Shown piece after piece: positions 1 to 64,000 of a DNA stretch of 64,000 nt. The position numbers were made by a program, and so were the translations under genes. How positions within the stretch are numbered: position 1 is the first letter of the stretch; each line of letters begins with the position of its first letter. This DNA comes from Deltaproteobacteria bacterium (GTDB lineage Bacteria > Desulfobacterota > Binatia > DP-6). The stretch is taken from the NCBI GenBank assembly GCA_005879795.1, contig VBKJ01000127.1, positions 7,427 through 71,426 on the forward strand. Direction: 5' to 3'. The notes beneath the pieces are model-generated. The model searched no databases. It saw only the letters and a list, made by a program, of their open reading frames with translations, and was not told where the DNA came from.

Positions 1-138
1 CGCACCATCCCCGAGGACGTGAAGCGGAAGATCGCCGCGCTCGGGCAGCCGAACGTCACGGTGGACGTGGTCTGGGACCCGCCCTGGCACCCCTCGCGCA
101 TCAGCCCCGACGGGAAGCAGAAGCTCGGGCTGGCGTGA
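1..138 (+). CDS. C-terminal fragment of a DUF59-family (SufT/PaaD-like) Fe-S cluster assembly protein. The gene begins upstream of the window.
   Basis: In-frame translation ends ...VTVDVVWDPPWHPSRISPDGKQKLGLA, then TGA at 136-138. The DPPW..P.RIS motif is typical of DUF59 C-termini. Confidence 0.5.
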   Translation, partial: RTIPEDVKRKIAALGQPNVTVDVVWDPPWHPSRISPDGKQKLGLA

Positions 139-224
139 GCGGGCGCACCGGACGCCGGTCGCCGAGTCGCCAGCTCGGGCCTTGCATTTGCGGCCGGAAG
201 TAGAGTACGTAAACGGCCCCTTTT

Positions 225-1457
225 TTGCGGCAGCGGACGACTCCTGTGCCTCGATTGCTCGATCCTCCACAAGATTACCGAAGGGAGAGTCTCCGCTCGT
301 GTGCGGAGACGCCCGCGCCTCGGGAGATGGCTAATGGGAACGGGGCGCCTCGCGTCTTCGTCAGTGCTCCAGGCTCCGCGCCCGGCTCGAGTGATCTGCT
401 GGTCTCGTTTCTCCGGGTTGCGGCCGCCGCGGCGCGCACCACCACCGGCGCCAGTCGTGCGGCAGCCGCCCTCCCGGTGGACGCTGCGTCCGGTGCGCAC
501 TCACTGATCATACAGCGGGAGGGCAGCCTGCCGCCGCTCCCCGGCGGCCTGATTCGTCTCGTGGCGCGGTCGGTGCGCGGCGGCCGCAGGCTCTCGCTCG
601 AGGACCCTGGCGGCCCGGCGGCTCTTGCGACCCTGGCAGCACAGGCTGGGGCCCGCGTGATGGCGGCGGTATCCTTGCGGGTGGAGGGCGCGGAGGGATG
701 CCTGCTGGCCGCGCGCGACACGAGGCGGCCCTTCTCGCCGGCCGAGCTGGCGGGGCTCGAGGGTGTGGCGCAGTCCGCAGCGCTCGGAGTCGCCGAGGCC
801 CGGGCGTTGGTGAATACGGACCGCCGGCGTTTCGCCCGCGAGCTGCACGATACCTTCGGCCAGACGCTCACGGCTCTCGTCTTCGCGGTCGATGAGCTCG
901 AACGTGGACTCCAGAGCGTCGAGGAGCGCCGGCTGACATCAGCGGTGCGCTCGCATGCGTTGAAGGCGTTGGACGACATGCGAGATGTGATCGCCGCCGT
1001 CAGGCGAACGGAGGGAGAGCAGGAGCGGTGGCGGAGAGTCCTCGACCTGGCGAAGGATCTCTCGCAGTCGGGCATCCAGGTCCGCGTCCACAAGGATCTG
1101 CCCGAACCGCTCCCGGCGGGGCTGGTGGAGTGCCTGTACGAAGTCGCCCGCGAAGCGCTGTTGAACGTCAAGCGTCACGCCCGAGCCCGGAATGTACACG
1201 TGCTGCTCTGGCAGGACGAGCGAAAGCTGGAGGTCATGGTCTCGGATGACGGGCAGGGACTGCGGCCGGAGGAGCTGGGAACGGGCTGGGGAGGCTTCGG
1301 TCTCCGCATGATGCAGGAGCGACTGGAGGAAGTCGGTGGGGCGTTCATCGTCGAGAGTACCGGCGCGCGCGGAACCCGGGTCATCGCGCGCATACCCTGG
1401 ACCGGAGGGGAGAGATCGCACTCGCGGGCGTCGATTGCGCGTCGTCCTGGCGGATGA
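225..1457 (+). CDS. Sensor histidine kinase with a GAF-like N-terminus, a HisKA_3 (NarX-type) dimerisation domain and a HATPase_c domain. The start is uncertain; ATG 327 is an alternative.
   Basis: H-box ARELHDTFGQTLTAL. ATPase motifs LLNVKRHARA...DDGQGL...GFGLRMMQERLEEVGGAF. The RR gene overlaps its stop by 23 nt. Confidence 0.75.
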   Translation: MRQRTTPVPRLLDPPQDYRRESLRSCAETPAPREMANGNGAPRVFVSAPGSAPGSSDLLVSFLRVAAAAARTTTGASRAAAALPVDAASGAHSLIIQREGSLPPLPGGLIRLVARSVRGGRRLSLEDPGGPAALATLAAQAGARVMAAVSLRVEGAEGCLLAARDTRRPFSPAELAGLEGVAQSAALGVAEARALVNTDRRRFARELHDTFGQTLTALVFAVDELERGLQSVEERRLTSAVRSHALKALDDMRDVIAAVRRTEGEQERWRRVLDLAKDLSQSGIQVRVHKDLPEPLPAGLVECLYEVAREALLNVKRHARARNVHVLLWQDERKLEVMVSDDGQGLRPEELGTGWGGFGLRMMQERLEEVGGAFIVESTGARGTRVIARIPWTGGERSHSRASIARRPGG

Positions 1458-2061
1458 TCACCCGGTCGTCCGGGCCGGGCTGAGGCACATCCTCGATTCA
1501 GGCGATACGATCGAGGTCGTCGCCGAGGCGGAAGACGGCCGAACCCTTCTCCGGCGGGTCCAGGCCCTGAGTCCGGACGTCGTGGTGATGGACGTTTCCA
1601 TGCCCGAGCTGAACGGGATAGAGGCTACGCGGGCGATCCGCCGGCAGTTCCCCACGACGCGGGTCCTCGTGCTCTCGGTTCACGGTGCGGAGGCGGTCGT
1701 CCTGGATGCCGTTGCGGCGGGGGCTGCCGGATACCTGCTGAAGGAAACGGCCACCGAGGAGCTGCAGCGGGCGGTCTCGGCGGTGGCCAGAGGCGAGGGT
1801 TACTTCTCGCCTGGCGTGGCCGGCCTGCTCGTCAACCGGCTGAACGAGCGCGCCCGGCAGCGGCCGCTCCTGAGCGCCCGTGAGCGGGAGGTCGTCCAGC
1901 TCATCAGCGAAGGGGAACGGCTCGGTCAGATCGCGGCCAAGCTCTTCGTCAGCATCGCGACGGTGAAGAGCCACCGGGCGAATGCGATGCGTAAGCTCAG
2001 CATCCGCACGACGGCCGACCTGATCCGCTACGCGATCCGCGGCGGTCTCTCGCCCCTCTGA
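1435..2061 (+). CDS. NarL/LuxR-family response regulator (REC + LuxR HTH)
   Basis: TTG start gives MRVVLADDHPVVRAGL. A receiver domain is followed by the HTH LSAREREVVQLISEGERLGQIAAKLFVSIATVKSHRANAMRKL. The ORF-track start at 1336 lies inside the kinase and is unlikely. Confidence 0.85.
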   Translation: MRVVLADDHPVVRAGLRHILDSGDTIEVVAEAEDGRTLLRRVQALSPDVVVMDVSMPELNGIEATRAIRRQFPTTRVLVLSVHGAEAVVLDAVAAGAAGYLLKETATEELQRAVSAVARGEGYFSPGVAGLLVNRLNERARQRPLLSAREREVVQLISEGERLGQIAAKLFVSIATVKSHRANAMRKLSIRTTADLIRYAIRGGLSPL

Positions 2062-2167
2062 GGCCAGCGGCCCGCGGCGGTGGCCGGGGGCCGTCGCCCT
2101 GATCCTCCTCCTTCGAACGAACCCTCAACCCTCCGAACGCCGAGAGCGAAATCCCGCGCAAGTCGAA

Positions 2168-2767
2168 TTGCGGGCACGAGACGCCCTCTATAGCATCCGC
2201 ACATTCATGATCCCCACCGGTATTCGGTTTCGCAACGCCAAGGGCAAGCCTCCGCCCTCGAGCCGCGAAGAGGTGACGCCCGAGGTGTCGCTCAGAGACG
2301 ATCCCGCCGCCGACTCGCTGGGTTTGCTCGAGCTGGGACTCGCCCTCGAGCGCAAGTTCCGCGTCGTGCCTCGTCCGTCCATCCTCGAGCGCCTGCGCAT
2401 CTACCTCCTCGCGGTGGTGCAGGCGCTCGTCCCCGGCCCGGAGACGGCGGCAGCTGCTCCGCAGACTCGGGCCGGGCGCTTCTCGGCAAGGGTCGTCCCT
2501 GCTGCGGGCGATTCGAGCAGAAGCCTTCAGCGCGCGGGCTGGCTCACGCCCTATGCCATAGAGACGATCGCCGAGCACGCCCTCCACGCCGGCCCCGGCG
2601 CCCGGCTCGAGATGACGTTGCCGTCGAGTGTCAGCGATACCGAGCTGGCGTTGCTTCGGGACGAGTTTGCCTGGCTCGGCGAGCGGGGCGTCCAGGCGAG
2701 CGTTCGTCGGGACTACAGTATCGCACTGATCGAGGAACACCCCATCCCCCCCCGCCCGGCGGTCTGA
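2168..2767 (+). CDS. Hypothetical protein with an acyl-carrier-protein-like phosphopantetheine-attachment motif
   Basis: Coding-like GC3. The segment EEVTPEVSLRDDPAADSLGLLELGLALERKF matches the ACP helix-2 pattern (DSL..EL..ALE..F). The start could be ATG 2207. An overlapping antisense ORF is not favoured. Confidence 0.35.
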   Translation: MRARDALYSIRTFMIPTGIRFRNAKGKPPPSSREEVTPEVSLRDDPAADSLGLLELGLALERKFRVVPRPSILERLRIYLLAVVQALVPGPETAAAAPQTRAGRFSARVVPAAGDSSRSLQRAGWLTPYAIETIAEHALHAGPGARLEMTLPSSVSDTELALLRDEFAWLGERGVQASVRRDYSIALIEEHPIPPRPAV

Positions 2768-2935
2768 CCGTCCGCTGGCGCGCCGCTCGAGGCCTCCGCC
2801 ACCCTTGAGGCCGGTGGCGGGGACCTCGGGCGGGTCCAGTCACGGGCCACGTCGTCGCGGCGACGCGATTTCGGCACGGCCGGTGGCGGCGGTTTACCTT
2901 TGCCGGGCGCGCGGCGACCGGTGTAGAGAAGGCGC

Positions 2936-4966
2936 GTGCCTCCCGCGGGTCGCAGTCCCGGAGCCCGCGCGGCGCCGCGCGCGGCGCCGCCGCCCGCCTC
3001 CGCCGCGCAGCGGCGGCCGCTCCCGATCGCGCTCACCGCCGTGTGGTGGGTCGTCCTCGCCGTGCTGCTCGTGCAGAAGGGGCGTGCCCTCGAGCAGAAG
3101 ATCACGTGGTACCTCGCGGTCGACCAGTTCGGGTACGCGACGTTCGCGCACGACCTCCTGCGCGGCCGTGTCTTCCACGAGTGGGCGCCCGGCGAGGCGC
3201 TCAAGAGCCGGCTGCCGCCGCGCGCCGACGTCCTCGTCCAGAGCTACGTATGGGACCGCGGCCGAATCTACTCGCGCTATGCCCCGGGCTTCCCGATCCT
3301 GCTCGCCGGCTGGCTCGCGCTCTTCGGCGACGACAGTGCGCACTACCTGAACCCGCTCCTCTTCGTCGCCGTCGTCCTGCTGGTGATCGCCCTCCAGCGC
3401 CGGCTCTTCCACTCGCGGTGGCGGGCGCTCATGGGCGGCGCGCTCCTCGTGCTGTTCGCGGGCAACGGGTTCGCGGGCAGCAACGTGAATCTCTGGGGCC
3501 TCACGCTGACGCGCGACATCTCGGCGCACGCCGTCGCGCTCGCCGGGCTCGTGCTGCTCGTGCCGTGGGGCGCCCGCCGACTGGGACCGCGCCGCGCCGC
3601 GGCTGCGGGCCTGGCGCTCGGGTTCACCGTCTCGATCCGTCCCGACGGCGTGCTCTACCTCGTGCCGGCGACGCTGCTCGCTCTCGTACGGTGGCGGCGG
3701 GAGCGCGCGCGGGGCGGCGCCCTCGCGCGCGCGCTCGCCGCGGGCGTCCTCGGCGTCGCGCTCGGCGTCGCGCCCTCGCTCGCGTTCTACTGGGCCGCGA
3801 CGGGGAACCCGTTCCGGGCCACGCAGAGCATGGAAGCGCAGGATTTTCTCAGCGAGACGCCCCGCCCGGGCAGCGCGGTCGCCATGGCGGACGCCGGCGG
3901 CGTCAAGGTCGCCTATCCGCCCCAGGGCTGGCACGGCGGCACGGCGGTGCCCGTCCAGGGCGGCGGGCTCAGGCTCGCCAACTTCCCGCGCACGTTCGAG
4001 GAGAACTGGCAGCTCATCCAGGCGACGTACGGCCGGCTCTTCCTCGTGCTCGCGATGTGGGGAGCGTGCGTCGCGCTCGCGCTGCGGCCGATCGTCTTCC
4101 TGCTCACGGTGCCTTACGCGGCGCTCGCGGTGCTGCTCTACAGCTGCTGGACGACGCCGCAAATGCGCTACCTCATCGGCGCGAGCGTGCTCCTCCCGGT
4201 CCTCGTGGTCGAGGGCCTCATGGGGACCTTCGACCTGGTGCGTCTGATGGCCCGCCGGCGGGAGGAATGGCCGCCGGTCGCGTTTGCGGGCGGCATCGGC
4301 GTGGCGCTTCTCCTGGGCGTCGTCATGAGCCTCCACACGTCGCCACCGGCCGCCATGGCGTCGTCACATGTCGGCGCCTTCGTGCGGGCGATCCCCTGGC
4401 TCGTCCCCGGCGCTGCGGGTGTCGGCCTCCTCGTCGCGGCCGGCTGGCCCCGGCGGCGCGCGGCGGGGTTCGTCGCCCCGGTCCTCGGGCTCGTGCTCGC
4501 GGCCGCAGCGATCGCCGGCGATACGAGCACACTCGGGCGCCGGGCGAGGTTCCAGAAGCCCGAGATGACCTACGCGCGGGAGAACCTGAGGCGACTCGTG
4601 CCGCCGCACGCCGTCGTCATCACCACCGAGGACGTCGGCCGTCCGGCCGAGAACATCGAGTACTATGGCGGCATCCACGCGCTCTACCTGACCGACCTGA
4701 CGCGCTGGCGGCTCGGCGTGCGCGACGCCGCCGCGCTCCTGCTGCGCTCCGGTATGCCGCCGTATCTCTTCATCCCGTTCACGCAGCCGGACCGCGAGCA
4801 GATGCTCGCCGAGCTCGCCGAGTTCCAGGTGGAGCAGGCGGCCGACATTCCCGCGCCGCAGGCGATCGGCTACTTCGTGGCGGCGCCGTTCCACCGCGGC
4901 GTGCGGATGCTTCTCTACCGGATCTCCACGCCCGGCGCCGCAGACCGAGGCGCCCCTGACAGCTAA
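2936..4966 (+). CDS. Polytopic membrane protein, a GT-C-fold glycosyltransferase-like protein of the PMT/ArnT-like family
   Basis: More than 10 predicted TM helices. The first loop carries VDQFGYATFAHDLLRG...WDRGRIYSRYAPGFPILLAGW, typical of PMT_2/ArnT-type GT-C enzymes. It ends at TAA 4964-4966. Confidence 0.5.
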   Translation: MPPAGRSPGARAAPRAAPPPASAAQRRPLPIALTAVWWVVLAVLLVQKGRALEQKITWYLAVDQFGYATFAHDLLRGRVFHEWAPGEALKSRLPPRADVLVQSYVWDRGRIYSRYAPGFPILLAGWLALFGDDSAHYLNPLLFVAVVLLVIALQRRLFHSRWRALMGGALLVLFAGNGFAGSNVNLWGLTLTRDISAHAVALAGLVLLVPWGARRLGPRRAAAAGLALGFTVSIRPDGVLYLVPATLLALVRWRRERARGGALARALAAGVLGVALGVAPSLAFYWAATGNPFRATQSMEAQDFLSETPRPGSAVAMADAGGVKVAYPPQGWHGGTAVPVQGGGLRLANFPRTFEENWQLIQATYGRLFLVLAMWGACVALALRPIVFLLTVPYAALAVLLYSCWTTPQMRYLIGASVLLPVLVVEGLMGTFDLVRLMARRREEWPPVAFAGGIGVALLLGVVMSLHTSPPAAMASSHVGAFVRAIPWLVPGAAGVGLLVAAGWPRRRAAGFVAPVLGLVLAAAAIAGDTSTLGRRARFQKPEMTYARENLRRLVPPHAVVITTEDVGRPAENIEYYGGIHALYLTDLTRWRLGVRDAAALLLRSGMPPYLFIPFTQPDREQMLAELAEFQVEQAADIPAPQAIGYFVAAPFHRGVRMLLYRISTPGAADRGAPDS

Positions 4967-4974
4967 CTAACTAA
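4964..4974 (+). other. TAACTAACTAA, stop codons in all three forward frames
   Basis: TAA at 4964, 4968 and 4972 covers every + frame. It sits at the boundary between the GT-C gene and a low-GC islet. Confidence 0.6.
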
Positions 4975-5160
4975 CCTCGTAGCGCAGCCCGTGAAGAAGT
5001 CGAAGAGGCTGGGCGAAGAAGCCGCGCGACGGGGCGGGGGCGATCGTCGCCGAGGTTCCCGTGGTAGCCGCCCCGTCGCGGGCGCCGAGCGCGCGTCGAC
5101 GTTGGTCCGCGTGCTGGGTAAGTCAGCCAAGGGGGCGCGCATTCCGTGCCGAGATCCTTA

Positions 5161-5190
5161 TATGGTCATGCTTCATATGGTCATGCTTCA
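5161..5190 (+). repeat. Perfect tandem direct repeat, 2 x 15 bp (TATGGTCATGCTTCA)
   Basis: Read directly from the sequence. A second pair of 11-bp direct repeats (CCCGGGAACGC) lies at about 5227-5253. The region is low-GC, about 52%. Confidence 0.7.
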
Positions 5191-5448
5191 GGACCAAGCA
5201 TTCGGTTTTGCGGAGGAATCTCTCCACCCGGGAACGCCCTTCCCGGGAACGCTCTTCCGGTGGCTCCCTCGCGCAGAGTCTACAGCAAACAGACATCACC
5301 TGAACCCGGTATAGCCTACCGTCCGTGACATCTGCTAACTCTCACAGCGTGGAGCACTTCTCCGGGATGAGCGGCTGCGACAAATCGATCGTGAGGGAGG
5401 GTGGAGTTTCAGAGCGCGGGGCCCGCAGCGGGAGTGACCGGTGCTTTC

Positions 5449-5464
5449 CGAAGACATGTCTTCG
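5449..5464 (+). promoter_or_regulatory. 16-bp perfect palindrome CGAAGACATGTCTTCG, a candidate operator about 25 bp upstream of the peptide ATG
   Basis: Perfect inverted repeat seen in the sequence. It is followed by the consensus SD AAGGAGG (5478-5484), placed 5 nt before ATG 5490. Confidence 0.4.
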
Positions 5465-5489
5465 TCGCGAGGAGAAAAAGGAGGGTTAG

Positions 5490-5783
5490 ATGAGCAAGCT
5501 AGTCGTGGGTCTCGCAGGAATCGTGCTGGGGGTTGGTCTGTTGGTTTCGGCGGCGCGGGTGGTGTCCGCTGCCCCAGTGTGCGGTCATGGCCCATGCGGG
5601 GACGAGGTCGGGCAGTGCGGCCTCAGCGGTAAGGCCAGAGCAGCGTGCTTCAAGACTGCCATAGCCGCTTGCAAAGCCTCGCACGCGGCAGGCGGCTGCA
5701 CGTGCGCCGATCCGGGGTGCTTTACCTGCACCGGCGGTAGCGCATGCGTTTTCGCTTCGCCCTCGGGCGCGTTCCTCGAGTAG
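5490..5783 (+). CDS. Small secreted cysteine-rich protein, 97 aa. It has a signal peptide and 12 Cys plus several His in its roughly 70-aa mature part.
   Basis: Optimal SD and spacing. N-terminus MSKLVVGLAGIVLGVGLLVSAARVVSA. Mature part PVCGHGPCGDEVGQCG...CFTCTGGSAC. GC3-rich codons. TAG at 5781-5783. Confidence 0.7.
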   Translation: MSKLVVGLAGIVLGVGLLVSAARVVSAAPVCGHGPCGDEVGQCGLSGKARAACFKTAIAACKASHAAGGCTCADPGCFTCTGGSACVFASPSGAFLE

Positions 5784-5799
5784 CTACCTTCGTTCTCCC

Positions 5800-5831
5800 G
5801 TCGGGGGCGGGGTGCTGACCCCGCCCCCGAC
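5800..5831 (+). terminator. GC-rich hairpin, a probable intrinsic terminator without a T-tract
   Basis: GTCGGGGGCGGGG-tgctga-CCCCGCCCCCGAC is a perfect 13-bp stem, 17 nt after the peptide stop. Confidence 0.45.
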
Positions 5832-6092
5832 CTGGTGCGCGCTTCCGCGGTGCGGTCCAGCCTGCGCGAGAGGGGAAACGTGTTGGTTGTCGCGCGCCGC
5901 GCGTGAAGTTGCCGCCGCGCGAGCATGACGGAGCCAGAGGCCCTCCGTCCCGCCGTCAGTCCGAGCAGGGTGCGCCGGCCGCGCACGCCGAGCGACTCGC
6001 GGAGGGGGCGGTTTGGGGGACGATCCCTACGTTCGCCTGCCCGCGGGCGCGCGCACGAGCCAAGGTGAGCAGCTACTGACCTGCGGGCGCGA

Positions 6093-8351
6093 CTACTGGC
6101 ACAGGCACGTGGACCCGCTCAGCTGGCAGTGCAGCCCGCAGCCCGAACCGCATGTGGCCCCAGTGTTACACGTGCATGTCGAGGTGCAGCAGGAGGTGCC
6201 GTCGCACTGCTCCCCAGGGTCGACCTGGTGGTTCCCGCACAGGCCGAATCGCTGGGCGAACACGCCCTGATAGTTGCCGTCCTGGCCGTAGCTGTCCCAT
6301 GCGACCACGAACTTCCCGGCTGCGGCCGCGACCGCCGGGCGTCCCTGATCCTCGATGATGTAGCTGTTCACGCGGAACTCACTGGCCAGACGGCCACCCT
6401 GGGCGCCGAAGCGCTGCCCGAAGACCTCTGTCCCGATGCAAGCTTCCTGGCCGGGTCCGTCCCAGGCCACGAGGAACGTGCCGTCCGAGTTCATCGCTAC
6501 TGCCGCGTCCTTCTGGGGATTCGCGGTGAAGCTGTTCACGAGGAACTCGCTCCCCTGGGGCGTCCCCGAGCTGCTGTACCGCTGGCCGAAGATGCCCGCG
6601 CCGTCACCCGCGCCCGCACCCTCCCACACCACCACGAAGTCGCCCGCCCCGTCGGCAGCCACGGCCGGATGCGTTTGATTGGAGGCCGTGGTGGTATTCA
6701 CCCGGAATTCACCCGCGTTACAACCGCCTCTGGGCGTCCCCGCGCTGTCGTAGCGCTGCCCGAAGATGCCGTAGCCGCTGCCGTCCTGTGCGGCGCTGTG
6801 CCACACCACCACGAAGTTGCCCGCGCCGTCGGCCGCCACCGCAGGGGAACCCTGAACGCCGGTCGTGTAGGTGTTCACCCGGAACTCACCACCCTGCGGG
6901 GCCCCCGCGCTGCTGTATCGCTGGCCGAAGATGCCGGCGCTGTCGGTCGCGCCGGGGCCGGCCCAGACCACCTTGAAGTTGCCGAGACCGTCCACCGCCA
7001 CCGCCGGAGTCTGCTGCACCCCGGTCGTGTAGGTGTTGACCCGGAACTCGCTGCCCTGCGGGGTGCCCGCGCTGTCGTACCGTTGGCCGAAGACGCCGGC
7101 GGCGTCGCCCGGGCCGGCTCCGTCCCACACCACCAGGAAGTTTCCGCCGGGGCTCCGCGCCACGCGAGGGTTGTCCTGATAGCCCGTCTTGTACGTGTTC
7201 ACCGCGAACTCGGTACCCTGCCGCGTCCCGGTGCTGTCGTAGCGCTGGCCGAAGATACCGGTGCTCGGGTACCCGTCGCCATTGCCTGAGCCACTCCATA
7301 CCACCACGAAGTTGCCCGTCGCGTCGGCCGCCACGGCCTGAGGATAGCCCTGCACGCCGGTGGTATACGTGTTCACCTGAAATTCGGGGCCGGCGGGGAC
7401 GGACCCGCCGTCGCACGCGTCTCCCACCCCGTCGTGATCGCTATCCACCTGACTCGGATTGTAGACGTTCGGGCAGTTGTCCAGCGGACACGTGTTCGCC
7501 GGAAAGCCTGGATCGCCGAAGCCGTCGCCGTCCGAGTCCTGGCACGTGTCACAGGCGTTCCCGATGCCGTCATGGTCGGTGTCCGCCTGGTCGGGGTTCC
7601 GGATCGAGCGACAGTTGTCGATGCAATCGGCGACACCGTCCCCGTCCGTGTCCCCGCCGCCGACGGCAAAGTAGCGGACCGCCGTATTGGTGAGCGTAAA
7701 GGGGCTCGTGGGGTTGCCGAACCTCCACCCCACGCCGACCGTACCGTCGGCGTTCTCGATTCCGGCAGCCGCCGTCTGTACGCCACTCCCCGCACTCGAG
7801 TATTGGACCTGGATCTCGTGGCGGCTTTCGTAGAGGATGATCTCCCAGGTTGTCTTGGGATTGCCCGTGAACAGCGGCACACGGTCGAACTCGACGATGA
7901 AGCGCCGGTTGGGGGCGGTGCCCAGCGTCTGGTAGTAGATGGCTCCGAAACTGCTCGGGTCGAGATCGGCCCAGAGCCCCGCGACGTCCACGTTCGGGCA
8001 TCCTGGGCTCGGGAGTGGAGTCTGGCCGGTCGGCGCGCTTCCTTCGCCGCCAAAGGTGATGAACCCGTTGCTCGAGACGAATACCTGCGAATTGCTGATC
8101 CCGTAGTAATTGAAGGTGAAGCCGAGCGGCAGCGCGGCGCTTTCCTCATCGTCGCGGAGCACGAGGAGCGTGCCGGTCTGTGAGATGTCGACGAAGGAAT
8201 ACGTCGGCGCATAGGCGTCGAGCGGCGCGATCGTGTCCGAGAACCTGTAGCAGCCCGCGTTGTCGGGCCCGCCCACGGCGGAGGCCGGCCGCGGCGATTC
8301 AAGGACGCCGAGTAGAACGATCAGAGTCGCGGCCGCAGTCCAGTCCCTCAT
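6093..8351 (-). CDS. Large secreted repeat protein, 752 aa. It has a signal peptide, thrombospondin-type-3-like Ca-binding repeats, 7 tandem repeats of about 47 aa, and a C-terminal Myxococcus-type cysteine-rich repeat.
   Basis: N-terminus [25 protein letters not shown]. DxDxDGxxDxxD repeats ([14 protein letters not shown]...[12 protein letters not shown]). Repeat unit [40 protein letters not shown]-terminus [18 protein letters not shown]. Confidence 0.8.
6250..7365 (-). repeat. Intragenic tandem repeats, about 7 x ~141 bp, encoding the ~47-aa units
   Basis: Visible periodicity in both the DNA and the translated sequence. Confidence 0.6.
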
Positions 8352-8655
8352 CTGCTCTCCGATCGTCCCCCAGGGAACGGCCTTCGGCTCGCTACGCCAA
8401 GCTCGGCGGGGGTCTTCGCATCCGCTTGAGCGTCCTCGATCGCAATCTCCTGGGCGCAGGCCCCCCGGCCCCAGGCGTCTCCTGGAAACCGCCCGGTCAC
8501 CCGCGCACCGACAGGTGCTCGTCTACCGCGGGCTGTTCGCGCCCGTCAATCGAACAAAGACGGGAGGGCGGTGGCGAAGGCCATAGAGGGTGCAAGGCGC
8601 TCCTCCGCGACCTCGTCTTCTCGACCCGTTTCGACTACGGGGGTGTGGCAAAGCG

Positions 8656-10566
8656 ATGCTCGCCGCCGCCGCGCTCGCCGGGATCGTGTTCGCCGTTTAC
8701 GCGGCCGGCGCCTGCCCCACGATCTATGTCGGTGACAGCGGCGACCTGGTCACCGCGGTTCACGTCTTGGGCATCCCGCATCCGACCGGCTACCCGCTCT
8801 ACGTGCTCCTCGGCAAGCTCTGGTCGGTCCTAATTCCCGTGGGCACGGTGGCCTGGCGGATGAGCCTCTTCAGCGCCGTCTGCGCCGCAGCGGCTTGCGG
8901 GGCATTGTATCGGCTCTGCCGGAGCCTGGCGCTCCACCCGGTTGCGGCGGCCTTCTCGGCGCTCGTCCTGGCGTTCAGTCCGAGCTTCTGGTCGGAGGCG
9001 AACGTCCAGAGGGTATACGGCCTGGGGGCGCTGTTCGTCGTACTGGCCACGACGGCCGCTTGGCGCTGGCAGGTCCGCCGGGACGGGACGAGCCTCGCGT
9101 GGGCATCGTTCCTGTGCGGCTTCGGGGCCGCCAACCATGCCTTCATGGCCGTCTACGCACTTGCCCTCGGCGGTCTCGTACTCACGGCGGAGCCGGCCAT
9201 CCTGCGCTCGCCGCGGCGCGTCGTGGCGGCGGGCGGCGCGTTCTGCGCCGGGCTGCTTCCCTACCTCTACCTGCCGTTGCGCGCGCGGGCGCATCCGCCG
9301 CTCGCTTGGGGCGACCCGCAGACGCTCGGGGGATTCTTCAGGGTGGTCTCGCGCCGGGAGTTCTGGGGCCGTGCGTGGCTGGAAGGTCCGGCCGACCTGC
9401 CGGTCATCGCGGCGAACTACCTCGGGAGCTTCCGCGCGGAGCTCACCTGGGCCGGCGTCGCCCTCGCGCTGGTGGGGACGGCGGCCGGCCGCCGCCGGCG
9501 CTGGCCGGTGCTGCTTCCCGGGCTCGTCATGGCCGGGAACTTCGGGCTGCTGGCCGCTCATGGCTCGCGTCATGACCTCTTCACGTGGCACCGCTACTAC
9601 ATCCCGTCTTACGTGATGGCGGCGTTCCTCGCAGGGCTCGGAGCCCAGGTAGTGCTCGAGCGGCTGCCTGCGATGCTCCGCTTCCTTCCGCTGCTGGTCC
9701 CGGCTCTCCTGCTGGCGCTGGGGTGGCGGACCTTCGACCGGAGCCGCTACCGGATCGCGGAGGACTTCGGCACCGCGGTCCTCCAATCCCTACCCCCGGG
9801 CGCTCACCTCGCTGGGGCGGACGACAACGTGCTCTTCACCCTCATGTATCTTCACCTCGTCGAGCGGCGGCGGCCGGACGTGGACCTCATCATGCAGGGC
9901 GTGGGCGGCATGGAACTGCCGCCGCTGCGCTTCGATCCGGAGAACGACCCGCTGTTCTTCACCCATCACCCCAACTGGGATCATCCGTTGCTCGACGTCG
10001 TGCCCGTGGGACTCGTCTTCCGGGTGTGGCCAGCCCGCCGGCCGCCTCCGCCCGCGGCGGCCACTGCGGAGGCGCTGGACGGCGAGCGCGATCCGCGGGT
10101 GCCGAAGGACGATCTGACGCGAAGCCTGATCGGCCACTTCCACTACATGCGCGGGGTCACCTTCGCGCGCGGCGACTGGCCTCGCGCCCGGCGCGAGTTC
10201 GCGCTCGCCGGCGCGACCGCGGACGACGACGACGTGCTCTTCTACAACCTGGGTCTCGTTTTCCAGCGCAACGGGCTCCTCGAGGACGCTCTCGCCGCCT
10301 TCCGGCGCTCGCACGCGATCAACCCCCGGCACCTGGCGAGCCAGAGACGGCCACGTGCCACCGACCGGGTGGCGGAGCTCACGGCCGAGGAGAAACGGCT
10401 CGAGGCGATCGAAGAGGATCTGGTCCGCGACCCGACACTCCTCCCGCTCGCACCCGACACGCCTGCCTATCACCGGCAGCTGGCGACGCTTCTCGAGCGG
10501 CAGGGCGAGCCCCTGGCCGCGCACGGCCACCGCCTGAAGGCTCTCGAGATCGACGCCGGTGCTTGA
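8656..10566 (+). CDS. DUF2723-family (TMEM260-like) polytopic membrane protein with C-terminal TPR repeats. It is a putative GT-C-type protein glycosyltransferase.
   Basis: Signature YVGDSGDLVTAVHVLGIPHPTGYPLY (the D..E/D....Y.LG..HPPG.PL motif of DUF2723). Multiple TM helices. TPR-like C-terminus (FYNLGLVFQRNGLLEDALAAFRRSHAINP). The start is taken at MLAAAALAG. Confidence 0.7.
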   Translation: MLAAAALAGIVFAVYAAGACPTIYVGDSGDLVTAVHVLGIPHPTGYPLYVLLGKLWSVLIPVGTVAWRMSLFSAVCAAAACGALYRLCRSLALHPVAAAFSALVLAFSPSFWSEANVQRVYGLGALFVVLATTAAWRWQVRRDGTSLAWASFLCGFGAANHAFMAVYALALGGLVLTAEPAILRSPRRVVAAGGAFCAGLLPYLYLPLRARAHPPLAWGDPQTLGGFFRVVSRREFWGRAWLEGPADLPVIAANYLGSFRAELTWAGVALALVGTAAGRRRRWPVLLPGLVMAGNFGLLAAHGSRHDLFTWHRYYIPSYVMAAFLAGLGAQVVLERLPAMLRFLPLLVPALLLALGWRTFDRSRYRIAEDFGTAVLQSLPPGAHLAGADDNVLFTLMYLHLVERRRPDVDLIMQGVGGMELPPLRFDPENDPLFFTHHPNWDHPLLDVVPVGLVFRVWPARRPPPPAAATAEALDGERDPRVPKDDLTRSLIGHFHYMRGVTFARGDWPRARREFALAGATADDDDVLFYNLGLVFQRNGLLEDALAAFRRSHAINPRHLASQRRPRATDRVAELTAEEKRLEAIEEDLVRDPTLLPLAPDTPAYHRQLATLLERQGEPLAAHGHRLKALEIDAGA

Positions 10567-10597
10567 CCGCCTCCGCGCCTCGTCCTACCGGAGTGCG

Positions 10598-12556
10598 ATG
10601 GGCATGCGCTACCTCCTGGTGCTGGCCGCGCTCGCCTCCTTCGCCCTCGGCTGCGGCGCGAACCCCTCGACGGAGCGCATCGTCGTGCTCGGCCTCGATG
10701 GCGTCGACCCGCGGATCGTCGATCTGCTGATGGCCGAAGGCAAGATGCCGAACTTCGCCAGGCTCCGGCAGGAGGGCGCCTACGGGCGCCTGCTCAGCAG
10801 CGAGCCGATGCTCAGCCCGATCCTCTGGACGACCATCGCGACGGGCAAGCCCCCGCAGGAGCACGGCATCGGGCACTTCGTGGCGGTGAACGAGAAGACC
10901 GGCGAGCAGTTGCCCGTGACCAGCCAGATGCGCCGAGTGAAGGCGATCTGGAACATCCTCTCCGACGCCGGCCGGCGCGTGGCCGTGGTCGGTTGGTGGG
11001 CCACGTGGCCGGCGGAGACCGTACGCGGCACGATCGTCAGCGACCACGTCTGCTATCATTTCTTGCTGAGCGACGGGGCCGCAGAGGAAGGGCGCGCGCC
11101 CGGTATCACGTTCCCGGCCGAGGCGCAGGCCGAGCTGGCCCCCCTGATCCGCCGCCCGGGCGACGTGACGCTCGCGGAGGCGGCGCGCTTCGTCCACGTC
11201 GGCGCGGAGGCCTTCGCCCGTCCCTTCGCCTTCAGCGACGACCTGAGCCAGTTCAGGTGGGCGCTGGCGACGGCCGAGAGCTACCGGCGAATCGGCCTGC
11301 ACCTCTGGGAGCGCGAGCGACCGGACCTCCTCATGGTCTACGTCGAGGGCGTCGACTCGACGTCGCACCTGTTCGGACACCTCTTCCGCGCCTCGGGACT
11401 CGCGGGCGAGCTCGCGGCGCAGCAGGAGCACTACGGAGGGACCGTCGAGGAGATGTACCGCTACGCCGACGGCCTCGTCGGCGACTTCACGCGGGTGCTC
11501 GACCGCCGCTCGACCCTCGTCGTGCTGTCCGATCACGGCTTCGAGCTCGGCGCCGTGCCGGATGATCCCAGCAAGACGCGCGACATGCGCCGCGTGAGCG
11601 AGCGCTATCATCGGCGCGAAGGCATCGTCTACCTCTACGGGAACCGCGTGAGGCCCCGCGGCCGCCTCGATCAGCCGAGGCAGCTCGACGTGACGCCGAC
11701 GCTGCTCGCGCTCGCCGGCCTCGCACCCGCGCGGGACATGCCCGGCCGGGTGTGGACGGAAGCGCTCGACGTGAACGCGGAGCCGCCGTCGGTCGCCAGC
11801 TACGAGACAGAACGGTCCCGCGGGGGTGAGGGCGCGACCGACGCGGCCGTCGATCCCGCCATCCTCGAGCGGCTGCGCAGCCTCGGCTACCTGGGCGCGC
11901 GCTCACCGGAGGGCGACCGCAACCTCGCTGCCCTGCACTTCGAGGCCGGGCGCTATGCCGAGGCCGTGGAGGCGTACGAAGGCCTGGTGCGCCAGCACCC
12001 CGAGGACAGCGGCCTGCAGACGAGCCTCGCGGGCGCGCTCGGGGCGCTCGGACGACTCGATGAGGCCCTCGAGCACCTCGACGTGGCGCTCCGGCTCGAC
12101 CCCATCAACCCCGAGGCTCACCACAACCGGGCGGTCATCTTCGAGCGGCAGGGAAAGCGCGAGGCGGCGAGCGAGGAGTACCGCACGGCCCTTCGTTATA
12201 ATCCGCAGTACGAGCCGTCGCGGGAGGCGCTCATCCGTCTGACGGGATCGGCGCGTGTGAACCAGCCCCAGACCGACGCGGAGAAGCTCGCCGCCGCGCT
12301 CGCAGAGCAGGCGAGCCAGGCGGCCCGCCGGGGGGATTATCCGGCGGCCCTGAAGGCGCTCGACGAGGCCGCGCGCATCGCGCCGCGTTACGCTCTCGTG
12401 TACCAGTATCGCTCCAATGTCGCGTACCTCATGGGCGATCGGCAGGGCGCGATTGCCGCACTGCGCAAAGCCCTCGAGCTCGAGCCGGACAACGCGCTCT
12501 ACCGGACCAACCTGCAGCGCCTCGAACAGCCCCACCCCGGGTTCAATCCCGGATAG
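10598..12556 (+). CDS. Lipoprotein of the type-I phosphodiesterase / nucleotide pyrophosphatase (AlkP) superfamily with C-terminal TPR repeats
   Basis: Lipobox LAALASFALGC. Catalytic motifs VVLGLDGVDP, TIATGKPPQEHGI, YVEGVDSTSHLFG and VLSDHGF. TPR repeats at the C-terminus. Confidence 0.75.
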   Translation: MGMRYLLVLAALASFALGCGANPSTERIVVLGLDGVDPRIVDLLMAEGKMPNFARLRQEGAYGRLLSSEPMLSPILWTTIATGKPPQEHGIGHFVAVNEKTGEQLPVTSQMRRVKAIWNILSDAGRRVAVVGWWATWPAETVRGTIVSDHVCYHFLLSDGAAEEGRAPGITFPAEAQAELAPLIRRPGDVTLAEAARFVHVGAEAFARPFAFSDDLSQFRWALATAESYRRIGLHLWERERPDLLMVYVEGVDSTSHLFGHLFRASGLAGELAAQQEHYGGTVEEMYRYADGLVGDFTRVLDRRSTLVVLSDHGFELGAVPDDPSKTRDMRRVSERYHRREGIVYLYGNRVRPRGRLDQPRQLDVTPTLLALAGLAPARDMPGRVWTEALDVNAEPPSVASYETERSRGGEGATDAAVDPAILERLRSLGYLGARSPEGDRNLAALHFEAGRYAEAVEAYEGLVRQHPEDSGLQTSLAGALGALGRLDEALEHLDVALRLDPINPEAHHNRAVIFERQGKREAASEEYRTALRYNPQYEPSREALIRLTGSARVNQPQTDAEKLAAALAEQASQAARRGDYPAALKALDEAARIAPRYALVYQYRSNVAYLMGDRQGAIAALRKALELEPDNALYRTNLQRLEQPHPGFNPG

Positions 12557-12565
12557 CCCGTAGGC

Positions 12566-13513
12566 ATGGCGGTGTCGCATGACCAGGCCAGCGCCGCCGG
12601 GCGGCCGCTCACCGCAGCCGTCGTCGTCAGCTGGGAGGGCGGGGCGACGACCGACCGCTGCGTCGGGTCGCTGCTAGCGCAGGAGAGCGCCCCGGACGCC
12701 GTGCTGGTCGTCGACAACGCCTCGAGTGAGGCCGAACGGGCGAGGCTGCGCGAGGTCTGGGGCGCCCGCGTGCGGCTCATCCTCCTCGATGACAACCGGC
12801 AGTTCGCGGGCGGACTGAACGCAGGCGCGCGCGCGGCCTTCGCGGCTGGTGCGGAGCGCGTCCTGCTGCTGAACAACGACACGGTCCTCGCGCCCGACGC
12901 GCTCCGCCGGCTCGGGGCGGCGCTCGACGCGGCGCCGGCCGCCGGCATCGCGGGCCCGCTGGTCGTGTACGCGGACCAGCCGGGCCGCATCCTCAGCGCC
13001 GGCGAGCGCCATCTCCTTCCGCTCCTCTGCGTACCGCGGACGCTCCTCCGGCATCGACCCGGCGGCGCGACCGGGGCCTATCCGGTCCAGGGCGTGATGG
13101 GCTGCGCGATGCTCGTGACGCGCGCGTGCTTCGAGGCGGTCGGCGGCTTCTCGGAGGAGATCGAGGTCTACTACGAGGACGTCGACTTCTGCGTCGGCGC
13201 GCGCGCCTGCGGCTTCGGCGCCGTCGTCGAGCCGGGTGCCGTCGTGTACCACGATGGGTTCCGCGGCTTCGTGGCCGGGCTCACGCCGTGGGCGGCGTTC
13301 CTGAAGGCGCGCAATCCGTGGCTCCTCGTGCGGCGCCGTGGCGGGCCGGGTACGTGGCTCACGTTCGTGCCGACGTACCTGGTGATGATCGGCGCGAGCG
13401 CCACGCTCTACGCGGTCCGCGGACGCGGCGACATCAGCCGCGCGCTGGCGCGCGGCGCCCTCCACGGGCTGCGGGCCGCGGTCGGGGGCCGGCGGACCCC
13501 GGCGGGTCCATGA
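12566..13513 (+). CDS. Family-2 glycosyltransferase
   Basis: Contains VVVDNASSE...LNAGARAAF...LLLNNDTV and a GT-A DxD-type core. Its stop overlaps the next gene start (ATGA). Confidence 0.8.
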   Translation: MAVSHDQASAAGRPLTAAVVVSWEGGATTDRCVGSLLAQESAPDAVLVVDNASSEAERARLREVWGARVRLILLDDNRQFAGGLNAGARAAFAAGAERVLLLNNDTVLAPDALRRLGAALDAAPAAGIAGPLVVYADQPGRILSAGERHLLPLLCVPRTLLRHRPGGATGAYPVQGVMGCAMLVTRACFEAVGGFSEEIEVYYEDVDFCVGARACGFGAVVEPGAVVYHDGFRGFVAGLTPWAAFLKARNPWLLVRRRGGPGTWLTFVPTYLVMIGASATLYAVRGRGDISRALARGALHGLRAAVGGRRTPAGP

Positions 13514-14643
13514 GGATCTGCTTCGTGAGCCAGCAGGTCGCGGACATCCGCACCGGGGTCGGCATGTACGCGAACGAGCTCATCCCGGCGGTGGCGGAAG
13601 CCGGTCACCGAACGACGCTCGTCGCCCGAGGGCGAGCACCCGGCTGGAAGGACGTCGACCACCACCCGGTGCCCGCGGTGCCGAGGGACCCGACGCCCGA
13701 GGGCTGGCTCTCCTTCGCCTGGATCGCGGCGCGCCGGCTCGGTGCGCTCGGCGGCGCGCGCGCCTTCGACGTGGTCCACTTCCTCGATGCCCGCGAGGCC
13801 TTGTTCGCGCGGCGCGCCGACGGCGCCTCGCTCGTCGGGACGGTACACGACTGCTATCTCGCCGCCGCGTCCCCCGACCTTTCGTACTGGCGCAGCCGCT
13901 ACAGCGACTGGGTGCGCCGCTGGGCCTACCATCGGCTGGCGCGCCGTCTCGAGCGAGCGGCACTTCGCAAGCTCGACGCGCTGATCGCCAACTCCCGCTA
14001 CGTCGAGCGCCAGGTGGGGGCGGCCTACGCGCTGCCGCCCCGGGCGCTGCGCACGATCTACCACGGCTTCCGCTTCGGCTGGGAGGCGCGGTCGGCTGGC
14101 TCGCCGAGCTCGGACGTGCTCTTCGTCGGCGCCAACTTCGAGCGGAAGGGGCTCCCCGGGCTCCTCCGCGCGCTCGCCCGCGTGCGCGAGCGCGTGCCCG
14201 ACGTCCACCTGCACGTCGCGGGCGACCACCCCTCCAGGCGCCACATGGAAGGCCTCGCGGGCGAACTCGGGCTCGCGGAGCACGTGATCTTCCACGGTTT
14301 CCTTCCTCGCGCCGACGTGGCGGCGCTCTATCGGGGGGCCGCCGTGCTGGCGCTTCCGTCCGAGGTGGAGGGCTTCGGCATCACGCTGATGGAGGCGATG
14401 CACTCGGGCGTCCCGGTCATCGCGAGCACGGAGGGGGGGAGCGCGGAGCTGGTGCGCGACGGCTGGAACGGGTTCCTGGTGGCGCCCGGCGACGTCGCCG
14501 CCCTGGCCGACCGGCTCCTCGTGCTCCTCACCGACGGGCAGCGGCGCGCGGAGATGGCGGCGAACGGACGCGAGACGGCGGGGCGCTACCCGCTCGCACG
14601 CATGGTCGCGGAGACGCTTGCCGTCTACCGGGAGGTCGCGTGA
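13510..14643 (+). CDS. Family-1/4 (GT-B) glycosyltransferase
   Basis: N-terminus MRICFVSQQ. C-terminal EX7E region SEVEGFGITLMEAMHSGVPVIAS. Its stop overlaps the next gene start (GTGA). Confidence 0.85.
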   Translation: MRICFVSQQVADIRTGVGMYANELIPAVAEAGHRTTLVARGRAPGWKDVDHHPVPAVPRDPTPEGWLSFAWIAARRLGALGGARAFDVVHFLDAREALFARRADGASLVGTVHDCYLAAASPDLSYWRSRYSDWVRRWAYHRLARRLERAALRKLDALIANSRYVERQVGAAYALPPRALRTIYHGFRFGWEARSAGSPSSDVLFVGANFERKGLPGLLRALARVRERVPDVHLHVAGDHPSRRHMEGLAGELGLAEHVIFHGFLPRADVAALYRGAAVLALPSEVEGFGITLMEAMHSGVPVIASTEGGSAELVRDGWNGFLVAPGDVAALADRLLVLLTDGQRRAEMAANGRETAGRYPLARMVAETLAVYREVA

Positions 14644-15533
14644 GCCGCATCAGCGCGGTCGTCGTCCACTGGCGCGACCCGGCCGCGACGCTCGCCTGCC
14701 TCGCGAGCCTCGCCCGGGAGCCCGAGATCGACGTCCTGGTTGTCGACAACGGCTCGCGCCACCCGCTCGCCGTGCCGCCCGGCGTCCGCTGCGTGCGGAG
14801 CGAGGAGAACCGCGGCTACGCGGGCGGCGCGAACCTCGGCATCCGCGACGCGCTCGCCCGCCGCGCAGAGGTCGTCCTCCTCCTGAACGACGATGTGCGC
14901 GTTCATCCCGGCGCGGCGTGCTCAGCCCTCCGCGTGCTCGACCGGGATCCGCGCGTCGCGGCCGTCGGCGCGAAGGTCCTCGCGCGCGAGGATCCGCAGC
15001 GGCTCTGGCTCGCGTGGGGCCGGGTGACGTACCGGCAGAGCCTCGTCGCCCTCTGCGGGGCAGGAGAGCTCGACGGGCCCGCCTACGCCGAGGAGCGGGA
15101 CGTGGAGTGGATCGCGGGGTGCGCCATGTGGCTCCGCGCCCGTGCGCTCGCCGCGGTCGGCCTCTTCGACGAGGAGTTCTTCGCTTACCACGAGGAGGTG
15201 GAGTGGTGCGCGCGGGCGCGCGCGGCGGGATGGCGTGTCGTCTACTGCCCGGACGCCGTGGTGACGCACGGGGGACGGGGGACGTCGAAGGCCGCCGCGT
15301 CGGTGCGTGTCCGCAAGTACTTCACGGCCCGGAACATGGTCCTCTACGCACGCCGCCACGCGAGCCCGGTGCAACGCGCGAAGCTCGCCTGCTTCCTGGT
15401 CGGCACGCTGCCGCTGCAGCTCCTCTGGAACCTGCCGCGCGGGCGCGCGGGCGAGGTCGTGCTGAAGATGCGCGGCGTGCGCGACGCCCTCACGGGCCGC
15501 CGCCCGCCGTTCGAGGCGCTGGGGTTGCGGTGA
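14640..15533 (+). CDS. Family-2 glycosyltransferase (rhamnosyltransferase-like)
   Basis: Contains AVVVHWRDP...VVDNGS...NRGYAGGANLG...EWIAGCAMWLR. Confidence 0.8.
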   Translation: MSRISAVVVHWRDPAATLACLASLAREPEIDVLVVDNGSRHPLAVPPGVRCVRSEENRGYAGGANLGIRDALARRAEVVLLLNDDVRVHPGAACSALRVLDRDPRVAAVGAKVLAREDPQRLWLAWGRVTYRQSLVALCGAGELDGPAYAEERDVEWIAGCAMWLRARALAAVGLFDEEFFAYHEEVEWCARARAAGWRVVYCPDAVVTHGGRGTSKAAASVRVRKYFTARNMVLYARRHASPVQRAKLACFLVGTLPLQLLWNLPRGRAGEVVLKMRGVRDALTGRRPPFEALGLR

Positions 15534-15600
15534 GCGGCTATCTGGACTCGGCGCGCACGCCGACGTAGCGTGCCCGCCGCCACAGCCGAGGAGGTCTGCC

Positions 15601-16800
15601 ATGGACTTCGAGCCGTCACCCAGGGTGCGCGAGCTCCGGGACCGCATCGCGGAGTTCATGGACCGCCACATCTATCCCGCCGAGGCCGAGATCGCGGCCG
15701 AGGCCGACCTGGTCCGGCCCGGCGTGCCGTACCCGCCGACGCTGCTGCCCATCCGGCAGAAGGCCAGGGCGGCCGGCCTCTGGAACCTCTTCCTCCCCGA
15801 CGAGCAGTACGGCGCCGGGCTCAAGAACTGGGAGTACGGCATCCTCTGCGAGCTGATGGGCCGCAGCCTGGCCGCGCCGGTCGCCTTCAACTGCTCGGCG
15901 CCTGACACGGGCAACATCGAGATCCTGGCCGAGTTCGGCACGCCCGAGCAGAAGAAGCGCTGGCTCGAGCCGCTCCTCGAGGGCGAGATCCGGAGCTGCT
16001 TCTCGATGACCGAGCCCGAGGTCGCCGGCTCCGACCCGACGCTGCTCCGCACCCGCGCCGTGCGCACCGGCGACCACTGGGTCATCAACGGCCACAAGTG
16101 GTTCACCTCGGGCGCCATCGGCGCGAGCGTGGCGATCGTGATGGCGGTCACCGACCCGGAGGCTGCGCCGCATCTCCGCGCCAGCATGCTCGTCGTGCCG
16201 ATCGACACCCCGGGGCTGAACATCATCCGCCCGGTGCCGGTCATGGGCCACACGGGCGGCGGCGGGCACTGCGAGATCCGCTACGAGGACTGCCGCGTGC
16301 CGGCGGCGAGCGTGCTCGGTCCCGTGGGCGCCGGCTTCATGATCGCCCAGGCGCGCCTCGGGCCCGGGCGCATCCACCACTGCATGCGCGCCATCGGCGG
16401 CGCCGAGCGCGCGCTCGAGATGATGTGCCGGCGCGCCAACTCCCGCATCGCCTTCGGCGAGCCGCTCGCCAAGAAGCAGTTCGTGCAGGAGATGATCGCC
16501 ACCTCGCGCATGGAGATCGACCAGGCGCGCCTCCTCTGCCTCCACGCCGCCTGGAAGATGGACACGGTTGGCAAGAAGGAGGCCCGGCAGGAGATCTCGA
16601 TGATCAAGGTGGTGGCGGCGAACGTCTTCATGAACGTGCTCGACCGTGCCATTCAGGTGCACGGCGCGCTCGGCGTGTCGGACGACACGCCGCTCGCACG
16701 CATGTGGCGCGACGGGCGCATGCTCCGGCTCGCCGACGGCCCCGACGAGGTGCACAAGCAGACCATTGCGCGCCGCGAGCTGGCGAGGTTCGCGTCATGA
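15601..16800 (+). CDS. Acyl-CoA dehydrogenase family protein
   Basis: ACAD N/M/C domains. SD GAGGAGG 7 nt upstream of the ATG. Confidence 0.85.
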   Translation: MDFEPSPRVRELRDRIAEFMDRHIYPAEAEIAAEADLVRPGVPYPPTLLPIRQKARAAGLWNLFLPDEQYGAGLKNWEYGILCELMGRSLAAPVAFNCSAPDTGNIEILAEFGTPEQKKRWLEPLLEGEIRSCFSMTEPEVAGSDPTLLRTRAVRTGDHWVINGHKWFTSGAIGASVAIVMAVTDPEAAPHLRASMLVVPIDTPGLNIIRPVPVMGHTGGGGHCEIRYEDCRVPAASVLGPVGAGFMIAQARLGPGRIHHCMRAIGGAERALEMMCRRANSRIAFGEPLAKKQFVQEMIATSRMEIDQARLLCLHAAWKMDTVGKKEARQEISMIKVVAANVFMNVLDRAIQVHGALGVSDDTPLARMWRDGRMLRLADGPDEVHKQTIARRELARFAS

Positions 16801-17771
16801 GGTTCGGACTGCAGGTCGGCTTCCCGGACTGGAGGCAGCTCCGCGACGTGGCGCAGGCGGCGGAGGCCCTCGGCTTCCACTCGATCTACTTCCCCGACCA
16901 CCTCGTGCACGAGGGACCGGAGCGCCAGCGCGACGACCATCCCGCCTACGACCCGATGGTGCAGGCGGCGGTGGCGGTCGAGGCGACCCGGCGCGTCCGC
17001 ATCGGCCATCTCGTCCTCTGCAACCTCTTCCGCCATCCGGCCGTCACCGCCCGCAGCCTCGCGACGCTCGACGAGCTCTCGGGCGGCCGTCTCGTCGCCG
17101 GGCTCGGCGCGGGCTGGACCGAGAGCGAGTTCCGGATGACGGGCATCGCGTTCCCGGACGTGACGACCCGGCTCCGCATGCTCGACGAAGCGCTCGCCTG
17201 CCTGCACGGGCTCTGGGGCGGCGACGCGTTCAGCTTCGCGGGCGAGTTCTACCGCTTCCGGGACGCGGCGCTCTTCCCCAAGCCCGCGCAGCGGCCGCAC
17301 CCGCCGTTCCTCGTGGGCGGGAGCGGCCGCGGGCTCCTGCGTCTCGCCGCCAAGCACGCCGACGAGCTCAACATCATCAGTGCGACCGGGAAGACGGGCT
17401 ACATCGCGCTCGCCGAGGTGAGCAAGCTGACCGACGAGAGCTTCCGCGCCAAGGTCCGCTTCGCGCGCGAGGAGGCGGCGCGCCACGGCCGCGACGGCAG
17501 GTCGATCCGGATCAGCCAGACGATCTTCACCCTCATCCTGACCGACGCCCCGCAGGCCACGCGCGCGATCGCCGAGAACTTCGGCAAGATGCTCGGCCAG
17601 GGTCCGGAGGCCGTGCTCCGCTCGCCCCTCTGCCTGATCGGCACCCCCGAGGACTGCGTCGCCGAGCTCGCGCGCCGGGCGCGGGAGTGGGACGTCACGG
17701 AGACGATCTTCGCCTACCGCGGCGACGACGTGCTCCGGCGGCTCGGGGAGGAAGTGCTGCCGCGGGTGTAG
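16797..17771 (+). CDS. LLM-class (luciferase-like, possibly F420-dependent) oxidoreductase
   Basis: Starts MRFGLQVGFPDW...HSIYFPDHL. ATGA-coupled to the ACAD gene. The N-terminal 233 aa of track ORF 16098.. are an out-of-frame overlap. Confidence 0.75.
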   Translation: MRFGLQVGFPDWRQLRDVAQAAEALGFHSIYFPDHLVHEGPERQRDDHPAYDPMVQAAVAVEATRRVRIGHLVLCNLFRHPAVTARSLATLDELSGGRLVAGLGAGWTESEFRMTGIAFPDVTTRLRMLDEALACLHGLWGGDAFSFAGEFYRFRDAALFPKPAQRPHPPFLVGGSGRGLLRLAAKHADELNIISATGKTGYIALAEVSKLTDESFRAKVRFAREEAARHGRDGRSIRISQTIFTLILTDAPQATRAIAENFGKMLGQGPEAVLRSPLCLIGTPEDCVAELARRAREWDVTETIFAYRGDDVLRRLGEEVLPRV

Positions 17772-17920
17772 CCACCCCGCCGCGAGCCGGACTCGACCCG
17801 GGGCCCGGCGAGCGGCGCCACCACGCGCGCGTCGCGCGGGCGACCGGCCCGCACCGTCGCCCCCGCGCGTTGCCGGGCTCACGACCCTGTGCTAGTCAAC
17901 CTCGATTTCGAGGAGGGCGT

Positions 17921-18139
17921 TTGGCTCGCGACGATCTGATCCAGATCAAGGGCACGATCACCGAGGCGCTCGCCGGGGGGAACTACCGCGTGAAGGGCGA
18001 CAACGGGATGGAGTTCCTTGCCAAGATCGGCGGGCGCATGCGTCGCTACCACATCCGCGTCATTCCCGGCGATCGGGTGACCATCGCCGTGTCACCCTAC
18101 GATCCCACCCACGGGCTGATCGTCTTCCGCGGCGGGTAA
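17921..18139 (+). CDS. infA: Translation initiation factor IF-1
   Basis: Contains KGTITEALAGGNYRVKGDNGMEFLAKIGGRMRRYHIRVIPGDRVTIAVSPYDPTHGLIVFR. TTG start with SD AGGAGGG upstream. Confidence 0.85.
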   Translation: MARDDLIQIKGTITEALAGGNYRVKGDNGMEFLAKIGGRMRRYHIRVIPGDRVTIAVSPYDPTHGLIVFRGG

Positions 18140-18181
18140 CGCGGGCGCCGGGGCGCCGGCGGCGCCCCGCTCCGTCGCTTG

Positions 18182-20242
18182 CTACCGGGTACGACGGTCG
18201 CTGGCCGCGCGTGTGGCGCGCGGGACCGCGCGGGGGCGCTCGAGGCTCTCCGGGATCGCCTTCGCTTCGGCGAGCCACGCGGCGACCGAGGCGTCCGAGG
18301 GCATGCGCCAGTCGCCGCGGGGGGAGAGGGAGCCGCCCGAGCCGACCTTGGGAGCGTCGGGGACGCAGTCGCGCTTGAACTGGTTGGCGAAGAAGCGCTC
18401 GAGGAAGACGAGGAGCCAGCGCCGGATCCCGGCCACCGGGTAGCGGCCGCCGAAGGCGTGCAGCGCCATGCGCGCGATGCGCCGCGGGCCGAAGCCGAAG
18501 CGCAGGAAGTAGTAGAGGAAGAAGTCGTGCAACTCGTAGGGGCCGATCAGCTCCTCCGAGCGCTGCGCGATCTCGCCGCCGGGGCCGAGGCGCAGGAGCT
18601 CGGGGCTGATCGGCGTGGCGAGGACGGCGCGCAGCACGCGCGCCACCTCGGGCTCGTCCCCGAAGATCACCTCCGCCGCCCAGCGGATCAGCTCGGAGAC
18701 GAGCGTCTTCGGCACGCCAGCGTTTACGCCGTAGTGCGACATGTGGTCGCCGCCGTACGTCGCCCAGCCGAGCGCCAGCTCGGAGAGGTCGCCGGTGCCG
18801 AGGTCGATGGCGCCCTCGCGCGAGGTGAGCGCGAAGAGGAGGAACTTCCGCGTCCATGCCTGCACGTTCTCGAAGGTGTGGTCCTCCCGCGCGGGGTCGT
18901 GGCCGATCGCCTCGAACACCTGGTCGGCGATCTTCGTGATGTCGATCTCGCGCAGCGTCGCGCCCAGCGCGCGCACCAGCGCGCGGGCGTTGTCGTGGGT
19001 CCCGCGCGAGGTTCCGAAGCCGGGCATGGTCACGCCGAAGATGCGCGTGCGGGGCAACCCGAGGAGGTCCATGGCGTGCGCCGCGACCAGGAGCGCCTCG
19101 GTCGAGTCCTGGCCGCCCGAGATGCCGATCACCGCCCGCCGCCCGTCCTCCGGCAGCGCGAGCAGCCGCCGCGCGAGCGAGGTCGCCTTGATGAGGAAGA
19201 TCTCGCGGCAGCGGGCGTCGCGCCGGGCGGGATCGGCGGGTACGAAGGGAAGCGGCGCGATCGTGCGGCGGAATTCGCGGTAGACGGCGGCGCCGCGGCG
19301 CTCCTCGGCCCCCGCAGCGGCGACCGTACGGAAGGGGCGCCCGTGCTGGCCCGCGTTCTCGCCCCACGAGGTCTGCCGCATGCGGTCCTCGCGCAGCGCG
19401 ACCAGATCGACGTCGGTCACCACCGCGGCGCCGTGGAGCGCGAAGCGCTCGGTCTCCGCGACCAGCTCGCCGCGCTCGGCGACCAGCCCGTGGCCATCCC
19501 AGGCCAGGTCCGCGGTCGACTCGCCGAAGCCGGCGGCGCTGTACATCTGCACGGCGAGGTTCTTGGCCGCCGAGGAGCGGACCAGCTCCTGCCGGTACTC
19601 CCACTTGCCGACGGTCACGTTCGAGGCCGAGAGGTTTGCGAGCACGGTCGCGCCCGCGAGGGCGGCCAGCGTCCCCGGCGGCACCGGCGTCCACAGGTCC
19701 TCGCAGATGTCGGTGTGAAGGACGAAGCCGGGCAGACGCGGCGCGGCGACCAGCACGTCCGTGCCGAACGGCACGCGCTCGCCGAGGAGCGGGATCTCCG
19801 TCGAGCGCGCATTGGCGGCGGGATGGAACCAGCGCCGCTCGTAGAACTCGCGGTAGTTGGGGGGGAAGGCCTTGGGGGCGACCGCGACGGCGCGCCCGCG
19901 GAAGAGGGTCACGGCGCAGTTGAAGAGGAGGTCGTCGACCACGAGTGGCATGCCGACGGACACGATCAGGTTCCACTCCGCCGCCGCCTCCGCCACCCGT
20001 GCGAGCGCCGCGAGCGCCGCGGCGAGCAGGGTCTCCTGGAAGAAGAGGTCGGCGCAGCTGTAGCCGGTGAGGCCGAGCTCGGGGCAGAGGGCGTAGTGCG
20101 CGCCGTCCCGGTGGACCTGCTCCAGGAGCCGGAGGTGCGCCTCGGTGTTGAAGGCCGGATCCGCGACGCGCACCTCGGGGACACAGACCGCGACGCGGGC
20201 GAAGCCGTGGGAGCGGACGTCGAGGAAGTCGTCGGCCATCAC
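18182..20242 (-). CDS. nadE: Glutamine-dependent NAD+ synthetase (large form, nitrilase + synthetase domains)
   Basis: CN-hydrolase N-terminus with the motif CPELGLTGYSCADLF. C-terminal PP-loop SGGQDS. Confidence 0.9.
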   Translation of the reverse strand: MMADDFLDVRSHGFARVAVCVPEVRVADPAFNTEAHLRLLEQVHRDGAHYALCPELGLTGYSCADLFFQETLLAAALAALARVAEAAAEWNLIVSVGMPLVVDDLLFNCAVTLFRGRAVAVAPKAFPPNYREFYERRWFHPAANARSTEIPLLGERVPFGTDVLVAAPRLPGFVLHTDICEDLWTPVPPGTLAALAGATVLANLSASNVTVGKWEYRQELVRSSAAKNLAVQMYSAAGFGESTADLAWDGHGLVAERGELVAETERFALHGAAVVTDVDLVALREDRMRQTSWGENAGQHGRPFRTVAAAGAEERRGAAVYREFRRTIAPLPFVPADPARRDARCREIFLIKATSLARRLLALPEDGRRAVIGISGGQDSTEALLVAAHAMDLLGLPRTRIFGVTMPGFGTSRGTHDNARALVRALGATLREIDITKIADQVFEAIGHDPAREDHTFENVQAWTRKFLLFALTSREGAIDLGTGDLSELALGWATYGGDHMSHYGVNAGVPKTLVSELIRWAAEVIFGDEPEVARVLRAVLATPISPELLRLGPGGEIAQRSEELIGPYELHDFFLYYFLRFGFGPRRIARMALHAFGGRYPVAGIRRWLLVFLERFFANQFKRDCVPDAPKVGSGGSLSPRGDWRMPSDASVAAWLAEAKAIPESLERPRAVPRATRAASDRRTR

Positions 20243-20363
20243 TCAGACAATATAGCGTGCCGCCCGGGGTCGGACCAATGACGAGGCCGACGCCAGGAGG
20301 TCGAGGTGAGGGTGGGGGTTCGGGCCGGCTTGACGCTCGCGCCCGCCGGCGGGTATCGCCCCC

Positions 20364-21164
20364 GTGGTGCGCTTCTCGATGAGCGAGATCACGACCCTCG
20401 GCTGGTCCTTCGAGCGGGACGTCGAGGCGTTCGCGGCCGCGGGCGCACCCGGGATCGGCGTGTCCGTCCGGAAGCTCGAGGCGGTCGGGGTGACACGCGC
20501 CGCGCGACTCATCCGCGAGGCCGGCCTTGCCGTCTCGTGCCTCACCTCGTCGGGCCTGTTCCCGCTCGGCGACCCGCCGGGCGAGCGCCGCGCGCTCGAG
20601 CGTGCCCGCGTGCACCTCGCGGCCGCGGCCGAGCTGGGCGCGAGCACCCTCTTCGTGCTGCCCGGACCGCCGGGCGCGCTCTCCTGGGAGGAGGCGGCGG
20701 GCCGTGCCCGTCCGCTCGTCGAGGCCCTCCTGCCGGAGGCGGAGGGGGCGCGTGTCCGCCTCGCGCTCGAGCCGGTGAGCCAGCTGCGCATGGACCTCGG
20801 CTTCCTCCACTCCTTCGACGAGGCGCTCGACTTCGCCGACGCCTTCGCCTCTGCCTGGCTCGGCGTCGTCCTCGAGCTGAACAATGCCTGGATCGAGCGC
20901 CGCCTCTACGAGAACATCCGCCGGCGCGCGGGACGCATCGCCATCGTGCAGGTGAGCGACTTCAAGGTGGGCACCATGTGTGCCAGCGAGCGTGTCGTCA
21001 TCGGCGACGGCGACATCCCGCTCCGCCGCCTCTGCCGGGCGCTCGCGGATGCCGGCTACGACGGCTGGTACGACATCGAGCTCCTCGGCCCCGCCATCGA
21101 GGCGGAGGGCTACGAGGCAGTGCTGCCGCGCGCGATCGCGCGCTTCCGTGCGCTGTGGACCTGA
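20364..21164 (+). CDS. Sugar-phosphate isomerase/epimerase (xylose-isomerase-like TIM barrel)
   Basis: TIM-barrel AP-endonuclease-2-like pattern. Divergent from nadE. Confidence 0.55.
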   Translation: MVRFSMSEITTLGWSFERDVEAFAAAGAPGIGVSVRKLEAVGVTRAARLIREAGLAVSCLTSSGLFPLGDPPGERRALERARVHLAAAAELGASTLFVLPGPPGALSWEEAAGRARPLVEALLPEAEGARVRLALEPVSQLRMDLGFLHSFDEALDFADAFASAWLGVVLELNNAWIERRLYENIRRRAGRIAIVQVSDFKVGTMCASERVVIGDGDIPLRRLCRALADAGYDGWYDIELLGPAIEAEGYEAVLPRAIARFRALWT

Positions 21165-21239
21165 GCGCCTTCCCGGACGGCTTGCCCTCGCGCGGCGGCG
21201 GGCGGTAGAGACCGCCATCTCGTTCACGGGAGGGCTCGC

Positions 21240-21998
21240 ATGAGGCTCGAGGACAAGGTCGCGATCATCACCGGCGCGGGGCAGGGGATCGGTGAGGCCT
21301 ACGCCCGGCGCTTCGCCAAGGAGGGTGCCCGCGTGGTGGTCGCGGACATCAACGCCGAGAAGGGCGCGGCCGTGGCGCGTGACCTCGGGCACGTCTTCGA
21401 GCGCGTCGACGTGTCGAGCGAGGACGACACCCAGCGCCTCTGCCGGGCGGTCGCCGACCGGTTCGGGCGCATCGACGTGCTCATCAACAACGCCGCCATC
21501 TTCTTCGGCATCGACAACCAGAACACCAGCTACGCGTATCTGCGCAGGATCTTCGACGTGAACTACTTCGGCGCCTGGCTCATGTGCCGCGCCGTCTTCC
21601 CGCACATGCGCGACGGCGGGGGCGGCTCGATCATCAACCAGTCCTCGGGCGCGGCTTACGTGCACCCCGAGTATCCGATCGAGAACGAGCTGCCCTCGTT
21701 CCACTACAGCGTCACCAAGGCGGCCATGAACGCGATGACGCACTACATGGCCGGCTCGGTCGGCCGGTACAACATCCGCGTGAACGCGATCGCCCCCGGC
21801 CCGACGATGACCGAGGCCACCCGGCAGGGCGTCCCCGCGCACTTCCTGGACATGATCATCAACTTCCAGATGGCGATCCATCGCGCACTCGATCCCGACG
21901 ACCTGACCGGTACGGCGGTCTGGCTCGCCTCGGACGACGCGAAGATGGTGACCGGACAGGTGATCCCGGTGGACGGCGGGATGATCATGCTCGGGTGA
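21240..21998 (+). CDS. SDR-family oxidoreductase
   Basis: TGAGQGIG Rossmann motif and the Y-x3-K motif (YSVTKAAM). Confidence 0.85.
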   Translation: MRLEDKVAIITGAGQGIGEAYARRFAKEGARVVVADINAEKGAAVARDLGHVFERVDVSSEDDTQRLCRAVADRFGRIDVLINNAAIFFGIDNQNTSYAYLRRIFDVNYFGAWLMCRAVFPHMRDGGGGSIINQSSGAAYVHPEYPIENELPSFHYSVTKAAMNAMTHYMAGSVGRYNIRVNAIAPGPTMTEATRQGVPAHFLDMIINFQMAIHRALDPDDLTGTAVWLASDDAKMVTGQVIPVDGGMIMLG

Positions 21999-22090
21999 GC
22001 CGGCTGGAGGGATGGTGCCGCTACACTCCCATCGGAACCCCGGACGACCGCGCGGTGCCGAAGTGGCCGATCGGCGGAGGCGTCAAGCCG

Positions 22091-22492
22091 TCAGCGGGTG
22101 GCACTCAGCGGGCGGGGCGGACGTCTCAGGTCCCCGGCGGCGACCTGCTTGCGCAGCGTCACCACGAGCGCATCGTCGGTGTCGTACTCGGCGGTCGGCC
22201 CTTCTTCGATCACGCGCTCCGGCAGGCGGAGGGCTCGGGAGCGGACCGGCCGGCCCTCCGTGTCGCGCGCGAGCACGACCACCTTGCGGCCCGCGAACCG
22301 GACCTCCACCGACCCGGGCTCGACGTCCCGGCGCGCGCGGATGCGGAGCTGGACCGCGTCCGGGGTCTCGCTGACCGAGACCGTGAGCGCGCCGGACGCC
22401 GGCCCCGAGGCGCGGTCGTCGATCTCCCCCTCCGCGGTTCCGTGCCCGAGCACCGCGAGCAGCAACACGAGAACGCCCGCCACGCGCCACAT
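22091..22492 (-). CDS. Hypothetical secreted protein (possible Hsp20-like beta-sandwich)
   Basis: Signal peptide MWRVAGVLVLLLAVLGHGTAEG. Confidence 0.35.
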   Translation of the reverse strand: MWRVAGVLVLLLAVLGHGTAEGEIDDRASGPASGALTVSVSETPDAVQLRIRARRDVEPGSVEVRFAGRKVVVLARDTEGRPVRSRALRLPERVIEEGPTAEYDTDDALVVTLRKQVAAGDLRRPPRPLSATR

Positions 22493-22562
22493 GCGGCCCC
22501 CCGAACGAGACGATGAGGTCGCCTCCCTAGATGGGCTCTGGCGCGCGCCGAGTCAAGCCATA

Positions 22563-23774
22563 CTAGATGACTTCCTCTTCCCGCAGCCGCCCGATCTCCT
22601 CCCACGAGTAGCCGAGCACCTCGGTCAGGACCTCCTCGGTGTGCTGCCCGAACTCGGGGGCAGGGAGGCGGATCGACCCGGGGGTTTCGCTGAGGCGCAC
22701 GGGGAGGCCGACCACCTGCGTCGGCCCGAAGGCCGGGTGCTTGAACGCCGTCACGTACCGGTTCGCCTGCATCTGCGGGTCATCCGGCAGGTCATCGACC
22801 GAATTGATGACAGAGTAGATGAAGTCGCCGCCCTCGGCGAGGCGACGGATCCACTCCGCGCGCGGGCGGCGCGCGAACACCTCGTCGAGGAGCGCGATGC
22901 ACTCGCCCGCGTTCATCATGCGATCGAGCATGGTCGTGAAGCGCGCGTCGGCCGCCGCCTGGGGGATCTCGAGCACCGCGCAGAAACGGGTCCAGTAGCG
23001 GTCGGGCTGGAGCATGCTGAGGGCGAGCCACAGGCCATCGCTACACTTGTAGTGGTTCCAGAGCGGGTTGGTAGCGTAGCGCCGCGGCTGGCGGGGAAGC
23101 GCGCGGCCGAGCATCAGGCGCGCCGAGAGCCCCAGGCCCTGGAGCCAGGCCATCGAGCCCAGGTGCGAGGCGTCGACCTCCTGGCCGCGGCCGGAGCGCT
23201 CGCGCGCGAGGAGGGCTGTGACGATGCCGTAGGCGAGCATGATCGCGCCCATCTGGTCGGCGATGCCGCCCGCGATGGCGAGCGGCTCGTCGTCGGGCTC
23301 GCCCGCCGAGTACATGATGCCCGAGCGCGCGAGGCCGAGGTAGTCGAAGGACGGCGCGCCGCTCTCGGGGCCCTCGGGCCCGTAGCCGCTGGCGCTTGCG
23401 TAGACGAGGCGCGGGTTGCGGGCGCGGAGCGTGGCCGCGTCGAGTCCGAGGCGCGCCGCCACCCCCTTGCGGAAGTTCTGCACGAACACGTCGGCGCGCT
23501 CGGCCAGGCGCTGCACGAGCGCCACGCCCGCGGGCTTCTTCAGGTCGACCGTCAGGCTCCGCTTGTTGCGGTTGTTGGCCTCGAAGTAGAAGTTCGGCCG
23601 GTCCCGGAGATCGAGGCCCTGCGCCTTCAGCACGCCGCGCCCCGGGTCGCCCCCGACGCGCTCCTCGATTTTGATGACGTCGGCCCCCAGGTCGCCGAGC
23701 ATGACCGAGGCGACGGGCCCCTGCTGCCAGATGGTCCAGTCGATGACCCGGGTCCCTTCGAGCGGCATGGGCAT
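22563..23774 (-). CDS. CoA-transferase family III (CaiB/BaiF) protein
   Basis: Starts MPMPLEGTRVIDWTIWQQGPVASVMLGDLGADVIKIE. Confidence 0.8.
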   Translation of the reverse strand: MPMPLEGTRVIDWTIWQQGPVASVMLGDLGADVIKIEERVGGDPGRGVLKAQGLDLRDRPNFYFEANNRNKRSLTVDLKKPAGVALVQRLAERADVFVQNFRKGVAARLGLDAATLRARNPRLVYASASGYGPEGPESGAPSFDYLGLARSGIMYSAGEPDDEPLAIAGGIADQMGAIMLAYGIVTALLARERSGRGQEVDASHLGSMAWLQGLGLSARLMLGRALPRQPRRYATNPLWNHYKCSDGLWLALSMLQPDRYWTRFCAVLEIPQAAADARFTTMLDRMMNAGECIALLDEVFARRPRAEWIRRLAEGGDFIYSVINSVDDLPDDPQMQANRYVTAFKHPAFGPTQVVGLPVRLSETPGSIRLPAPEFGQHTEEVLTEVLGYSWEEIGRLREEEVI

Positions 23775-23831
23775 CGCGAATGACCTCCGGGCGGGCTCCT
23801 CGCACACCCCCGGGCCGGCTGGCAAGCCGGC

Positions 23832-25482
23832 TCAGCTGCCCCGCAGCACGCGGCGCCGAAAGAGGAGCAGGCCCACCGCCAGGTAGACGGCCCCGTGCGC
23901 GAGCAGCACCGCCGTCGCGCCGAGCACGGCGCCGGCCGGCTGCCGGCGGATCATCAGGTCGTTGTATGCCTCCATTGCCCAGGTGGTCGGCAAGGCAAGC
24001 GCTGCCCGCCGCATCCAGTCGGGCTCGAGGTCGATCGGCCACCAGCAGCCGCCGACCGCGGCCATGGTCATGATCGCGATCGAGCCGAGCGGCAGCACCG
24101 CCTCGCGGCCCGGCGCGGCCGCGGCGACCACCAGGCCGAAGGCGGTGCCCGCGAACACGATGCCCGCGGTGGGGAGGAAGAGCGCCCATGGCTCGGGGCC
24201 GAGCGAGACGCCGAAGGCGAGCCGCCCGACGACGAAGAGGAGCGCCATCTGCACCAACCCCACCGCCGCACGCGCCGCGAGCTTCGCGACCAGGACGGCC
24301 GTGAGCGGTATCGGCGTCGTGCGCACGCGCTCGAGCGTGCCCCACTCGTCCTCGTCGAGAAGGCCGAGCGATACCCCGAGCAGCACGCCGAGGAGGAGGA
24401 AGGTGACGCCGAACCCGGGCACGTTCTGATCGAAGGTGTTGAGCCGGCGCGGCGCGCCGGTGACGCTGGTCTCCTCGAGCGCGAGGGGCCCGGGCAGGCG
24501 GCCGGCAGGCGGCTCGGGGAGCGCCGGGAGGTCGAGCGAGGGCGCGGCCGGCAACGCCGGCGGCGCCAGGGGCGGGAGCGCCGGCGCGCCGTCGGGGGCC
24601 ACCAGGCGCGCCGCGACCGCATCGGGGTCCGCGCTCGCCAGCTCCTCGAGCGCGGGCGGCACCCGCGGCGGCTCGGGTGGCGGCGGGACGCGGTCGGCGA
24701 AATGCCCGGCTCGCTCGCGCACGGCCGCGAGCCACTCGGCGAAGGCCTGCCGCTTGGCGGCCAGCTCGGCCAGGAACGCGCGCAGCGGTGCCAGCGCCGC
24801 GGCGAGGCGGGCGCGCGCCGCGGCCTGTCGCTCCGCGAGCGCCGCGCGCAGCTCGCGCTCCGCAGCGGCCCTCCGCCGCTCGGCGTCTGCCCGCATCGCC
24901 TCGAGGCGCGCGCCGAGATCGTCGAGCGCACGGTGGAGGTCGTCGGCGGCGTGCACGAAGCGCGCCCGCGCGTCCGCCGCCTGGGCGCGGGCCGCGTCGA
25001 GCTCGTGCCGGGCGCGCTCGACCGCAGCCGCCTCGAGCCCGTGGCGCAGTTCCTGCGCCAGGGCGCGCACGTAGGCGACGTCCACCGTCTTCACGGGGTC
25101 GGTCAGGAGGACGAGCGCCGCGGCGCGCCCCCCGCCGACCGCCTCCGACGCCCCCGCGGGGACGACGAGCGCCGCCGCCGCCCGCTTCGCCTGCACGAGC
25201 GCGCGCGCCGCCTCGGCCGTCGCGACCGGGCGCGCCCGGACCGACGGCTCGTCCGCGAGTCGCTCGCGCACCGCCCGCCCGACCCAGCCGCCGTCCTCGT
25301 CGGCGACCGGCAGGACGGGTGCCGTGCCGCCGCGCGGCTCGGCGCCATAGAGCGTTGCGAGCGAGAGGCCCGCGACCGAGATCACCACGATCGGGGCGAC
25401 GGTCAGGAACACGAGCCCCACGCGGTCCCGCGCCAGCAACCGGAGGTCCTTCCCGAGCGCCGCGGCGAGGCCGGCGAGCATC
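23832..25482 (-). CDS. ABC-2-type transporter permease with a ~300-aa extracytoplasmic coiled-coil/proline-rich insert
   Basis: TM1 is followed by a long Ala/Arg/Glu coiled coil and a PPPEPP segment. Five C-terminal TM helices follow. TGATG overlap with the ATPase gene. Confidence 0.7.
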
Positions 25483-26436
25483 AGGCGGAGGCGGCCGGCG
25501 CGTCCTCGTCGCGGAGCGCGCGGCCGGTGAGCGCGAAGAACGCGTCGGCGAGGCTCGGGCGGACGAGCGCCATCTCGAGGACGTCGCCGCCGGCGCGCAG
25601 CGCGGCGGCGAGGATCGCCGGCGCGGTCGCCGTGTCCGTCACCGCGATGGTGGTCTCGGGAGCGGAGGGGTCGGCGAGCGTCGCGCCCGCGACGCCCGCG
25701 AGCCACCCGGGCGGCAACGGGCGCCCGGTGCGCAGGCGCAGGATCGGCCTCAGGCCCGCGCCCGCCACCAGCGCCGCCGGCGTCCCGGCGGCGACCACGC
25801 GACCCCTGTCGAGCAGCACCACACGCGCGCACAGACGCTCCGCTTCCTCCATCTGGTGCGTGCTGTAGAGGACGGCCGCGCCGCCGCGTGCGAGCGTCTC
25901 GATCGCCTCGAAGATGCGCTCGCGCGACTGCGGATCGACGCCCACGACCGGCTCGTCGAGGAGCACGACCGCAGGCCGGTGGAGGATGCCGCAGGCGAGG
26001 TTCAGGCGCCGACGCATCCCGCCCGAGAGCCACGCGACCGGCTCGTGGGCGCGCGTGGCGAGGCCGACCAGGTCGAGCGCCGCGGCCGCGCTCCGCGCCG
26101 CCTCCGCTCTCCCGAGCCCGAAGGCGCGCGCGAAGAAGCGCAGGTTCTCGCGCGCCCCGAGCGTCGGGTAGACCGCGACCTGCTGCGGGACGAGGCCGAG
26201 CGCGCGGCGGGCGCGGGCGGCGCCGGCCGGGAGCGCGTGGCCCGCCACCGCGACCCGTCCCGCGTCGAAGCGGAGCAGGGTGGCGAGGACGCCGAGCGTC
26301 GTCGACTTGCCGGCGCCGTTGGGGCCGAGGAGCCCGACGATCTCGCCCGCGGCGACCTCGAAGGAGACGCCGCCGAGCGCGAGCTGCGCACCGTAACTCT
26401 TGCGGAGCGCCTCGACTAGGATCGGGGGAGCCACGC
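25481..26436 (-). CDS. ABC transporter ATP-binding protein
   Basis: Walker A GPNGAGKST. Signature LSGGMRRRL. Walker B VLLDEP. GTG start. Confidence 0.85.
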
Positions 26437-26485
26437 GGCGAGCGACATATTGACACGCCGGGAGGCTCCGTCCATAGGCCCGGCC

Positions 26486-27910
26486 ATGCGCATCCTCCTC
26501 CTCGCCATGCCGGACACCGCGTCCTCGCTCGATCGCGTGATGAAGTTCCCGAACCTCGGGCTGTGCACGATCGCAGCCGAGGTGCCGGAGCACGAGGTGC
26601 GCATCCTGGACCTGGTGCTGCACCCCCGGGGCGTGCGGCGGCGTGTCCTCGAGGAGGTGGCCGCGTTCCAGCCGGACCTGGTCGGCTACTCGGCGATGTC
26701 GTTCCAGTACGAGACGGCGCGCATCCTGGCCGAGGCCGTGCGCGCGGCCGCGCCCGGCACGCTCCACGTGCTGGGCGGCTACCACGCCACCGTGCTCGCC
26801 GACCGGGTCGCGGCGCGGGACGGCCGGGTCTTCGACTTCATCGTGCGGGGCGAGGGCGAGCGCGCCTTCCGGCAGCTCGCCGACGTGCTGGTCGGCGGGG
26901 GCGACCTGGCCGCGATACCGGGGCTCTCGTGGCGCGGGGCCCGGGGCTGGCGCCACAACCCCGCCGGCGAGCTGCTGGCGCTCGACTCGCTGCCGCTCCC
27001 GCGCCGCACGGCGCGGGCGTGGGACGGTGCGTTCTATTTCGACCGGAGCTTCGACGTCGCCGAGACGACGCGCGGCTGCCCGCTGCCGTGCACCTTCTGT
27101 TCCATCCGCCGCATGTACGGGCGCACGTTCCGCAGGTTCCCCCTCGCGCGCGTGATCGCGGACCTGCGCGCGCTCGACCGCCGCGCCGTGCGCGGCGTCT
27201 TCTTCGTCGACGACAACGTCACGATCGACGTGCCGCGCTTCAAGGAGCTGTGCGAGGAGATCGTGGCGGCGGGCCTCTCGCACCTGCGCTACGTCGTGCA
27301 GGCCTCGGTGCACGGCATCGCCAAGGACCCGACGCTGGCGCCCGCCATGGCGCGCGCCGGCTTCGACACCGTCTTCATGGGCATCGAGAACGCCGAGGAC
27401 GCGAACGTGGCCGCGCTCGAGATCCGGCCGAAGCTCGGCCGGGGCGAGAACGAGACGCCGCGCGCCGTCCGCCTCCTCCGGGAGAACGGCATCAAGGCGG
27501 TGGGCGGCTTCATCGTCGGCAACCCGGACGACGACCGCGCCGCCATCAGCCGCACCTTCCGCTACGCGCGCCGGCTCGGGCTCGACTTCCCGATCGTGCA
27601 GTGTCTCACGCCCTACCCGCGTACCGAGATGCGGGCGGAGCTGCTCGCCGCGGGGCTGGTGACGAACCCCGACGATCTCACGCGCTACAACGGCTACATG
27701 GTGAACGTGCGCACGCGCCACCTGACCAGCGCCGAGATCGCGCGCGCCATGCTGTGGGAGAGCGTGAAGCTCTACTACGACCCGCGCGCGGCGCGGCGGA
27801 GCCGCTTCTTCCGCGACTTCCCGGCGTTCCGCGGGAAGATGCTCCTGAACAACCTGGCGCTCTTCGCGGGCGCGCGAAACCGCCTCTTCCGCTCGACGCA
27901 CACCCTCTGA
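26486..27910 (+). CDS. B12-binding-domain radical SAM protein (class B)
   Basis: N-terminal cobalamin-binding Rossmann-like domain MRILLLAMPD...GGYHAT. Radical-SAM cluster motif CPLPCTFCS. Divergently transcribed from the ABC genes. Confidence 0.85.
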   Translation: MRILLLAMPDTASSLDRVMKFPNLGLCTIAAEVPEHEVRILDLVLHPRGVRRRVLEEVAAFQPDLVGYSAMSFQYETARILAEAVRAAAPGTLHVLGGYHATVLADRVAARDGRVFDFIVRGEGERAFRQLADVLVGGGDLAAIPGLSWRGARGWRHNPAGELLALDSLPLPRRTARAWDGAFYFDRSFDVAETTRGCPLPCTFCSIRRMYGRTFRRFPLARVIADLRALDRRAVRGVFFVDDNVTIDVPRFKELCEEIVAAGLSHLRYVVQASVHGIAKDPTLAPAMARAGFDTVFMGIENAEDANVAALEIRPKLGRGENETPRAVRLLRENGIKAVGGFIVGNPDDDRAAISRTFRYARRLGLDFPIVQCLTPYPRTEMRAELLAAGLVTNPDDLTRYNGYMVNVRTRHLTSAEIARAMLWESVKLYYDPRAARRSRFFRDFPAFRGKMLLNNLALFAGARNRLFRSTHTL

Positions 27911-27963
27911 GCGCTCCGCGAGCGTCCAGGAGGGCGGGCCCCGCGCCCGTCCTGCGCGCCGGC

Positions 27964-28383
27964 TCAGCGCGGGAACTGGGCCAGGAAGTGCGCCGCCGGA
28001 CCCTCGGTCGAGAGGCGTCTCGCGGAGCGGCCCTCGGCCTGCAGGAAGAGGGCCGGGTAGCCCCGCGAGCCGTAATCCTTCTCGAGCCGGCGCTCGGCCG
28101 CGCCGTGCTCGGGGTTGATGCGCACCTTCAGGTAGTCTTTCAGGCGCGAGGTCACCTCGCCCGACTCGAGCAGCTGGTCGAGCGTGCGGCAGTGCGGGCA
28201 CCAGTCGGTGCGGAAGTAGATCAGCACGGGGCCGCCGTCCGAGCGTTGCCGGCGGACCGTATACTGGTAGCCGGCGCTGTCCTCGTACCAGGACCAGGAC
28301 GCGCAGGCCGGGCGCACCATGGCAGACGCGAGCGCGATCCCGATCGCCAGCGCGCGCACGGTCCCTCTCGCCTTCGGCGTCAT
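27964..28383 (-). CDS. Secreted thioredoxin-fold protein (WCPHC active site)
   Basis: Signal peptide. Contains VLIYFRTDWCPHCRTLD. Confidence 0.7.
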   Translation of the reverse strand: MTPKARGTVRALAIGIALASAMVRPACASWSWYEDSAGYQYTVRRQRSDGGPVLIYFRTDWCPHCRTLDQLLESGEVTSRLKDYLKVRINPEHGAAERRLEKDYGSRGYPALFLQAEGRSARRLSTEGPAAHFLAQFPR

Positions 28384-28513
28384 CGGGTCACCTCTCCCCC
28401 CAGCACGGCCAGTCGGTACCGGCTCACGAGCGCTCCCTTAAAGGAGGAGACCGTCGCGGAGTCAAGGGCGCGGCCACGCTTGACCGCGCGGCGTCAGTCG
28501 ATAGAAGCGGGCG

Positions 28514-29397
28514 CGATGCGAGTCCTGGTGACGGGAGGGACGGGCTTCATCGGCGCTGCCCTCTGCCATGCTCTCACCGGGGCGGGGCACGCGGTGACCG
28601 TGGTCACGCGCGATCCGGCGCACATCGCCGCCGCCGCGATCGGCTGGGAGCGGGTGAGCGCGGCCGTCCGGGAGACCGACGCGCTCGTCAACCTGGCCGG
28701 CGAGCCCCTCGGGAGCCGGCGTTGGAGCGTGCGGCAGAAGGAGCTCATCCGCCAGAGCCGCGTGCTCGCGACCCGTACGCTCGTGGATGCCATCGCGGGC
28801 GCCGAGCCGCGACCGAGGGTCCTGGTGAACGCCTCCGCAGTCGGCTACTACGGGCCGCGCGACGACGAGCCGCTCGACGAGAGCGCTGGCCCCGGAGCGG
28901 GCTTCCTGGCCGACGTGTGCCGGGCGTGGGAGCAGGAAGCGCTCAGGGCGGAGGACCTCGGGCTCCGCGTGGTGCGGCTCCGCCTGGGGGTCGTGCTGGC
29001 GGCGGACGGCGGCGCGCTCGCGCGCATGCTGCCGCCCTTCCGCGCCTTCGTCGGGGGCCCGATCGGGAGTGGCCGGCAGTGGATGTCCTGGATCCACCGC
29101 GACGACGTGACCGGCATCGTGGTCGATGCGCTCGCCAACGACGGCTACCACGGTCCGGTGAACGCGACCGCGCCGCAGCCGGTCACCAACCGCGACTTCG
29201 CGAAGCTGCTCGGCCGGACGCTGGCGCGCCCCGTCTGGCTGCCGACGCCGGCCTTCGCGCTACGCCTCGCACTCGGCGAGATGGCCGAGCTGCTCCTCAG
29301 CGGCCAGCGTGTGCTCCCGGGCATCGCCGAGCGCCTCGCCTATCAGTGGCGCTACCCGGAGCTGAGCGGCGCGCTGCGCGCGAGCGTCCGGCGGTAG
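28514..29397 (+). CDS. TIGR01777/YfcH-family NAD-dependent epimerase (DUF1731 C-terminus)
   Basis: Starts MRVLVTGGTGFIGAAL. The C-terminal region resembles the DUF1731-type C-terminus. Confidence 0.75.
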
Positions 29398-29470
29398 GGC
29401 GAGGGGTCTCTCGTCAGCACGCGGCTCGCGCGATCGAGTGCGGGTCTATGCGCATGAGCCGAACAGCCGC

Positions 29471-30127
29471 TCATCGCTTGCGCACCAGCGTGAGGCCGTC
29501 CGCGACGGGCAGCATCACCCTGTCGACGCGCTCGTCGCGCGCGAGCAGGTCGTTGAGCGCCCGGAGGGCCACCGTCTCCTCGGAGGTGTCGCTCGGGTCG
29601 ATCACGGCTCCGCCCCAGAGGACGTTGTCGAAGCCGATGACGCCCCCCGGACGCAGGCGCGGCAGGAGCTCCTCGTAGTAGGCGCGGTACCCGGTCTTGT
29701 CGGCGTCGATGAAGGCGAGGTCGATCTCGGGCGTGTGCGGGAGGGCGCGCACGGTCTCGAGGGCGGGCGCGAGGCGGAGCGTGATGCGCTCGGCGAGGCC
29801 GGCGCGCGCGAAGGAGCGGCGCGCGATCGCCGTCCACTCCTCGTTCAGGTCGCAGCAGAGGAGGGTGCCGTCCGGCGCGAGGCCGCGCGCGATCGAGATC
29901 GCGCTGTAGCCGGTGAAGGTCCCGATCTCGACCGCGCGCCGCGCGCCGAGCACGCGGGCGAGGAAGGTGAGGAACGCGCCCTGCTCGACCGCGATCTGCA
30001 TGACGCTGATCGGGCCCAGCGCGGCGGTCTCGGCCGCGAGGTCGCGCAGCACCGGATCGGGCGGCGGGTTGTGGGCCACGAGGTACTCGTAGAGCTCGGG
30101 TGTGAGAGCCGTGAACTTCTCCTGCAT
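29471..30127 (-). CDS. Class I SAM-dependent O-methyltransferase (caffeoyl-CoA OMT family)
   Basis: Contains VEIGTFTGYSA...LAFIDADK...GGVIGFDNVLWGG. Confidence 0.8.
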   Translation of the reverse strand: MQEKFTALTPELYEYLVAHNPPPDPVLRDLAAETAALGPISVMQIAVEQGAFLTFLARVLGARRAVEIGTFTGYSAISIARGLAPDGTLLCCDLNEEWTAIARRSFARAGLAERITLRLAPALETVRALPHTPEIDLAFIDADKTGYRAYYEELLPRLRPGGVIGFDNVLWGGAVIDPSDTSEETVALRALNDLLARDERVDRVMLPVADGLTLVRKR

Positions 30128-30212
30128 GGCGCGGCCATAGCATCGGGCCGGAGCCGACGGAAGCGCACGCCGGTTGACTTGAGCGCGGCGGCTGGACGAC
30201 ACTCGTCGCTTC

Positions 30213-31022
30213 ATGCCGCACGTGCGGATCGGCCAGCTCGAGCTCTTCCACGAGACCGACGGCGCGGGGGAGCCCGTGCTCCTCCTGATGGGGCTGGGCG
30301 GCGATCACCACGCCTGGGGCGCCGTGCGCCGCGAGCTCGCGCGCCGCCACCGCCTCGTGCTCCTCGACAACCGCGACGCGGGGGCGAGCGACGAGGCGCA
30401 GGCGTCCTACGGCACCGCCGACATGGCGGCCGACGCGCTCGGCGTGATGGACCACCTCGGCATCGAGCGCTTGCACGTGGTGGGCGCATCGATGGGTGGC
30501 GCGATCGCCCAGCACCTGGCGCTGCAGGCGCCCACCCGCGTCGCGACGCTGACGCTCATCAGCACCTGGGGGCGGACCGACGCCTTCCTCGCCGTCATCC
30601 TCGCCACCTGGCGGCTGGTGGTCGAGCGGCTCTCGCCCGAGGAGTTCCTGGCCGCGCTCGCGCCCTGGGCCTTCACCTACCGCTGCCTCGAGGCGCCGCC
30701 CCCCGAGGTCGCGGCGCTCCAGGCGGCGGCGCGCGAGGGCGGGTTCCTCAGGTCGGTGGCCGGTTACCAGCGGCAGGTGGACGCGTGCCTGGCGCACGAC
30801 GCCCTCGGCCTGCTGTCCCTCCTGCGCACCCCGAGCCTCGTCCTCGTCGGCGAGGACGACATCCTGACGCCGCCGCGCTACGCGCGCGCACTCGCCGCGG
30901 CGCTGCCGCGCGGCGAGGTCGCGGTGCTGCCGGCGACCGGCCACGCCTGCTTCCTCGAGACCCCGAAGCCCCTCGCGGAGCGCGTGCTGCGCTTCCTCGC
31001 CCGCCACCCGCTCGCGGCATGA
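30213..31022 (+). CDS. Alpha/beta-fold hydrolase
   Basis: Contains PVLLLMGLGGDHHAW and the nucleophile elbow VVGASMGG. Confidence 0.75.
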   Translation: MPHVRIGQLELFHETDGAGEPVLLLMGLGGDHHAWGAVRRELARRHRLVLLDNRDAGASDEAQASYGTADMAADALGVMDHLGIERLHVVGASMGGAIAQHLALQAPTRVATLTLISTWGRTDAFLAVILATWRLVVERLSPEEFLAALAPWAFTYRCLEAPPPEVAALQAAAREGGFLRSVAGYQRQVDACLAHDALGLLSLLRTPSLVLVGEDDILTPPRYARALAAALPRGEVAVLPATGHACFLETPKPLAERVLRFLARHPLAA

Positions 31023-31780
31023 GCCGGCTCGCCGGGCGCGTCGCGATCGTCACCGGCGCCGCGAACGGCATCGGCCGCGCCATCGCCGAGCGCTTCGCGG
31101 CCGAGGGGGCGGCGGTGCTGCTCGCCGACGTCGCCGCCGAGGCGGGTGCGGCGGCCGCGGCCGCGATCCGCGCGCGCGGCGGGCAGGCGGAGTTCATCGC
31201 GACCGACGTCACCCGTGAGGCGGATGTCACGGCCATGATCGGCGGCGCGGTCGAGCGCCTGGGGAGGCTCGACATCCTCGTCAACAACGCCGGAGCGGGG
31301 CGCTTCGTGCCCTTCGAGCGCCTAGAGCCCGCCGAATGGGACCGGCTCCTGGCGGTCAACCTGCGCGCGGTCTACCTGGGCTGCCGCCACGCGCTGCCGG
31401 CGCTCCGCCGGGGCGGTGGCGGGGCGATCCTCAACCTGGCCTCGCAGTCCGCGCTCCAGGGCCAGGTGATGAACGAGGCGTACTGCGCCGCCAAGGCGGG
31501 CGTCGTCCTGCTGACGCGCTCGCTCGCCCGGGAGCTGGCGCCCGAGGGCATCCGCGTCAACTGTCTCTGCCCGGGCGGCACCGACACGGCGATGCTGCGC
31601 GGCTTCGTGGCGAGCGCGCCGGTGCCGGAAGCCGGCATGGCCGCCCTCGCCGCGCGCTCGCCGATGGGGCGCCTGGCGCGCCCCGAGGAGATCGCCGCCG
31701 CGGCGCTCTTCCTGGTCTCGGACGACGCCTCGTTCGTGACCGGCGTGGCCCTCCCGGTCGACGGGGGCGCGACCGCATGA
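31019..31780 (+). CDS. SDR-family oxidoreductase
   Basis: TGAANGIG and the Y-x3-K motif (YCAAKAG). ATGA overlap with the hydrolase gene. Confidence 0.85.
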   Translation: MSRLAGRVAIVTGAANGIGRAIAERFAAEGAAVLLADVAAEAGAAAAAAIRARGGQAEFIATDVTREADVTAMIGGAVERLGRLDILVNNAGAGRFVPFERLEPAEWDRLLAVNLRAVYLGCRHALPALRRGGGGAILNLASQSALQGQVMNEAYCAAKAGVVLLTRSLARELAPEGIRVNCLCPGGTDTAMLRGFVASAPVPEAGMAALAARSPMGRLARPEEIAAAALFLVSDDASFVTGVALPVDGGATA

Positions 31781-31784
31781 GCCG

Positions 31785-33347
31785 GTGACGCTCCCAGCCC
31801 TCTTGGACGGCCTCGCCGCCCGCTTCGGCGCGCGCGAGGCGCTCGTCTCGCAGCGCCGGCGCATGACCTACGCGGGGCTGGCGGCCGAGTCGGCGGGCAT
31901 CGGCCGCGGGCTCGCGGCGCGCGGGGTGGAGCGCGGGACGCGGGTCGGCCTCCTCGTGCCGAACTGGCCGGAGTGGATCGCGACCGCCTTCGGCGTGTGG
32001 CGCGCGGGGGGCCTCCTCGTGCCGCTCAGCACGCTCGGCCGCCCGCGCGAGCTGGCGTACTGCCTCGCGCACGCCGAGGTGCGCGTGCTGGTCGCGGTGC
32101 GGAGCTTTCTCCGCCACGACTACGTGGCGGGGCTCGAGGAGAGCACGCCCCGGCTGCCGGCGCTGCGCGAGGTGGTGTGGCTCACGCCGGCGGCGGAGGG
32201 CGGCGCCGTCGATCTCGGACCGCTCCGGTTGCCGGGCCCGCCGCCCGCGGCGTCCGTCGCGCCCGACGACCCGGCGACCGTCTTCTTCACCTCGGGGACG
32301 ACGGCCGAGCCGAAGGGCGTGGTCCACGTGCACCGGGCGCTCTGCCGGGCGGCGGACGACATCGCCGCCGTGCTCGGCCTCGCCCCCGAGGACCGCACCT
32401 GGGGCTACCTGCCGTTCTTCTTCGCCGGCGGCCTGGTGGCGGTCGCGCTGGCGACGCTCGCGCGCGGCGGGGCGGTCGTCATGCAGGACGTGTTCGAGCC
32501 GGGTGAGACGCTCCGGCTCCTCGAGGCGGAGCGCTGCACGGTCTTCTTCGCCTGGCCGCACCAGGCCGAGGCGCTGATCGCGCACCCGCGCTTTGCGGCG
32601 ACGCGCCTCGCGCTCACGAAGGGGGTCGGCGCGAACACCAAGTGGGCGCCGGCGCTCTACCCGCCCGACCACCGCGCCGTCGGCACCTACGGCATGACGG
32701 AGACCCTGCCGCTGTGCACCGCCTGGCCGTGGGACGCACCGCTCGCGCTGCGCGCCGGAAGCCACGGCCCGCCCGTGGGCGGGAAGGAGATCCGTATCGT
32801 CGCCCCCGAGACCGGTCAAGCGCTGCCGGCGGGGCGCGAAGGGGAGATCTGCGTGCGCGGGCCGACGCTCTTCGCGCACTACTACCGCCACGAGCCGAGT
32901 GAGTGTTTCGACCCCGAGGGCTTCTTCCACACCGGCGACCTCGGACGGCTCGACGAGCGCGGGGCGCTCCACTTCCTCGGGCGCCTGAAGGACGTGATCA
33001 AGACCGCGGGCGTCAACGTCGCCGCGGCCGAGGTCGAGGCGGCGCTGCTCGCGCATGCGGCGGTCGGCGCGGCGCACGTGGTCGGCGTTCCGCATCCGAC
33101 GCGCGGCGAGAACGTCGCCGCCTTCGTGGTCGCGAAGTCGGCCGTCGCCGCCGACGAGCTCCTGGCCCACTGCCGCGCCCGGCTCTCGAGCTACAAGGTC
33201 CCGCGCCACCTCTGGCTCCGGCGCGAGGACGAGCTGCCCGAGAAGGCGAGCGGCAAGGTGGACAAGTCCGCGCTGCGCGCCGAGGCGGCGCGCCTGGTCA
33301 GAGCCGCCGGCGACCCTCCCGGATCTCCGCCAGCACGGCGGGCGTGA
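31785..33347 (+). CDS. AMP-dependent acyl-CoA synthetase/ligase
   Basis: AMP-binding core region (VVHVHRA..., GYLPFFFAGG). Confidence 0.85.
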   Translation: MTLPALLDGLAARFGAREALVSQRRRMTYAGLAAESAGIGRGLAARGVERGTRVGLLVPNWPEWIATAFGVWRAGGLLVPLSTLGRPRELAYCLAHAEVRVLVAVRSFLRHDYVAGLEESTPRLPALREVVWLTPAAEGGAVDLGPLRLPGPPPAASVAPDDPATVFFTSGTTAEPKGVVHVHRALCRAADDIAAVLGLAPEDRTWGYLPFFFAGGLVAVALATLARGGAVVMQDVFEPGETLRLLEAERCTVFFAWPHQAEALIAHPRFAATRLALTKGVGANTKWAPALYPPDHRAVGTYGMTETLPLCTAWPWDAPLALRAGSHGPPVGGKEIRIVAPETGQALPAGREGEICVRGPTLFAHYYRHEPSECFDPEGFFHTGDLGRLDERGALHFLGRLKDVIKTAGVNVAAAEVEAALLAHAAVGAAHVVGVPHPTRGENVAAFVVAKSAVAADELLAHCRARLSSYKVPRHLWLRREDELPEKASGKVDKSALRAEAARLVRAAGDPPGSPPARRA

Positions 33348-35025
33348 GCGACACGTAGGTGCGCGCGGCGTCGTCGCGCACGAAGAGCGGGTCGGCAACG
33401 CGCGCCGGGTCGTAGCCCTCGGCGGCCAGCGCGAGCTTCCGCTGCTTCAGGGTACCGGTCACGTCCATCTCGCACACCAGGCGGACGAGGGCGGGGCGGG
33501 CGTAGGCCGGCAGGTGCCGCTCGGCGTGCGCGTAGAGCGCCGCGCCGTCGAAGCGGGCGCCCTCGGCCAGGACGAGGGCGGCCATGCCGGCGCGGCCGTC
33601 CTCGCCCGGCACCGGCACGCCGTACACGTTCGCCTCCGTCACCCCGGGGGCGCCGGCGAGCAGGTCGGCGACCTCCTGCGCGGCGACGTTCTCGCCCTTC
33701 CAGCGGAAGGTGTCGCCGATGCGATCGACGAAGTAGTAGTAGCCATCGGCGTCCTGGCGCAGCAGGTCCCCGGTGCGGAACCAGGCGTCGCCGCGCGCGA
33801 AGGCGTCGCGCACGAGCTTCCGCTCGCTCGCCGCGCGGTCGGTGTAGCCGTCGTACTCCATGGCGCCGCCGACCTTGCCGAGGAGCTCGCCCGCCTCGCC
33901 CGGCGCGCATGCGATGCAGAAGCCGTCCGGACCGCGTACGAGCGCGCCGCGGGCGAGGTCGAAGCGCGCGAGCCGGACGGTGTCCTCGAGCAGCGGGTGC
34001 GGCTTGCCGACGGAGCCGACGCGTCCGTCGGCGTTGTGCAGGGCCACGTTGCCCTCCGTCGCGCCGTACATCTCGATGATCCGTGCGATGCCGAAGCGCT
34101 CCCGGAACGCTGTCCAGATGTCGGGGCGGAGGCCGGCGCCCGCGGCGACGCGCAGGCGGTGGTCGCGGTCGCGCGGTGTGGGTGGGAGGCGGAGGAGGTA
34201 GCGGCAGAGCTCGCCCACGTAGACGAAGGCGACCGCCTGGTGCCGGCGGACGTCGTCGAGGAATGCGCTCGCGCTGAAACGCCGGCGCGACGCGAAGGCG
34301 CCGCCCGAGCGGAAGGCGGGCGCGAAGCCCACGAAGAGGCTCTCGCCGTGGTAGAGCGGCAGCGGCGCGTAGATGGTCTCGCCCGCCTCGACGCCCAGGA
34401 GCCCGGCCAGGGTGATCCCGCCCATGGTGAAGCGGAGGTGGCGCACGATGGCCGGCTTCGGGTACCCGGTCGTCCCGGACGTGTATATATAGATGAAGAC
34501 GTCGCCGCCCCGGAGGTCGGGAATCCCGGGCTCGGGCGCCTCGGGGCCTGCGCGCCACTCCTCGAGCGGGCGGACATCGCGGGGCAGCCCCGTGCCCGGC
34601 GGCGCATCGGCGAGGAACCGGACGACATGGCTGCCGGCTACCGCCGCGAGGGCAGGGAGGGCGGCTGCGTCGCAGACGCCCGTCCGGGCGCCCGACACAC
34701 CGAGCACGTGCGTCAGCCCCGCGCCCGCGACGTGCGTGTTGATGAGCGCGCCGATGGCGCCGAGCTTCGCGACCGCCCCGAGCGCTGCCAGGAAGAGCGG
34801 GCTGTTCTGGGCGAGGATCGCGACCGGCGTGCCGGCGCCGACGCCTTCGCGGCCGAGCCGCGCCGCGATCCGGTTCACGGCCCGGTCGTAGGCCCCGTAG
34901 GTGACCGTCTCGTCCTCGAACTTGAGCGCGACCTGGTCGGGGATGCGCTCGGCCTGCGCCCGGATGAAGGGGCCGAAGGTGTCGCTCGAGCGCTTGAGCT
35001 CGGCGATGGCCGCCTGAAGGTCCAT
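33298..35025 (-). CDS. Long-chain/very-long-chain fatty-acyl-CoA synthetase (FATP-like)
   Basis: Contains YIYTSGTTGYPKPAIV, TGDLLRQDADGYYYFVDRIGDTFRWKGENV, and the FATP-type motifs YTSGTTGYPK and FRWKGENV. Start at MDLQAAIAELK. Confidence 0.8.
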   Translation of the reverse strand: MDLQAAIAELKRSSDTFGPFIRAQAERIPDQVALKFEDETVTYGAYDRAVNRIAARLGREGVGAGTPVAILAQNSPLFLAALGAVAKLGAIGALINTHVAGAGLTHVLGVSGARTGVCDAAALPALAAVAGSHVVRFLADAPPGTGLPRDVRPLEEWRAGPEAPEPGIPDLRGGDVFIYIYTSGTTGYPKPAIVRHLRFTMGGITLAGLLGVEAGETIYAPLPLYHGESLFVGFAPAFRSGGAFASRRRFSASAFLDDVRRHQAVAFVYVGELCRYLLRLPPTPRDRDHRLRVAAGAGLRPDIWTAFRERFGIARIIEMYGATEGNVALHNADGRVGSVGKPHPLLEDTVRLARFDLARGALVRGPDGFCIACAPGEAGELLGKVGGAMEYDGYTDRAASERKLVRDAFARGDAWFRTGDLLRQDADGYYYFVDRIGDTFRWKGENVAAQEVADLLAGAPGVTEANVYGVPVPGEDGRAGMAALVLAEGARFDGAALYAHAERHLPAYARPALVRLVCEMDVTGTLKQRKLALAAEGYDPARVADPLFVRDDAARTYVSLTPAVLAEIREGRRRL

Positions 35026-35137
35026 CGTGGCAGGGTGCCATATCAGCCGGGCGCCGGCACGCGGGTCAACCAGGCGCGGCCGTTGCCGCGCGTGGGGCCG
35101 CCGGGCTAGTGTGGACAGCACACCAGAAGCCGCCGCG

Positions 35138-36541
35138 ATGGACAAGGTCGCCGAGAGCGCCGCCGCCGCGGTGGCCGACGTGCCGGATGGGGCGACGCTG
35201 CTCTTCGGCGGCTTCGGCGTCGTGCAGGGCTGGCCCAACAGCCTGCTCCTCGCGCTGCGCGACCACGGCGCGCGCGACCTGACCGTGATCTTCAACACGC
35301 CGGGCGTGGGGCCGCTCTCGGCGCAGCTCCTCGCGGAAGCAGGGCTGATCCGAAGAGTGATCGCCTCGTTCGCCGCCTACCCGACGCGGCCGACGCCGAT
35401 CGAGGAGCAGATCAAGGCGGGCAGGATCGAGCTCGAGCTGGTGCCGCAGGGGACGCTCGCCGAGCGCGTGCGGGCCGGCGGCGCCGGGATTCCCGCCTTC
35501 TACACGCCGACCGGCGTGGGCACGCTGGTCGCCGAGGGCAAGGAGCGGCGGACTTTCGGCGGACGCGAGTACATCCTCGAGACCGCGCTCACCGCCGACT
35601 ACGCCTTCGTGCGCGCCCACCGCGCCGACCGGCACGGGAACCTCCTCTACCGGCGCGGCGCACGCAACCTCCATCCCGTGTTCGCAACGGGCGGTCGCGT
35701 GACGCTTGCCGAGGTCGACGAGGTGGTCCCCGCGGGCGCGATGGACCCCGAGTACGTGGTGACTCCCGGTATCTACGTGGACCGTGTGGTGCGGACCGAG
35801 CACCCCCTCGACGTGGAGGAGATCCGCGCCCTCTCGCGCCGCTACGGCCGCGCGGTGCACGTGGCGCCGCGCCGGGACCTGGGGGGCCTGCCGCCGGACC
35901 TTATGGCGCGTCGCGCGGCGCTCCTCCTCCGCGACGGCGAGTACGTGAACCTCGGCCTCGGGCTGCCCACGCTCGTCTCGAACCACGTCAGCGCCGCGCG
36001 CGACATCGTGCTCCACTCCGAGAACGGCATGCTCGGCTTCGGGCCGCTGGTGGAGGACGGCGAGGAGGACGTCGACCTCTACAACGCGAGCGGGCAGCTC
36101 GTTAGCCTGCTGCCGGGCGCATCCTTCTTCGACAGCCTCTACGCGCACGGCATGGCGCGCGGCGGGCGCGTGACGACGGTCGTGCTCGGCGCCTTCCAGG
36201 TCTCCGAGAAGGGCGACCTCGCCAACTGGAACGTGCCGGCGAGCGGGAAGGGCGGGATCGGGGGCGCGATGGACTTGGCCGCCGGCCGGGCGCGTGTGCT
36301 GGTGGTCACCTACCACACCACGCGGGCCCTCGAGCCGAAGCTCGTCCGCCAGTGCACTTACCCGCTCACCGCGCCTGCATGCGTGCGAGACATCGTGACC
36401 GACCTGGCCTACCTGACGGTCGAGCCCGAGGGCTTCCTCCTCCGCGAGCTGGCCCCCGGGGTGCCGCTCGAGCGCGTCCGGGAGCTCACGGGAGCGCCCC
36501 TCCGGGTCGCATCCGACCTTCGGAGCATGGAATTTTCGTGA
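35138..36541 (+). CDS. 3-oxoacid CoA-transferase, fused A+B subunits
   Basis: A-subunit N-terminus MDKVAESAAA...GFGVVQGWPNSL. B-subunit region LGLGLPTLVSN...SENGMLGFGP. Confidence 0.8.
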   Translation: MDKVAESAAAAVADVPDGATLLFGGFGVVQGWPNSLLLALRDHGARDLTVIFNTPGVGPLSAQLLAEAGLIRRVIASFAAYPTRPTPIEEQIKAGRIELELVPQGTLAERVRAGGAGIPAFYTPTGVGTLVAEGKERRTFGGREYILETALTADYAFVRAHRADRHGNLLYRRGARNLHPVFATGGRVTLAEVDEVVPAGAMDPEYVVTPGIYVDRVVRTEHPLDVEEIRALSRRYGRAVHVAPRRDLGGLPPDLMARRAALLLRDGEYVNLGLGLPTLVSNHVSAARDIVLHSENGMLGFGPLVEDGEEDVDLYNASGQLVSLLPGASFFDSLYAHGMARGGRVTTVVLGAFQVSEKGDLANWNVPASGKGGIGGAMDLAAGRARVLVVTYHTTRALEPKLVRQCTYPLTAPACVRDIVTDLAYLTVEPEGFLLRELAPGVPLERVRELTGAPLRVASDLRSMEFS

Positions 36542-36773
36542 TTTCTCACCACCTTTTGGGGTGCGAAATACACGAGGGCGACGATTGTCCCCCGGGCGCT
36601 CGTCGCGGCACTATTAGGGTTGGATGGCCACACGGAGGGCGGGTCGGACCCCAGCCCACGGCGGGCGCGGCGCGGCGAGCCCCTTGCCCCCCGCCGCGAT
36701 TCCTGCGCGCCCCGCGGCCCCCACGACGCGCCGGCGCGCCGCGCTCAGCCACGCGGGCCACGCGGCAACCGAC

Positions 36774-37088
36774 ATGTCCGGCTTCGACGGCGAGATCTGC
36801 GTGCGCTACGAGGCCGTCTACCGGCGCGCCGAGCCGGCCTGTGGCGAGCGCCGGCTCCTGCTGGCGGTCTTGGAGGACGGCATCCGGACCTTCCTCAAGA
36901 ACGCTCGCGCGACCCACGGGCGAGCATTCAACCTGCGGCGGGAGGCGCTCACCTGGCTCACCACCGACGACCGCAGCGACGTGTTCGCCTTCGAGAACAT
37001 CTGTGAGGCGCTCGGCATCGATGCCGGCCGGCTGCGCCAACGGGTCTTCGGGGAGGCGTCCGACGCCGAGCTGTCGGCCGCGGACTGA
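36774..37088 (+). CDS. Hypothetical protein, 104 aa
   Basis: Strong GC3 bias. Starts MSGFDGEICVRYEAVYRR. No recognisable domain. Confidence 0.45.
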   Translation: MSGFDGEICVRYEAVYRRAEPACGERRLLLAVLEDGIRTFLKNARATHGRAFNLRREALTWLTTDDRSDVFAFENICEALGIDAGRLRQRVFGEASDAELSAAD

Positions 37089-37134
37089 GCGGCGGCCCCG
37101 CGCCCGCTGCCTGTGACGGGCGAGGGATCGGGAC

Positions 37135-38931
37135 ATGGGTGACGAGACGCAGGCGACGGGCGAGGTGGCGGGGGCGACCTGGCTGGTGGCGGCGGTCGGC
37201 TCGGTGCCACAGTTCACGGGCGCCGACTTCACCGACGACGACCGGCTCTACGCCAAGACCGCCGAGGACTTCGTGCGCAACGAGGTCCTGCCCCGCCTGG
37301 AGGAGATCGAGGCGAAGGAGGCGGGCGTCATGCCGGCACTGCTCAAGCGTGCGGGCGAGCTCGGCCTGCTCATGGTGGACATCCCGGAGAAGTACGGCGG
37401 GCTCGGGCTGCGCAAGACGACCTCGATGCTGGTCTCGGAGCACGGAGCGCTGTGCGCCTCGTTCAGCGTCTCGTGGGGCGCCCACACGGGCATCGGAACC
37501 CTGCCGCTGGTCTACTACGGGACCGAGGCGCAAAAGCAGAAGTACCTGCCGCGGCTCGCGACCGGCGAGTGGCTCGCCGCCTACGCCCTCACTGAGCCGG
37601 GCTCGGGCAGCGACGCGCTCGCGGCCCGCACGGTGGCCACCCCCGAGGACGGCGGCTACCGGCTGAGCGGCACCAAGCAGTTCATCACCAACGCCGGCTT
37701 CGCCGACCTCTTCACCGTCTTCGCCAAGGTGGGCGGCGAGCACTTCACCGCCTTCCTGGTCGAGCGCGCCACGCCCGGGCTTTCGACCGGCCCCGAGGAG
37801 AAGAAGCTCGGCATCCGCGGCTCGTCGACGCGCCAGGTGATCCTGGAGGACGCGCGCGCCGGCACCGACAAGGTGCTCGGCCAGGTGGGGCAGGGGCACA
37901 AGATCGCGTTCAACATCCTCAACATCGGCCGCTTCAAGCTGGGCGCGGGCTCGGTCGGGGCGGCCAAGGACTGCCTGGCGGTCGCCCTCCAGTACGCGAA
38001 GGAGCGCCAGCAGTTCCGCCGGCCCATCGCGAGCTTCGGCATGATCCAGCGCAAGCTCGCCGACATGGCGACGCGCATCTACGTCGCCGACAGCATGAGC
38101 TACCGGACGGCCGGCCTGATGGACGCGGCGGCCGAGCGCCTGGACCCGTCGGGGGCCGACTACGCCGAGCGCCTGGTGCGTGAATCGGTCGAGGAGTACA
38201 CGATCGAGGCCTCGATCCTGAAGGTGTTCGGCACCGAGACGCTCGACTTCGTGGCCGACGAGTCGCTCCAGATCCTGGGCGGCTACGGCTTCACGGCCGA
38301 GTATCCGGTCGAGCGGCATTACCGCGACGCGCGCATCAACCGCATCTTCGAGGGCACGAACGAGATCAACCGCCTCATCATCCCGGCGACGCTGGTGAAG
38401 CGCATCGGCCAGGGCCGGCTGCCGTACGCGGACTTCTTTCAGCAGGTGGATCGCGAGATCGCGGACCGCGCGAGCTGGCCGCCCGCCGTGAAGGGCCCGC
38501 TCGAGCGCGAGCTGCGCGCGGCGGAGGTGGCGAAGCGGGTGATCGCCTACACTGCGCGCGTGCTCATCGAGCGGGACCTCGCCTCGCTCAAGGACAAGCA
38601 GCAGCACCTCGAGATCCTCGCCAACATGATCATCGACTGCTACGCCATGGACAGCGTGGTGAACCGCACCCGGCTGCTCGCCGGCCACGGCAGCCCCGAG
38701 GACGACGGGCTCCGCCTGGCCATGACCAACGTCTTCGTCTCCTCCGCCAACGAGCGCGTCATCGATGGCGCCCGCCGCCTCCTGGTGAACGAGCTCGAGG
38801 GCGAGGAGCTGCGCAGGCACCTCGCCCTCGAGGCGATCGTGCCGCACATGCCGATCCGCACGATCGCGGTGAAGACGCGGATCGCCGAGGCGCTCGTCGC
38901 GCGCGGGCTCGGGCCGGTGTTCCTGCGCTAG
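37135..38931 (+). CDS. Long acyl-CoA dehydrogenase, about 600 aa (FadE-like)
   Basis: Contains YALTEPGSGSDALAA...GTKQFITN. Confidence 0.85.
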   Translation: MGDETQATGEVAGATWLVAAVGSVPQFTGADFTDDDRLYAKTAEDFVRNEVLPRLEEIEAKEAGVMPALLKRAGELGLLMVDIPEKYGGLGLRKTTSMLVSEHGALCASFSVSWGAHTGIGTLPLVYYGTEAQKQKYLPRLATGEWLAAYALTEPGSGSDALAARTVATPEDGGYRLSGTKQFITNAGFADLFTVFAKVGGEHFTAFLVERATPGLSTGPEEKKLGIRGSSTRQVILEDARAGTDKVLGQVGQGHKIAFNILNIGRFKLGAGSVGAAKDCLAVALQYAKERQQFRRPIASFGMIQRKLADMATRIYVADSMSYRTAGLMDAAAERLDPSGADYAERLVRESVEEYTIEASILKVFGTETLDFVADESLQILGGYGFTAEYPVERHYRDARINRIFEGTNEINRLIIPATLVKRIGQGRLPYADFFQQVDREIADRASWPPAVKGPLERELRAAEVAKRVIAYTARVLIERDLASLKDKQQHLEILANMIIDCYAMDSVVNRTRLLAGHGSPEDDGLRLAMTNVFVSSANERVIDGARRLLVNELEGEELRRHLALEAIVPHMPIRTIAVKTRIAEALVARGLGPVFLR

Positions 38932-39113
38932 CCCCGCGCGGGCGAGCGCCGGCCGGCACGCACCGTGCTCTTGCGCAGCTTCTCCTCCAAGGCGGCGGCC
39001 ACGAACTCCATGACCGAGATGCCGTGTTGCACGCAGAACAGCTTGATCTCGCGGTGCAGGCCCTTGGGGATGCGGGTCGCGAGCTGGATGAGCACGTCGT
39101 CTTCCTTAGCCAT
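38928..39113 (-). CDS. Ribbon-helix-helix (CopG/Arc/ParG-like) DNA-binding protein, 61 aa
   Basis: Starts MAKEDDVLIQLATRIPKGLHREIKLFCVQHGISVMEFVAAALEEKL. GC3-rich. Overlaps the ACAD stop. Confidence 0.55.
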   Translation of the reverse strand: MAKEDDVLIQLATRIPKGLHREIKLFCVQHGISVMEFVAAALEEKLRKSTVRAGRRSPARG

Positions 39114-39214
39114 GACCCCGGGACCTCCTGGGTCGCGCGCTCGGGCGCGACGAAGAGCTATTTAACTTAGAAGGGGGCTTGCCGCAAACGCGCGGGCGGG
39201 GGTCGGCCTCCTGG

Positions 39215-39663
39215 CTAGGAGCGGGGCGCCGTACGGTGGCCGAGCGCCTGCAGGTTGCCCTCGACCCTCTCGAGCTGCCGCGCCAGGTCGCGGATGTGAA
39301 GCTGCGCGCGCACCCGGGCGAGGAGCTCGATCCGGTTGATCGGCTTGGTCAGGAACTCGCTCACGCCGCGGTGCATACCCTCGAGGCGCACGTCAATGTC
39401 GTCACGGGCCGTGAGCAGGATGATGGGGATGCGCTTGCCCGCCTGGTGCAGCGCCTCACACACGGCGAAGCCGTCCATGCCGGGCATCATCACGTCGAGG
39501 AGGATCACGTCGATCGGCTCGGCGAGGGCGATGCGCACGGCTTCCTCGCCGGAGGCGGCGCGCCGGGTGTGGTAGCCGCTGCGCTCGAGCAGGTGGCCCA
39601 GGATCGTGCGGCAGTCGGCGTCGTCGTCGACGACCAGGATGGTCGCCTCCGCGGTGGTAGTCG

Positions 39664-39667
<4 letters not shown>
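39215..39667 (-). CDS. Stand-alone CheY-like receiver-domain response regulator, 150 aa
   Basis: Contains ILVVDDDADCR...DVILLDVMMPGMDGF...ILLTARDD. ATGA-coupled downstream of the sigma-54 activator gene. Confidence 0.85.
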
Positions 39668-40680
<1,013 letters not shown>

Positions 40681-40820
40681 GACGTCCTTATCGGCAGTGT
40701 GCTAAAAAAGTAACAGGCGCTCTCCCGGGTCTCAATCAACGTGGCAGCCCTTGCCGGCACATGTTATGCGCTCCGCTGTGCCGGGACGTCGTCGCTTGCT
40801 ATATCGGCCGAGCGAGCCAA

Positions 40821-41582
40821 ATGGTTGAGGGCCTGCGCGGCGGGCGCCGTGCGGACGGCCGCCGGGCGGGGACGCTCCGACCGGTCAGGCTCACGCCCGG
40901 CTTCCTCCCGCCCGCCGAAGGGTCGGTGCTGATCGAGATGGGCTCGACGCGGGTCGTGTGCACGGCGACCGTGCAGGAGAGCGTGCCGCCCTTCCTGCGC
41001 GGCCAGGGGCGGGGCTGGGTCACCGCGGAGTACGCCATGTTGCCGCGCAGCGCGGGCGAGCGCATCGAGCGCGAGCGCCGCGGTCCGGGCGGGCGCACCC
41101 ACGAGATCCAGCGTCTGGTCGGGCGGAGCCTGCGGGCAGTCATGGATCTGACCGCCCTCGGCGAGCGCTCGATCCTGATCGACTGCGACGTGATCGAGGC
41201 CGACGGCGGGACGCGGACCGCGTCGATCACCGGCGGCTACGTGGCCCTCGTGCTCGCGCTCGAGCGCCTGCGCGCCGCCGGTGAGCTGCGCCGGCTGCCA
41301 CTCACCGGCAGCGTCGCCGCGGTGAGCGCCGGCATCGTCGATGGCCGCGTGCTCCTCGACCTCGCCTATGCCGAGGACAGCCGCGCGGAGGTCGACCTGA
41401 ACGTGGTCATGACCGGTGCCGGCCGCTACGTCGAGGTCCAGGGCACGGCCGAGGGGAAGCCGTTCACCGAGAGCCAGCTCGCGCGGCTGCTCGGGGTCGC
41501 GCGCGCGGGCGTGCGCGAGCTGACCGCGCTCCAGGGTGCGACGCTGCGCGAGGCGGGCGTCGTCCTCGCGAACCGCGGATGA
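40821..41582 (+). CDS. rph: Ribonuclease PH
   Basis: Contains [13 protein letters not shown]...[17 protein letters not shown]...[10 protein letters not shown]. Confidence 0.9.
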
Positions 41583-42223
41583 TTCCGCCGCGGCTCGTGC
41601 TCGCCACGGCGAACCGCGGCAAGGGCGAGGAGCTGCGCGCGCTGGTGGCGGAATGGGGGTCGGTCGAGGCCCTCTCGCTCGCCGCTTTCCCGGGCGTCGT
41701 CGGCGCCGAGGAGACGGGCGGCTCCTACCTGGAGAACGCGCTCGCCAAGGCGAGGGCCGTGGCGTCCGCGACCGCCCTCCCGGCGCTCGCCGACGACTCG
41801 GGGCTCGAGGTGGAGGCCCTCGGCGGTGCGCCCGGGGTTTGCTCGGCGCGCTGGGCGCCGACCGACGCCGCGCGCGTGGCCCGTCTCCTGGCCGCGCTCG
41901 GTTCGGTGCCGCGGGCGGCGCGCCGCGCCTGCTTCCGCTGCGTGCTCGCCCTCGCCTGGCCGGGGGGCGACGCGGTGACCGCCCATGGCACGTGCCGCGG
42001 CTGGATCGCGACCGCCCCCAGCGGCGGCGGCGGCTTCGGCTACGATCCCGTGTTCGTCGCCGACGAGCTCGGCTGCTCCTTCGCCGCGGCCTCGCCTGCG
42101 GACAAGCAGCGCGTCAGCCACCGGGCACGCGCCGCGCGGGCGCTCGGCGCCCGACTCGCTGTCGTGAGCGCGCAACGTTGCGTGGAGCCGGGAGTCCGTG
42201 TTAGGGAGTCGGATCACCTTTGA
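41579..42223 (+). CDS. rdgB: dITP/XTP pyrophosphatase (RdgB/Ham1 family)
   Basis: Contains [12 protein letters not shown]...DDSGLEV...[12 protein letters not shown] overlap with rph. Confidence 0.8.
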
Positions 42224-42297
42224 CGGGGCGTAGCGCAGCCTGGAAGCGCACCTGCCTTGGGCGCAGGTGGTCGGCCGTTCGAATCGGCTCGCCCCGA
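42224..42297 (+). tRNA. tRNA-Pro(TGG): tRNA-Pro (anticodon TGG)
   Basis: Cloverleaf starts CGGGGCGTAGCGCAGCCTGG. Anticodon loop CTTGGGC. T-loop GGTTCGAATC. Confidence 0.85.
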
Positions 42298-42309
42298 CAT
42301 GGAACACCG

Positions 42310-42385
<76 letters not shown>

Positions 42386-42415
42386 TCGGTGACCGCACAC
42401 GAAGATGGAAACCAT

Positions 42416-42492
42416 GGTGAGTGTAGCTCAGTTGGCAGAGCACCGGGTTGTGGCCCCGGGGGTCGAGGGTTCAAGTCCCTTCACTCACCCCA
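42416..42492 (+). tRNA. tRNA-His(GTG): tRNA-His (anticodon GTG, G-1 encoded, CCA encoded)
   Basis: Starts GGTGAGTGTAGCTCAGTTGG. Anticodon loop TTGTGGC. Confidence 0.85.
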
Positions 42493-42539
42493 GGCGCCGG
42501 TCGGAGGGCCGCGGCTAGCCGACGGTCCTTCGTCCCTTT

Positions 42540-42612
<73 letters not shown>

Positions 42613-42800
42613 CTCAGGAATATCACGTGGTTGCGGGCTGCGGCGCCGCGCAGCCGCAGCCAGGCGTGCAAGGTATCGCGCGCCCCGTTGCCGACGAACA
42701 CGGCGCGCTCGCGATTCCCCTTGCTGACCACGCGCCGCCGCCCCGAGTCGCGGTCATCGTCGGCCAGCTCGAGCGCGACGAGTCTCCGCGCCAGGAACCT
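42613..42800 (-). pseudogene. Tyrosine-recombinase (phage-type integrase) internal fragment abutting the tRNA-Lys 3' end
   Basis: Minus-strand translation RFLARRLVALELADDDRDSGRRRVVSKGNRERAVFVGNGARDTLHAWLRLRG..NHVIFLS matches the integrase LRW.D.D...G...V..KGNKER.VP segment. It is preceded by an in-frame stop and runs into the tRNA. Confidence 0.45.
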
Positions 42801-42883
42801 CTACGTGCACCGCGCCATCACCGGGGTCGGGCGGAGAAGGGGGTCGGACCGACGGCCGCGGACTCGCGGCACGACCAGCCGTG

Positions 42884-44376
42884 TCAGAACGAGGAGAGAC
42901 CGCTTCTGATGGCGTAGCGGACCAGCTCGGCCGTCGTACGGGTACCGAGCTTGCGCATCGCATTCGCCCGGTGGGTCTTCACCGTCGTCGATGCTCACAA
43001 AGAGCCTCGCCGCGATTTCCTGGAGCCGTCTCCCTTCGCTGATGAGCTGGACAACCTCCCGCTCACGGGCGCTCAGGAGGGTCCTCTGTTCGCCACCCTC
43101 GACGACACGGTTGGCGAGCAGGCGAGCGACGGCGGGCGAGAAGTAGCTGTGGCCGCGGGCCGCATACCAACGTCGCTCACGAGCACGTCCGCCTTCCAGC
43201 GGGCGAGGATGTCGCGGGCATGCTCAGCGGAGGCGGCCTCTCGAACGTCTGCGCCGCAGGACGCGAGCAAGTTCCCCACGGCCTCGTTCGAGTCGGGCTC
43301 GTCATCGACAAGCAGGATTCGCAGCCCATCGAGCCGTTGCAGAGGCCCGTTCCCGGCAACCCCAGCCGTCGGATGGCGGCGCTCCGCCTCGCCCGCCGTC
43401 CGCGCCATCATCAGCGGGAGCTTCACGGTGAACACGGCACCCTGGCCCGGGCCGGGACTCTCCGCGTGGACGCTTCCGCCGTGCGCCTCCACGAGGTGCC
43501 GGACGATGGCGAGCCCGAGGCCGAGGCCGCCGTGTGCGCGGCTCGGTCCCATCTCGGCCTGTCGGAACCGCTCGAACACGCAGGGCAGGAACGCCGGGTC
43601 GATGCCCTGCCCGGTATCACTCACCGCGATCTCGATGTGCGAGTTCACCGGCTCCAGCACGACCTGAACGCGACCGCCCTTCGGCGTGAACTTGATCGCG
43701 TTCGAGAGCAGATTCCAAAGGACCTGCTGCAGCCGCTCGGCGTCGCCCAGAACCGCGCCGACCCCGGTGTCGACCACCATCTCCAGCCGAACGCCCTTCG
43801 CGTCGGCGGCCGGCCGCACGATGTCCACCGCCTTCTCGATGACCGGCGCGACCATCACCGGCCGCACGTCCAGGCGCATCTTCCCCGCGACGATGCGCGA
43901 TACGTCGAGGAGGTCCTCGATGAGCTGCGCCTGGCTGCGCGCACTCCGCTCGATCACTTCCATCCCATGGGCAACCCTGTCGGAACCGAGGATGCCTTGT
44001 TGCAGCATTCGCGCCCAGGTCAGGATCGCGGAGACTTCATCAGGCTGAAGACGGCGAGCCCGATGAAGTCGCTGGGGTCATCCACCCGCAACGAACCGAG
44101 CGGTGGGAGGAACAGGAGCGCGCACACCGCCGACACGGCGGTCGCGACCAGCCCGGCACCGAGCCCACCCAACCACGCCGCCAAGGCGACGGCTGGGTAG
44201 AACATCATGTAGGGGAGCTTGCTGCCCCAGATCGGGTCCAGCGCGTAGCGGGCGAAGGCGGCGACAAGCGCGGCGGACACGGCCACGAGGTAGGAAACGG
44301 TCCGAGGTAGTCGGCGCGCGCGGGCGTTCTGCGCCTCCGTGATTTCGCTCCGCAAACTCATCACCCCACCTCTCAC
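42884..44376 (-). pseudogene. Decayed two-component genes: a membrane sensor kinase (frameshifted, degenerate H-box) fused to a receiver with an internal deletion and a frameshifted LuxR HTH
   Basis: Minus-strand frames give a TM N-terminus and a HATPase domain (NLLSNAIKFT...DTGQGI...GGLGLGLAIV). Then RILLVDDEP...DVLVSDVGM jumps to ...GHSYFSPAVARLLANRVVEGGEQRTLLSAREREVVQLISEG..LFVSID, and after a +1 shift TVKTHRANAMRKLGTRTTAELVRYAIRSGLSSF*. Confidence 0.5.
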
Positions 44377-44458
44377 GGGCTCCTTACGTGAGTGCAGGGC
44401 GTGAGCCGCCGCTCAGGGGAGCCGCGCGAACGGATCGGCCGACCAGCCGAGCACGGCC

Positions 44459-46252
44459 CTATACCCCCAAACAACCCGATCCACAAGAACAAGTAGAAAA
44501 GGAGGGCACTGCCCCCTGCTCGCCGACGGCATCCTTCGCCTCGGGCCCGCGGGTGAGATCCAGGGTGAACGACAACGTGCTGCCACGGCCCACCGTGCTC
44601 TCCAGTCGGAGCTCACCGCCCATCAGCTCTACCAGCCGGCGCGAGATCGTGAGTCCGAGACCCGTTCCGCCGTACTTCCGTGTCGTGCTGCCGTCGGCCT
44701 GCGTGAAGCTCTCGAACACGGCGGTCTGGCGCTCGGGCGCGATGCCGATGCCGGTGTCGCGCACCGCGAACAGAACGGCGACGTGTGACGGGGTCTCGCG
44801 GACTGCGCGGGCCTCGATCGCGACCTGGCCGCGCTCGGTGAACTTGATCGCGTTCTCCACGAGGTTCGTGAGCACCTGCCGGAGCCGACCCGCGTCACCG
44901 GCGAGCTCGCGGTGCAGGCCCGCATCGACACGGCAGGCGAGCGCGAGACCCTTCGCGGCGGCGGAGGGCTCGAGCAGGTGGGCGATCTCGCGGATCGTTG
45001 CGCCGACATCCAGCGGGCCGCTCTCGATCCCGAGCTTGCCTGCCTCGATCTTCGAGAGATCGAGGATGTCGTTGATGATGGCGAGGAGTGCCACCGCCGC
45101 GGAGCGTGCGCGCCCCAGATACTCCCGGGCTTCCGGCTCGAGGTTGGTGTCGAGCGCCATGTCGGTCATGCCGATGAAGACGTGCATGGGCGACCGGATC
45201 TCGTGGCTCGTGTTCGCGAGGAAGTCCGACTTCGCCCGAGTCGCCGCCAGCGCCGTATCGCGCGCCTCCGCGAGATCGCGCATGTAGACGGCCCGCTCGT
45301 GCTCGGCGCGCTTGCGCTCGCCGACGTCGCGCCAGTTGATGACTATGCCGCGGACGGCGGGGTAGTCGAGGAGATTTCTCCCGACGGCCTCGATGTCGCA
45401 CCACGTGCCGTCCTTGCGCCGGGAGCGACACTCCATCGAGGCCGTCTCGCGGGCACCGAGCGCGAGTGAGCGAACGCGTGCGACGTCGTCGGGATGGATA
45501 TAATCGAGCACAGGGCGGCCGATCAGCTCTCCCGGCCGGTAGCCGAGCACGCGCTCGATCGATGGGCTCTCGTAGAGGATGCTGCCGGCGGCATCGACGA
45601 TCGTGATGGTATCCGAGCCCCGTTCGATGAGCGCCCGGAAGCGCTCCTCGCTGGCCCGCAGCGCACCCTCGGCGTCGTCTCGCTCGGCGCGGTAGTGCTG
45701 CAGCTGATACGCGATGTAGATCGACACGAGGTACGCGATGGCGATCCCGGTCAGCAGATGGACGCTCACGTTGCCGAACGTGCCGTAGACCAGGAGCCAC
45801 CCGACGGCGGCGGAGAGACCCGCCGCCAGGAGTGTGATCAGCTGCCACCAGGGGCCCCACGGCATCGTCGTCGCCGTCGCGAACGCGATTGCGAGATCGG
45901 TGACGAGCTGAGTCTGGGCGTCGTTGCGGAGATAGCCGCTGATCGCGGAGGTGATGTAGATGCCGCTGACGAGGGTGACGCCGACCGCGATGGCGGGGCG
46001 GGGGGGCGGGCGCCGCCGGTTCACCACCGCGCCGCCGCCAATGAGCAGGAACTCGACGAGACGGACGAGATGCAAGGATACCGGTCCGCCGTTCGGCAGC
46101 CGGAAGTCCTGTATGGTCAGAACCGTGACCGCGACGAAGAAGGCCCAGAGACCGGCGCGTCCGCGAGCGTGGAGATGATCGAAGTTCCGGTCGTCCGCCG
46201 ACCCGCCCGCTTCGGTTCGGACGGGCGGCGTCTTCGCGGCGGCGATCGTCAT
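44459..46252 (-). CDS. Membrane sensor histidine kinase with a PAS domain
   Basis: Multi-TM N-terminus. PAS domain (RALIERGSDTITIVDAAGSILYESPS). H-box SHEIRSPMHVF. HATPase GGTGLGLTISRRLVELMGG. Confidence 0.8.
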   Translation of the reverse strand: MTIAAAKTPPVRTEAGGSADDRNFDHLHARGRAGLWAFFVAVTVLTIQDFRLPNGGPVSLHLVRLVEFLLIGGGAVVNRRRPPPRPAIAVGVTLVSGIYITSAISGYLRNDAQTQLVTDLAIAFATATTMPWGPWWQLITLLAAGLSAAVGWLLVYGTFGNVSVHLLTGIAIAYLVSIYIAYQLQHYRAERDDAEGALRASEERFRALIERGSDTITIVDAAGSILYESPSIERVLGYRPGELIGRPVLDYIHPDDVARVRSLALGARETASMECRSRRKDGTWCDIEAVGRNLLDYPAVRGIVINWRDVGERKRAEHERAVYMRDLAEARDTALAATRAKSDFLANTSHEIRSPMHVFIGMTDMALDTNLEPEAREYLGRARSAAVALLAIINDILDLSKIEAGKLGIESGPLDVGATIREIAHLLEPSAAAKGLALACRVDAGLHRELAGDAGRLRQVLTNLVENAIKFTERGQVAIEARAVRETPSHVAVLFAVRDTGIGIAPERQTAVFESFTQADGSTTRKYGGTGLGLTISRRLVELMGGELRLESTVGRGSTLSFTLDLTRGPEAKDAVGEQGAVPSFSTCSCGSGCLGV

Positions 46253-46379
46253 CTTTTTGTCGCTCGAATCCCGTCTGCCTGCGCGGGCGGCAAGTCCCCA
46301 TTCGACTGCCGCCGCGAAAAGCAATGCTCGTGCCGGGGTCCGATCGCGGTGCGTCGCGGCGGGGTGTCTTCGGATCGGG

Positions 46380-46943
46380 TCATCGGGTGCCGCCCGGGGG
46401 CAACGCGCGTAGGAGGACGTCCTCCCCGCACAGCGCGGCGATCTCACTCCGGAACGCCGCGAGCACGGTCGGCTGACCCGGCAGCTCGGCGACGGGCGCG
46501 ACGCAGCCCATGCGTCTCGCCGCCCGCTCGACCGTGATGCGCACGCGCTCACCGTCGGGCTCGAGCACGATCGGCCAGTGGCGGCAGGCGGAGGGCTTGA
46601 AGGCCGCCACCCGCCGGCCCGTGCGCAGCGCCACGCTGTGAATCGCGCACAGCGCGTGGGCGCGGGTGCGGAAGAGGAACGGGCAGCTGCCGTCGGCGCG
46701 GGACTCGATCAGCATGTCGGGAGGATCGTCGACGAAGACGTTCTCGAAGCCCTGACCGTCGCGCAGCCCCGGTGCGAGACGCGCGAGCTCGTCCATCAGC
46801 GTGTCGATGGCGCGGACCTCGCGCCTCGAGACCTCGACCACGAGCCCGACGCAGCACGTGCGGCCGCGCGGGCAGCCATCGGGGTAGCAGCGGTAGCCGA
46901 GCTCGGTGAGCGAGGGGTCGAGCACGAAGCGCAGCGCACGCAT
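46380..46943 (-). CDS. Cysteine-cluster hypothetical protein (YkgJ/DUF3109-like?)
   Basis: Contains CYPDGCPRGRTCC...CPFLF...C..H...C.HWP. Family assignment is uncertain. Confidence 0.45.
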   Translation of the reverse strand: MRALRFVLDPSLTELGYRCYPDGCPRGRTCCVGLVVEVSRREVRAIDTLMDELARLAPGLRDGQGFENVFVDDPPDMLIESRADGSCPFLFRTRAHALCAIHSVALRTGRRVAAFKPSACRHWPIVLEPDGERVRITVERAARRMGCVAPVAELPGQPTVLAAFRSEIAALCGEDVLLRALPPGGTR

Positions 46944-47032
46944 GGACGATGCGATGCATACCATCGGAATAGGAGGGCGGGCGAAGGAGCTTGTCTCGGC
47001 CCGGGGCCGTTGTTATGGGTGGGCCCACGGAC

Positions 47033-47112
47033 GCGAGAGTGGCGGAACTGGTAGACGCACGAGACTTAGGATCTCGCGGGCAACCGTGGGGGTTCGAGTC
47101 CCCCCTCTCGCA
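47033..47112 (+). tRNA. tRNA-Leu(TAG): tRNA-Leu (anticodon TAG)
   Basis: Starts GCGAGAGTGGCGGAACTGGTAGACGC. Anticodon loop CTTAGGA. Long variable arm. Confidence 0.85.
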
Positions 47113-47135
47113 CGCGAGACCCCGGTGCGCGTGAC

Positions 47136-48464
47136 GTGATGGACCAGTCCACGGCGACGCTCGAGGACCTGACCCCGGTCCGCAAGCGCCTCGAGGTCGA
47201 GGTGCCCGCGGCCGCGGTGCAGGCCGAGCTCGACCGCACCTTCCACGAGGTCGGTCGGCGGGCGCGGCTGCGCGGCTTCCGCCCGGGCAAGGCCCCCCGC
47301 CCCGTGCTCGAGCGCGCGTTCGGCGAGGAGGTGCGGCGCGAGGTGCTGGGGCGGCTGGTGGAGGCCTCCTTTCATCGTGCGGTCGAGACGCACGGGCTGG
47401 CGGTCGTCGGCACCCCCGACATCGACGCAGAGCCGATCACGCCGGGCGCGGCGCTGCGCTACTCGGCCACCGTCGAGGTGCGCCCCGCGATCGCGCTCGG
47501 CGACTTGGGCGGCCTTCAGGTCGTGCGGCCCGCGACGCGCGTGAGCGACGCGGACGTCGAGCAGACCATCGGCGGGCTGAGGGAGTCCGTCGCCCAGCTC
47601 CGCCCGGTGGAGGACCGCGCACGGGTCGAAGCGGGGGACGTGGTGCTCGTCGACCTGACCAGCCGCCTCGAGGGCGGCGAGCCCGTGCGCCGCGAGGGCG
47701 TCCTCCTCGAGGCGGGCTCGGGCAGCTTCCCGCTCGCCCTCGAGCGCCAGCTCGTGGGCCAGAGCCGCGGCGCCCGGCTCGCGCTGCGCGTCCCGTATCC
47801 CGCGGACCATCCCAACACGGGGCTCGCCGGGAAGACCGCCGAGTTCGAGGTGGAGGTCAAGGAGCTGCGGGTGAAGGAGCTGCCGCCGCTCGACGACGAC
47901 TTCGCCCGCGACCACGGCAAGTGCGAGTCGCTCGCGGCGCTGCGCGCGCGTGTGCGGGCGGACCTCGAGCAGGAAGCCGCGACGCGCGCGGACGCCGCCG
48001 TTCGCGAGGCGCTCATCGATCAGCTGCTCGCGCGCCACACCTTCGACGTGCCCTCGACGCTCGTCGAGCGCCGGACCGAGGCGCTCCTTCAGACCCTCGA
48101 CCTCCGGTTGCCCGAGGGCGCGGAGCGCGAGCAGGCGCTCGCGCGCCTCCGGGAGCAGCTCCGGCCGCGCGCGGAGCGGCAGGTGCGGACCGAGCTCCTG
48201 CTCGACGCGCTCGCGGCGCGCGACGGGATCGCGGTGAACGACGACGAGCTCCATGCGGAGGTCGATGGCATCGCGGCGCGCGAGCGGCAGGTGGTTGAGC
48301 GCGTGCGCGCCTTCTACGAGCGTCCCGAGGCGCGCGCCGCGCTGCGGGCGAAGCTGGTGCGTGATCGCGCCCTTGCAGGGGTGCTCGCTGCTGCAAGAGT
48401 CATGCCGTCATCACCGGCGGAAAGCGTTGCCCATGAAAACCAAACCCGGTACAATCCGCGCTAG
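47136..48464 (+). CDS. tig: Trigger factor
   Basis: Contains [41 protein letters not shown]. Confidence 0.9.
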
Positions 48465-49095
48465 CAGCGACGAAGCGGCCCCGCCCATGCACGCCAATCT
48501 CGTTCCCATCGTCATCGAGCAGACCGGTCGCGGCGAGCGGGCCTACGACATCTACTCGCGCCTCCTGCGCGACCGGATCGTGATCCTGGGTGCCCCGATC
48601 GGGGACGACCTCGCCAACCTGGTCGTGGCCCAGCTCCTCTTCCTCGAGTCCGAGGACCCGGAGAAGGACATCTACATGTACATCAACTCTCCGGGGGGCT
48701 CGGTGACCGCCGGCCTCGCGATCTACGACACCATGCAGTACATCAAGCCCGAGGTGGCGACCCTGTGCGTGGGGCAGGCGGCCAGCATGGCCGCGTGGCT
48801 GCTCGCGGCGGGGACCAAGAGCAAGCGCTTCGCGCTGCCCCACGCCCGTATCATGATCCACCAGCCGCTCGGCGGGGTGCAGGGCCAGGCGGCCGACATC
48901 GACATCCAGGCGCGCGAGATCATCCGGCTGCGCGAGCAGATGAACAACATCCTGGTCAAGCACACCGGGCAGAGCCTCAAGAAGATCGAGAAGGACACCG
49001 ACCGGGACCTCTTCCTGACCGGCAAGCAGGCGGTCGAGTACGGACTCGTCGACGAGGTCATCGTGACCCGGCCGGGCAAGCTCACGAAGGCGTAG
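48433..49095 (+). CDS. clpP: ATP-dependent Clp protease proteolytic subunit
   Basis: Contains [23 protein letters not shown]...[12 protein letters not shown]. The start is ATG 48433 (propeptide) or 48487. Confidence 0.9.
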
Positions 49096-49104
49096 GGGGG
49101 CCTC

Positions 49105-50358
<1,254 letters not shown>

Positions 50359-50373
50359 GGGAACGGGGGACGA

Positions 50374-52839
50374 ATGCTTTTCCGGAACGAGAAACGGGAC
50401 CCGCGCGAGCCGCAGCCCCAGACGGCCGGGCTCCGCGTGCCGCTCCTGCCGCTGCGGGACATCATCGTCTTCCCGCACATGGTGGTGCCGCTCTTCGTCG
50501 GGCGCCAGAAGTCGATCCGCGCCCTCGAGGAGGCGATGAACAAGCAGAAGTTCATCCTCCTCGCGGCGCAGAAGGACGCCAAGACCAACGATCCCACCGA
50601 GGACGACATCTACCGGGTCGGCACGCTCGGCACCGTGGTGCAGCTGCTGCGCCTGCCCGACGGTACCGTCAAGGTGCTGGTCGAGGGCAAGAAGCGGGCG
50701 CGCGTCACGCGCTACCTGAGCAACGCCGAGTACTTCCTGGTCGAGGCCGAGGCCATCGAGGAGGTCTGCACCAAGTCGACCGAGGTCGAGGCCCTGATCC
50801 GCAGCGTCAATGCCACCTTCGAGAACTACGTGAAGCTCAACAAGAAGGTCCCGCCCGAGATGATCATGTCGGTCTCCTCGATCGACGATCCCGCGCGGCT
50901 CGCCGACACGATCGTCGCCCACCTCGGCATCAAGCTCGAGGACAAGCAAACGCTCCTCGAGATGACGAACCCGGCCGAGCGCCTGGAGAAGGTCCTCGGG
51001 TTCATGCGGTCCGAGATCGAGATCCTCGAGGTCGAGAAGCGCATCCGTACGCGAGTCAAGAAGCAGATGGAGAAGACCCAGAAGGAGTACTACCTCAACG
51101 AGCAGATGCGCGCGATCCAGAAGGAGCTCGGCGAGAAGGACGAGTTCAAGAACGAGATCCAGGAGCTGGAAGAGAAGATCAAGCAGAAGAAGATGTCGGC
51201 GGAGGCGCGCGAGAAGGTGGAGAAGGAGCTGAAGAAGCTCAAGATGATGTCGCCCATGTCCGCCGAGGCGACCGTCGTCCGCAACTACATCGACTGGCTC
51301 ATCTCGCTGCCGTGGCACGAGTACACGGAGGACAAGCTCGACATCAAGGACGCGGAGAAGGTCCTCGAGGACGACCACTTCGGCCTCGACAAGGTGAAGC
51401 AGCGCATCCTCGAGTACCTCGCGGTGCAGAGCCTGGTCGGTCACACCAAGGGGCCGATCCTCTGCCTGGTCGGGCCCCCCGGGGTGGGCAAGACGTCGCT
51501 CGGCAAGTCGATCGCGCGCGCCACCGGCCGGAAGTTCGTGCGCGTGTCACTGGGCGGCGTGCGCGACGAGGCCGAGGTTCGCGGCCACCGCCGCACCTAC
51601 ATCGGCGCGCTGCCGGGCAAGATCATCCAGTGCATGAAGCGCGCCGGCTCGGGCAACCCGGTCTTCCTGCTCGACGAGGTGGACAAGATGTCCACCGACT
51701 TCCGGGGGGATCCGTCGTCGGCCCTCCTCGAGGTCCTCGACCCCGAGCAGAACAGCACCTTCAACGACCACTACCTGGACGTCGACTACGATCTCTCGAA
51801 GGTCATGTTCGTCACCACCGCGAACACGCTCGAGCGCATCCCGCGCCCGCTCCAGGACCGGATGGAGATCATCCGCATCGCGGGCTACACCGAGCTCGAG
51901 AAGCTGAACATCGCCAAGCGCTACCTGATCCCGAAGCAGCAGGAGGCGAACGGCTTGAAGCCCGAGAACATCGCCCTCTCCGACTCGGCGCTCATGTCGA
52001 TCGTCCGCCACTACACGAAGGAGGCGGGGGTCCGGAACCTCGAGCGCGAGATCGCCAGCGTGTGTCGCAAGGTCGCGGTCGAGGTGGTGAAGAAGGACCG
52101 CAACGCCCGCATCCGCGTGTCGGCGAAGACCCTGTCCACCTATCTCGGTCCGCCGCGCTACCGCTTCGGGAAGGCGGAGGTCGAGCACAAGATCGGCGTG
52201 GCGACCGGGCTGGCGTGGACCGACCTGGGCGGCGAGCTGCTCGCCACCGAGGTGCAGATCATGCCCGGCAAGGGCAAGCTCCTGATCACCGGCCGCCTGG
52301 GCGAGGTGATGCAGGAGTCGGCGCAGGCGGCGATGAGCTACGTCCGCTCACGCGCCGAGGAGCTCGGGCTCGAGCGCGACTTCTACCAGAAGATCGACAT
52401 TCACATTCACATCCCGGAGGGCGCCATCCCCAAGGACGGGCCGTCGGCGGGCATCACCATGGCGACCGCCCTGGTCTCCGCGCTGACCCGCATCCCGGTA
52501 CGGCACGACCTCGCCATGACGGGCGAGGTGACGCTCCGGGGGAACGTGCTGCCCATCGGCGGCTTGAAGGAGAAGGTCCTGGCGGCGCACCGGGGCGGCA
52601 TCAAGAAGGTCCTCATCCCGGTGGAAAACGAGAAGGACGTCCGGGAGATACCGGCCGTCATCCTCAAGTCGATCGAGATCGAGCTCGTCGAGCACATGGA
52701 CCAGGTGCTGCGCAAGGCGCTCGTGCTCGCGGACCCGGAGAACTACCCGAAGAGGCCCGGGACACCGCCCGCCGAGGAGATGCCGACGACCTTCCAGGCG
52801 GCGGGATCGCCCGACGCGCCCGACATCGTCACGCATTGA
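50374..52839 (+). CDS. lon: Lon protease
   Basis: LON N-terminal domain, AAA+ region GPPGVGKTS and the protease Ser-Lys dyad (PKDGPSAG). Confidence 0.95.
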
Positions 52840-52900
52840 CACCGCACAGGTCGGTTGCTAAAGCGGCCGGCGCGCAAGGGCCGGACTTAGGGGAGGGGGC

Positions 52901-53173
52901 ATGACGAAGGCCGACCTGATCGACGGAATGGCGAGCAAGCTGGACCTGCCGAAAGGCCAGGCCGAGCGGGCCGTCAACATGATCTTCGACGACATCGTCG
53001 CCGCCCTCCGCAACGGCGACAAGGTGAACATCTCGGGCTTCGGCACGTTTGCCGTCTCGGCGCGCAAGGCCCGCGCCGGCCGCAACCCCAAGACGGGCGA
53101 GACCATCCAGATCGCGGCTTCCAAGTCGGCGAAGTTCAAGGCCGGCAAGACGCTCAAGGACCAGCTCAACTGA
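52901..53173 (+). CDS. hup: DNA-binding protein HU
   Basis: Starts [16 protein letters not shown]...[22 protein letters not shown]. Good SD. Confidence 0.9.
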
Positions 53174-53320
53174 CACGCTCGCGGGCCCGCCGGGCGGGCA
53201 CGCGCACACCGACCGCGGGCGGTCAGCCCAGCGGGGGAGCATCGGCCTCCCACCGCAGGCCGCGCGCCTCGCCGCCGACTGCGGAGCATCGGCAAGGCGC
53301 GTGAGCGCCCCGCGCCGCAA

Positions 53321-53785
53321 TCAGCGGCGCCTCGTTACCGGGATCGTCTCCATGGCAAGCGGCGCCTCGAGGTCCGCTTCCGTGAACGGCTGCCGGCGGT
53401 ACTGGAACGCCTCGTACAGCGGGAGCTGGTCGCGCAGGTGCGGCGGCTCGTGTCCCAGGTCCGCCCCGGTGAATGTCGCCGACTCGCCGGGAGGAACGAT
53501 GATCTCGCCGCGCACCGGCTGGCCGAGCTCGGTGACGAGGTTGAAGGAGCCGCGATTCTCGCGCTCCATCATGGTGGGCCCGAAGAGCGGGCTGATCGCG
53601 CCCAGGTCCCGGTAGCTCTCGAGGAGGGCCGGCATCCGCCACCGGCTCTGGGGCACGCCGTAGGCGTCCCGCACGATGGTGACGGCCTCGGGCGACGCGC
53701 TCACCGCCGCGGGGCGTCCCGCGAAGAAGGCGACCAGCGCGATCAGGAGCGCCGCTCTCGGCACCTGGACGGGCTTGCTCGGCAC
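53321..53785 (-). CDS. Hypothetical secreted protein
   Basis: Probable GTG start giving the signal peptide VPSKPVQVPRAALLIALVAFFAGRPAAVSA. No recognisable domain. Confidence 0.4.
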   Translation of the reverse strand: MPSKPVQVPRAALLIALVAFFAGRPAAVSASPEAVTIVRDAYGVPQSRWRMPALLESYRDLGAISPLFGPTMMERENRGSFNLVTELGQPVRGEIIVPPGESATFTGADLGHEPPHLRDQLPLYEAFQYRRQPFTEADLEAPLAMETIPVTRRR

Positions 53786-54016
53786 GCGCGGCACGGGTTC
53801 TAACGCCGACCAGCTGAAAAGCAAAGGGGGAGCGCGAGGCAGAATCACAACCTGGCCGACGTCGAGAAGCTCCGCGAGCGCCTCGCAGCCGCGCGCACGT
53901 ACGTGCGCAACCCGGGAGCGCGCCGCAAGGTGGTGCCGCTGCCCCTGACACGCCAGCGGAGAAGCGCGCTTGCGATCGGCGACCGATGCCGGTAACTGCG
54001 CCTATCCAAGGGGTAT

Positions 54017-54088
54017 GGGCGGTTAGCTCAGCGGGAGAGCATCGGCCTTACAAGCCGGGGGTCGCCGGTTCGATCCCGGCACCGCCCA
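54017..54088 (+). tRNA. tRNA-Val(TAC): tRNA-Val (anticodon TAC)
   Basis: Starts GGGCGGTTAGCTCAGCGGGAGAGC. Anticodon loop CTTACAA. Confidence 0.85.
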
Positions 54089-54168
54089 CTGCTGGTCCGG
54101 TCCGAGCGGTCAGGTCCGCCGCACCGGGCTGATGGTGGTGGTCGATAACGCGCGCCTGCCGGGTTTGG

Positions 54169-56331
54169 TCACCCGTCCCGGGTCCGCCGCCAGCCTCCGA
54201 CGCGGATGCTCGACACCTTGAGGGCGGCGCGACGGTGCCAGCGTGCCGCCTCGAAGCGCATGCCCGCGGCTTCCCAGTGATGCGCGATGAGCGAGGCGGA
54301 CTCGCCGAGTCGGTCGGAGCGCAGCTCCTGGAGGGCGGCGGCCACTGCGGCATGCAGCCGGGCACGCCCGTCGCCAAGCTGCGAGTGGTACGCCACCTCC
54401 TGGGTCAGCGGGTGCTTGAAGGCGTATGCGGCCTCGGGGTGGAGCGCCGTCGCGTGGATGAACTCGGCGGTGACCAGCGCCCGCAGGGCGGCCGCGAGAT
54501 CTGCCTCGGACAGCGCGGCCACATGTCGCAGGACCGGCTCGGGGAACTCCTTGCCGATCACCGCAGCCGTCTGGAGAACCTCCTTCTCGCGCTCCGCCAG
54601 ACGATCGATACGAGCCGCGAGCGCGGCCTGGACCGTGGCCGGCAGCGCGAGCGCAAACGTGGAGCCGGCGAGGCGGTACGCCCCCTTTGCGCCCACCACG
54701 GTCCCCGTCTCCGCCAATGCCTGCACGATCTCCTCGACGAAGAACGGGTTCCCGGCGGCACGCTCGCGGATGCTCCGCGCGACGTCCGCCACCGATGGGT
54801 GCGTGCCGAGCAGCTCACGGAGCATCTCCGCCATGGCCTCCGGCCCGAGCGGCAGCAACGAAAGCTGCTGGTAGTATGACCGCTGCATCCATCCGGCGTG
54901 GTACCCGGGCCTGAAGTTCACCACGAGGAGGGTGCGCGTCCCACCGACTGCCTCGACCCAGTTCTCCACGACGGCCTCGCTCGCGTCATCGATCCAGTGC
55001 AGGTCCTCGATCAGACTCACTCCCGGCTCGCGGTGACTCTGGGCGTGCACCACGCGCCGCAGGGCCGAGAAGAGCCGGCGCCGCTCCTCCTCCGCGTCGC
55101 CAGGCGGGATGGGATTCTCGGGATCGGGGACGCCAAGGAGGTCGAAGAGGAGCGGCAGGCCATCGACCAGCTCGGGGTCGAGCAGGAGGAGCCGGCCGGC
55201 GATCTTCTCGCGCGCGACCTGGGGCGGGTCCGGCCCGGCGATGCCGAAATAGCCACGCAGGTACTCCAGCACCGGGACCAACGGCACCATCATCCCGTGC
55301 GCGACGGCGTGCGCCTCGTGCACCGGGATGCCCCGCGCCCGGCAGCGCTCGGCGAACTCGTGGCAGAGTCGGCTCTTGCCGACCCCCGGCTCGGCTACGA
55401 CGCCGACGACCTGGCCGCTACCGGCGAGTGCTCGCCCGAGCGCCGCCTCGAGCATCGCCTGCTCCTCGTCGCGGCCGACGAAGCGCGAGAACCCGCGCGC
55501 GCGGGAGACGTCGAGAGGCGTTCGCAAGGGGCCGACACCCTCCAGCTCGTGGATGCGAAGCGCCGCGGGGACGCCCTTCACGGTGAATTCTCCCAGGTCC
55601 CGGAGACGGAACAGGCCCGCGACGAGGCGGGCCGTGTGCTCCGAGAGGTAGATTCGCCCGGCTTCGGCGAGCTGCTCCATGCGCGCCGCGAGCCCCACGG
55701 TCTGACCGTGAGCCGTGTAGTCCATGCGGAGGTCGTCGCCGATCTTGCCGACCACCACCTCGCCGGAGTTGAGCCCCATGCGCACGGTGAAGTTGAGGCC
55801 TCCCTTCCGACGCAGCTCGCCGGCATAGCGCCCGAGCGCCTCGGCCAGATGCAGCGCCGCGTAGCAGGCGCGGCGCGCATGATCCTCGTGGGCGAGCGGC
55901 GCGCCAAAGAGCGCCATGATCCCGTCGCCGGTGAACTGGTTCACCGTACCCTCGAATCGGTGCACCCCCTCCGCAAGGACGGTGAAGAAGCGGTCCATGA
56001 TCCGGTGCCACTCTTCCGCATCGACCTGCGCCGCCAGCTCCATCGAACCCTGCACGTCGACGAAGAGCACCGTCACCTGCTTGCGCTCGCCCTCGAGGGC
56101 GCCGCGCGAGGTGAGGATCCGCTCGGCGAGGTGCTTCGGGGTGTAGGTGCGAGGGCTACGCGCGGCGACGTCTGCATGCGCCGCGGCCGGCTTCCCGCAG
56201 GCGTCGCAGAACTTCGCGCCCGGTTGGAGCGCCCCGCCGCAGCCGGGGCAGACAATCGCGAGCCTCGCCCCGCACTCCGCGCAGAACGCAGCCTCCCGGC
56301 GGTTCAGGTGCTGGCAGCGCGGGCAGGTCAT
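54169..56331 (-). CDS. Class III adenylate/guanylate cyclase with an N-terminal double zinc ribbon and a STAND-type AAA ATPase domain plus partial TPR. The C-terminus is possibly truncated.
   Basis: N-terminus CPRCQ..CAECG..CPGCG..CDACG. CHD domain (VTVLFVDVQGSMEL...FTGDGIMALFGAP). P-loop EPGVGKSRL. Confidence 0.8.
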   Translation of the reverse strand: MTCPRCQHLNRREAAFCAECGARLAIVCPGCGGALQPGAKFCDACGKPAAAHADVAARSPRTYTPKHLAERILTSRGALEGERKQVTVLFVDVQGSMELAAQVDAEEWHRIMDRFFTVLAEGVHRFEGTVNQFTGDGIMALFGAPLAHEDHARRACYAALHLAEALGRYAGELRRKGGLNFTVRMGLNSGEVVVGKIGDDLRMDYTAHGQTVGLAARMEQLAEAGRIYLSEHTARLVAGLFRLRDLGEFTVKGVPAALRIHELEGVGPLRTPLDVSRARGFSRFVGRDEEQAMLEAALGRALAGSGQVVGVVAEPGVGKSRLCHEFAERCRARGIPVHEAHAVAHGMMVPLVPVLEYLRGYFGIAGPDPPQVAREKIAGRLLLLDPELVDGLPLLFDLLGVPDPENPIPPGDAEEERRRLFSALRRVVHAQSHREPGVSLIEDLHWIDDASEAVVENWVEAVGGTRTLLVVNFRPGYHAGWMQRSYYQQLSLLPLGPEAMAEMLRELLGTHPSVADVARSIRERAAGNPFFVEEIVQALAETGTVVGAKGAYRLAGSTFALALPATVQAALAARIDRLAEREKEVLQTAAVIGKEFPEPVLRHVAALSEADLAAALRALVTAEFIHATALHPEAAYAFKHPLTQEVAYHSQLGDGRARLHAAVAAALQELRSDRLGESASLIAHHWEAAGMRFEAARWHRRAALKVSSIRVGGWRRTRDG

Positions 56332-56497
56332 CCGAGCACGTTTCGGCCGGCTCCGGTCGCTTCTAGCGCGACGACCGCGGCTGGCTCAACCTGCCGTCGC
56401 GAGACGCGGCGGCGCGACGCCACCGTGGGCGCGGCCGCCGATTGCAAGACGCCCGGCACTACGCTAGGAGCACCCGGTGCCGAGCTGCGGGATTCAC

Positions 56498-56574
56498 GGG
56501 GTCGTAGTTCAGTTGGCTAGAACGCCTGCCTGTCACGCAGGAGGTCGCGAGTTCGAGTCTCGTCGGCCCCGCCA
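56498..56574 (+). tRNA. tRNA-Asp(GTC): tRNA-Asp (anticodon GTC), CCA encoded
   Basis: Starts GGGGTCGTAGTTCAGTTGGCTAGAAC. Anticodon loop CTGTCAC. Confidence 0.85.
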
Positions 56575-56640
56575 CTTGCGGCGGGACCCCGGCAGCGACG
56601 GTTGTCCGCGGGTCCCGTCGCTGCCTTGCGCCTGACGCCG

Positions 56641-57093
56641 ATGTCCCTCACCCGAACCACCAGGAGCCTCAGCACCGAGGCGGCGCGCGCCGCGCGCCGC
56701 TGGTACGTCGCCGACGCCGAGGGTAAGGTCCTCGGCCGCCTCGCTTCCCGGGTCGCGTCGATGCTGCGAGGGAAGACCAACCCGGGGTTCTCGCCGCACC
56801 TCGACGCGGGCGACTTCGTGGTCGTCGTCAACGCGGCCAAGATCCGGCTGACGGGCGAGAAGCTCGAGAAGAAGGAGTACATCCGTCACACGACCTATCC
56901 GGGCGGCGTGCGGCGGGCGCGCGCGGGCGAGGTGCTGGCCCGGCATCCGATCCGCCTCGTGCGCGACGCTGTCGTCGGCATGCTGCCGAAGAACCGCCTC
57001 GGCCGGCGCCTGGCGACCAAGCTCAAGGTCTACGCGGGTCCCGACCATCCGCACCAGGCGCAGAAGCCGGTGCCGATGCCCGAGAGCAGGTGA
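56641..57093 (+). CDS. rplM: 50S ribosomal protein L13
   Basis: Contains [25 protein letters not shown]. Confidence 0.9.
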
Positions 57094-57100
57094 GAAGCCG

Positions 57101-57502
57101 ATGAGTCCCGACCGAGCCTCCGTCATCTGGGCGACCGGCAAGCGGAAGTCCTCCGTCGCCCGCATTCGCCTCCAGCCGGGGGCAGGCGAGATCGTGGTGA
57201 ACGCGCGCCCGCTCGAGGCCTACTTCGGGCGCGAGACCTCGCGCATGATCGTGCACCAGCCCTTCGAGGTCACCTCGACCGCCGGCCAGTATCGTGTCGA
57301 CGTGAGCGTCCAGGGGGGCGGCGTGTCGGCGCAGGCGGTGGCGATCCGCCACGGCATCACGCGCGCGCTGCTCGAGGCCGACCCCGCGCTGCGCGTGCCG
57401 CTCAGGAAGGCCGGCTTCGTCACGCGCGATCCGCGCGAGGTCGAGCGCAAGAAGTACGGGCGCCACAAGGCGCGCAAGCGGCCGCAGTACTCGAAGCGCT
57501 GA
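57101..57502 (+). CDS. rpsI: 30S ribosomal protein S9
   Basis: Contains [14 protein letters not shown]...[14 protein letters not shown]. Confidence 0.9.
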
Positions 57503-57563
57503 GTCGCCGCCCGGCCGCGCGCGTCGTTGCGCCCGGCGCCCTCGTCGCATACTGTGCGCGGCC

Positions 57564-58616
57564 ATGGAGGCGAGCCGGGCGCCGGCGACGCGCGTGCCGG
57601 TCGCCGTGCTCGGCGCGACCGGCTACACGGGCGTGGAGCTGCTGCGCCTGCTCGCGCGGCATCCCGCCGTCGAGCTCGCCTTCCTCTCCTCGGAGCAGTA
57701 CCGCGACCGGCGCGCCGCGGACGTCTACCCCTTCCTCACCGGGATCGTGGAAACGCCGCTGCGGGCGCCCGAGCCTGCGGAGGTCGCGGCCGCCGCCGAG
57801 ATCGTGTTCACGGCGCTGCCGCACGGGGCGGCCGCGCCGGTCGTGGCGGAGCTCGTCCGGCGCGGCCGCCGCGTGATCGACCTCTCCGCCGATTTCCGCT
57901 TGCGCGACGCGGCCGTGTACACGCGCTGGTACACGCCCCACCCGGCGCCCGAGCTGCTCGCGGAGGCGGTGTACGGCCTGCCCGAGCTGTACCGGGCGCG
58001 TCTGCGCGCGGCCCGCATCGTGGCCTGTCCCGGCTGCTATCCCACCGGCGCGCTCCTCGGGCTCGTGCCGCTGGCGCGGGCCGGACTGCTGCGCGAGCCC
58101 GTCGTCATCGACGCCAAGTCCGGCACCACCGGCGCCGGACGCGGCGTGAAGGTGGACCAGCTCTTCGCCGAAGTGAACGAGAACTTCCGGCCCTACGCGA
58201 TCGGCGAGCACCGCCACGGGCCAGAGATCGACCAGGAGCTGCGCGCAGCGGGGGCCGCCCGAGGGGCCCTCTTCGTGCCCCACCTGCTGCCGCTGAGCCG
58301 CGGCCTGCTCTGCACCATGTACGTCCGCACCGGGGGCGCGCGGCCGCGGCTCGCGGAGCTCTTCCAGGGCGCGTACGACGGCGAGCCGTTCGTCGTGCTG
58401 CGCGGCGAGGACGCGCCGCCCGAGCTGCGGGACGTGCGCGGCACCAACCGCTGCGCCATCGGCTGGCGCTGGGACGGCGCCTCGGGTCAGGCGATCGTGG
58501 TGACGGCCATCGACAACCTCGGCAAGGGAGCCTCGGGCCAGGCGGTGCAGTGCCTCAACGTGATTCTCGACCTCCCCGAGACCACGGGGCTCGAGGCGCC
58601 CGCGCTGGTGCCGTGA
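57564..58616 (+). CDS. argC: N-acetyl-gamma-glutamyl-phosphate reductase
   Basis: Contains VAVLGATGYTGVELLRLLARHP...CPGCYPTGALLGL. Confidence 0.9.
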   Translation: MEASRAPATRVPVAVLGATGYTGVELLRLLARHPAVELAFLSSEQYRDRRAADVYPFLTGIVETPLRAPEPAEVAAAAEIVFTALPHGAAAPVVAELVRRGRRVIDLSADFRLRDAAVYTRWYTPHPAPELLAEAVYGLPELYRARLRAARIVACPGCYPTGALLGLVPLARAGLLREPVVIDAKSGTTGAGRGVKVDQLFAEVNENFRPYAIGEHRHGPEIDQELRAAGAARGALFVPHLLPLSRGLLCTMYVRTGGARPRLAELFQGAYDGEPFVVLRGEDAPPELRDVRGTNRCAIGWRWDGASGQAIVVTAIDNLGKGASGQAVQCLNVILDLPETTGLEAPALVP

Positions 58617-58668
58617 GGCCTCTCGGGCCGTCCCCAACGGGTCCGGGGGTCCGTCCAGTGGGCCTCCT

Positions 58669-59766
58669 TCACTCCGTGCCGAGCAGGTAGAAGCCGCCGA
58701 CCAGCGCGAAGACGACGTTGGCGGTCCACGCCGCCAGCGCGGGGGGTAGCGAGCCGGTCTGGCCGAGCGGGCGGGTGAAGGCGACCAGGAAGAAGTAGGC
58801 GAAGCCGACGGCCAGCCCGAGGCCGACGCTCGCGGCGAAGCTGGTGACGCGTGTCCCGGCCGCCGCGAGGGGCACGGCGAGCAACATCATGATGAGGCTC
58901 GCCGCGGGGAAGGCGAGCTTCAGGTGGAGATCGACCAGGCTCTCGTGCGTGTCGACCCCCTTGCGGCGGAGGTCCTTGATCTGGCGGCGCAGCATTCCGT
59001 AGCTCAGCTCCTCCGGCTCGACCGACACGGCGCGGAAGTCCTCGAGCGTTTCGGGGATGGTGAAGCCGGGCGGCGCGGCCTGCCGCTGGCGCGTGCCGTC
59101 CGCGGTGAACTCGAGCGTGCGCGCACCGCTCAGCTGCCAGCGCGTGCCGTCCCAGGTGGCGGAGTCGGCCTCGATCAGCCGCGTGAGCCGGAAATCGGGG
59201 TCGAGCTGGTAGACGGCGAGGCCCCAGAGCGTCTTCTTGCGCGGCGACACGCGGTCGATGTTGTAGAAGCCGGCGCGCCCATGGAACCAGATCTCGCGGC
59301 CCGCGAATACGCTGGCCGGGCCGCGCCGCTTGATCTCGAGGTTCTCGATCTCGTGCCAGCGGTGGGCGCTGTACGGCACGACTATCTCGTTCCAGGTGAA
59401 GGCGCCGGCGCTGATCAGGGCCGCGAGGACGAGGAGCGGCGTCGCGATCTGCCAGGCGCTGACGCCGCAGGCCCGGAGCGCCACGAACTCGTTCTGGCGC
59501 GCCAGGAGCCCCAGGCCGACCAGGGCGCCGACCAGCACGGCGAAGGGTGTCACCTGCGTCACCACCAGCGGCAGCTTGAAGACGAAGTAGCGCACGATCG
59601 CCCCGCTGCCGACGTCGTGGCGCAGGAAGCTGTCCAGGCGGTCGAAGAACTCGGCCGTGATGTAGATCACGACGAACCCGGCCAGGCTGAGCGCGAACGG
59701 CGCCAGGAACTCGCGCACGAGATGGCGGCCCACGACGGGGAGGAGGAGGCGCCGGGCCGCGCTCAC
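58669..59766 (-). CDS. lptG: LptF/LptG-family (YjgP/YjgQ) LPS export permease, second gene of the pair
   Basis: Six TM helices with a large periplasmic beta-jellyroll loop. GTG start. Overlaps the upstream paralogue by 4 nt. Confidence 0.7.
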   Translation of the reverse strand: MSAARRLLLPVVGRHLVREFLAPFALSLAGFVVIYITAEFFDRLDSFLRHDVGSGAIVRYFVFKLPLVVTQVTPFAVLVGALVGLGLLARQNEFVALRACGVSAWQIATPLLVLAALISAGAFTWNEIVVPYSAHRWHEIENLEIKRRGPASVFAGREIWFHGRAGFYNIDRVSPRKKTLWGLAVYQLDPDFRLTRLIEADSATWDGTRWQLSGARTLEFTADGTRQRQAAPPGFTIPETLEDFRAVSVEPEELSYGMLRRQIKDLRRKGVDTHESLVDLHLKLAFPAASLIMMLLAVPLAAAGTRVTSFAASVGLGLAVGFAYFFLVAFTRPLGQTGSLPPALAAWTANVVFALVGGFYLLGTE

Positions 59767-60956
59767 GGCGCGGCCTCCGCGCCGAGGCGCCCGAGCAGCC
59801 AGTCGCGCAGGGCGGCGAGCCCGCTCTGCAAGCGTTCGAGCTGGTCCAGCGTCCGCTCGCGGGCGGCGCGCTCGAAGAGGTAGGCGCCGAGCGCCGCGAA
59901 GACCGCGTTCGGCAGCCAGAGCCCGACCGCCGCGGACACGAGCGCCTGCTCGGCCAGCGCCTGCCCGAACGAGAGGAGGACGTAGTAGGCGAAGATCATG
60001 ACCAGGCTCAGGGTGAAGCCGCGCGAGCGGGCGGCGCGGACCGGCTGCACGCCGAGCGGCACGGCGACCAGGGCGAACACGATGCACGCGAAGGGGATCG
60101 AGAACTTGCGATGGTACTCGACCAGCTCCGGGATGAACGGGAGCTCGGCCGCGCGCTTGGCGACGATCGATCGCCCGAGCTGCGCGAGCGTCAGCTCCTT
60201 GGGGTCGCGCTCGCGCTGGCGCGCGCCTTCGATCATCTGGCGCAGGTCGAGGTTGACGTCGTAGAACTGGAAGTGGGTCTGGTACTCCGTGCCCGCGCGT
60301 CCGTCGGTGGTGTGGATGAAGCCGTCGCGCAGGCGGAGCGTCACCGCCTGCGTCGCCGGGTTGGAGACCATGGCCCCCTCGCGGGCGAAGATCGTGTTGT
60401 GCTGGGTGCTGTCGCGCTCGTCGGAGATGAGCACGTGCCGGAGGCGGTCGTTGGTCGCGTCGGTGTGCTCGGTGTAGATCACCAGCCCCGGGAAGTCGTC
60501 GTTGAAGATCTGTTCCTTGATGCCCGCGCTCGCGCGCGCGCGGGCCAGGTCGAAGAGGGCCGTCTTGAGCGCGCGGTTGCCCCACGGCCGGGCCCAGAGC
60601 GAAAGCGCGGCGGTCGCCGCGGTGGCGAGGAGCGCGAAGATGGCGACCGGTGCGATCAGCTGATAGAGGCTCAACCCCGAGCTGCGCAGCGCCACCATCT
60701 CGGAATCCGCGGAGAGACGGCCGAAGGCGACCAGGATGGCGAGCAGCATCGCCATCGGCACGGTGACCTCGAGGAAGGCCGGCATGATGTAGCTGAGCAG
60801 CTTCAAGATGTTCAGGACCGGGACCCCGCGGGTCACGACCAGCTCGATCAGCTTGAGCAGGCGGGCGATCAGCAGGGTGAAGGTGAACAGCGAGAGGCCG
60901 AAGAGGAATGGCACCAGGATCTCGCGGAAGACGTAGCGGTGGACGATCTTTCCCAC
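59763..60956 (-). CDS. lptF: LptF/LptG-family (YjgP/YjgQ) LPS export permease, first gene of the pair
   Basis: Starts MGKIVHRYVFREILVPFLFGLSLFTFTLL. Confidence 0.7.
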   Translation of the reverse strand: MGKIVHRYVFREILVPFLFGLSLFTFTLLIARLLKLIELVVTRGVPVLNILKLLSYIMPAFLEVTVPMAMLLAILVAFGRLSADSEMVALRSSGLSLYQLIAPVAIFALLATAATAALSLWARPWGNRALKTALFDLARARASAGIKEQIFNDDFPGLVIYTEHTDATNDRLRHVLISDERDSTQHNTIFAREGAMVSNPATQAVTLRLRDGFIHTTDGRAGTEYQTHFQFYDVNLDLRQMIEGARQRERDPKELTLAQLGRSIVAKRAAELPFIPELVEYHRKFSIPFACIVFALVAVPLGVQPVRAARSRGFTLSLVMIFAYYVLLSFGQALAEQALVSAAVGLWLPNAVFAALGAYLFERAARERTLDQLERLQSGLAALRDWLLGRLGAEAAP

Positions 60957-60972
60957 AACCGCCGTGTAGCCG

Positions 60973-61722
60973 ATGACCCGGCCCCGGACAACCCGAAGCG
61001 GGCCCGAGGCGCCGCTGGTCGTCTACGGCGCGAACGCGGTGCTCGAGCTGCTGCGCAGCGGCGGGCCGGTCGATCGTCTCTGTCTTGGACGGGGGCCGCG
61101 CGAGGCCGAGGTCTCCGCCGCCGCGCGGGCGCGCGGCGTGCGGGTGGAGACCGGGGAGCGGGCGGCGCTCGAGCGGCTGGCCGGCTCGCCGCACCATCAG
61201 GGGGCCGTCGCGGTCACGCCTCCCTTCGTCTACGCGCCGCTCGAGCGGCTCCTCGCCCCGAGCTGCACGAGCGCCCTCGTGCTCGACGGCATCCAGGACC
61301 CGCGCAACCTGGGGGCCATCCTGCGCACGGCCCGCGCCCTCGGCGTGGGTGGGGTCGTCCTGCCCCGCGATCGGAGCGCCGGCGTCACCTCGGTGGTGGC
61401 CGCCGCGTCCGCGGGCCTCCTCTTCGGGCTCCCGCTGGTCCAGGTCCCCAACCTGGTGCGGGCCATGGAGGCGCTCAAGGCGGCGGGCTTCTGGCTGGTA
61501 GGGCTCTCGCCCCGGGGCGGGACGCCGCTGGCGCGCCTGGAGCCTCCGGCCCGCCCCGCTCTGGCGGCCGGCGGGGAGGGCGAGGGGCTCCGACCGCTCG
61601 TGCGCCGGACCTGCGACTTCATGGCGTACATCCCGATGGCGCCCGGCATCGACTCGCTCAACGTCGGGGTGGCGGTCGCGATCGCGCTCTACGAGCTGAC
61701 CGCTCGGCGGCGCGGTTCATAA
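60973..61722 (+). CDS. rlmB: SpoU/TrmH-family 23S rRNA 2'-O-methyltransferase (RlmB-like)
   Basis: Contains LDGIQDPRNLGAILRTARALGVGGVVLP...GGEGEGLR. Confidence 0.7.
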   Translation: MTRPRTTRSGPEAPLVVYGANAVLELLRSGGPVDRLCLGRGPREAEVSAAARARGVRVETGERAALERLAGSPHHQGAVAVTPPFVYAPLERLLAPSCTSALVLDGIQDPRNLGAILRTARALGVGGVVLPRDRSAGVTSVVAAASAGLLFGLPLVQVPNLVRAMEALKAAGFWLVGLSPRGGTPLARLEPPARPALAAGGEGEGLRPLVRRTCDFMAYIPMAPGIDSLNVGVAVAIALYELTARRRGS

Positions 61723-61745
61723 CTCCGTTTCCGCGCGTTCGTTCC

Positions 61746-61775
61746 TTGACAGCCTTTCTTGCCGAGAGTAAGAAT
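61746..61775 (+). promoter_or_regulatory. Candidate sigma-70 promoter for the tRNA/rpmG/secE operon
   Basis: TTGACA followed by 17 nt then TAAGAAT. It lies in a local AT-rich patch upstream of tRNA-Thr. Confidence 0.35.
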
Positions 61776-61913
61776 GCGCGTTTACGGTCATTCACGGACG
61801 GGGGCGTGCTCCCCGCCACTGCCGGGTCCCGCCGCACGGCCCGGGACGCGGCCAAGGAGGTTGCGCGGGAAAGTTCTGGAACGCTGGCTCGCGCCGGAGG
61901 GGTGGTGTGGCCC

Positions 61914-61988
61914 GCCGATGTAGCTCAGGGGTAGAGCAGCTGACTTGTAATCAGCAGGTCGTCGGTTCGACTCCGACCATCGGCTCCA
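61914..61988 (+). tRNA. tRNA-Thr(TGT): tRNA-Thr (anticodon TGT), CCA encoded
   Basis: Starts GCCGATGTAGCTCAGGGGTAGAGC. Anticodon loop CTTGTAA. Confidence 0.85.
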
Positions 61989-62011
61989 GCCGCGGGAGTC
62001 GGAGCCGATGC

Positions 62012-62094
<83 letters not shown>

Positions 62095-62126
62095 TTCGCC
62101 ACGGCAGAACGACGAGAACATGCGGC

Positions 62127-62199
62127 GCGGGAGTAGCTCAGGTGGTAGAGCGCGAGCCTTCCAAGCTCGGGGTCGCGGGTTCGATTCCCGTCTCCCGCT
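62127..62199 (+). tRNA. tRNA-Gly(TCC): tRNA-Gly (anticodon TCC)
   Basis: Starts GCGGGAGTAGCTCAGGTGGTAGAGC. Anticodon loop CTTCCAA. Confidence 0.85.
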
Positions 62200-62200
62200 T

Positions 62201-62273
62201 GCCCACGTAGCTCAGGCGGCAGAGCACTTCCTTGGTAAGGAAGAGGTCACCGGTTCGAATCCGGTCGTGGGCT
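62201..62273 (+). tRNA. tRNA-Thr(GGT): tRNA-Thr (anticodon GGT)
   Basis: Starts GCCCACGTAGCTCAGGCGGCAGAGC. Anticodon loop TTGGTAA. Confidence 0.85.
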
Positions 62274-62293
62274 TCGGGCGCCGGGAGAGCTAG

Positions 62294-62446
62294 ATGCGCG
62301 ATCTGATCACGCTCGTGTGCGACGGGTGCAAGCGGAAGAACTACACCAGCACGAAGAACAAGAAGCTGACGACGGACAAGCTCGCCCTGAAGAAGTTCTG
62401 CCCGGCGTGCCGGAGCCACACGCTCCACAAGGAGGGGAAGGTCTAG
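62294..62446 (+). CDS. rpmG: 50S ribosomal protein L33, 50 aa. It is too short to appear in the ORF track.
   Basis: ATG 62294. Sequence [53 protein letters not shown] at 62444-62446. Confidence 0.85.
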
Positions 62447-62478
62447 GAGCGCGAGCCGGGCGGCGGTCCCGGCCTGCC

Positions 62479-62552
62479 GGGTCAGTAGCTCGAACGGCTA
62501 GAGCACCGGACTCCAAATCCGGGGGTTGCAGGTTCGAATCCTGCCTGACCCG
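62479..62552 (+). tRNA. tRNA-Trp(CCA): tRNA-Trp (anticodon CCA)
   Basis: Starts GGGTCAGTAGCTCGAACGGCTAGAGC. Anticodon loop CTCCAAA. Confidence 0.85.
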
Positions 62553-62564
62553 CGTCCTGACGCC

Positions 62565-62783
62565 ATGAACGCTCTCGAATCGCTCAAGCAACCGGTCACG
62601 CGCTCCCGCCAGTTCCTGGAGGAGTGCTGGATCGAGCTCAAGAAGGTGCACTGGCCGAACCGCAAGGAGACGCAGGCGGCGACGGTGGTCGTCATCATCG
62701 GCGTGGTCATCGTCGCGCTCTACCTCGGGGTGGTCGACGCGGCGCTTGCCTGGCTCGTTCAATGGGCGCTCAAGCCGTCATGA
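62565..62783 (+). CDS. secE: Preprotein translocase subunit SecE
   Basis: Contains [31 protein letters not shown] followed by a single TM helix. ATGA overlap with nusG. Confidence 0.85.
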
Positions 62784-63331
62784 CGGCAGAGGACGAGCGG
62801 AGCTGGTACGTGGTGCACACATACTCCGGCTACGAACACAAGGTGAAGGCGGCGCTCGAGGAGCGCATCCGCGGGCTCGGCAAGCCGGAGCTGTTCGGCG
62901 AGATCCTGGTGCCGTCGGAGAAGGTGGTCGAGCTGGTCAAGGGGAAGAAGAAGACCTCGTCGCGCAAGTTCTTCCCCGGCTACATCCTCGTCAACATGAA
63001 GCTCAACAACGAGACCTGGCACATCGTCAAGTCGACGCCCAAGGTGACCGGTTTCCTCGGCGGCGCGACCGATCCGAGCTCGACCCCGTCCATCTCCGAG
63101 GCCGAGGTGCGCGAGATCACGCAGCAGATGGCCGAGGGGGCGGTCAAGCCGAAGCCCAAGGTCCTCTTCGAGCAGGGCGAGCAGGTGAAGGTGATCGACG
63201 GCCCCTTCCAGGACTTCAACGGCGTGGTGGAGGAGGTCAAGCCGGACAAGGGGAAGCTGCGCGTGCTGATCAGCATCTTCGGACGCGCCACGCCCGTCGA
63301 GCTCGACTTCGTGCAGGTGGAGAAGGCCTGA
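62780..63331 (+). CDS. nusG: Transcription termination/antitermination factor NusG
   Basis: Contains [15 protein letters not shown]...KOW motif [18 protein letters not shown]. Confidence 0.9.
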
Positions 63332-63340
63332 GAACGACCC

Positions 63341-63763
<423 letters not shown>

Positions 63764-63771
63764 GGGCGACG

Positions 63772-64000
63772 ATGGCGAAGCGAAGCAAGCGCTACCAGAC
63801 GGCCGCCGCGCGCATCGACCGCGCGCGGCGCTATCCGCTCGACGAGGCGATCCGCGCGCTGCTGGCGGCCGAGGGCGCGGCCAGGTTCGACGAGACGGTC
63901 GAGCTGGCGGTGAAGCTCGGGGTGGATCCGCGCCAGGCGGATCAGAACGTGCGCGGGACGGTCGTCCTGCCGCACGGCACCGGGAAGAGCGTCCGCGTGC
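63772..64000 (+). CDS. rplA: 50S ribosomal protein L1, partial (continues past the window end)
   Basis: Contains [30 protein letters not shown]...[13 protein letters not shown]. Confidence 0.9.

Follow-up and report, generated by a model that had tools for sequence, protein, structure and literature searches.

Known systems with related enzymes

TMTC1-4, which act on cadherins, and TfpW of Pseudomonas aeruginosa, which acts on type IV pilins, combine a polytopic GT-C module with an extracytoplasmic TPR domain, use lipid-phosphate-sugar donors and carry out domain- or protein-specific O-glycosylation. With TfpW, which is encoded next to its pilin substrate, the GT-C plus TPR design is reportedly used in bacteria (bioRxiv 10.1101/2020.04.19.049825). 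Other systems join a membrane glycosyltransferase to an AlkP-superfamily enzyme: in the ArnT/EptA pair and in Neisseria PglL/PptA, a sugar transferase and an AlkP-superfamily phospho-form transferase decorate the same periplasmic target. Human TMEM260, a member of the DUF2723 family (PF11028), O-mannosylates the IPT domains of plexins, cMET and RON, and its structure has been solved (PDB 9rql/9rqm/9rqn). The acceptor peptide is bound by its TPR domain, extended chains are its targets, enzymes of this type use monosaccharide donors, and roles have been assigned to D52, H67, R264, Y267, R355 and D441 (bioRxiv 10.64898/2026.03.17.711096).

Region layout

The window, a stretch of 64,000 nucleotides, contains a region of 12.6 kb (2936-15533) that the first-pass annotation had read as one glycosylation or glycan-assembly locus. 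Its six glycosylation-related genes do exist, at or near the positions first given for them, and genes called independently on an identical metagenome contig agree with those of the window. Comparative genomics resolves the region into three juxtaposed gene modules instead of one locus, and only one of them, the TMEM260-like enzyme with its neighboring phosphodiesterase, is widely conserved. The relation to TMEM260 and the operon with the phosphodiesterase stand from the earlier interpretation; the unity of the six genes does not. The nearest relatives are labeled Binatia or 'Deltaproteobacteria' MAGs, and the source, a metagenome contig of soil type, does not bear out the Myxococcota origin supposed earlier. 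In the best explanation, which as a whole is given a probability of about 0.5, the conserved unit is not the whole 12.6 kb but a two-enzyme periplasmic module of DUF2723 protein and phosphodiesterase. The pair most likely modifies proteins, with glycosylation as its putative activity and a secreted beta-propeller as the prime candidate client. All three products carry extracytoplasmic domains or export signals.

The TMEM260-like enzyme and the phosphodiesterase

The first gene of the pair (8656-10566, plus strand) encodes a protein of 636 aa in which an N-terminal polytopic GT-C module is followed by a periplasmic Rossmann-like and TPR lobe. It matches PF11028 with 87 bits (cut-off 24.2, E 1.7e-24) and solved human TMEM260 (9rql) over residues 6-418 (E 1.2e-30), as the first-pass annotation had proposed; the signature quoted for the family, D..E....Y.LG..HPPG.PL, holds only approximately, the window reading D..D....H.LG..HPTGYPL. 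In the alignment, TMEM260 D52, H67, R264, R355 and D441 correspond to D27, H42, R233, R313 and D390, none of which varies across 20 homologues. Five of six functional residues are therefore kept, including the catalytic base (D441, here D390), and the protein appears from its sequence to be a bona fide TMEM260 relative. The sixth, the mannose-contacting Y267, is an invariant Phe in the bacterial family, so that the donor sugar may differ from mannose.

The second gene (10604-12556, plus strand) starts 37 nt past the stop codon of the first and encodes a lipoprotein of 650 aa, again as anticipated. An N-terminal type-I phosphodiesterase domain of the AlkP superfamily (NPP-like; PF01663, 111 bits) precedes C-terminal TPR repeats with numerous matches (TPR_2, TPR_11, TPR_1). 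Of 39 homologues, at least 90% retain the Cys of its lipobox, FALG|C. The N-terminus aligns with phosphonoacetate hydrolase (3szy), placing S71 opposite the nucleophile Thr64, and none of D32, S71, D251, H255, D310 and H311 varies among 39 sequences. The predicted active site thus appears intact, with metal ligands and a Ser nucleophile.

Conservation was followed in 80 DUF2723 loci from species-representative genomes, 51 of them with full flanks. The phosphodiesterase adjoins DUF2723 in 55 of the 80. Among the loci with full flanks it lies within 4 kb in 35 and within 300 bp in 26, and about 30% have none within 4 kb. The two genes share a strand in 51 of 53 cases, and both gene orders occur. 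Members of the pair are found at 46-69% identity across MAGs of Acidobacteriota, Binatia and Myxococcota, and the pair is maintained where the TMEM260-like protein is 88%, 72% or 70% identical to that of the window.

The secreted beta-propeller protein

Two large secreted proteins had been placed between the GT-C genes; one is large (752 aa), and the other is a Cys-rich peptide of 97 aa. The 752-aa protein (6093-8351, minus strand) is encoded divergently from the TMEM260-like gene and is a frequent third member of the module. Its signal peptide is followed by an N-terminal domain, thrombospondin type-3 repeats (TSP_3 match in Pfam), a seven-repeat propeller and a Cys-rich tail. The repeats, of 54-59 aa each, occupy residues ~318-705 (6237-7400, minus strand), and their family has no model in Pfam or NCBIfam. 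A logo of 222 repeats gives the consensus G.[10 protein letters not shown].Q..PaVA.d..GnFVVVW.S....G.fGQRF. AlphaFold2 models the region with confidence as a 7-bladed, all-beta propeller with about four strands per repeat (pLDDT 85, pTM 0.89), for which the CylK propeller (7fh7) is the top Foldseek match (TM 0.72).

The proposed link between DUF2723 and an adjacent secreted repeat protein recurs in many unrelated genomes. Of the 80 loci, 30 have a propeller homologue no more than 10 kb from DUF2723. Of 34 propeller arrays, 17 are at most 800 bp away from the module against 5.4 expected (P 4e-6), although part of this adjacency could be background, because the family, with more than 5,900 matches, is very large. 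Some loci carry tandem arrays of two to three copies. About half of the DUF2723 loci with full flanks have no propeller gene within 10 kb.

Proposed mechanism and alternative readings

By homology, the GT-C domain of the first enzyme would use a polyprenyl-phosphate-sugar as donor on the periplasmic side, and the Rossmann-like/TPR lobe would bind the client as an extended chain for glycosylation of a Ser/Thr hydroxyl during its exit from the Sec channel. No gene for a donor synthase is linked to the module. The second enzyme, membrane-anchored, equipped with its own TPR repeats and apparently co-transcribed and co-inherited with the first, may act on the same clients, where it would attach or take off a phosphodiester-linked group, either at the protein itself or at its O-linked sugar. 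Of the whole scheme this step is least certain, and the role is a guess, because the GT-C reaction by itself needs no phosphodiesterase. Secreted 7-bladed propellers repeatedly encoded next to the pair, including the 752-aa protein, would be the best candidate clients. A Thr-rich loop motif of the blades, VNT-x-T-T, is conserved in seven copies per propeller and is a possible acceptor.

It is improbable that the target of the pair is instead an envelope molecule other than a protein, for example lipid A/LPS, a glycolipid or a wall polymer, with the propellers as bystanders. The combination of a GT-C enzyme with an AlkP-superfamily enzyme does resemble ArnT/EptA, both of which decorate lipid A, and in many loci the pair has no propeller gene in its vicinity. 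Further GT-C genes of PMT_2/ArnT-like type are frequently grouped around DUF2723, which itself has a sub-threshold PMT_2 match. However, the window enzyme keeps the luminal catalytic base and the Rossmann-like/TPR acceptor lobe of a protein O-mannosyltransferase, and TPR domains, typically peptide binders, are present on both enzymes of the pair. Unlike EptA, the phosphodiesterase, a lipoprotein of PF01663, has no membrane domain, and propeller adjacency above chance also argues for a protein target.

The pair might also act on proteins without the propellers being its substrates; these could be co-functioning secreted factors (lectins, enzymes) or fast-evolving surface proteins that settle at such sites. 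This is consistent with the many architectures of the propeller family that are unrelated to DUF2723 and with the resemblance of the fold to enzymes such as CylK and sialidase-like glycosidases. Propellers also evolve far faster than their neighbors, with 54-62% identity where DUF2723, phosphodiesterase and ArnT-like GT-C show 84-95%, and the acceptor sequon of human TMEM260 occurs in none of 35 neighboring propeller proteins. Yet direct adjacency, often on the same strand right after DUF2723, recurs in Acidobacteriota, Binatia and Myxococcota. The propellers checked for export, that of the window and one representative from L020, have signal peptides, and the conserved sevenfold Thr-rich motif speaks for substrates as well, so that mere association is an unlikely account.

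The flanking modules

The ArnT-like protein (2936-4966, plus strand; 676 aa, ~10 TM segments) had been annotated as PMT/ArnT-like. It has no match to PMT_2 or any other Pfam model and no PDB sequence match, profile search included; the GT-C assignment rests on a predicted structure. Its AlphaFold2 model (pLDDT 85.7) finds ArnT (5f15) first in Foldseek (E 8e-10), then ALG12, AglB, STT3, DPY19 and Emb, and GT-C enzymes exclusively to rank 21. D63, directly past TM1, is invariant in 38 homologues. The protein is thus modeled as an ArnT-like GT-C fold from a family with no Pfam model. The Cys-rich peptide (5490-5783, plus strand) is secreted, has its own ribosome-binding site and is followed by a perfect 14-bp GC hairpin (5800-5831). 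The 80 DUF2723 loci contain no homologue of either protein, and the ArnT-like protein does not belong to the conserved partners of the core pair. Its 47-54% identical homologues lie in an Lhr/DsbA/DUF1302/VKOR neighborhood in five of five long contigs, and an 84% identical relative lacks the peptide and the propeller downstream. Only a 95% identical relative keeps the propeller gene adjacent, with a 39% identical Cys-rich peptide in unchanged position.

Downstream of the pair, as first described, lie a GT2 of 315 aa (12566-13513; PF00535/PF13641), a GT4 of 377 aa (13510-14643; PF00534, 147 bits, PF13439) and a GT2 of 297 aa (14640-15533; PF13641/PF00535), all on the plus strand, with stop and start codons overlapping as ATGA and GTGA. 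The GT2s are paralogues (37% identical). Copies of the first, 66-78% identical, occur in 30 other metagenome contigs, and the GT2-GT4-GT2 order recurs in every contig showing both end genes. Only contigs that match the window at 98% identity or more have DUF2723 and phosphodiesterase beside the cassette; at least 16 others from metagenomes carry it with other glycosyltransferases and without either gene. Neither GT2 occurs in any of the 80 DUF2723 loci and the GT4 is matched in one, and the trio is missing beside the 88%, 72% and 70% identical TMEM260-like relatives. It is a separate conserved cassette, joined downstream in the window's lineage only. Cassette and ArnT-like GT-C are recent neighbors with their own histories, outside the conserved mechanism, and may be co-expressed with the core here.

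That 2936-15533 forms one pathway, in which the cytoplasmic trio builds a lipid-linked glycan and both GT-C enzymes transfer it to the repeat protein, the Cys-rich peptide or the cell surface, would fit the spacing of 8656-15533 (intervals of 37 and 9 nt followed by two overlaps of 4 nt), which is compatible with one operon, the unchanged order in contigs identical to the window and the contiguity of three genes in the 95% identical relative, but is very unlikely given these separate distributions and the monosaccharide donors of TMEM260-type enzymes (bioRxiv 10.64898/2026.03.17.711096). The window's main genes include no initiating transferase (phosphoglycosyltransferase), flippase or polyprenyl-phosphate-sugar synthase, and the suggested dedicated surface glycan locus is therefore not self-contained here.

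Comparison with known systems

The likeness of the 752-aa protein (residues 310-710) to the 7-bladed C-terminal propeller of CylK, at 16% identity, is one of fold, with no sign of CylK-type catalysis. The phosphodiesterase shares the PF01663 domain, metal-ligand motifs and nucleophile position of the NPP/phosphonoacetate hydrolase branch (PhnA, 3szy), although the alignable stretch covers only ~100 residues; it differs by a Ser in place of the Thr nucleophile, insertions, a lipoprotein anchor and a TPR domain of ~230 aa. EptA and PptA, in contrast, belong to the Sulfatase family (PF00884) and have membrane domains of their own rather than the form of a TPR lipoprotein. TMTC1-4 and TfpW share the architecture of the window enzyme and, probably, its donor type and specificity for particular proteins, but their GT-C families differ from DUF2723; TfpW has no phosphodiesterase partner, and the window has no pilin gene. 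With human TMEM260 the window enzyme shares the family PF11028; sequence similarity (E 1e-30) covers the 11-TM GT-C module and the first part of the luminal lobe, with the five residues kept and a C-terminal TPR domain. The window enzyme is bacterial and periplasmic, at ~25% identity, with Phe for Y267 and candidate clients that lack the human sequon. It has a phosphodiesterase lipoprotein partner for which no counterpart is described in the human pathway, and the pair near propellers is a candidate, open to experiment, for a novel system of protein glycosylation in bacteria.

Gene Content and Non-coding Signals

The ORF listing, the Pfam and NCBIfam scans and a separate gene call made for an identical metagenome scaffold (ENA ERZ28573640) yield one and the same gene set. 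The plus strand encodes a 186-aa hypothetical protein (2207-2767), a 676-aa polytopic protein (2936-4966), a 97-aa secreted Cys-rich peptide (5490-5783), a 636-aa DUF2723/TMEM260-like protein (8656-10566), a 650-aa PF01663 phosphodiesterase with TPR repeats (10604-12556) and a GT2-GT4-GT2 cassette (GT2a, 12566-13513; GT4, 13510-14643; GT2b, 14640-15533). A 752-aa secreted protein is encoded on the minus strand (6093-8351). The first-pass annotation had read everything from 2936 to 15533 as one protein-glycosylation or glycan-assembly locus. Its genes are present, except that one large secreted protein, not two, lies between the GT-C genes and that the first GT-C protein lacks the proposed PMT_2 match. 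The DUF2723 and phosphodiesterase genes are separated by 37 nt and the phosphodiesterase gene and GT2a by 9 nt, and within the cassette the ATGA and GTGA overlaps are as previously described. The cassette is followed by genes for an acyl-CoA dehydrogenase and a luciferase-like oxidoreductase. Genes at 16-64 kb serve housekeeping and metabolism, and no glycan-pathway gene is among the 20 larger ones screened there.

Neither the 520-nt non-coding stretch at 4967-5489 nor the divergent promoter region has an Rfam match at E ≤1 that would indicate a structured RNA or riboswitch. A scan of 2-17 kb gave no sigma-70 promoters or intrinsic terminators, a result of little weight at the G+C content of the window (~70%). 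All that turned up is a perfect 14-bp GC hairpin (5800-5831) after the stop codon of the Cys-peptide gene, which has its own, strong Shine-Dalgarno sequence. The 520-nt stretch, of lower G+C content and 5' of that gene, contains two 15-nt tandem duplications (within 5160-5189 and 5227-5256), one an exact doubling of ATATGGTCATGCTTC and the other a doubling of CCCGGGAACGC[C/T]CTT. These may be regulator binding sites.

The DUF2723 Enzyme and the Phosphodiesterase

The DUF2723 protein matches PF11028 with 87.0 bits (curated cut-off 24.2, E 1.7e-24), well over threshold and as the first-pass annotation had anticipated. Its residues 6-418 align with residues 31-469 of the solved human TMEM260 (9rql_A, E 1.2e-30). 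In the human enzyme D52, H67, R264, Y267, R355 and D441 are essential, D441 being the catalytic base (10.64898/2026.03.17.711096). The HMMER alignment places these opposite D27, H42, R233, F236, R313 and D390 of the window enzyme, so that five of the six functional residues are kept and Y267 is replaced by Phe; none of the six positions varies among 20 aligned homologues. The window enzyme is very probably active, with a polyprenyl-phosphate-sugar as donor. Most homologues have TPR matches in Pfam; in the window protein the C-terminal TPR matches (TPR_2 and TPR_1, ~529-559 of 636 aa, E 1.7e-5) fall just under the curated cut-offs. They correspond to 551-581 of a longer, 658-aa ORF translation starting at 8590.

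The PF01663 match of the phosphodiesterase, also predicted from the sequence, reaches 111.1 bits (cut-off 23, E 1.2e-31). The protein begins with a lipoprotein signal (FALG|C), and its TPRs crowd the C-terminal third (Pfam). D32 and S71 align with D29 and T64 of the phosphonoacetate hydrolase PhnA, S71 lying opposite the Thr64 nucleophile. Across 39 sequences D32, S71, D251, H255, D310 and H311 do not vary, and the DxxxH and DH motifs are assigned as metal sites by analogy. The protein is predicted to be a catalytically competent periplasmic enzyme. The relative whose DUF2723 protein is 88% identical contains a 459-aa Sulfatase-family gene (PF00884) between the propeller and DUF2723 genes (L084, 2718-4097; L085, 2659-4038), a second alkaline-phosphatase-superfamily enzyme of the module. 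Apparent fusions of phosphodiesterase and DUF2723 genes were rejected: the long ORFs are ORF-calling artefacts in stop-poor, high-GC DNA, and at one locus checked (L075) the tblastn matches to the two proteins begin in different frames.

Conservation of the Neighbourhood

A one-genome-per-species scan gave 128 DUF2723 relatives. The best 80 of these 128 loci (46-69% identity) were used; most belong to Acidobacteriota (Thermoanaerobaculia and others), Binatia and Myxococcota/'Deltaproteobacteria' MAGs. Each window protein was run by tblastn against the 80 loci. The phosphodiesterase-TPR protein is found in 55-56 and the propeller in 30-31 of them (both counts vary with the length filter) and the GT4 in one; GT2a, GT2b, the ArnT-like GT-C and the Cys-rich peptide are found in none. 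Of the 51 loci with at least 4 kb available on both sides, 26 have the phosphodiesterase gene within 300 bp of the DUF2723 gene and 35 have it within 4 kb. It occurs on either side and shares the DUF2723 strand in 51/53 cases; the two enzymes are co-inherited. Typical maps are PDE>D>REP>, PDE>D>REP>REP>REP> and REP<PDE>D> (PDE, phosphodiesterase; D, DUF2723; REP, propeller gene).

The position of the propeller genes is non-random as well. Half of the 34 propeller arrays (17) are found in the module or no more than 800 bp from it, where uniform placement in the same loci predicts 5.4 (P 4e-6). A test of gene density, set aside in favor of array placement, gives only a 2.7-fold enrichment (P 0.002), since tandem propeller arrays spill into the zone counted as far. 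In the relatives with 88, 72 and 70% identical DUF2723 proteins the phosphodiesterase gene follows directly in all three. A propeller or Cys-rich protein gene adjoins, or is one gene off, in the 88% and 70% relatives, and in the 72% relative the N-terminus of the 752-aa protein has its tblastn match a short way upstream. None of the three has GT2-GT4-GT2 genes beside it.

Further polytopic proteins accompany the pair in some loci. A second polytopic protein with TPRs is encoded between the DUF2723 and phosphodiesterase genes of L003, L010, L027, L028, L039 and L042 (e.g., L027:11872-13938). It is a distant DUF2723 relative (hhalign probability 90%, E 1e-6) whose first loop has a VFDDAIF motif, and these six loci therefore carry two TPR GT-C enzymes and a TPR phosphodiesterase. 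A different polytopic protein of ~560 aa, c7, has no Pfam or NCBIfam match and occurs in L006, L007, L014, L020, L037, L041, L043, L049, L066 and L068 (e.g., L014:11869-13551), some of which are without the phosphodiesterase. It lies directly 3' of DUF2723 in seven or more of these ten loci and adjoins the phosphodiesterase gene in two others.

The Secreted Proteins

In the 752-aa protein a signal peptide and an N-terminal domain are followed by thrombospondin type-3 repeats, then by seven repeats, each of 54-59 aa, and a Cys-rich tail. The seven repeats model as a 7-bladed beta-propeller (pLDDT 85, pTM 0.89), with the CylK propeller as the closest structure. The repeat family has more than 5,900 matches in many architectures and no Pfam or NCBIfam model. 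Across 222 repeats the Thr/Ser frequencies in the blade loop VNT-x-T-T are 76%, 82% and 60%. The protein is only 54-62% identical to its counterparts in L127 (the locus with the 95% identical GT-C), L084 and L085, although the flanking DUF2723, phosphodiesterase and ArnT-like GT-C proteins are 84-95% identical; this points to rapid evolution or paralogue replacement.

The Cys-rich peptide has 12 Cys in a mature part of ~70 aa. In L127, where the GT-C is 95% and the propeller 62% identical, its 91-aa counterpart is 39% identical and keeps the position and a C-terminal SPSGAFL motif. It is a fast-evolving secreted peptide, and the secreted proteins evolve far faster than the flanking genes.

A Proposed Periplasmic Modification System

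The DUF2723 enzyme, the phosphodiesterase and the propeller are all extracytoplasmic. Human TMEM260 O-glycosylates extended polypeptides in the ER (10.64898/2026.03.17.711096). By comparison, the DUF2723 enzyme would O-glycosylate extended polypeptides at the periplasmic face, the TPR lipoprotein phosphodiesterase would work on the same clients, and the propeller proteins would be those clients, with the VNT-x-T-T blade loop as the candidate acceptor. The TMEM260 acceptor sequon, P-x5-P-x3-G-P-x2-[GA]-G-G-x2-[TS], is absent from the 752-aa protein, the 97-aa peptide and 35 neighbouring propeller proteins, so that recognition would differ from that of TMEM260; this absence speaks to acceptor specificity and not to the family membership of the enzyme. 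The phosphodiesterase may add or remove a phosphodiester substituent. The analogy here is with the PF01663-type GPI ethanolamine-phosphate transferases and with PptA/EptC. Its chemistry is the weakest link of the proposal, since no phosphodiesterase is required for a GT-C reaction. In full, the proposal is a three-part periplasmic system across Acidobacteriota, Binatia and Myxococcota, in which a TMEM260-type GT-C enzyme and an NPP-type TPR lipoprotein put a sugar, possibly with a phosphodiester, on the Thr-rich blade motif of secreted propellers emerging unfolded from Sec. We give it a probability of roughly one in five.

Two other readings are tentative too. The pair may act on a non-protein envelope target, as ArnT and EptA do, and this doubtful reading draws on the frequent clustering of other PMT_2-type GT-C genes with DUF2723 and on the distant GT-C+TPR paralogue found between the two core genes in six loci; the non-random propeller adjacency speaks against it. 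Alternatively, the propeller could be a partner or a bystander of the pair instead of its substrate. This too is unlikely; the missing human sequon speaks for it and the Thr-rich blade loop against it.

Independent Modules in the Region

The GT2-GT4-GT2 cassette and the ArnT-like GT-C have separate histories. A metagenome scan with GT2a gave 35 contigs. Near-identical copies of the window aside, at least 16 contigs have a GT4-type gene between GT2a (66-78% identity) and GT2b (59-70%). None of these contigs, ten of which have more than 3 kb of upstream sequence, contains DUF2723, phosphodiesterase or propeller genes. Usual companions are a further GT2, a further GT4, an epimerase and a PMT_2-like membrane protein. 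Since it is found elsewhere without the core genes, GT2-GT4-GT2 is an independent glycan-building cassette that joined very recently behind the phosphodiesterase gene. That the GT2s make a polyprenyl-phosphate-sugar (Ppm1/GtrB/ArnC type synthases) for the GT-C is unsupported: they have no TM segments, their best NCBIfam matches (MftF, rhamnosyltransferase, GlfT1-like) are all far under cut-off, and the only PDB match is marginal. A 483-aa 'conserved' ORF (c2) that adjoins the cassette was dropped as an Arg-rich antisense shadow ORF.

The 676-aa protein encoded at 2936-4966 matches no Pfam family at E ≤0.01, including PMT_2 (PF13231), to which it had been provisionally compared, and PMT (PF02366); among the homologues listed, only 11 of 120 match PF13231. 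It has no sequence match in the PDB, profile search included, and hhalign against the DUF2723 family gives a probability of 4%; its placement in PMT_2 was dropped. A relationship to c7 was likewise discarded (hhalign probability 5%). The AF2 model, built with 38 homologues, has a pLDDT of 85.7 and a pTM of 0.87, and Foldseek ranks 1-21 are all GT-C enzymes (ArnT, the best at E 8e-10, ALG12, AglB, STT3, DPY19, Emb, AftA and Pmt). It is by its modelled fold only that the protein is assigned to GT-C. D63, in the motif TWYLAVDQFGY, is the same in all 38 homologues; the model places it shortly after TM1 (helix 28-54). It is a candidate catalytic residue, and the GT-C fold with an acidic residue in the first extracytoplasmic loop, foreseen by the first-pass annotation, is thus recovered in the ArnT-like model.

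Homologues of this GT-C at 47-54% identity have a fixed context in all five long contigs (L122, L123, L124 and two further contigs): an Lhr helicase, a DsbA-like thioredoxin, two 510-650-aa proteins with no Pfam match, DUF1302, a VKOR-DsbA fusion and VanZ. The context suggests an uncharacterised module linking the GT-C to periplasmic disulfide formation. The window lacks the Lhr/DsbA/DUF1302/VKOR context. In an 84% identical relative another gene lies downstream, and only the 95% identical one (L127) keeps the order hypothetical protein, GT-C, Cys peptide, propeller. The hypothetical protein immediately 5' of the GT-C gene (186-199 aa, 2168-2767, plus strand) is 90% conserved in L127; its acyl-carrier-protein-like NCBIfam matches are weak (E 2e-5, far under cut-off).

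Neither 2-16 kb nor the 20 larger genes that were screened across the rest of the 64-kb window include an initiating phosphoglycosyltransferase or flippase of a pgl-type island. The gene set as a whole is not co-inherited in relatives, where the three modules part company. A single integrated locus from 2936 to 15533, although consistent with the operon spacing, does not fit these comparative data and is improbable. Clustering in one window over-states functional unity: three independently inherited modules here mimic a single locus.

Comparison with the TMEM260 Pathway

TMEM260 is a human disease gene (SHDRA syndrome), and its enzymology has been worked out only in 2023-2026. Within the incomplete coverage of our literature search, the family name DUF2723 appears only in the 2023 TMEM260 paper, and no description of a bacterial TMEM260-like system or of its phosphodiesterase partner was found. 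The bacterial DUF2723 subfamily described here is well conserved, with its catalytic machinery intact. Its faithful partner enzyme and the candidate client make TMEM260-type glycosylation in bacteria directly testable in a simple system. What is new about this putative GT-C+TPR protein O-glycosyltransferase is its partner, together with a class of candidate clients. The TPR phosphodiesterase also points to a second activity, one without counterpart in the eukaryotic pathway. If the proposal of a three-part periplasmic system is true, the human TMEM260 pathway would have its first bacterial counterpart, with an undescribed partner enzyme and substrate class.

Follow-up and report, generated by a model that had tools for sequence, protein, structure and literature searches.

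TMEM260 is a human disease gene, and the question raised by this locus is what the bacterial homologues of its product glycosylate, as the gene for one such GT-C enzyme lies here beside the gene for a predicted secreted repeat protein. A literature search on TMEM260, bacteria and GT-C enzymes found no bacterial function for TMEM260-type enzymes, and a full-text search for DUF2723 found nothing beyond the TMEM260 paper itself. An earlier note on this DNA had put the repeat protein forward as a candidate glycosylation substrate. In the window, meaning the entire 64,000-nucleotide stretch of DNA that was analyzed, the following features bear on that idea.

2936 to 4966, plus strand: multi-pass membrane protein of 676 aa, its gene facing the propeller gene convergently (sequence)
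6093 to 8351, minus strand: propeller gene, encoding a 752-aa, predicted secreted multidomain protein (ORF list and translation)
8277 to 8351, minus strand: predicted signal peptide, aa 1-25 (MRDW...ESPRPASA/VGG; read from the sequence)
7656 to 8276, minus strand: N-terminal all-beta domain, NIDO-like, aa 26-232 (Pfam NIDO, AF2)
7407 to 7655, minus strand: TSP type-3 calcium-binding repeats, aa 233-315 (Pfam TSP_3, PDB sequences)
7212 to 7385, minus strand: propeller repeat 1, aa 323-380 (this and the next six from repeat alignment and AF model)
7050 to 7211, minus strand: propeller repeat 2, aa 381-434
6888 to 7049, minus strand: propeller repeat 3, aa 435-488
6711 to 6887, minus strand: propeller repeat 4, aa 489-547
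6549 to 6710, minus strand: propeller repeat 5, aa 548-601
6381 to 6548, minus strand: propeller repeat 6, aa 602-657
6237 to 6380, minus strand: propeller repeat 7, aa 658-705
6096 to 6236, minus strand: Cys-rich C-terminal tail, aa 706-752 (sequence and model)
8352 to 8655, no strand: intergenic region separating the divergent propeller and TMEM260-like genes (sequence)
8656 to 10566, plus strand: TMEM260-family GT-C glycosyltransferase with C-terminal TPR (Pfam, PDB)
10559 to 12556, plus strand: PDE-TPR lipoprotein, with a type I phosphodiesterase/alkaline-phosphatase-superfamily domain and TPRs (Pfam)
12566 to 15533, plus strand: downstream GT2, GT4 and GT2 genes (12566-13513, ~13513-14643 and 14640-15533; Pfam)

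The propeller gene is a single long ORF on the minus strand, as the earlier note had read it, with an ATG start preceded by GGAGAG and a GC3 of 0.84, and a public collection holds a protein (P0001) identical to its 752-aa product. The word "giant" in that note does not suit a chain of 752 aa, although relatives do reach ~7,900 aa. The product opens with a signal peptide, continues with a NIDO-like beta domain and TSP type-3 repeats, and carries its seven repeats ahead of a Cys-rich tail. Secretion, claimed before, is predicted from the signal peptide, whose n-h-c pattern is also kept in P0003, P0005 and P0007, and signal peptides or lipoboxes are found in the 752-aa protein and its linked homologues. 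Relatives bear SLH, dockerin, cadherin, RTX, FN3 or PKD domains, or C-terminal anchors.

The N-terminal domain scores 17.2 bits against NIDO (PF06119), compared with a Pfam cut-off of 25, and NIDO matches at E<=0.01 occur in 8 of 26 homologues (best 8.5e-6). AF2 models the domain with a pLDDT of 89.7 and a pTM of 0.89, and Foldseek found no solved fold resembling it. The TSP3-like calcium-binding repeats recognized earlier proved to be real, with three stretches in aa 233-315 that reach 26.1 bits with TSP_3 (PF02412), above the gathering cut-off of 25, and matches to the COMP structure 3fby (E=1.6e-29) and to thrombospondin-2 (E=4.7e-18). They share with thrombospondin and COMP (3fby, 1yo8) the DxDxDGxxDxxD calcium-binding motifs with paired Cys, but number only ~3, lack the thrombospondin C-terminal lectin-like domain and occur in a bacterial setting.

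A Cys-rich tail is likewise present, with 12 Cys counted in aa 705-752 and 10 in aa 706-752. No Pfam match was found in the tail of the 752-aa protein, Disintegrin (PF00200) included, and that family matches the longer tails of P0005 (38.3 bits), P0007 and P0010. A terminal motif, C.SGC..HC.L.GS.C.C(Q/H), is common to the 752-aa protein, P0005, P0010 and P0019. Judged from sequence, this tail derives by shortening from the disintegrin-like one of the closest relatives; its model has a pLDDT of <40.

Between these parts lie the seven tandem repeats, whose first residues are aa 323, 381, 435, 489, 548, 602 and 658, which are borne out by a mean pairwise identity of 55% (range 35-72%), far above chance, and by a DNA-level period of 162 nt detected by TRF. 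Their period is 54-59 aa instead of the ~47 aa first proposed, and with 14% Ser+Thr (and 18% Gly) the region has an ordinary composition, so that "rich in Ser/Thr" was marginal at best. Each blade carries the motif EF[RQ]VN[TS][YF]TTxxQxxP[AS]VAxDxxG[DN]FVV[AV]Wx[SG]...G[IV][FY][AG][QR]R[YF], and across 168 related proteins each blade keeps conserved polar and aromatic positions, among them N5 (94%), T8 (88%), Q12 (94%), G23 (97%), W29 (99%) and R44 (90%). Given a choice between a beta-propeller and a beta-sandwich in the earlier note, the full-length AlphaFold model returns a beta-propeller over the repeats (pLDDT 85-96). Arrays in the same 168 proteins hold 7 repeats (149 arrays), 14 (29 arrays) or 21 (1 array), showing that the unit is a closed seven-blade propeller, which is the fold predicted by the model for the repeats of the 752-aa protein.

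The repeat family could not be named in the earlier note, and profile searches agree: neither Pfam nor NCBIfam holds a model for it, whether queried with one repeat pair, a pure seven-repeat protein or larger homologues, and these searches yielded only sub-threshold noise (CopC, GH43, CofB, PDIAV). The nearest families are NF053835 ("PDIAV motif-containing lipoprotein") and NF038383 ("LIC12048 family lipoprotein"), which show weak repeat similarity, the P[AS]VA strand corresponding to the PDIAV motif. The 752-aa protein is nevertheless a member of neither, as scores are 14-30 bits against cut-offs of 90 and 700 (for NF053835, 14.2 bits with the 752-aa protein and 29.9 bits with P0061, cut-off 90). 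A PDB sequence search with the 752-aa protein gave matches confined to the TSP3 part. The repeat is found in ~39,000 cluster representatives (50% identity clusters) from many phyla, and the module occurs up to ~30 times in giant proteins, with host proteins of up to ~7,900 aa. The repeat defines a secreted propeller family of very large size that has no Pfam or NCBIfam model, and for that reason many environmental surface proteins stay "hypothetical".

All top Foldseek matches of the repeat region are propellers, including the seven-bladed lectins PHL (5mxh, E=1.8e-10, TM 0.67) and CV39L (6gxs, TM 0.69); lectin propellers as a group give E values of 1.8e-10 to 5.9e-9 and TM scores of 0.65-0.69 on the target. 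Sialidases and glycoside hydrolases score like lectins in this search, and the propeller could accordingly be a carbohydrate-active enzyme (sialidase-, GH- or lyase-like) rather than a binding module. That reading draws on matches to sialidases, a BT3686-type glycoside hydrolase, GH93/GH43 enzymes and polysaccharide lyases at E ~1e-9 to 1e-10, and on faint sub-threshold GH43 matches in homologues. However, identity to these enzymes is 8-12% with an rmsd mostly of 6-17 Å, no GH Pfam match exceeds threshold, no BNR/Asp-box Pfam match was found in the 752-aa protein or P0061, the blade motif being non-Asp-box throughout, and copy numbers of up to ~30 in giant proteins are what binding or structural repeats typically show. 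Because all seven blades bear the same motif, with no blade carrying catalytic residues of its own, we rejected an enzyme as the main hypothesis and regard it as very unlikely.

Since each blade is one copy of the motif, the propeller displays seven near-identical surface sites, and it would best be read as a multivalent binding module, most likely for glycans. It resembles PHL/PLL (5mxh, 8q7u) and CV39L (6gxs) in having seven closed blades built from tandem near-identical repeats, in its predicted secretion and in its repeated surface sites. Unlike in those lectins, the blade motif is a different one, identity in structural alignments is 12-16% and sugar binding is only predicted; PDB sequence and Pfam searches found no sequence homology to PLL, PHL or CV39L lectins. 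Those lectins also come without a NIDO, TSP3 or Cys-rich context and have no known link to a GT-C gene.

Such a link is present here. The propeller gene is transcribed divergently from the DUF2723 gene, as the earlier note had stated, which is the TMEM260-like gene at 8656-10566 on the plus strand; its ORF opens with GTG at 8590 and the likely start is ATG 8656. The product scores 87 bits with the Pfam TMEM260-like family, matches human TMEM260 (PDB 9rql) with E=1.2e-30 over 413 aa, and aligns its GDSGD/HPTGYP segments to the human D52/H67 motif, retaining the catalytic Asp and His, with D27 (counted from ATG 8656) corresponding to human D52 (roles of D52 and H67 in the human enzyme: bioRxiv 10.64898/2026.03.17.711096). 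By these alignments it is a true TMEM260-family homologue. The claim that GT-C genes bracket the propeller gene holds on this side only. On the other side, the 2936-4966 product has no Pfam or PDB match and gives only a 22-bit signal (E=4.6e-5, cut-off 200) with the NCBIfam LA_3751/LA_3752 putative glycosyltransferase model; it matches a PMT_2-type protein of locus L003 (BLASTP E=0.004), and the gene is kept at the same position in locus L001. The promoter architecture of the divergent region (8351-8656), which the earlier note had suggested inspecting, yielded no feature: a scan of 5000-8800 found no sigma-70-like promoter or terminator, and no Rfam family was found in 1-16000, divergent region included.

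The PDE-TPR gene overlaps the stop of the GT-C gene, and its product combines Phosphodiest (Pfam, 111 bits) and TPR families with a lipobox (FALG/C). This lipoprotein, the most consistent partner, was absent from the earlier note. By tblastn, the GT2, GT4 and GT2 genes that follow were matched in a single locus, L086, itself the contig from which the window comes; as they are not conserved with the enzyme pair, they were left out of the module.

A further 79 loci were sampled with the PDE-TPR lipoprotein as sole query. A TMEM260-like gene is present in 39 of the 79 and a propeller gene in 22, where it is mostly directly adjacent. Its order and orientation are not fixed: it lies in some loci between the enzyme genes, in others behind one or the other of them, and in others divergent from them. 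Sixteen propeller arrays begin within 1 kb of the enzyme genes, and one locus (L100) has up to four tandem propeller paralogues. When propeller genes were the starting point, PDE-TPR was the gene most consistently beside them, adjoining in six loci (L002, L003, L005, L006, L019, L040) and more distant in L023; PDE-TPR-linked propeller loci come from MAGs labelled Acidobacteriota, Deltaproteobacteria, Myxococcales and Multivoradales.

This adjacency could be without specific mechanistic meaning, reflecting no more than a general clustering of cell-envelope genes, the propeller protein being an ordinary surface adhesin or matrix protein and the enzyme pair acting on other targets such as lipids, polysaccharides or other proteins. 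Most family members are indeed unlinked to the enzyme pair, which is not nearby in ~45 of 52 propeller-sampled loci or next to stand-alone propeller homologues (L083-L085); the propeller gene lies in a recombination-prone island; and because several long contigs (L088, L092, L093, L110, L128, L139) have the pair but no propeller gene, linkage is frequent rather than obligate. Against this, linkage recurs in divergent loci (PDE-TPR identity down to 43-55%) with order and orientation shuffled, and propeller density drops 8-fold, being 1.55 per 10 kb at distances of up to 1 kb from the enzyme genes and 0.20 per 10 kb at 6-12 kb. Other neighbor families recur in at most three of the PDE-TPR-sampled loci each, and this, together with the recurrent linkage, supports functional coupling of the propeller protein to the enzyme pair and makes a meaningless adjacency unlikely. 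Adjacency shows coupling, not that the repeats are the acceptor.

Through TMEM260 homology and recurrent linkage, the connection to glycosylation is better supported than the earlier note could know, and its substrate idea is a plausible hypothesis: the propeller gene is linked to a TMEM260-family enzyme with catalytic residues, and since family genes repeatedly adjoin that enzyme, the 752-aa protein is a concrete candidate client of the bacterial homologue. The best explanation, which we put tentatively at a probability of about 0.45, is that it is a Sec-exported extracellular propeller protein functionally coupled to the enzyme pair and most likely its client. It would be a matrix- or adhesion-like protein in which a NIDO-like beta domain is followed by a TSP type-3 spacer that binds calcium, then by a closed propeller of seven blades and last by a small disulfide-rich tail. 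The unfolded exported chain would be captured in the periplasm by the TPR domains of the enzymes, and O-glycosylation of its hydroxyl residues, with a polyprenol-phosphate sugar as donor, would precede closure of the propeller.

The TPR domain of human TMEM260 binds an extended acceptor peptide (bioRxiv 10.64898/2026.03.17.711096), and TMEM260 acceptors are proven only for IPT domains, where the modified residue is a Thr on strand B (PMC10214176; bioRxiv 10.64898/2026.03.17.711096). Pfam found no IPT/TIG domain in the 752-aa protein, and the TMEM260/IPT precedent invoked in the earlier note therefore does not carry over directly. If the 752-aa protein is a client, its acceptor must be of another kind.

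The same gene linkage would be expected if the propeller were a lectin-like partner instead of a substrate, binding a glycan or glycoconjugate made by the TMEM260-like, PDE-TPR and GT2/GT4 enzymes and perhaps anchoring or organizing a surface polysaccharide or glycoprotein layer. A fold closest to multivalent seven-bladed lectins, seven near-identical blades with conserved W, Q, N, D and R positions, and the GT2, GT4 and GT2 genes that come after the enzyme pair in the window are all consistent with such a role. The GT2/GT4 genes are not conserved with the module, however, and the presence of TPRs on both enzymes suits a protein, not a glycan, as the recognized partner. At several loci (L100, L098, L117, L126) the enzyme pair is flanked by diversified secreted paralogues with different anchors, a pattern that suggests one enzyme with many clients. 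We consider a lectin-like partner somewhat unlikely.

A more specific form of the client reading, which we find rather doubtful, is a dedicated bacterial protein-modification system composed of propeller, GT-C/TPR and PDE-TPR proteins, in which a conserved Thr would be modified up to seven times per propeller. The EFxVN[TS]xTT segment, repeated from blade to blade, would be captured by TPR domains while the blade is unfolded, the GT-C enzyme would O-glycosylate the Thr at repeat position 8 (88% conserved), and the alkaline-phosphatase-type partner might add or trim a phosphodiester-linked group. The conserved Thr residues could also be purely structural. If this reading is correct, bacterial TMEM260 (GT117) homologues would gain their first function and first client, and domain-specific O-glycosylation would have a new acceptor fold. 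The three-gene arrangement itself supplies a concrete candidate client and a partner enzyme that had gone unnoticed, making the question of what bacterial TMEM260-like enzymes glycosylate experimentally approachable.

Two kinds of known system offer comparisons for the proposed client relationship. In the clients of human TMEM260, a Sema propeller of seven blades is accompanied by a Cys-rich PSI domain. The 8656-10566 product has the GT-C core, catalytic Asp and His and C-terminal TPR of the human enzyme (GT117), whose clients are plexins, cMET and RON (PMC10214176; bioRxiv 10.64898/2026.03.17.711096). In both cases the client, here a candidate, is a secreted beta-rich repeat protein, but the bacterial module also includes a phosphodiesterase-type TPR lipoprotein, seemingly obligatory, for which the human pathway has no counterpart. 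Bacterial glycosyltransferase-adhesin pairs such as HMW1C-HMW1, Aah-AIDA-I and TibC-TibA likewise place the gene for a secreted repeat-rich surface protein beside that of its modifying enzyme, which at this locus is putative. HMW1C, Aah and TibC are cytoplasmic GT-B enzymes or heptosyltransferases that use nucleotide sugars, whereas the propeller-linked enzyme would be a periplasm-facing GT-C with a lipid-linked donor.

The propeller gene also shows low identity to its syntenic orthologues. Positive selection was rejected as the cause, because dN/dS is 0.29-0.41 and synonymous divergence is itself 4-10x that of flanking genes. The recombination-prone island in which the gene sits is one of divergent alleles.

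A repeat protein, predicted to be secreted, and two enzyme genes divergent from it stand at the centre of this neighbourhood:

2936-4966: multi-pass membrane protein, on the other side of the propeller gene
6093-8351, minus strand: propeller gene, encoding a predicted secreted multidomain protein with seven repeats
8656-10566, plus strand: TMEM260-like gene (DUF2723 GT-C glycosyltransferase)
10559-12556, plus strand: PDE-TPR, a phosphodiesterase-superfamily lipoprotein with TPRs
12566-15533: GT2, GT4 and GT2 genes (Pfam)

By ORF list and codon bias the propeller gene is the sole long, codon-biased frame at its position, and its ATG start is preceded by GGAGAG. Its seven tandem repeats, beginning at residues 323, 381, 435, 489, 548, 602 and 658, share a mean pairwise identity of 55% and leave a 162-nt period in the DNA itself, so they are real and far beyond chance. 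The earlier note had counted the copies correctly; its unit of ~47 aa becomes a period of 54-59 aa, the protein it called giant has 752 residues, and the Ser/Thr richness it saw comes to an ordinary 14% Ser plus Thr in the repeat region. It could put no name to the repeat family, and no Pfam or NCBIfam model covers the repeat.

AlphaFold2 modelled residues 316-705 with pLDDT mostly 85-96, each repeat forming three long strands and one short strand, and Foldseek matched this model to beta-propellers only, which favours the first of the two folds initially guessed, beta-propeller or beta-sandwich. The top matches were 5hx0, a protein of unknown function, and the seven-bladed lectins PHL, PLL and CV39L (TM 0.65-0.69), followed by sialidases and glycoside hydrolases. 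That the propeller is itself an enzyme is very improbable, since the same motif stands on all seven blades. At the level of fold the module behaves like the lectin propellers; at 12-16% identity it is not a sequence member of their family. In a sequence-only test of 168 related proteins, tandem arrays had 7 repeats (n=149), 14 (n=29) or 21 (n=1), a quantisation that is what a closed seven-blade unit predicts and that agrees with the model. We consider it very probable that the window protein is a seven-blade secreted propeller, whether or not it is an enzyme client.

The family repeat consensus is EF[RQ]VN[TS][YF]TTxxQxxP[AS]VAxDxxG[DN]FVV[AV]WxSxxQxGSxxG[IV][FY][AG][QR]R[YF]xxxGxPxG, in which N5, T8, Q12, G23, W29 and R44 are each 88-99% conserved. 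DSSP of the model makes the NTYTTxxQ segment a loop that joins the short EFRV strand to the blade's first long strand, a position that would likely put it on one face of the propeller. The stand-alone seven-repeat proteins P0041, P0051, P0061, P0069, P0101 and P0112 all six end in Q[IV]VPVELMxFRVE; because this conserved end resembles the EFRV strand opening each repeat, blade 7 probably takes its closing strand from it, with a sorting signal as a possible alternative role.

Outside the repeats, the N-terminus reads as a Sec signal peptide pattern (MRDW, a 13-residue hydrophobic stretch, then ESPRPASA/VGG), which is also kept in the closest homologues. Residues 26-232 were modelled confidently as an all-beta domain (pLDDT 89.7) for which Foldseek returned no similar solved structure; its NIDO match is under the Pfam cut-off, 8 of 26 homologues match NIDO (best 8.5e-6), and we describe the domain as distantly NIDO-like. 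The DxDxDG motifs score slightly over the Pfam cut-off for TSP type-3 and match COMP (E=1.6e-29) and thrombospondin (E=4.7e-18) among solved structures; on these matches they are true thrombospondin type-3 repeats, as first read. The Cys-rich tail noticed at the same time has 12 Cys within the last 48 residues and no family match of its own. Longer tails of the nearest relatives match the disintegrin domain and have the terminal Cys pattern in common with the tail of the window protein, which seems to be a shortened form of theirs.

A phmmer search of 1.84 billion cluster representatives found 39,403 proteins at E<=1e-3, of which 12,156 reach E<=1e-30; proteins of 5,000-7,900 aa with many repeat copies are among the matches. 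Genome matches occurred in Acidobacteriota, Planctomycetota, Myxococcota, Bacteroidota, Chlamydiae, cyanobacteria and other groups. Relatives combine the propeller with SLH, dockerin, cadherin, RTX, FN3, PKD and FG-GAP domains, or stand alone at ~415 aa as a signal peptide plus seven repeats. This phyletic spread, the partner domains and the stand-alone forms point to a secreted, surface-displayed module.

The TMEM260-like gene is indeed transcribed divergently from the propeller gene, with 304 bp between the two if ATG 8656 is its start. The encoded protein matches PF11028 (87 bits), carries a C-terminal TPR and aligns with human TMEM260 (PDB 9rql) at E=1.2e-30 across 413 residues. Its GDSGD...HPTGYP aligns with human GDSGE...HPPGYP, which holds the catalytic residues D52 and H67 (bioRxiv 10.64898/2026.03.17.711096), and on this alignment the neighbour is a TMEM260 family member. 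The propeller gene had been described as bracketed by GT-C genes, which proved correct on this side; for the 2936-4966 product, GT-C identity was not confirmed by Pfam, PDB, NCBIfam or BLASTP comparison. Between that gene and the propeller gene, 4967-6092 (~1.1 kb) holds nothing that convinces as a gene: ORFs 4991-5314(+) and 5585-5986(-) failed the GC3 test and had no family matches, and the interval matches no Rfam family and is missing from contig L001, which is otherwise 95% identical. PDE-TPR, whose start overlaps the TMEM260-like stop, has a lipobox (FALG/C), a type I phosphodiesterase/alkaline-phosphatase-superfamily domain and about six TPRs; apart from the TPRs, phosphonoacetate hydrolase (E=7.8e-8) is the one relative with a solved structure.

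Linkage was counted in 80 metagenome loci sampled with PDE-TPR alone as query, and so not conditioned on the propeller; one, L086, is the window's own contig, and counts refer to the other 79, whose PDE-TPR identities range from 43% to 75%. Because many of these contigs are just 2-4 kb, the counts are lower bounds: the TMEM260-like gene lies beside PDE-TPR in at least 39 loci, at least 22 contain one or more propeller genes, and at least 16 propeller arrays start less than 1 kb from the enzyme genes. Within 1 kb of those genes propeller density is 1.55 per 10 kb; at 6-12 kb it has dropped to 0.20 per 10 kb. When neighbouring ORFs were clustered all against all, no other family turned up in more than three loci, and the GT2, GT4 and GT2 genes are absent beside the enzyme pair in all 79; the first GT2 could be a polyprenol-phosphate-sugar synthase supplying the GT-C donor. 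Gene order varied:

L098: GT-C, propeller, PDE
L100: GT-C, PDE, two tandem propeller genes, two more further downstream
L122, L126, L134: PDE, GT-C, propeller
Window, L115, L130, L137, L146: propeller divergent from the enzyme genes

Among loci sampled through the propeller, PDE-TPR homologues directly adjoin propeller genes in L003, L005, L006, L019 and L040 and lie farther off in L023; L003, from an Acidobacteriota MAG, has a co-directional run of four genes for PDE-TPR, a TMEM260-like enzyme, a PMT_2-type GT-C enzyme and a propeller protein of 1,389 aa. The genes are not always linked: on several long contigs the enzyme pair occurs with no propeller gene, and the majority of propeller genes in propeller-sampled loci are unlinked to the pair. 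Mere coincidence of envelope-gene clustering is, in our judgement, quite unlikely. Genes that remain neighbours while their order and orientation change give the standard signature of functional coupling. They do so here, and comparative genomics lends good support to coupling of the propeller to the TMEM260-family enzyme, which partly supports the earlier note's proposal that the repeats may be modified.

The linked propeller proteins all have a signal peptide or lipobox, and their C-terminal ends vary among Cys-rich, SLH, hydrophobic anchor and, in L098, long Ser/Thr linker. In L100 (11024-19379) the GT-C/PDE pair is followed by four paralogues, two of them immediately downstream and two farther away. 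One propeller gene of L098 stands between the enzyme genes (2951-5041) and another right behind them (about 7100-8914); the product of the latter contains the ~40-residue linker of almost only Ser and Thr. Such near-pure Ser/Thr linkers are typical O-glycosylation targets. Because one enzyme pair stands beside several diversified secreted paralogues, an enzyme-client relation is a better fit than a fixed complex. That the propeller is a lectin-like partner and not a substrate is, in our view, unlikely.

The TPR domain of human TMEM260 grips a strand in extended, unfolded form and offers the active site a Thr that lies next to it (bioRxiv 10.64898/2026.03.17.711096), and both bacterial enzymes have TPRs. 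Architecture, enzyme identity and linkage are shown; beyond them we infer that the TPR domains would catch the exported, still unfolded repeat protein in the periplasm and that the GT-C enzyme would O-glycosylate it, with a lipid-linked sugar as donor. Once mature, the propeller would act as a multivalent, probably glycan-binding, surface module. We give this best explanation as a whole a probability of roughly 0.45. The adjacent enzyme belongs to the family of the human system, whereas the candidate client lacks the IPT domain, the only proven TMEM260 acceptor (PMC10214176), so a propeller client, if true, would be a new acceptor type for the family. Within the literature searched, DUF2723 was mentioned only by the TMEM260 paper itself, titles and abstracts found on TMEM260, bacteria and GT-C described no bacterial function, and a search on O-mannosyltransferase, TPR, bacteria and beta-propeller gave nothing relevant. 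We see in the locus a candidate for a dedicated module of GT-C protein glycosylation, of a known kind but with a novel putative client and one additional partner enzyme.

Around the propeller gene, the near-syntenic contigs L001 and L002 share the neighbours seen in the window, with flanking genes at 90-95% DNA identity (dS 0.056 and 0.25). The propeller gene itself is only 72-74% identical to its counterparts (L001 381-2882, L002 5752-8223), with dS 0.55 and 0.91 and dN/dS 0.41 and 0.29. The gene is thus an island of divergent alleles. Its synonymous divergence, 4-10 times that of the flanks, speaks for recombinational allele replacement at a conserved locus, as for surface antigens, rather than for positive selection on point mutations.

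Directly upstream of PDE-TPR in L144 (8138-9772) is a different seven-blade repeat family, FG-GAP/ASPIC, which in the 1,389-aa L003 protein (9893-14062) is fused to the window-type propeller along with FN3 and PKD domains; the range of the enzyme pair may extend to propeller proteins at large. In three loci where no TMEM260-like gene was detected, a multi-pass membrane protein without Pfam match takes its place after PDE-TPR (L103 11912-13714, L148 11931-13739, L092 5281-6786). Those of L103 and L148 have an N-terminal loop motif, RLRG[SA]GDS[LI]PTR, reminiscent of the catalytic GDSG loop; such proteins may be GT-C enzymes that have escaped recognition and are likewise partners of PDE-TPR. PDE-TPR is paired almost constantly with a membrane protein that is GT-C-like, which hints at a so far undescribed unit of two enzymes. 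Elsewhere in the window, the Lon protease (50374-52839) is 83-87% identical to proteins of Candidatus Binatia MAGs; a soil bacterium of Binatia, lacking near relatives among the GTDB species genomes searched, is the probable source of the window. The JGI metagenome contig Ga0209470_1003681 is 99.8% identical to a window fragment across 8 kb.
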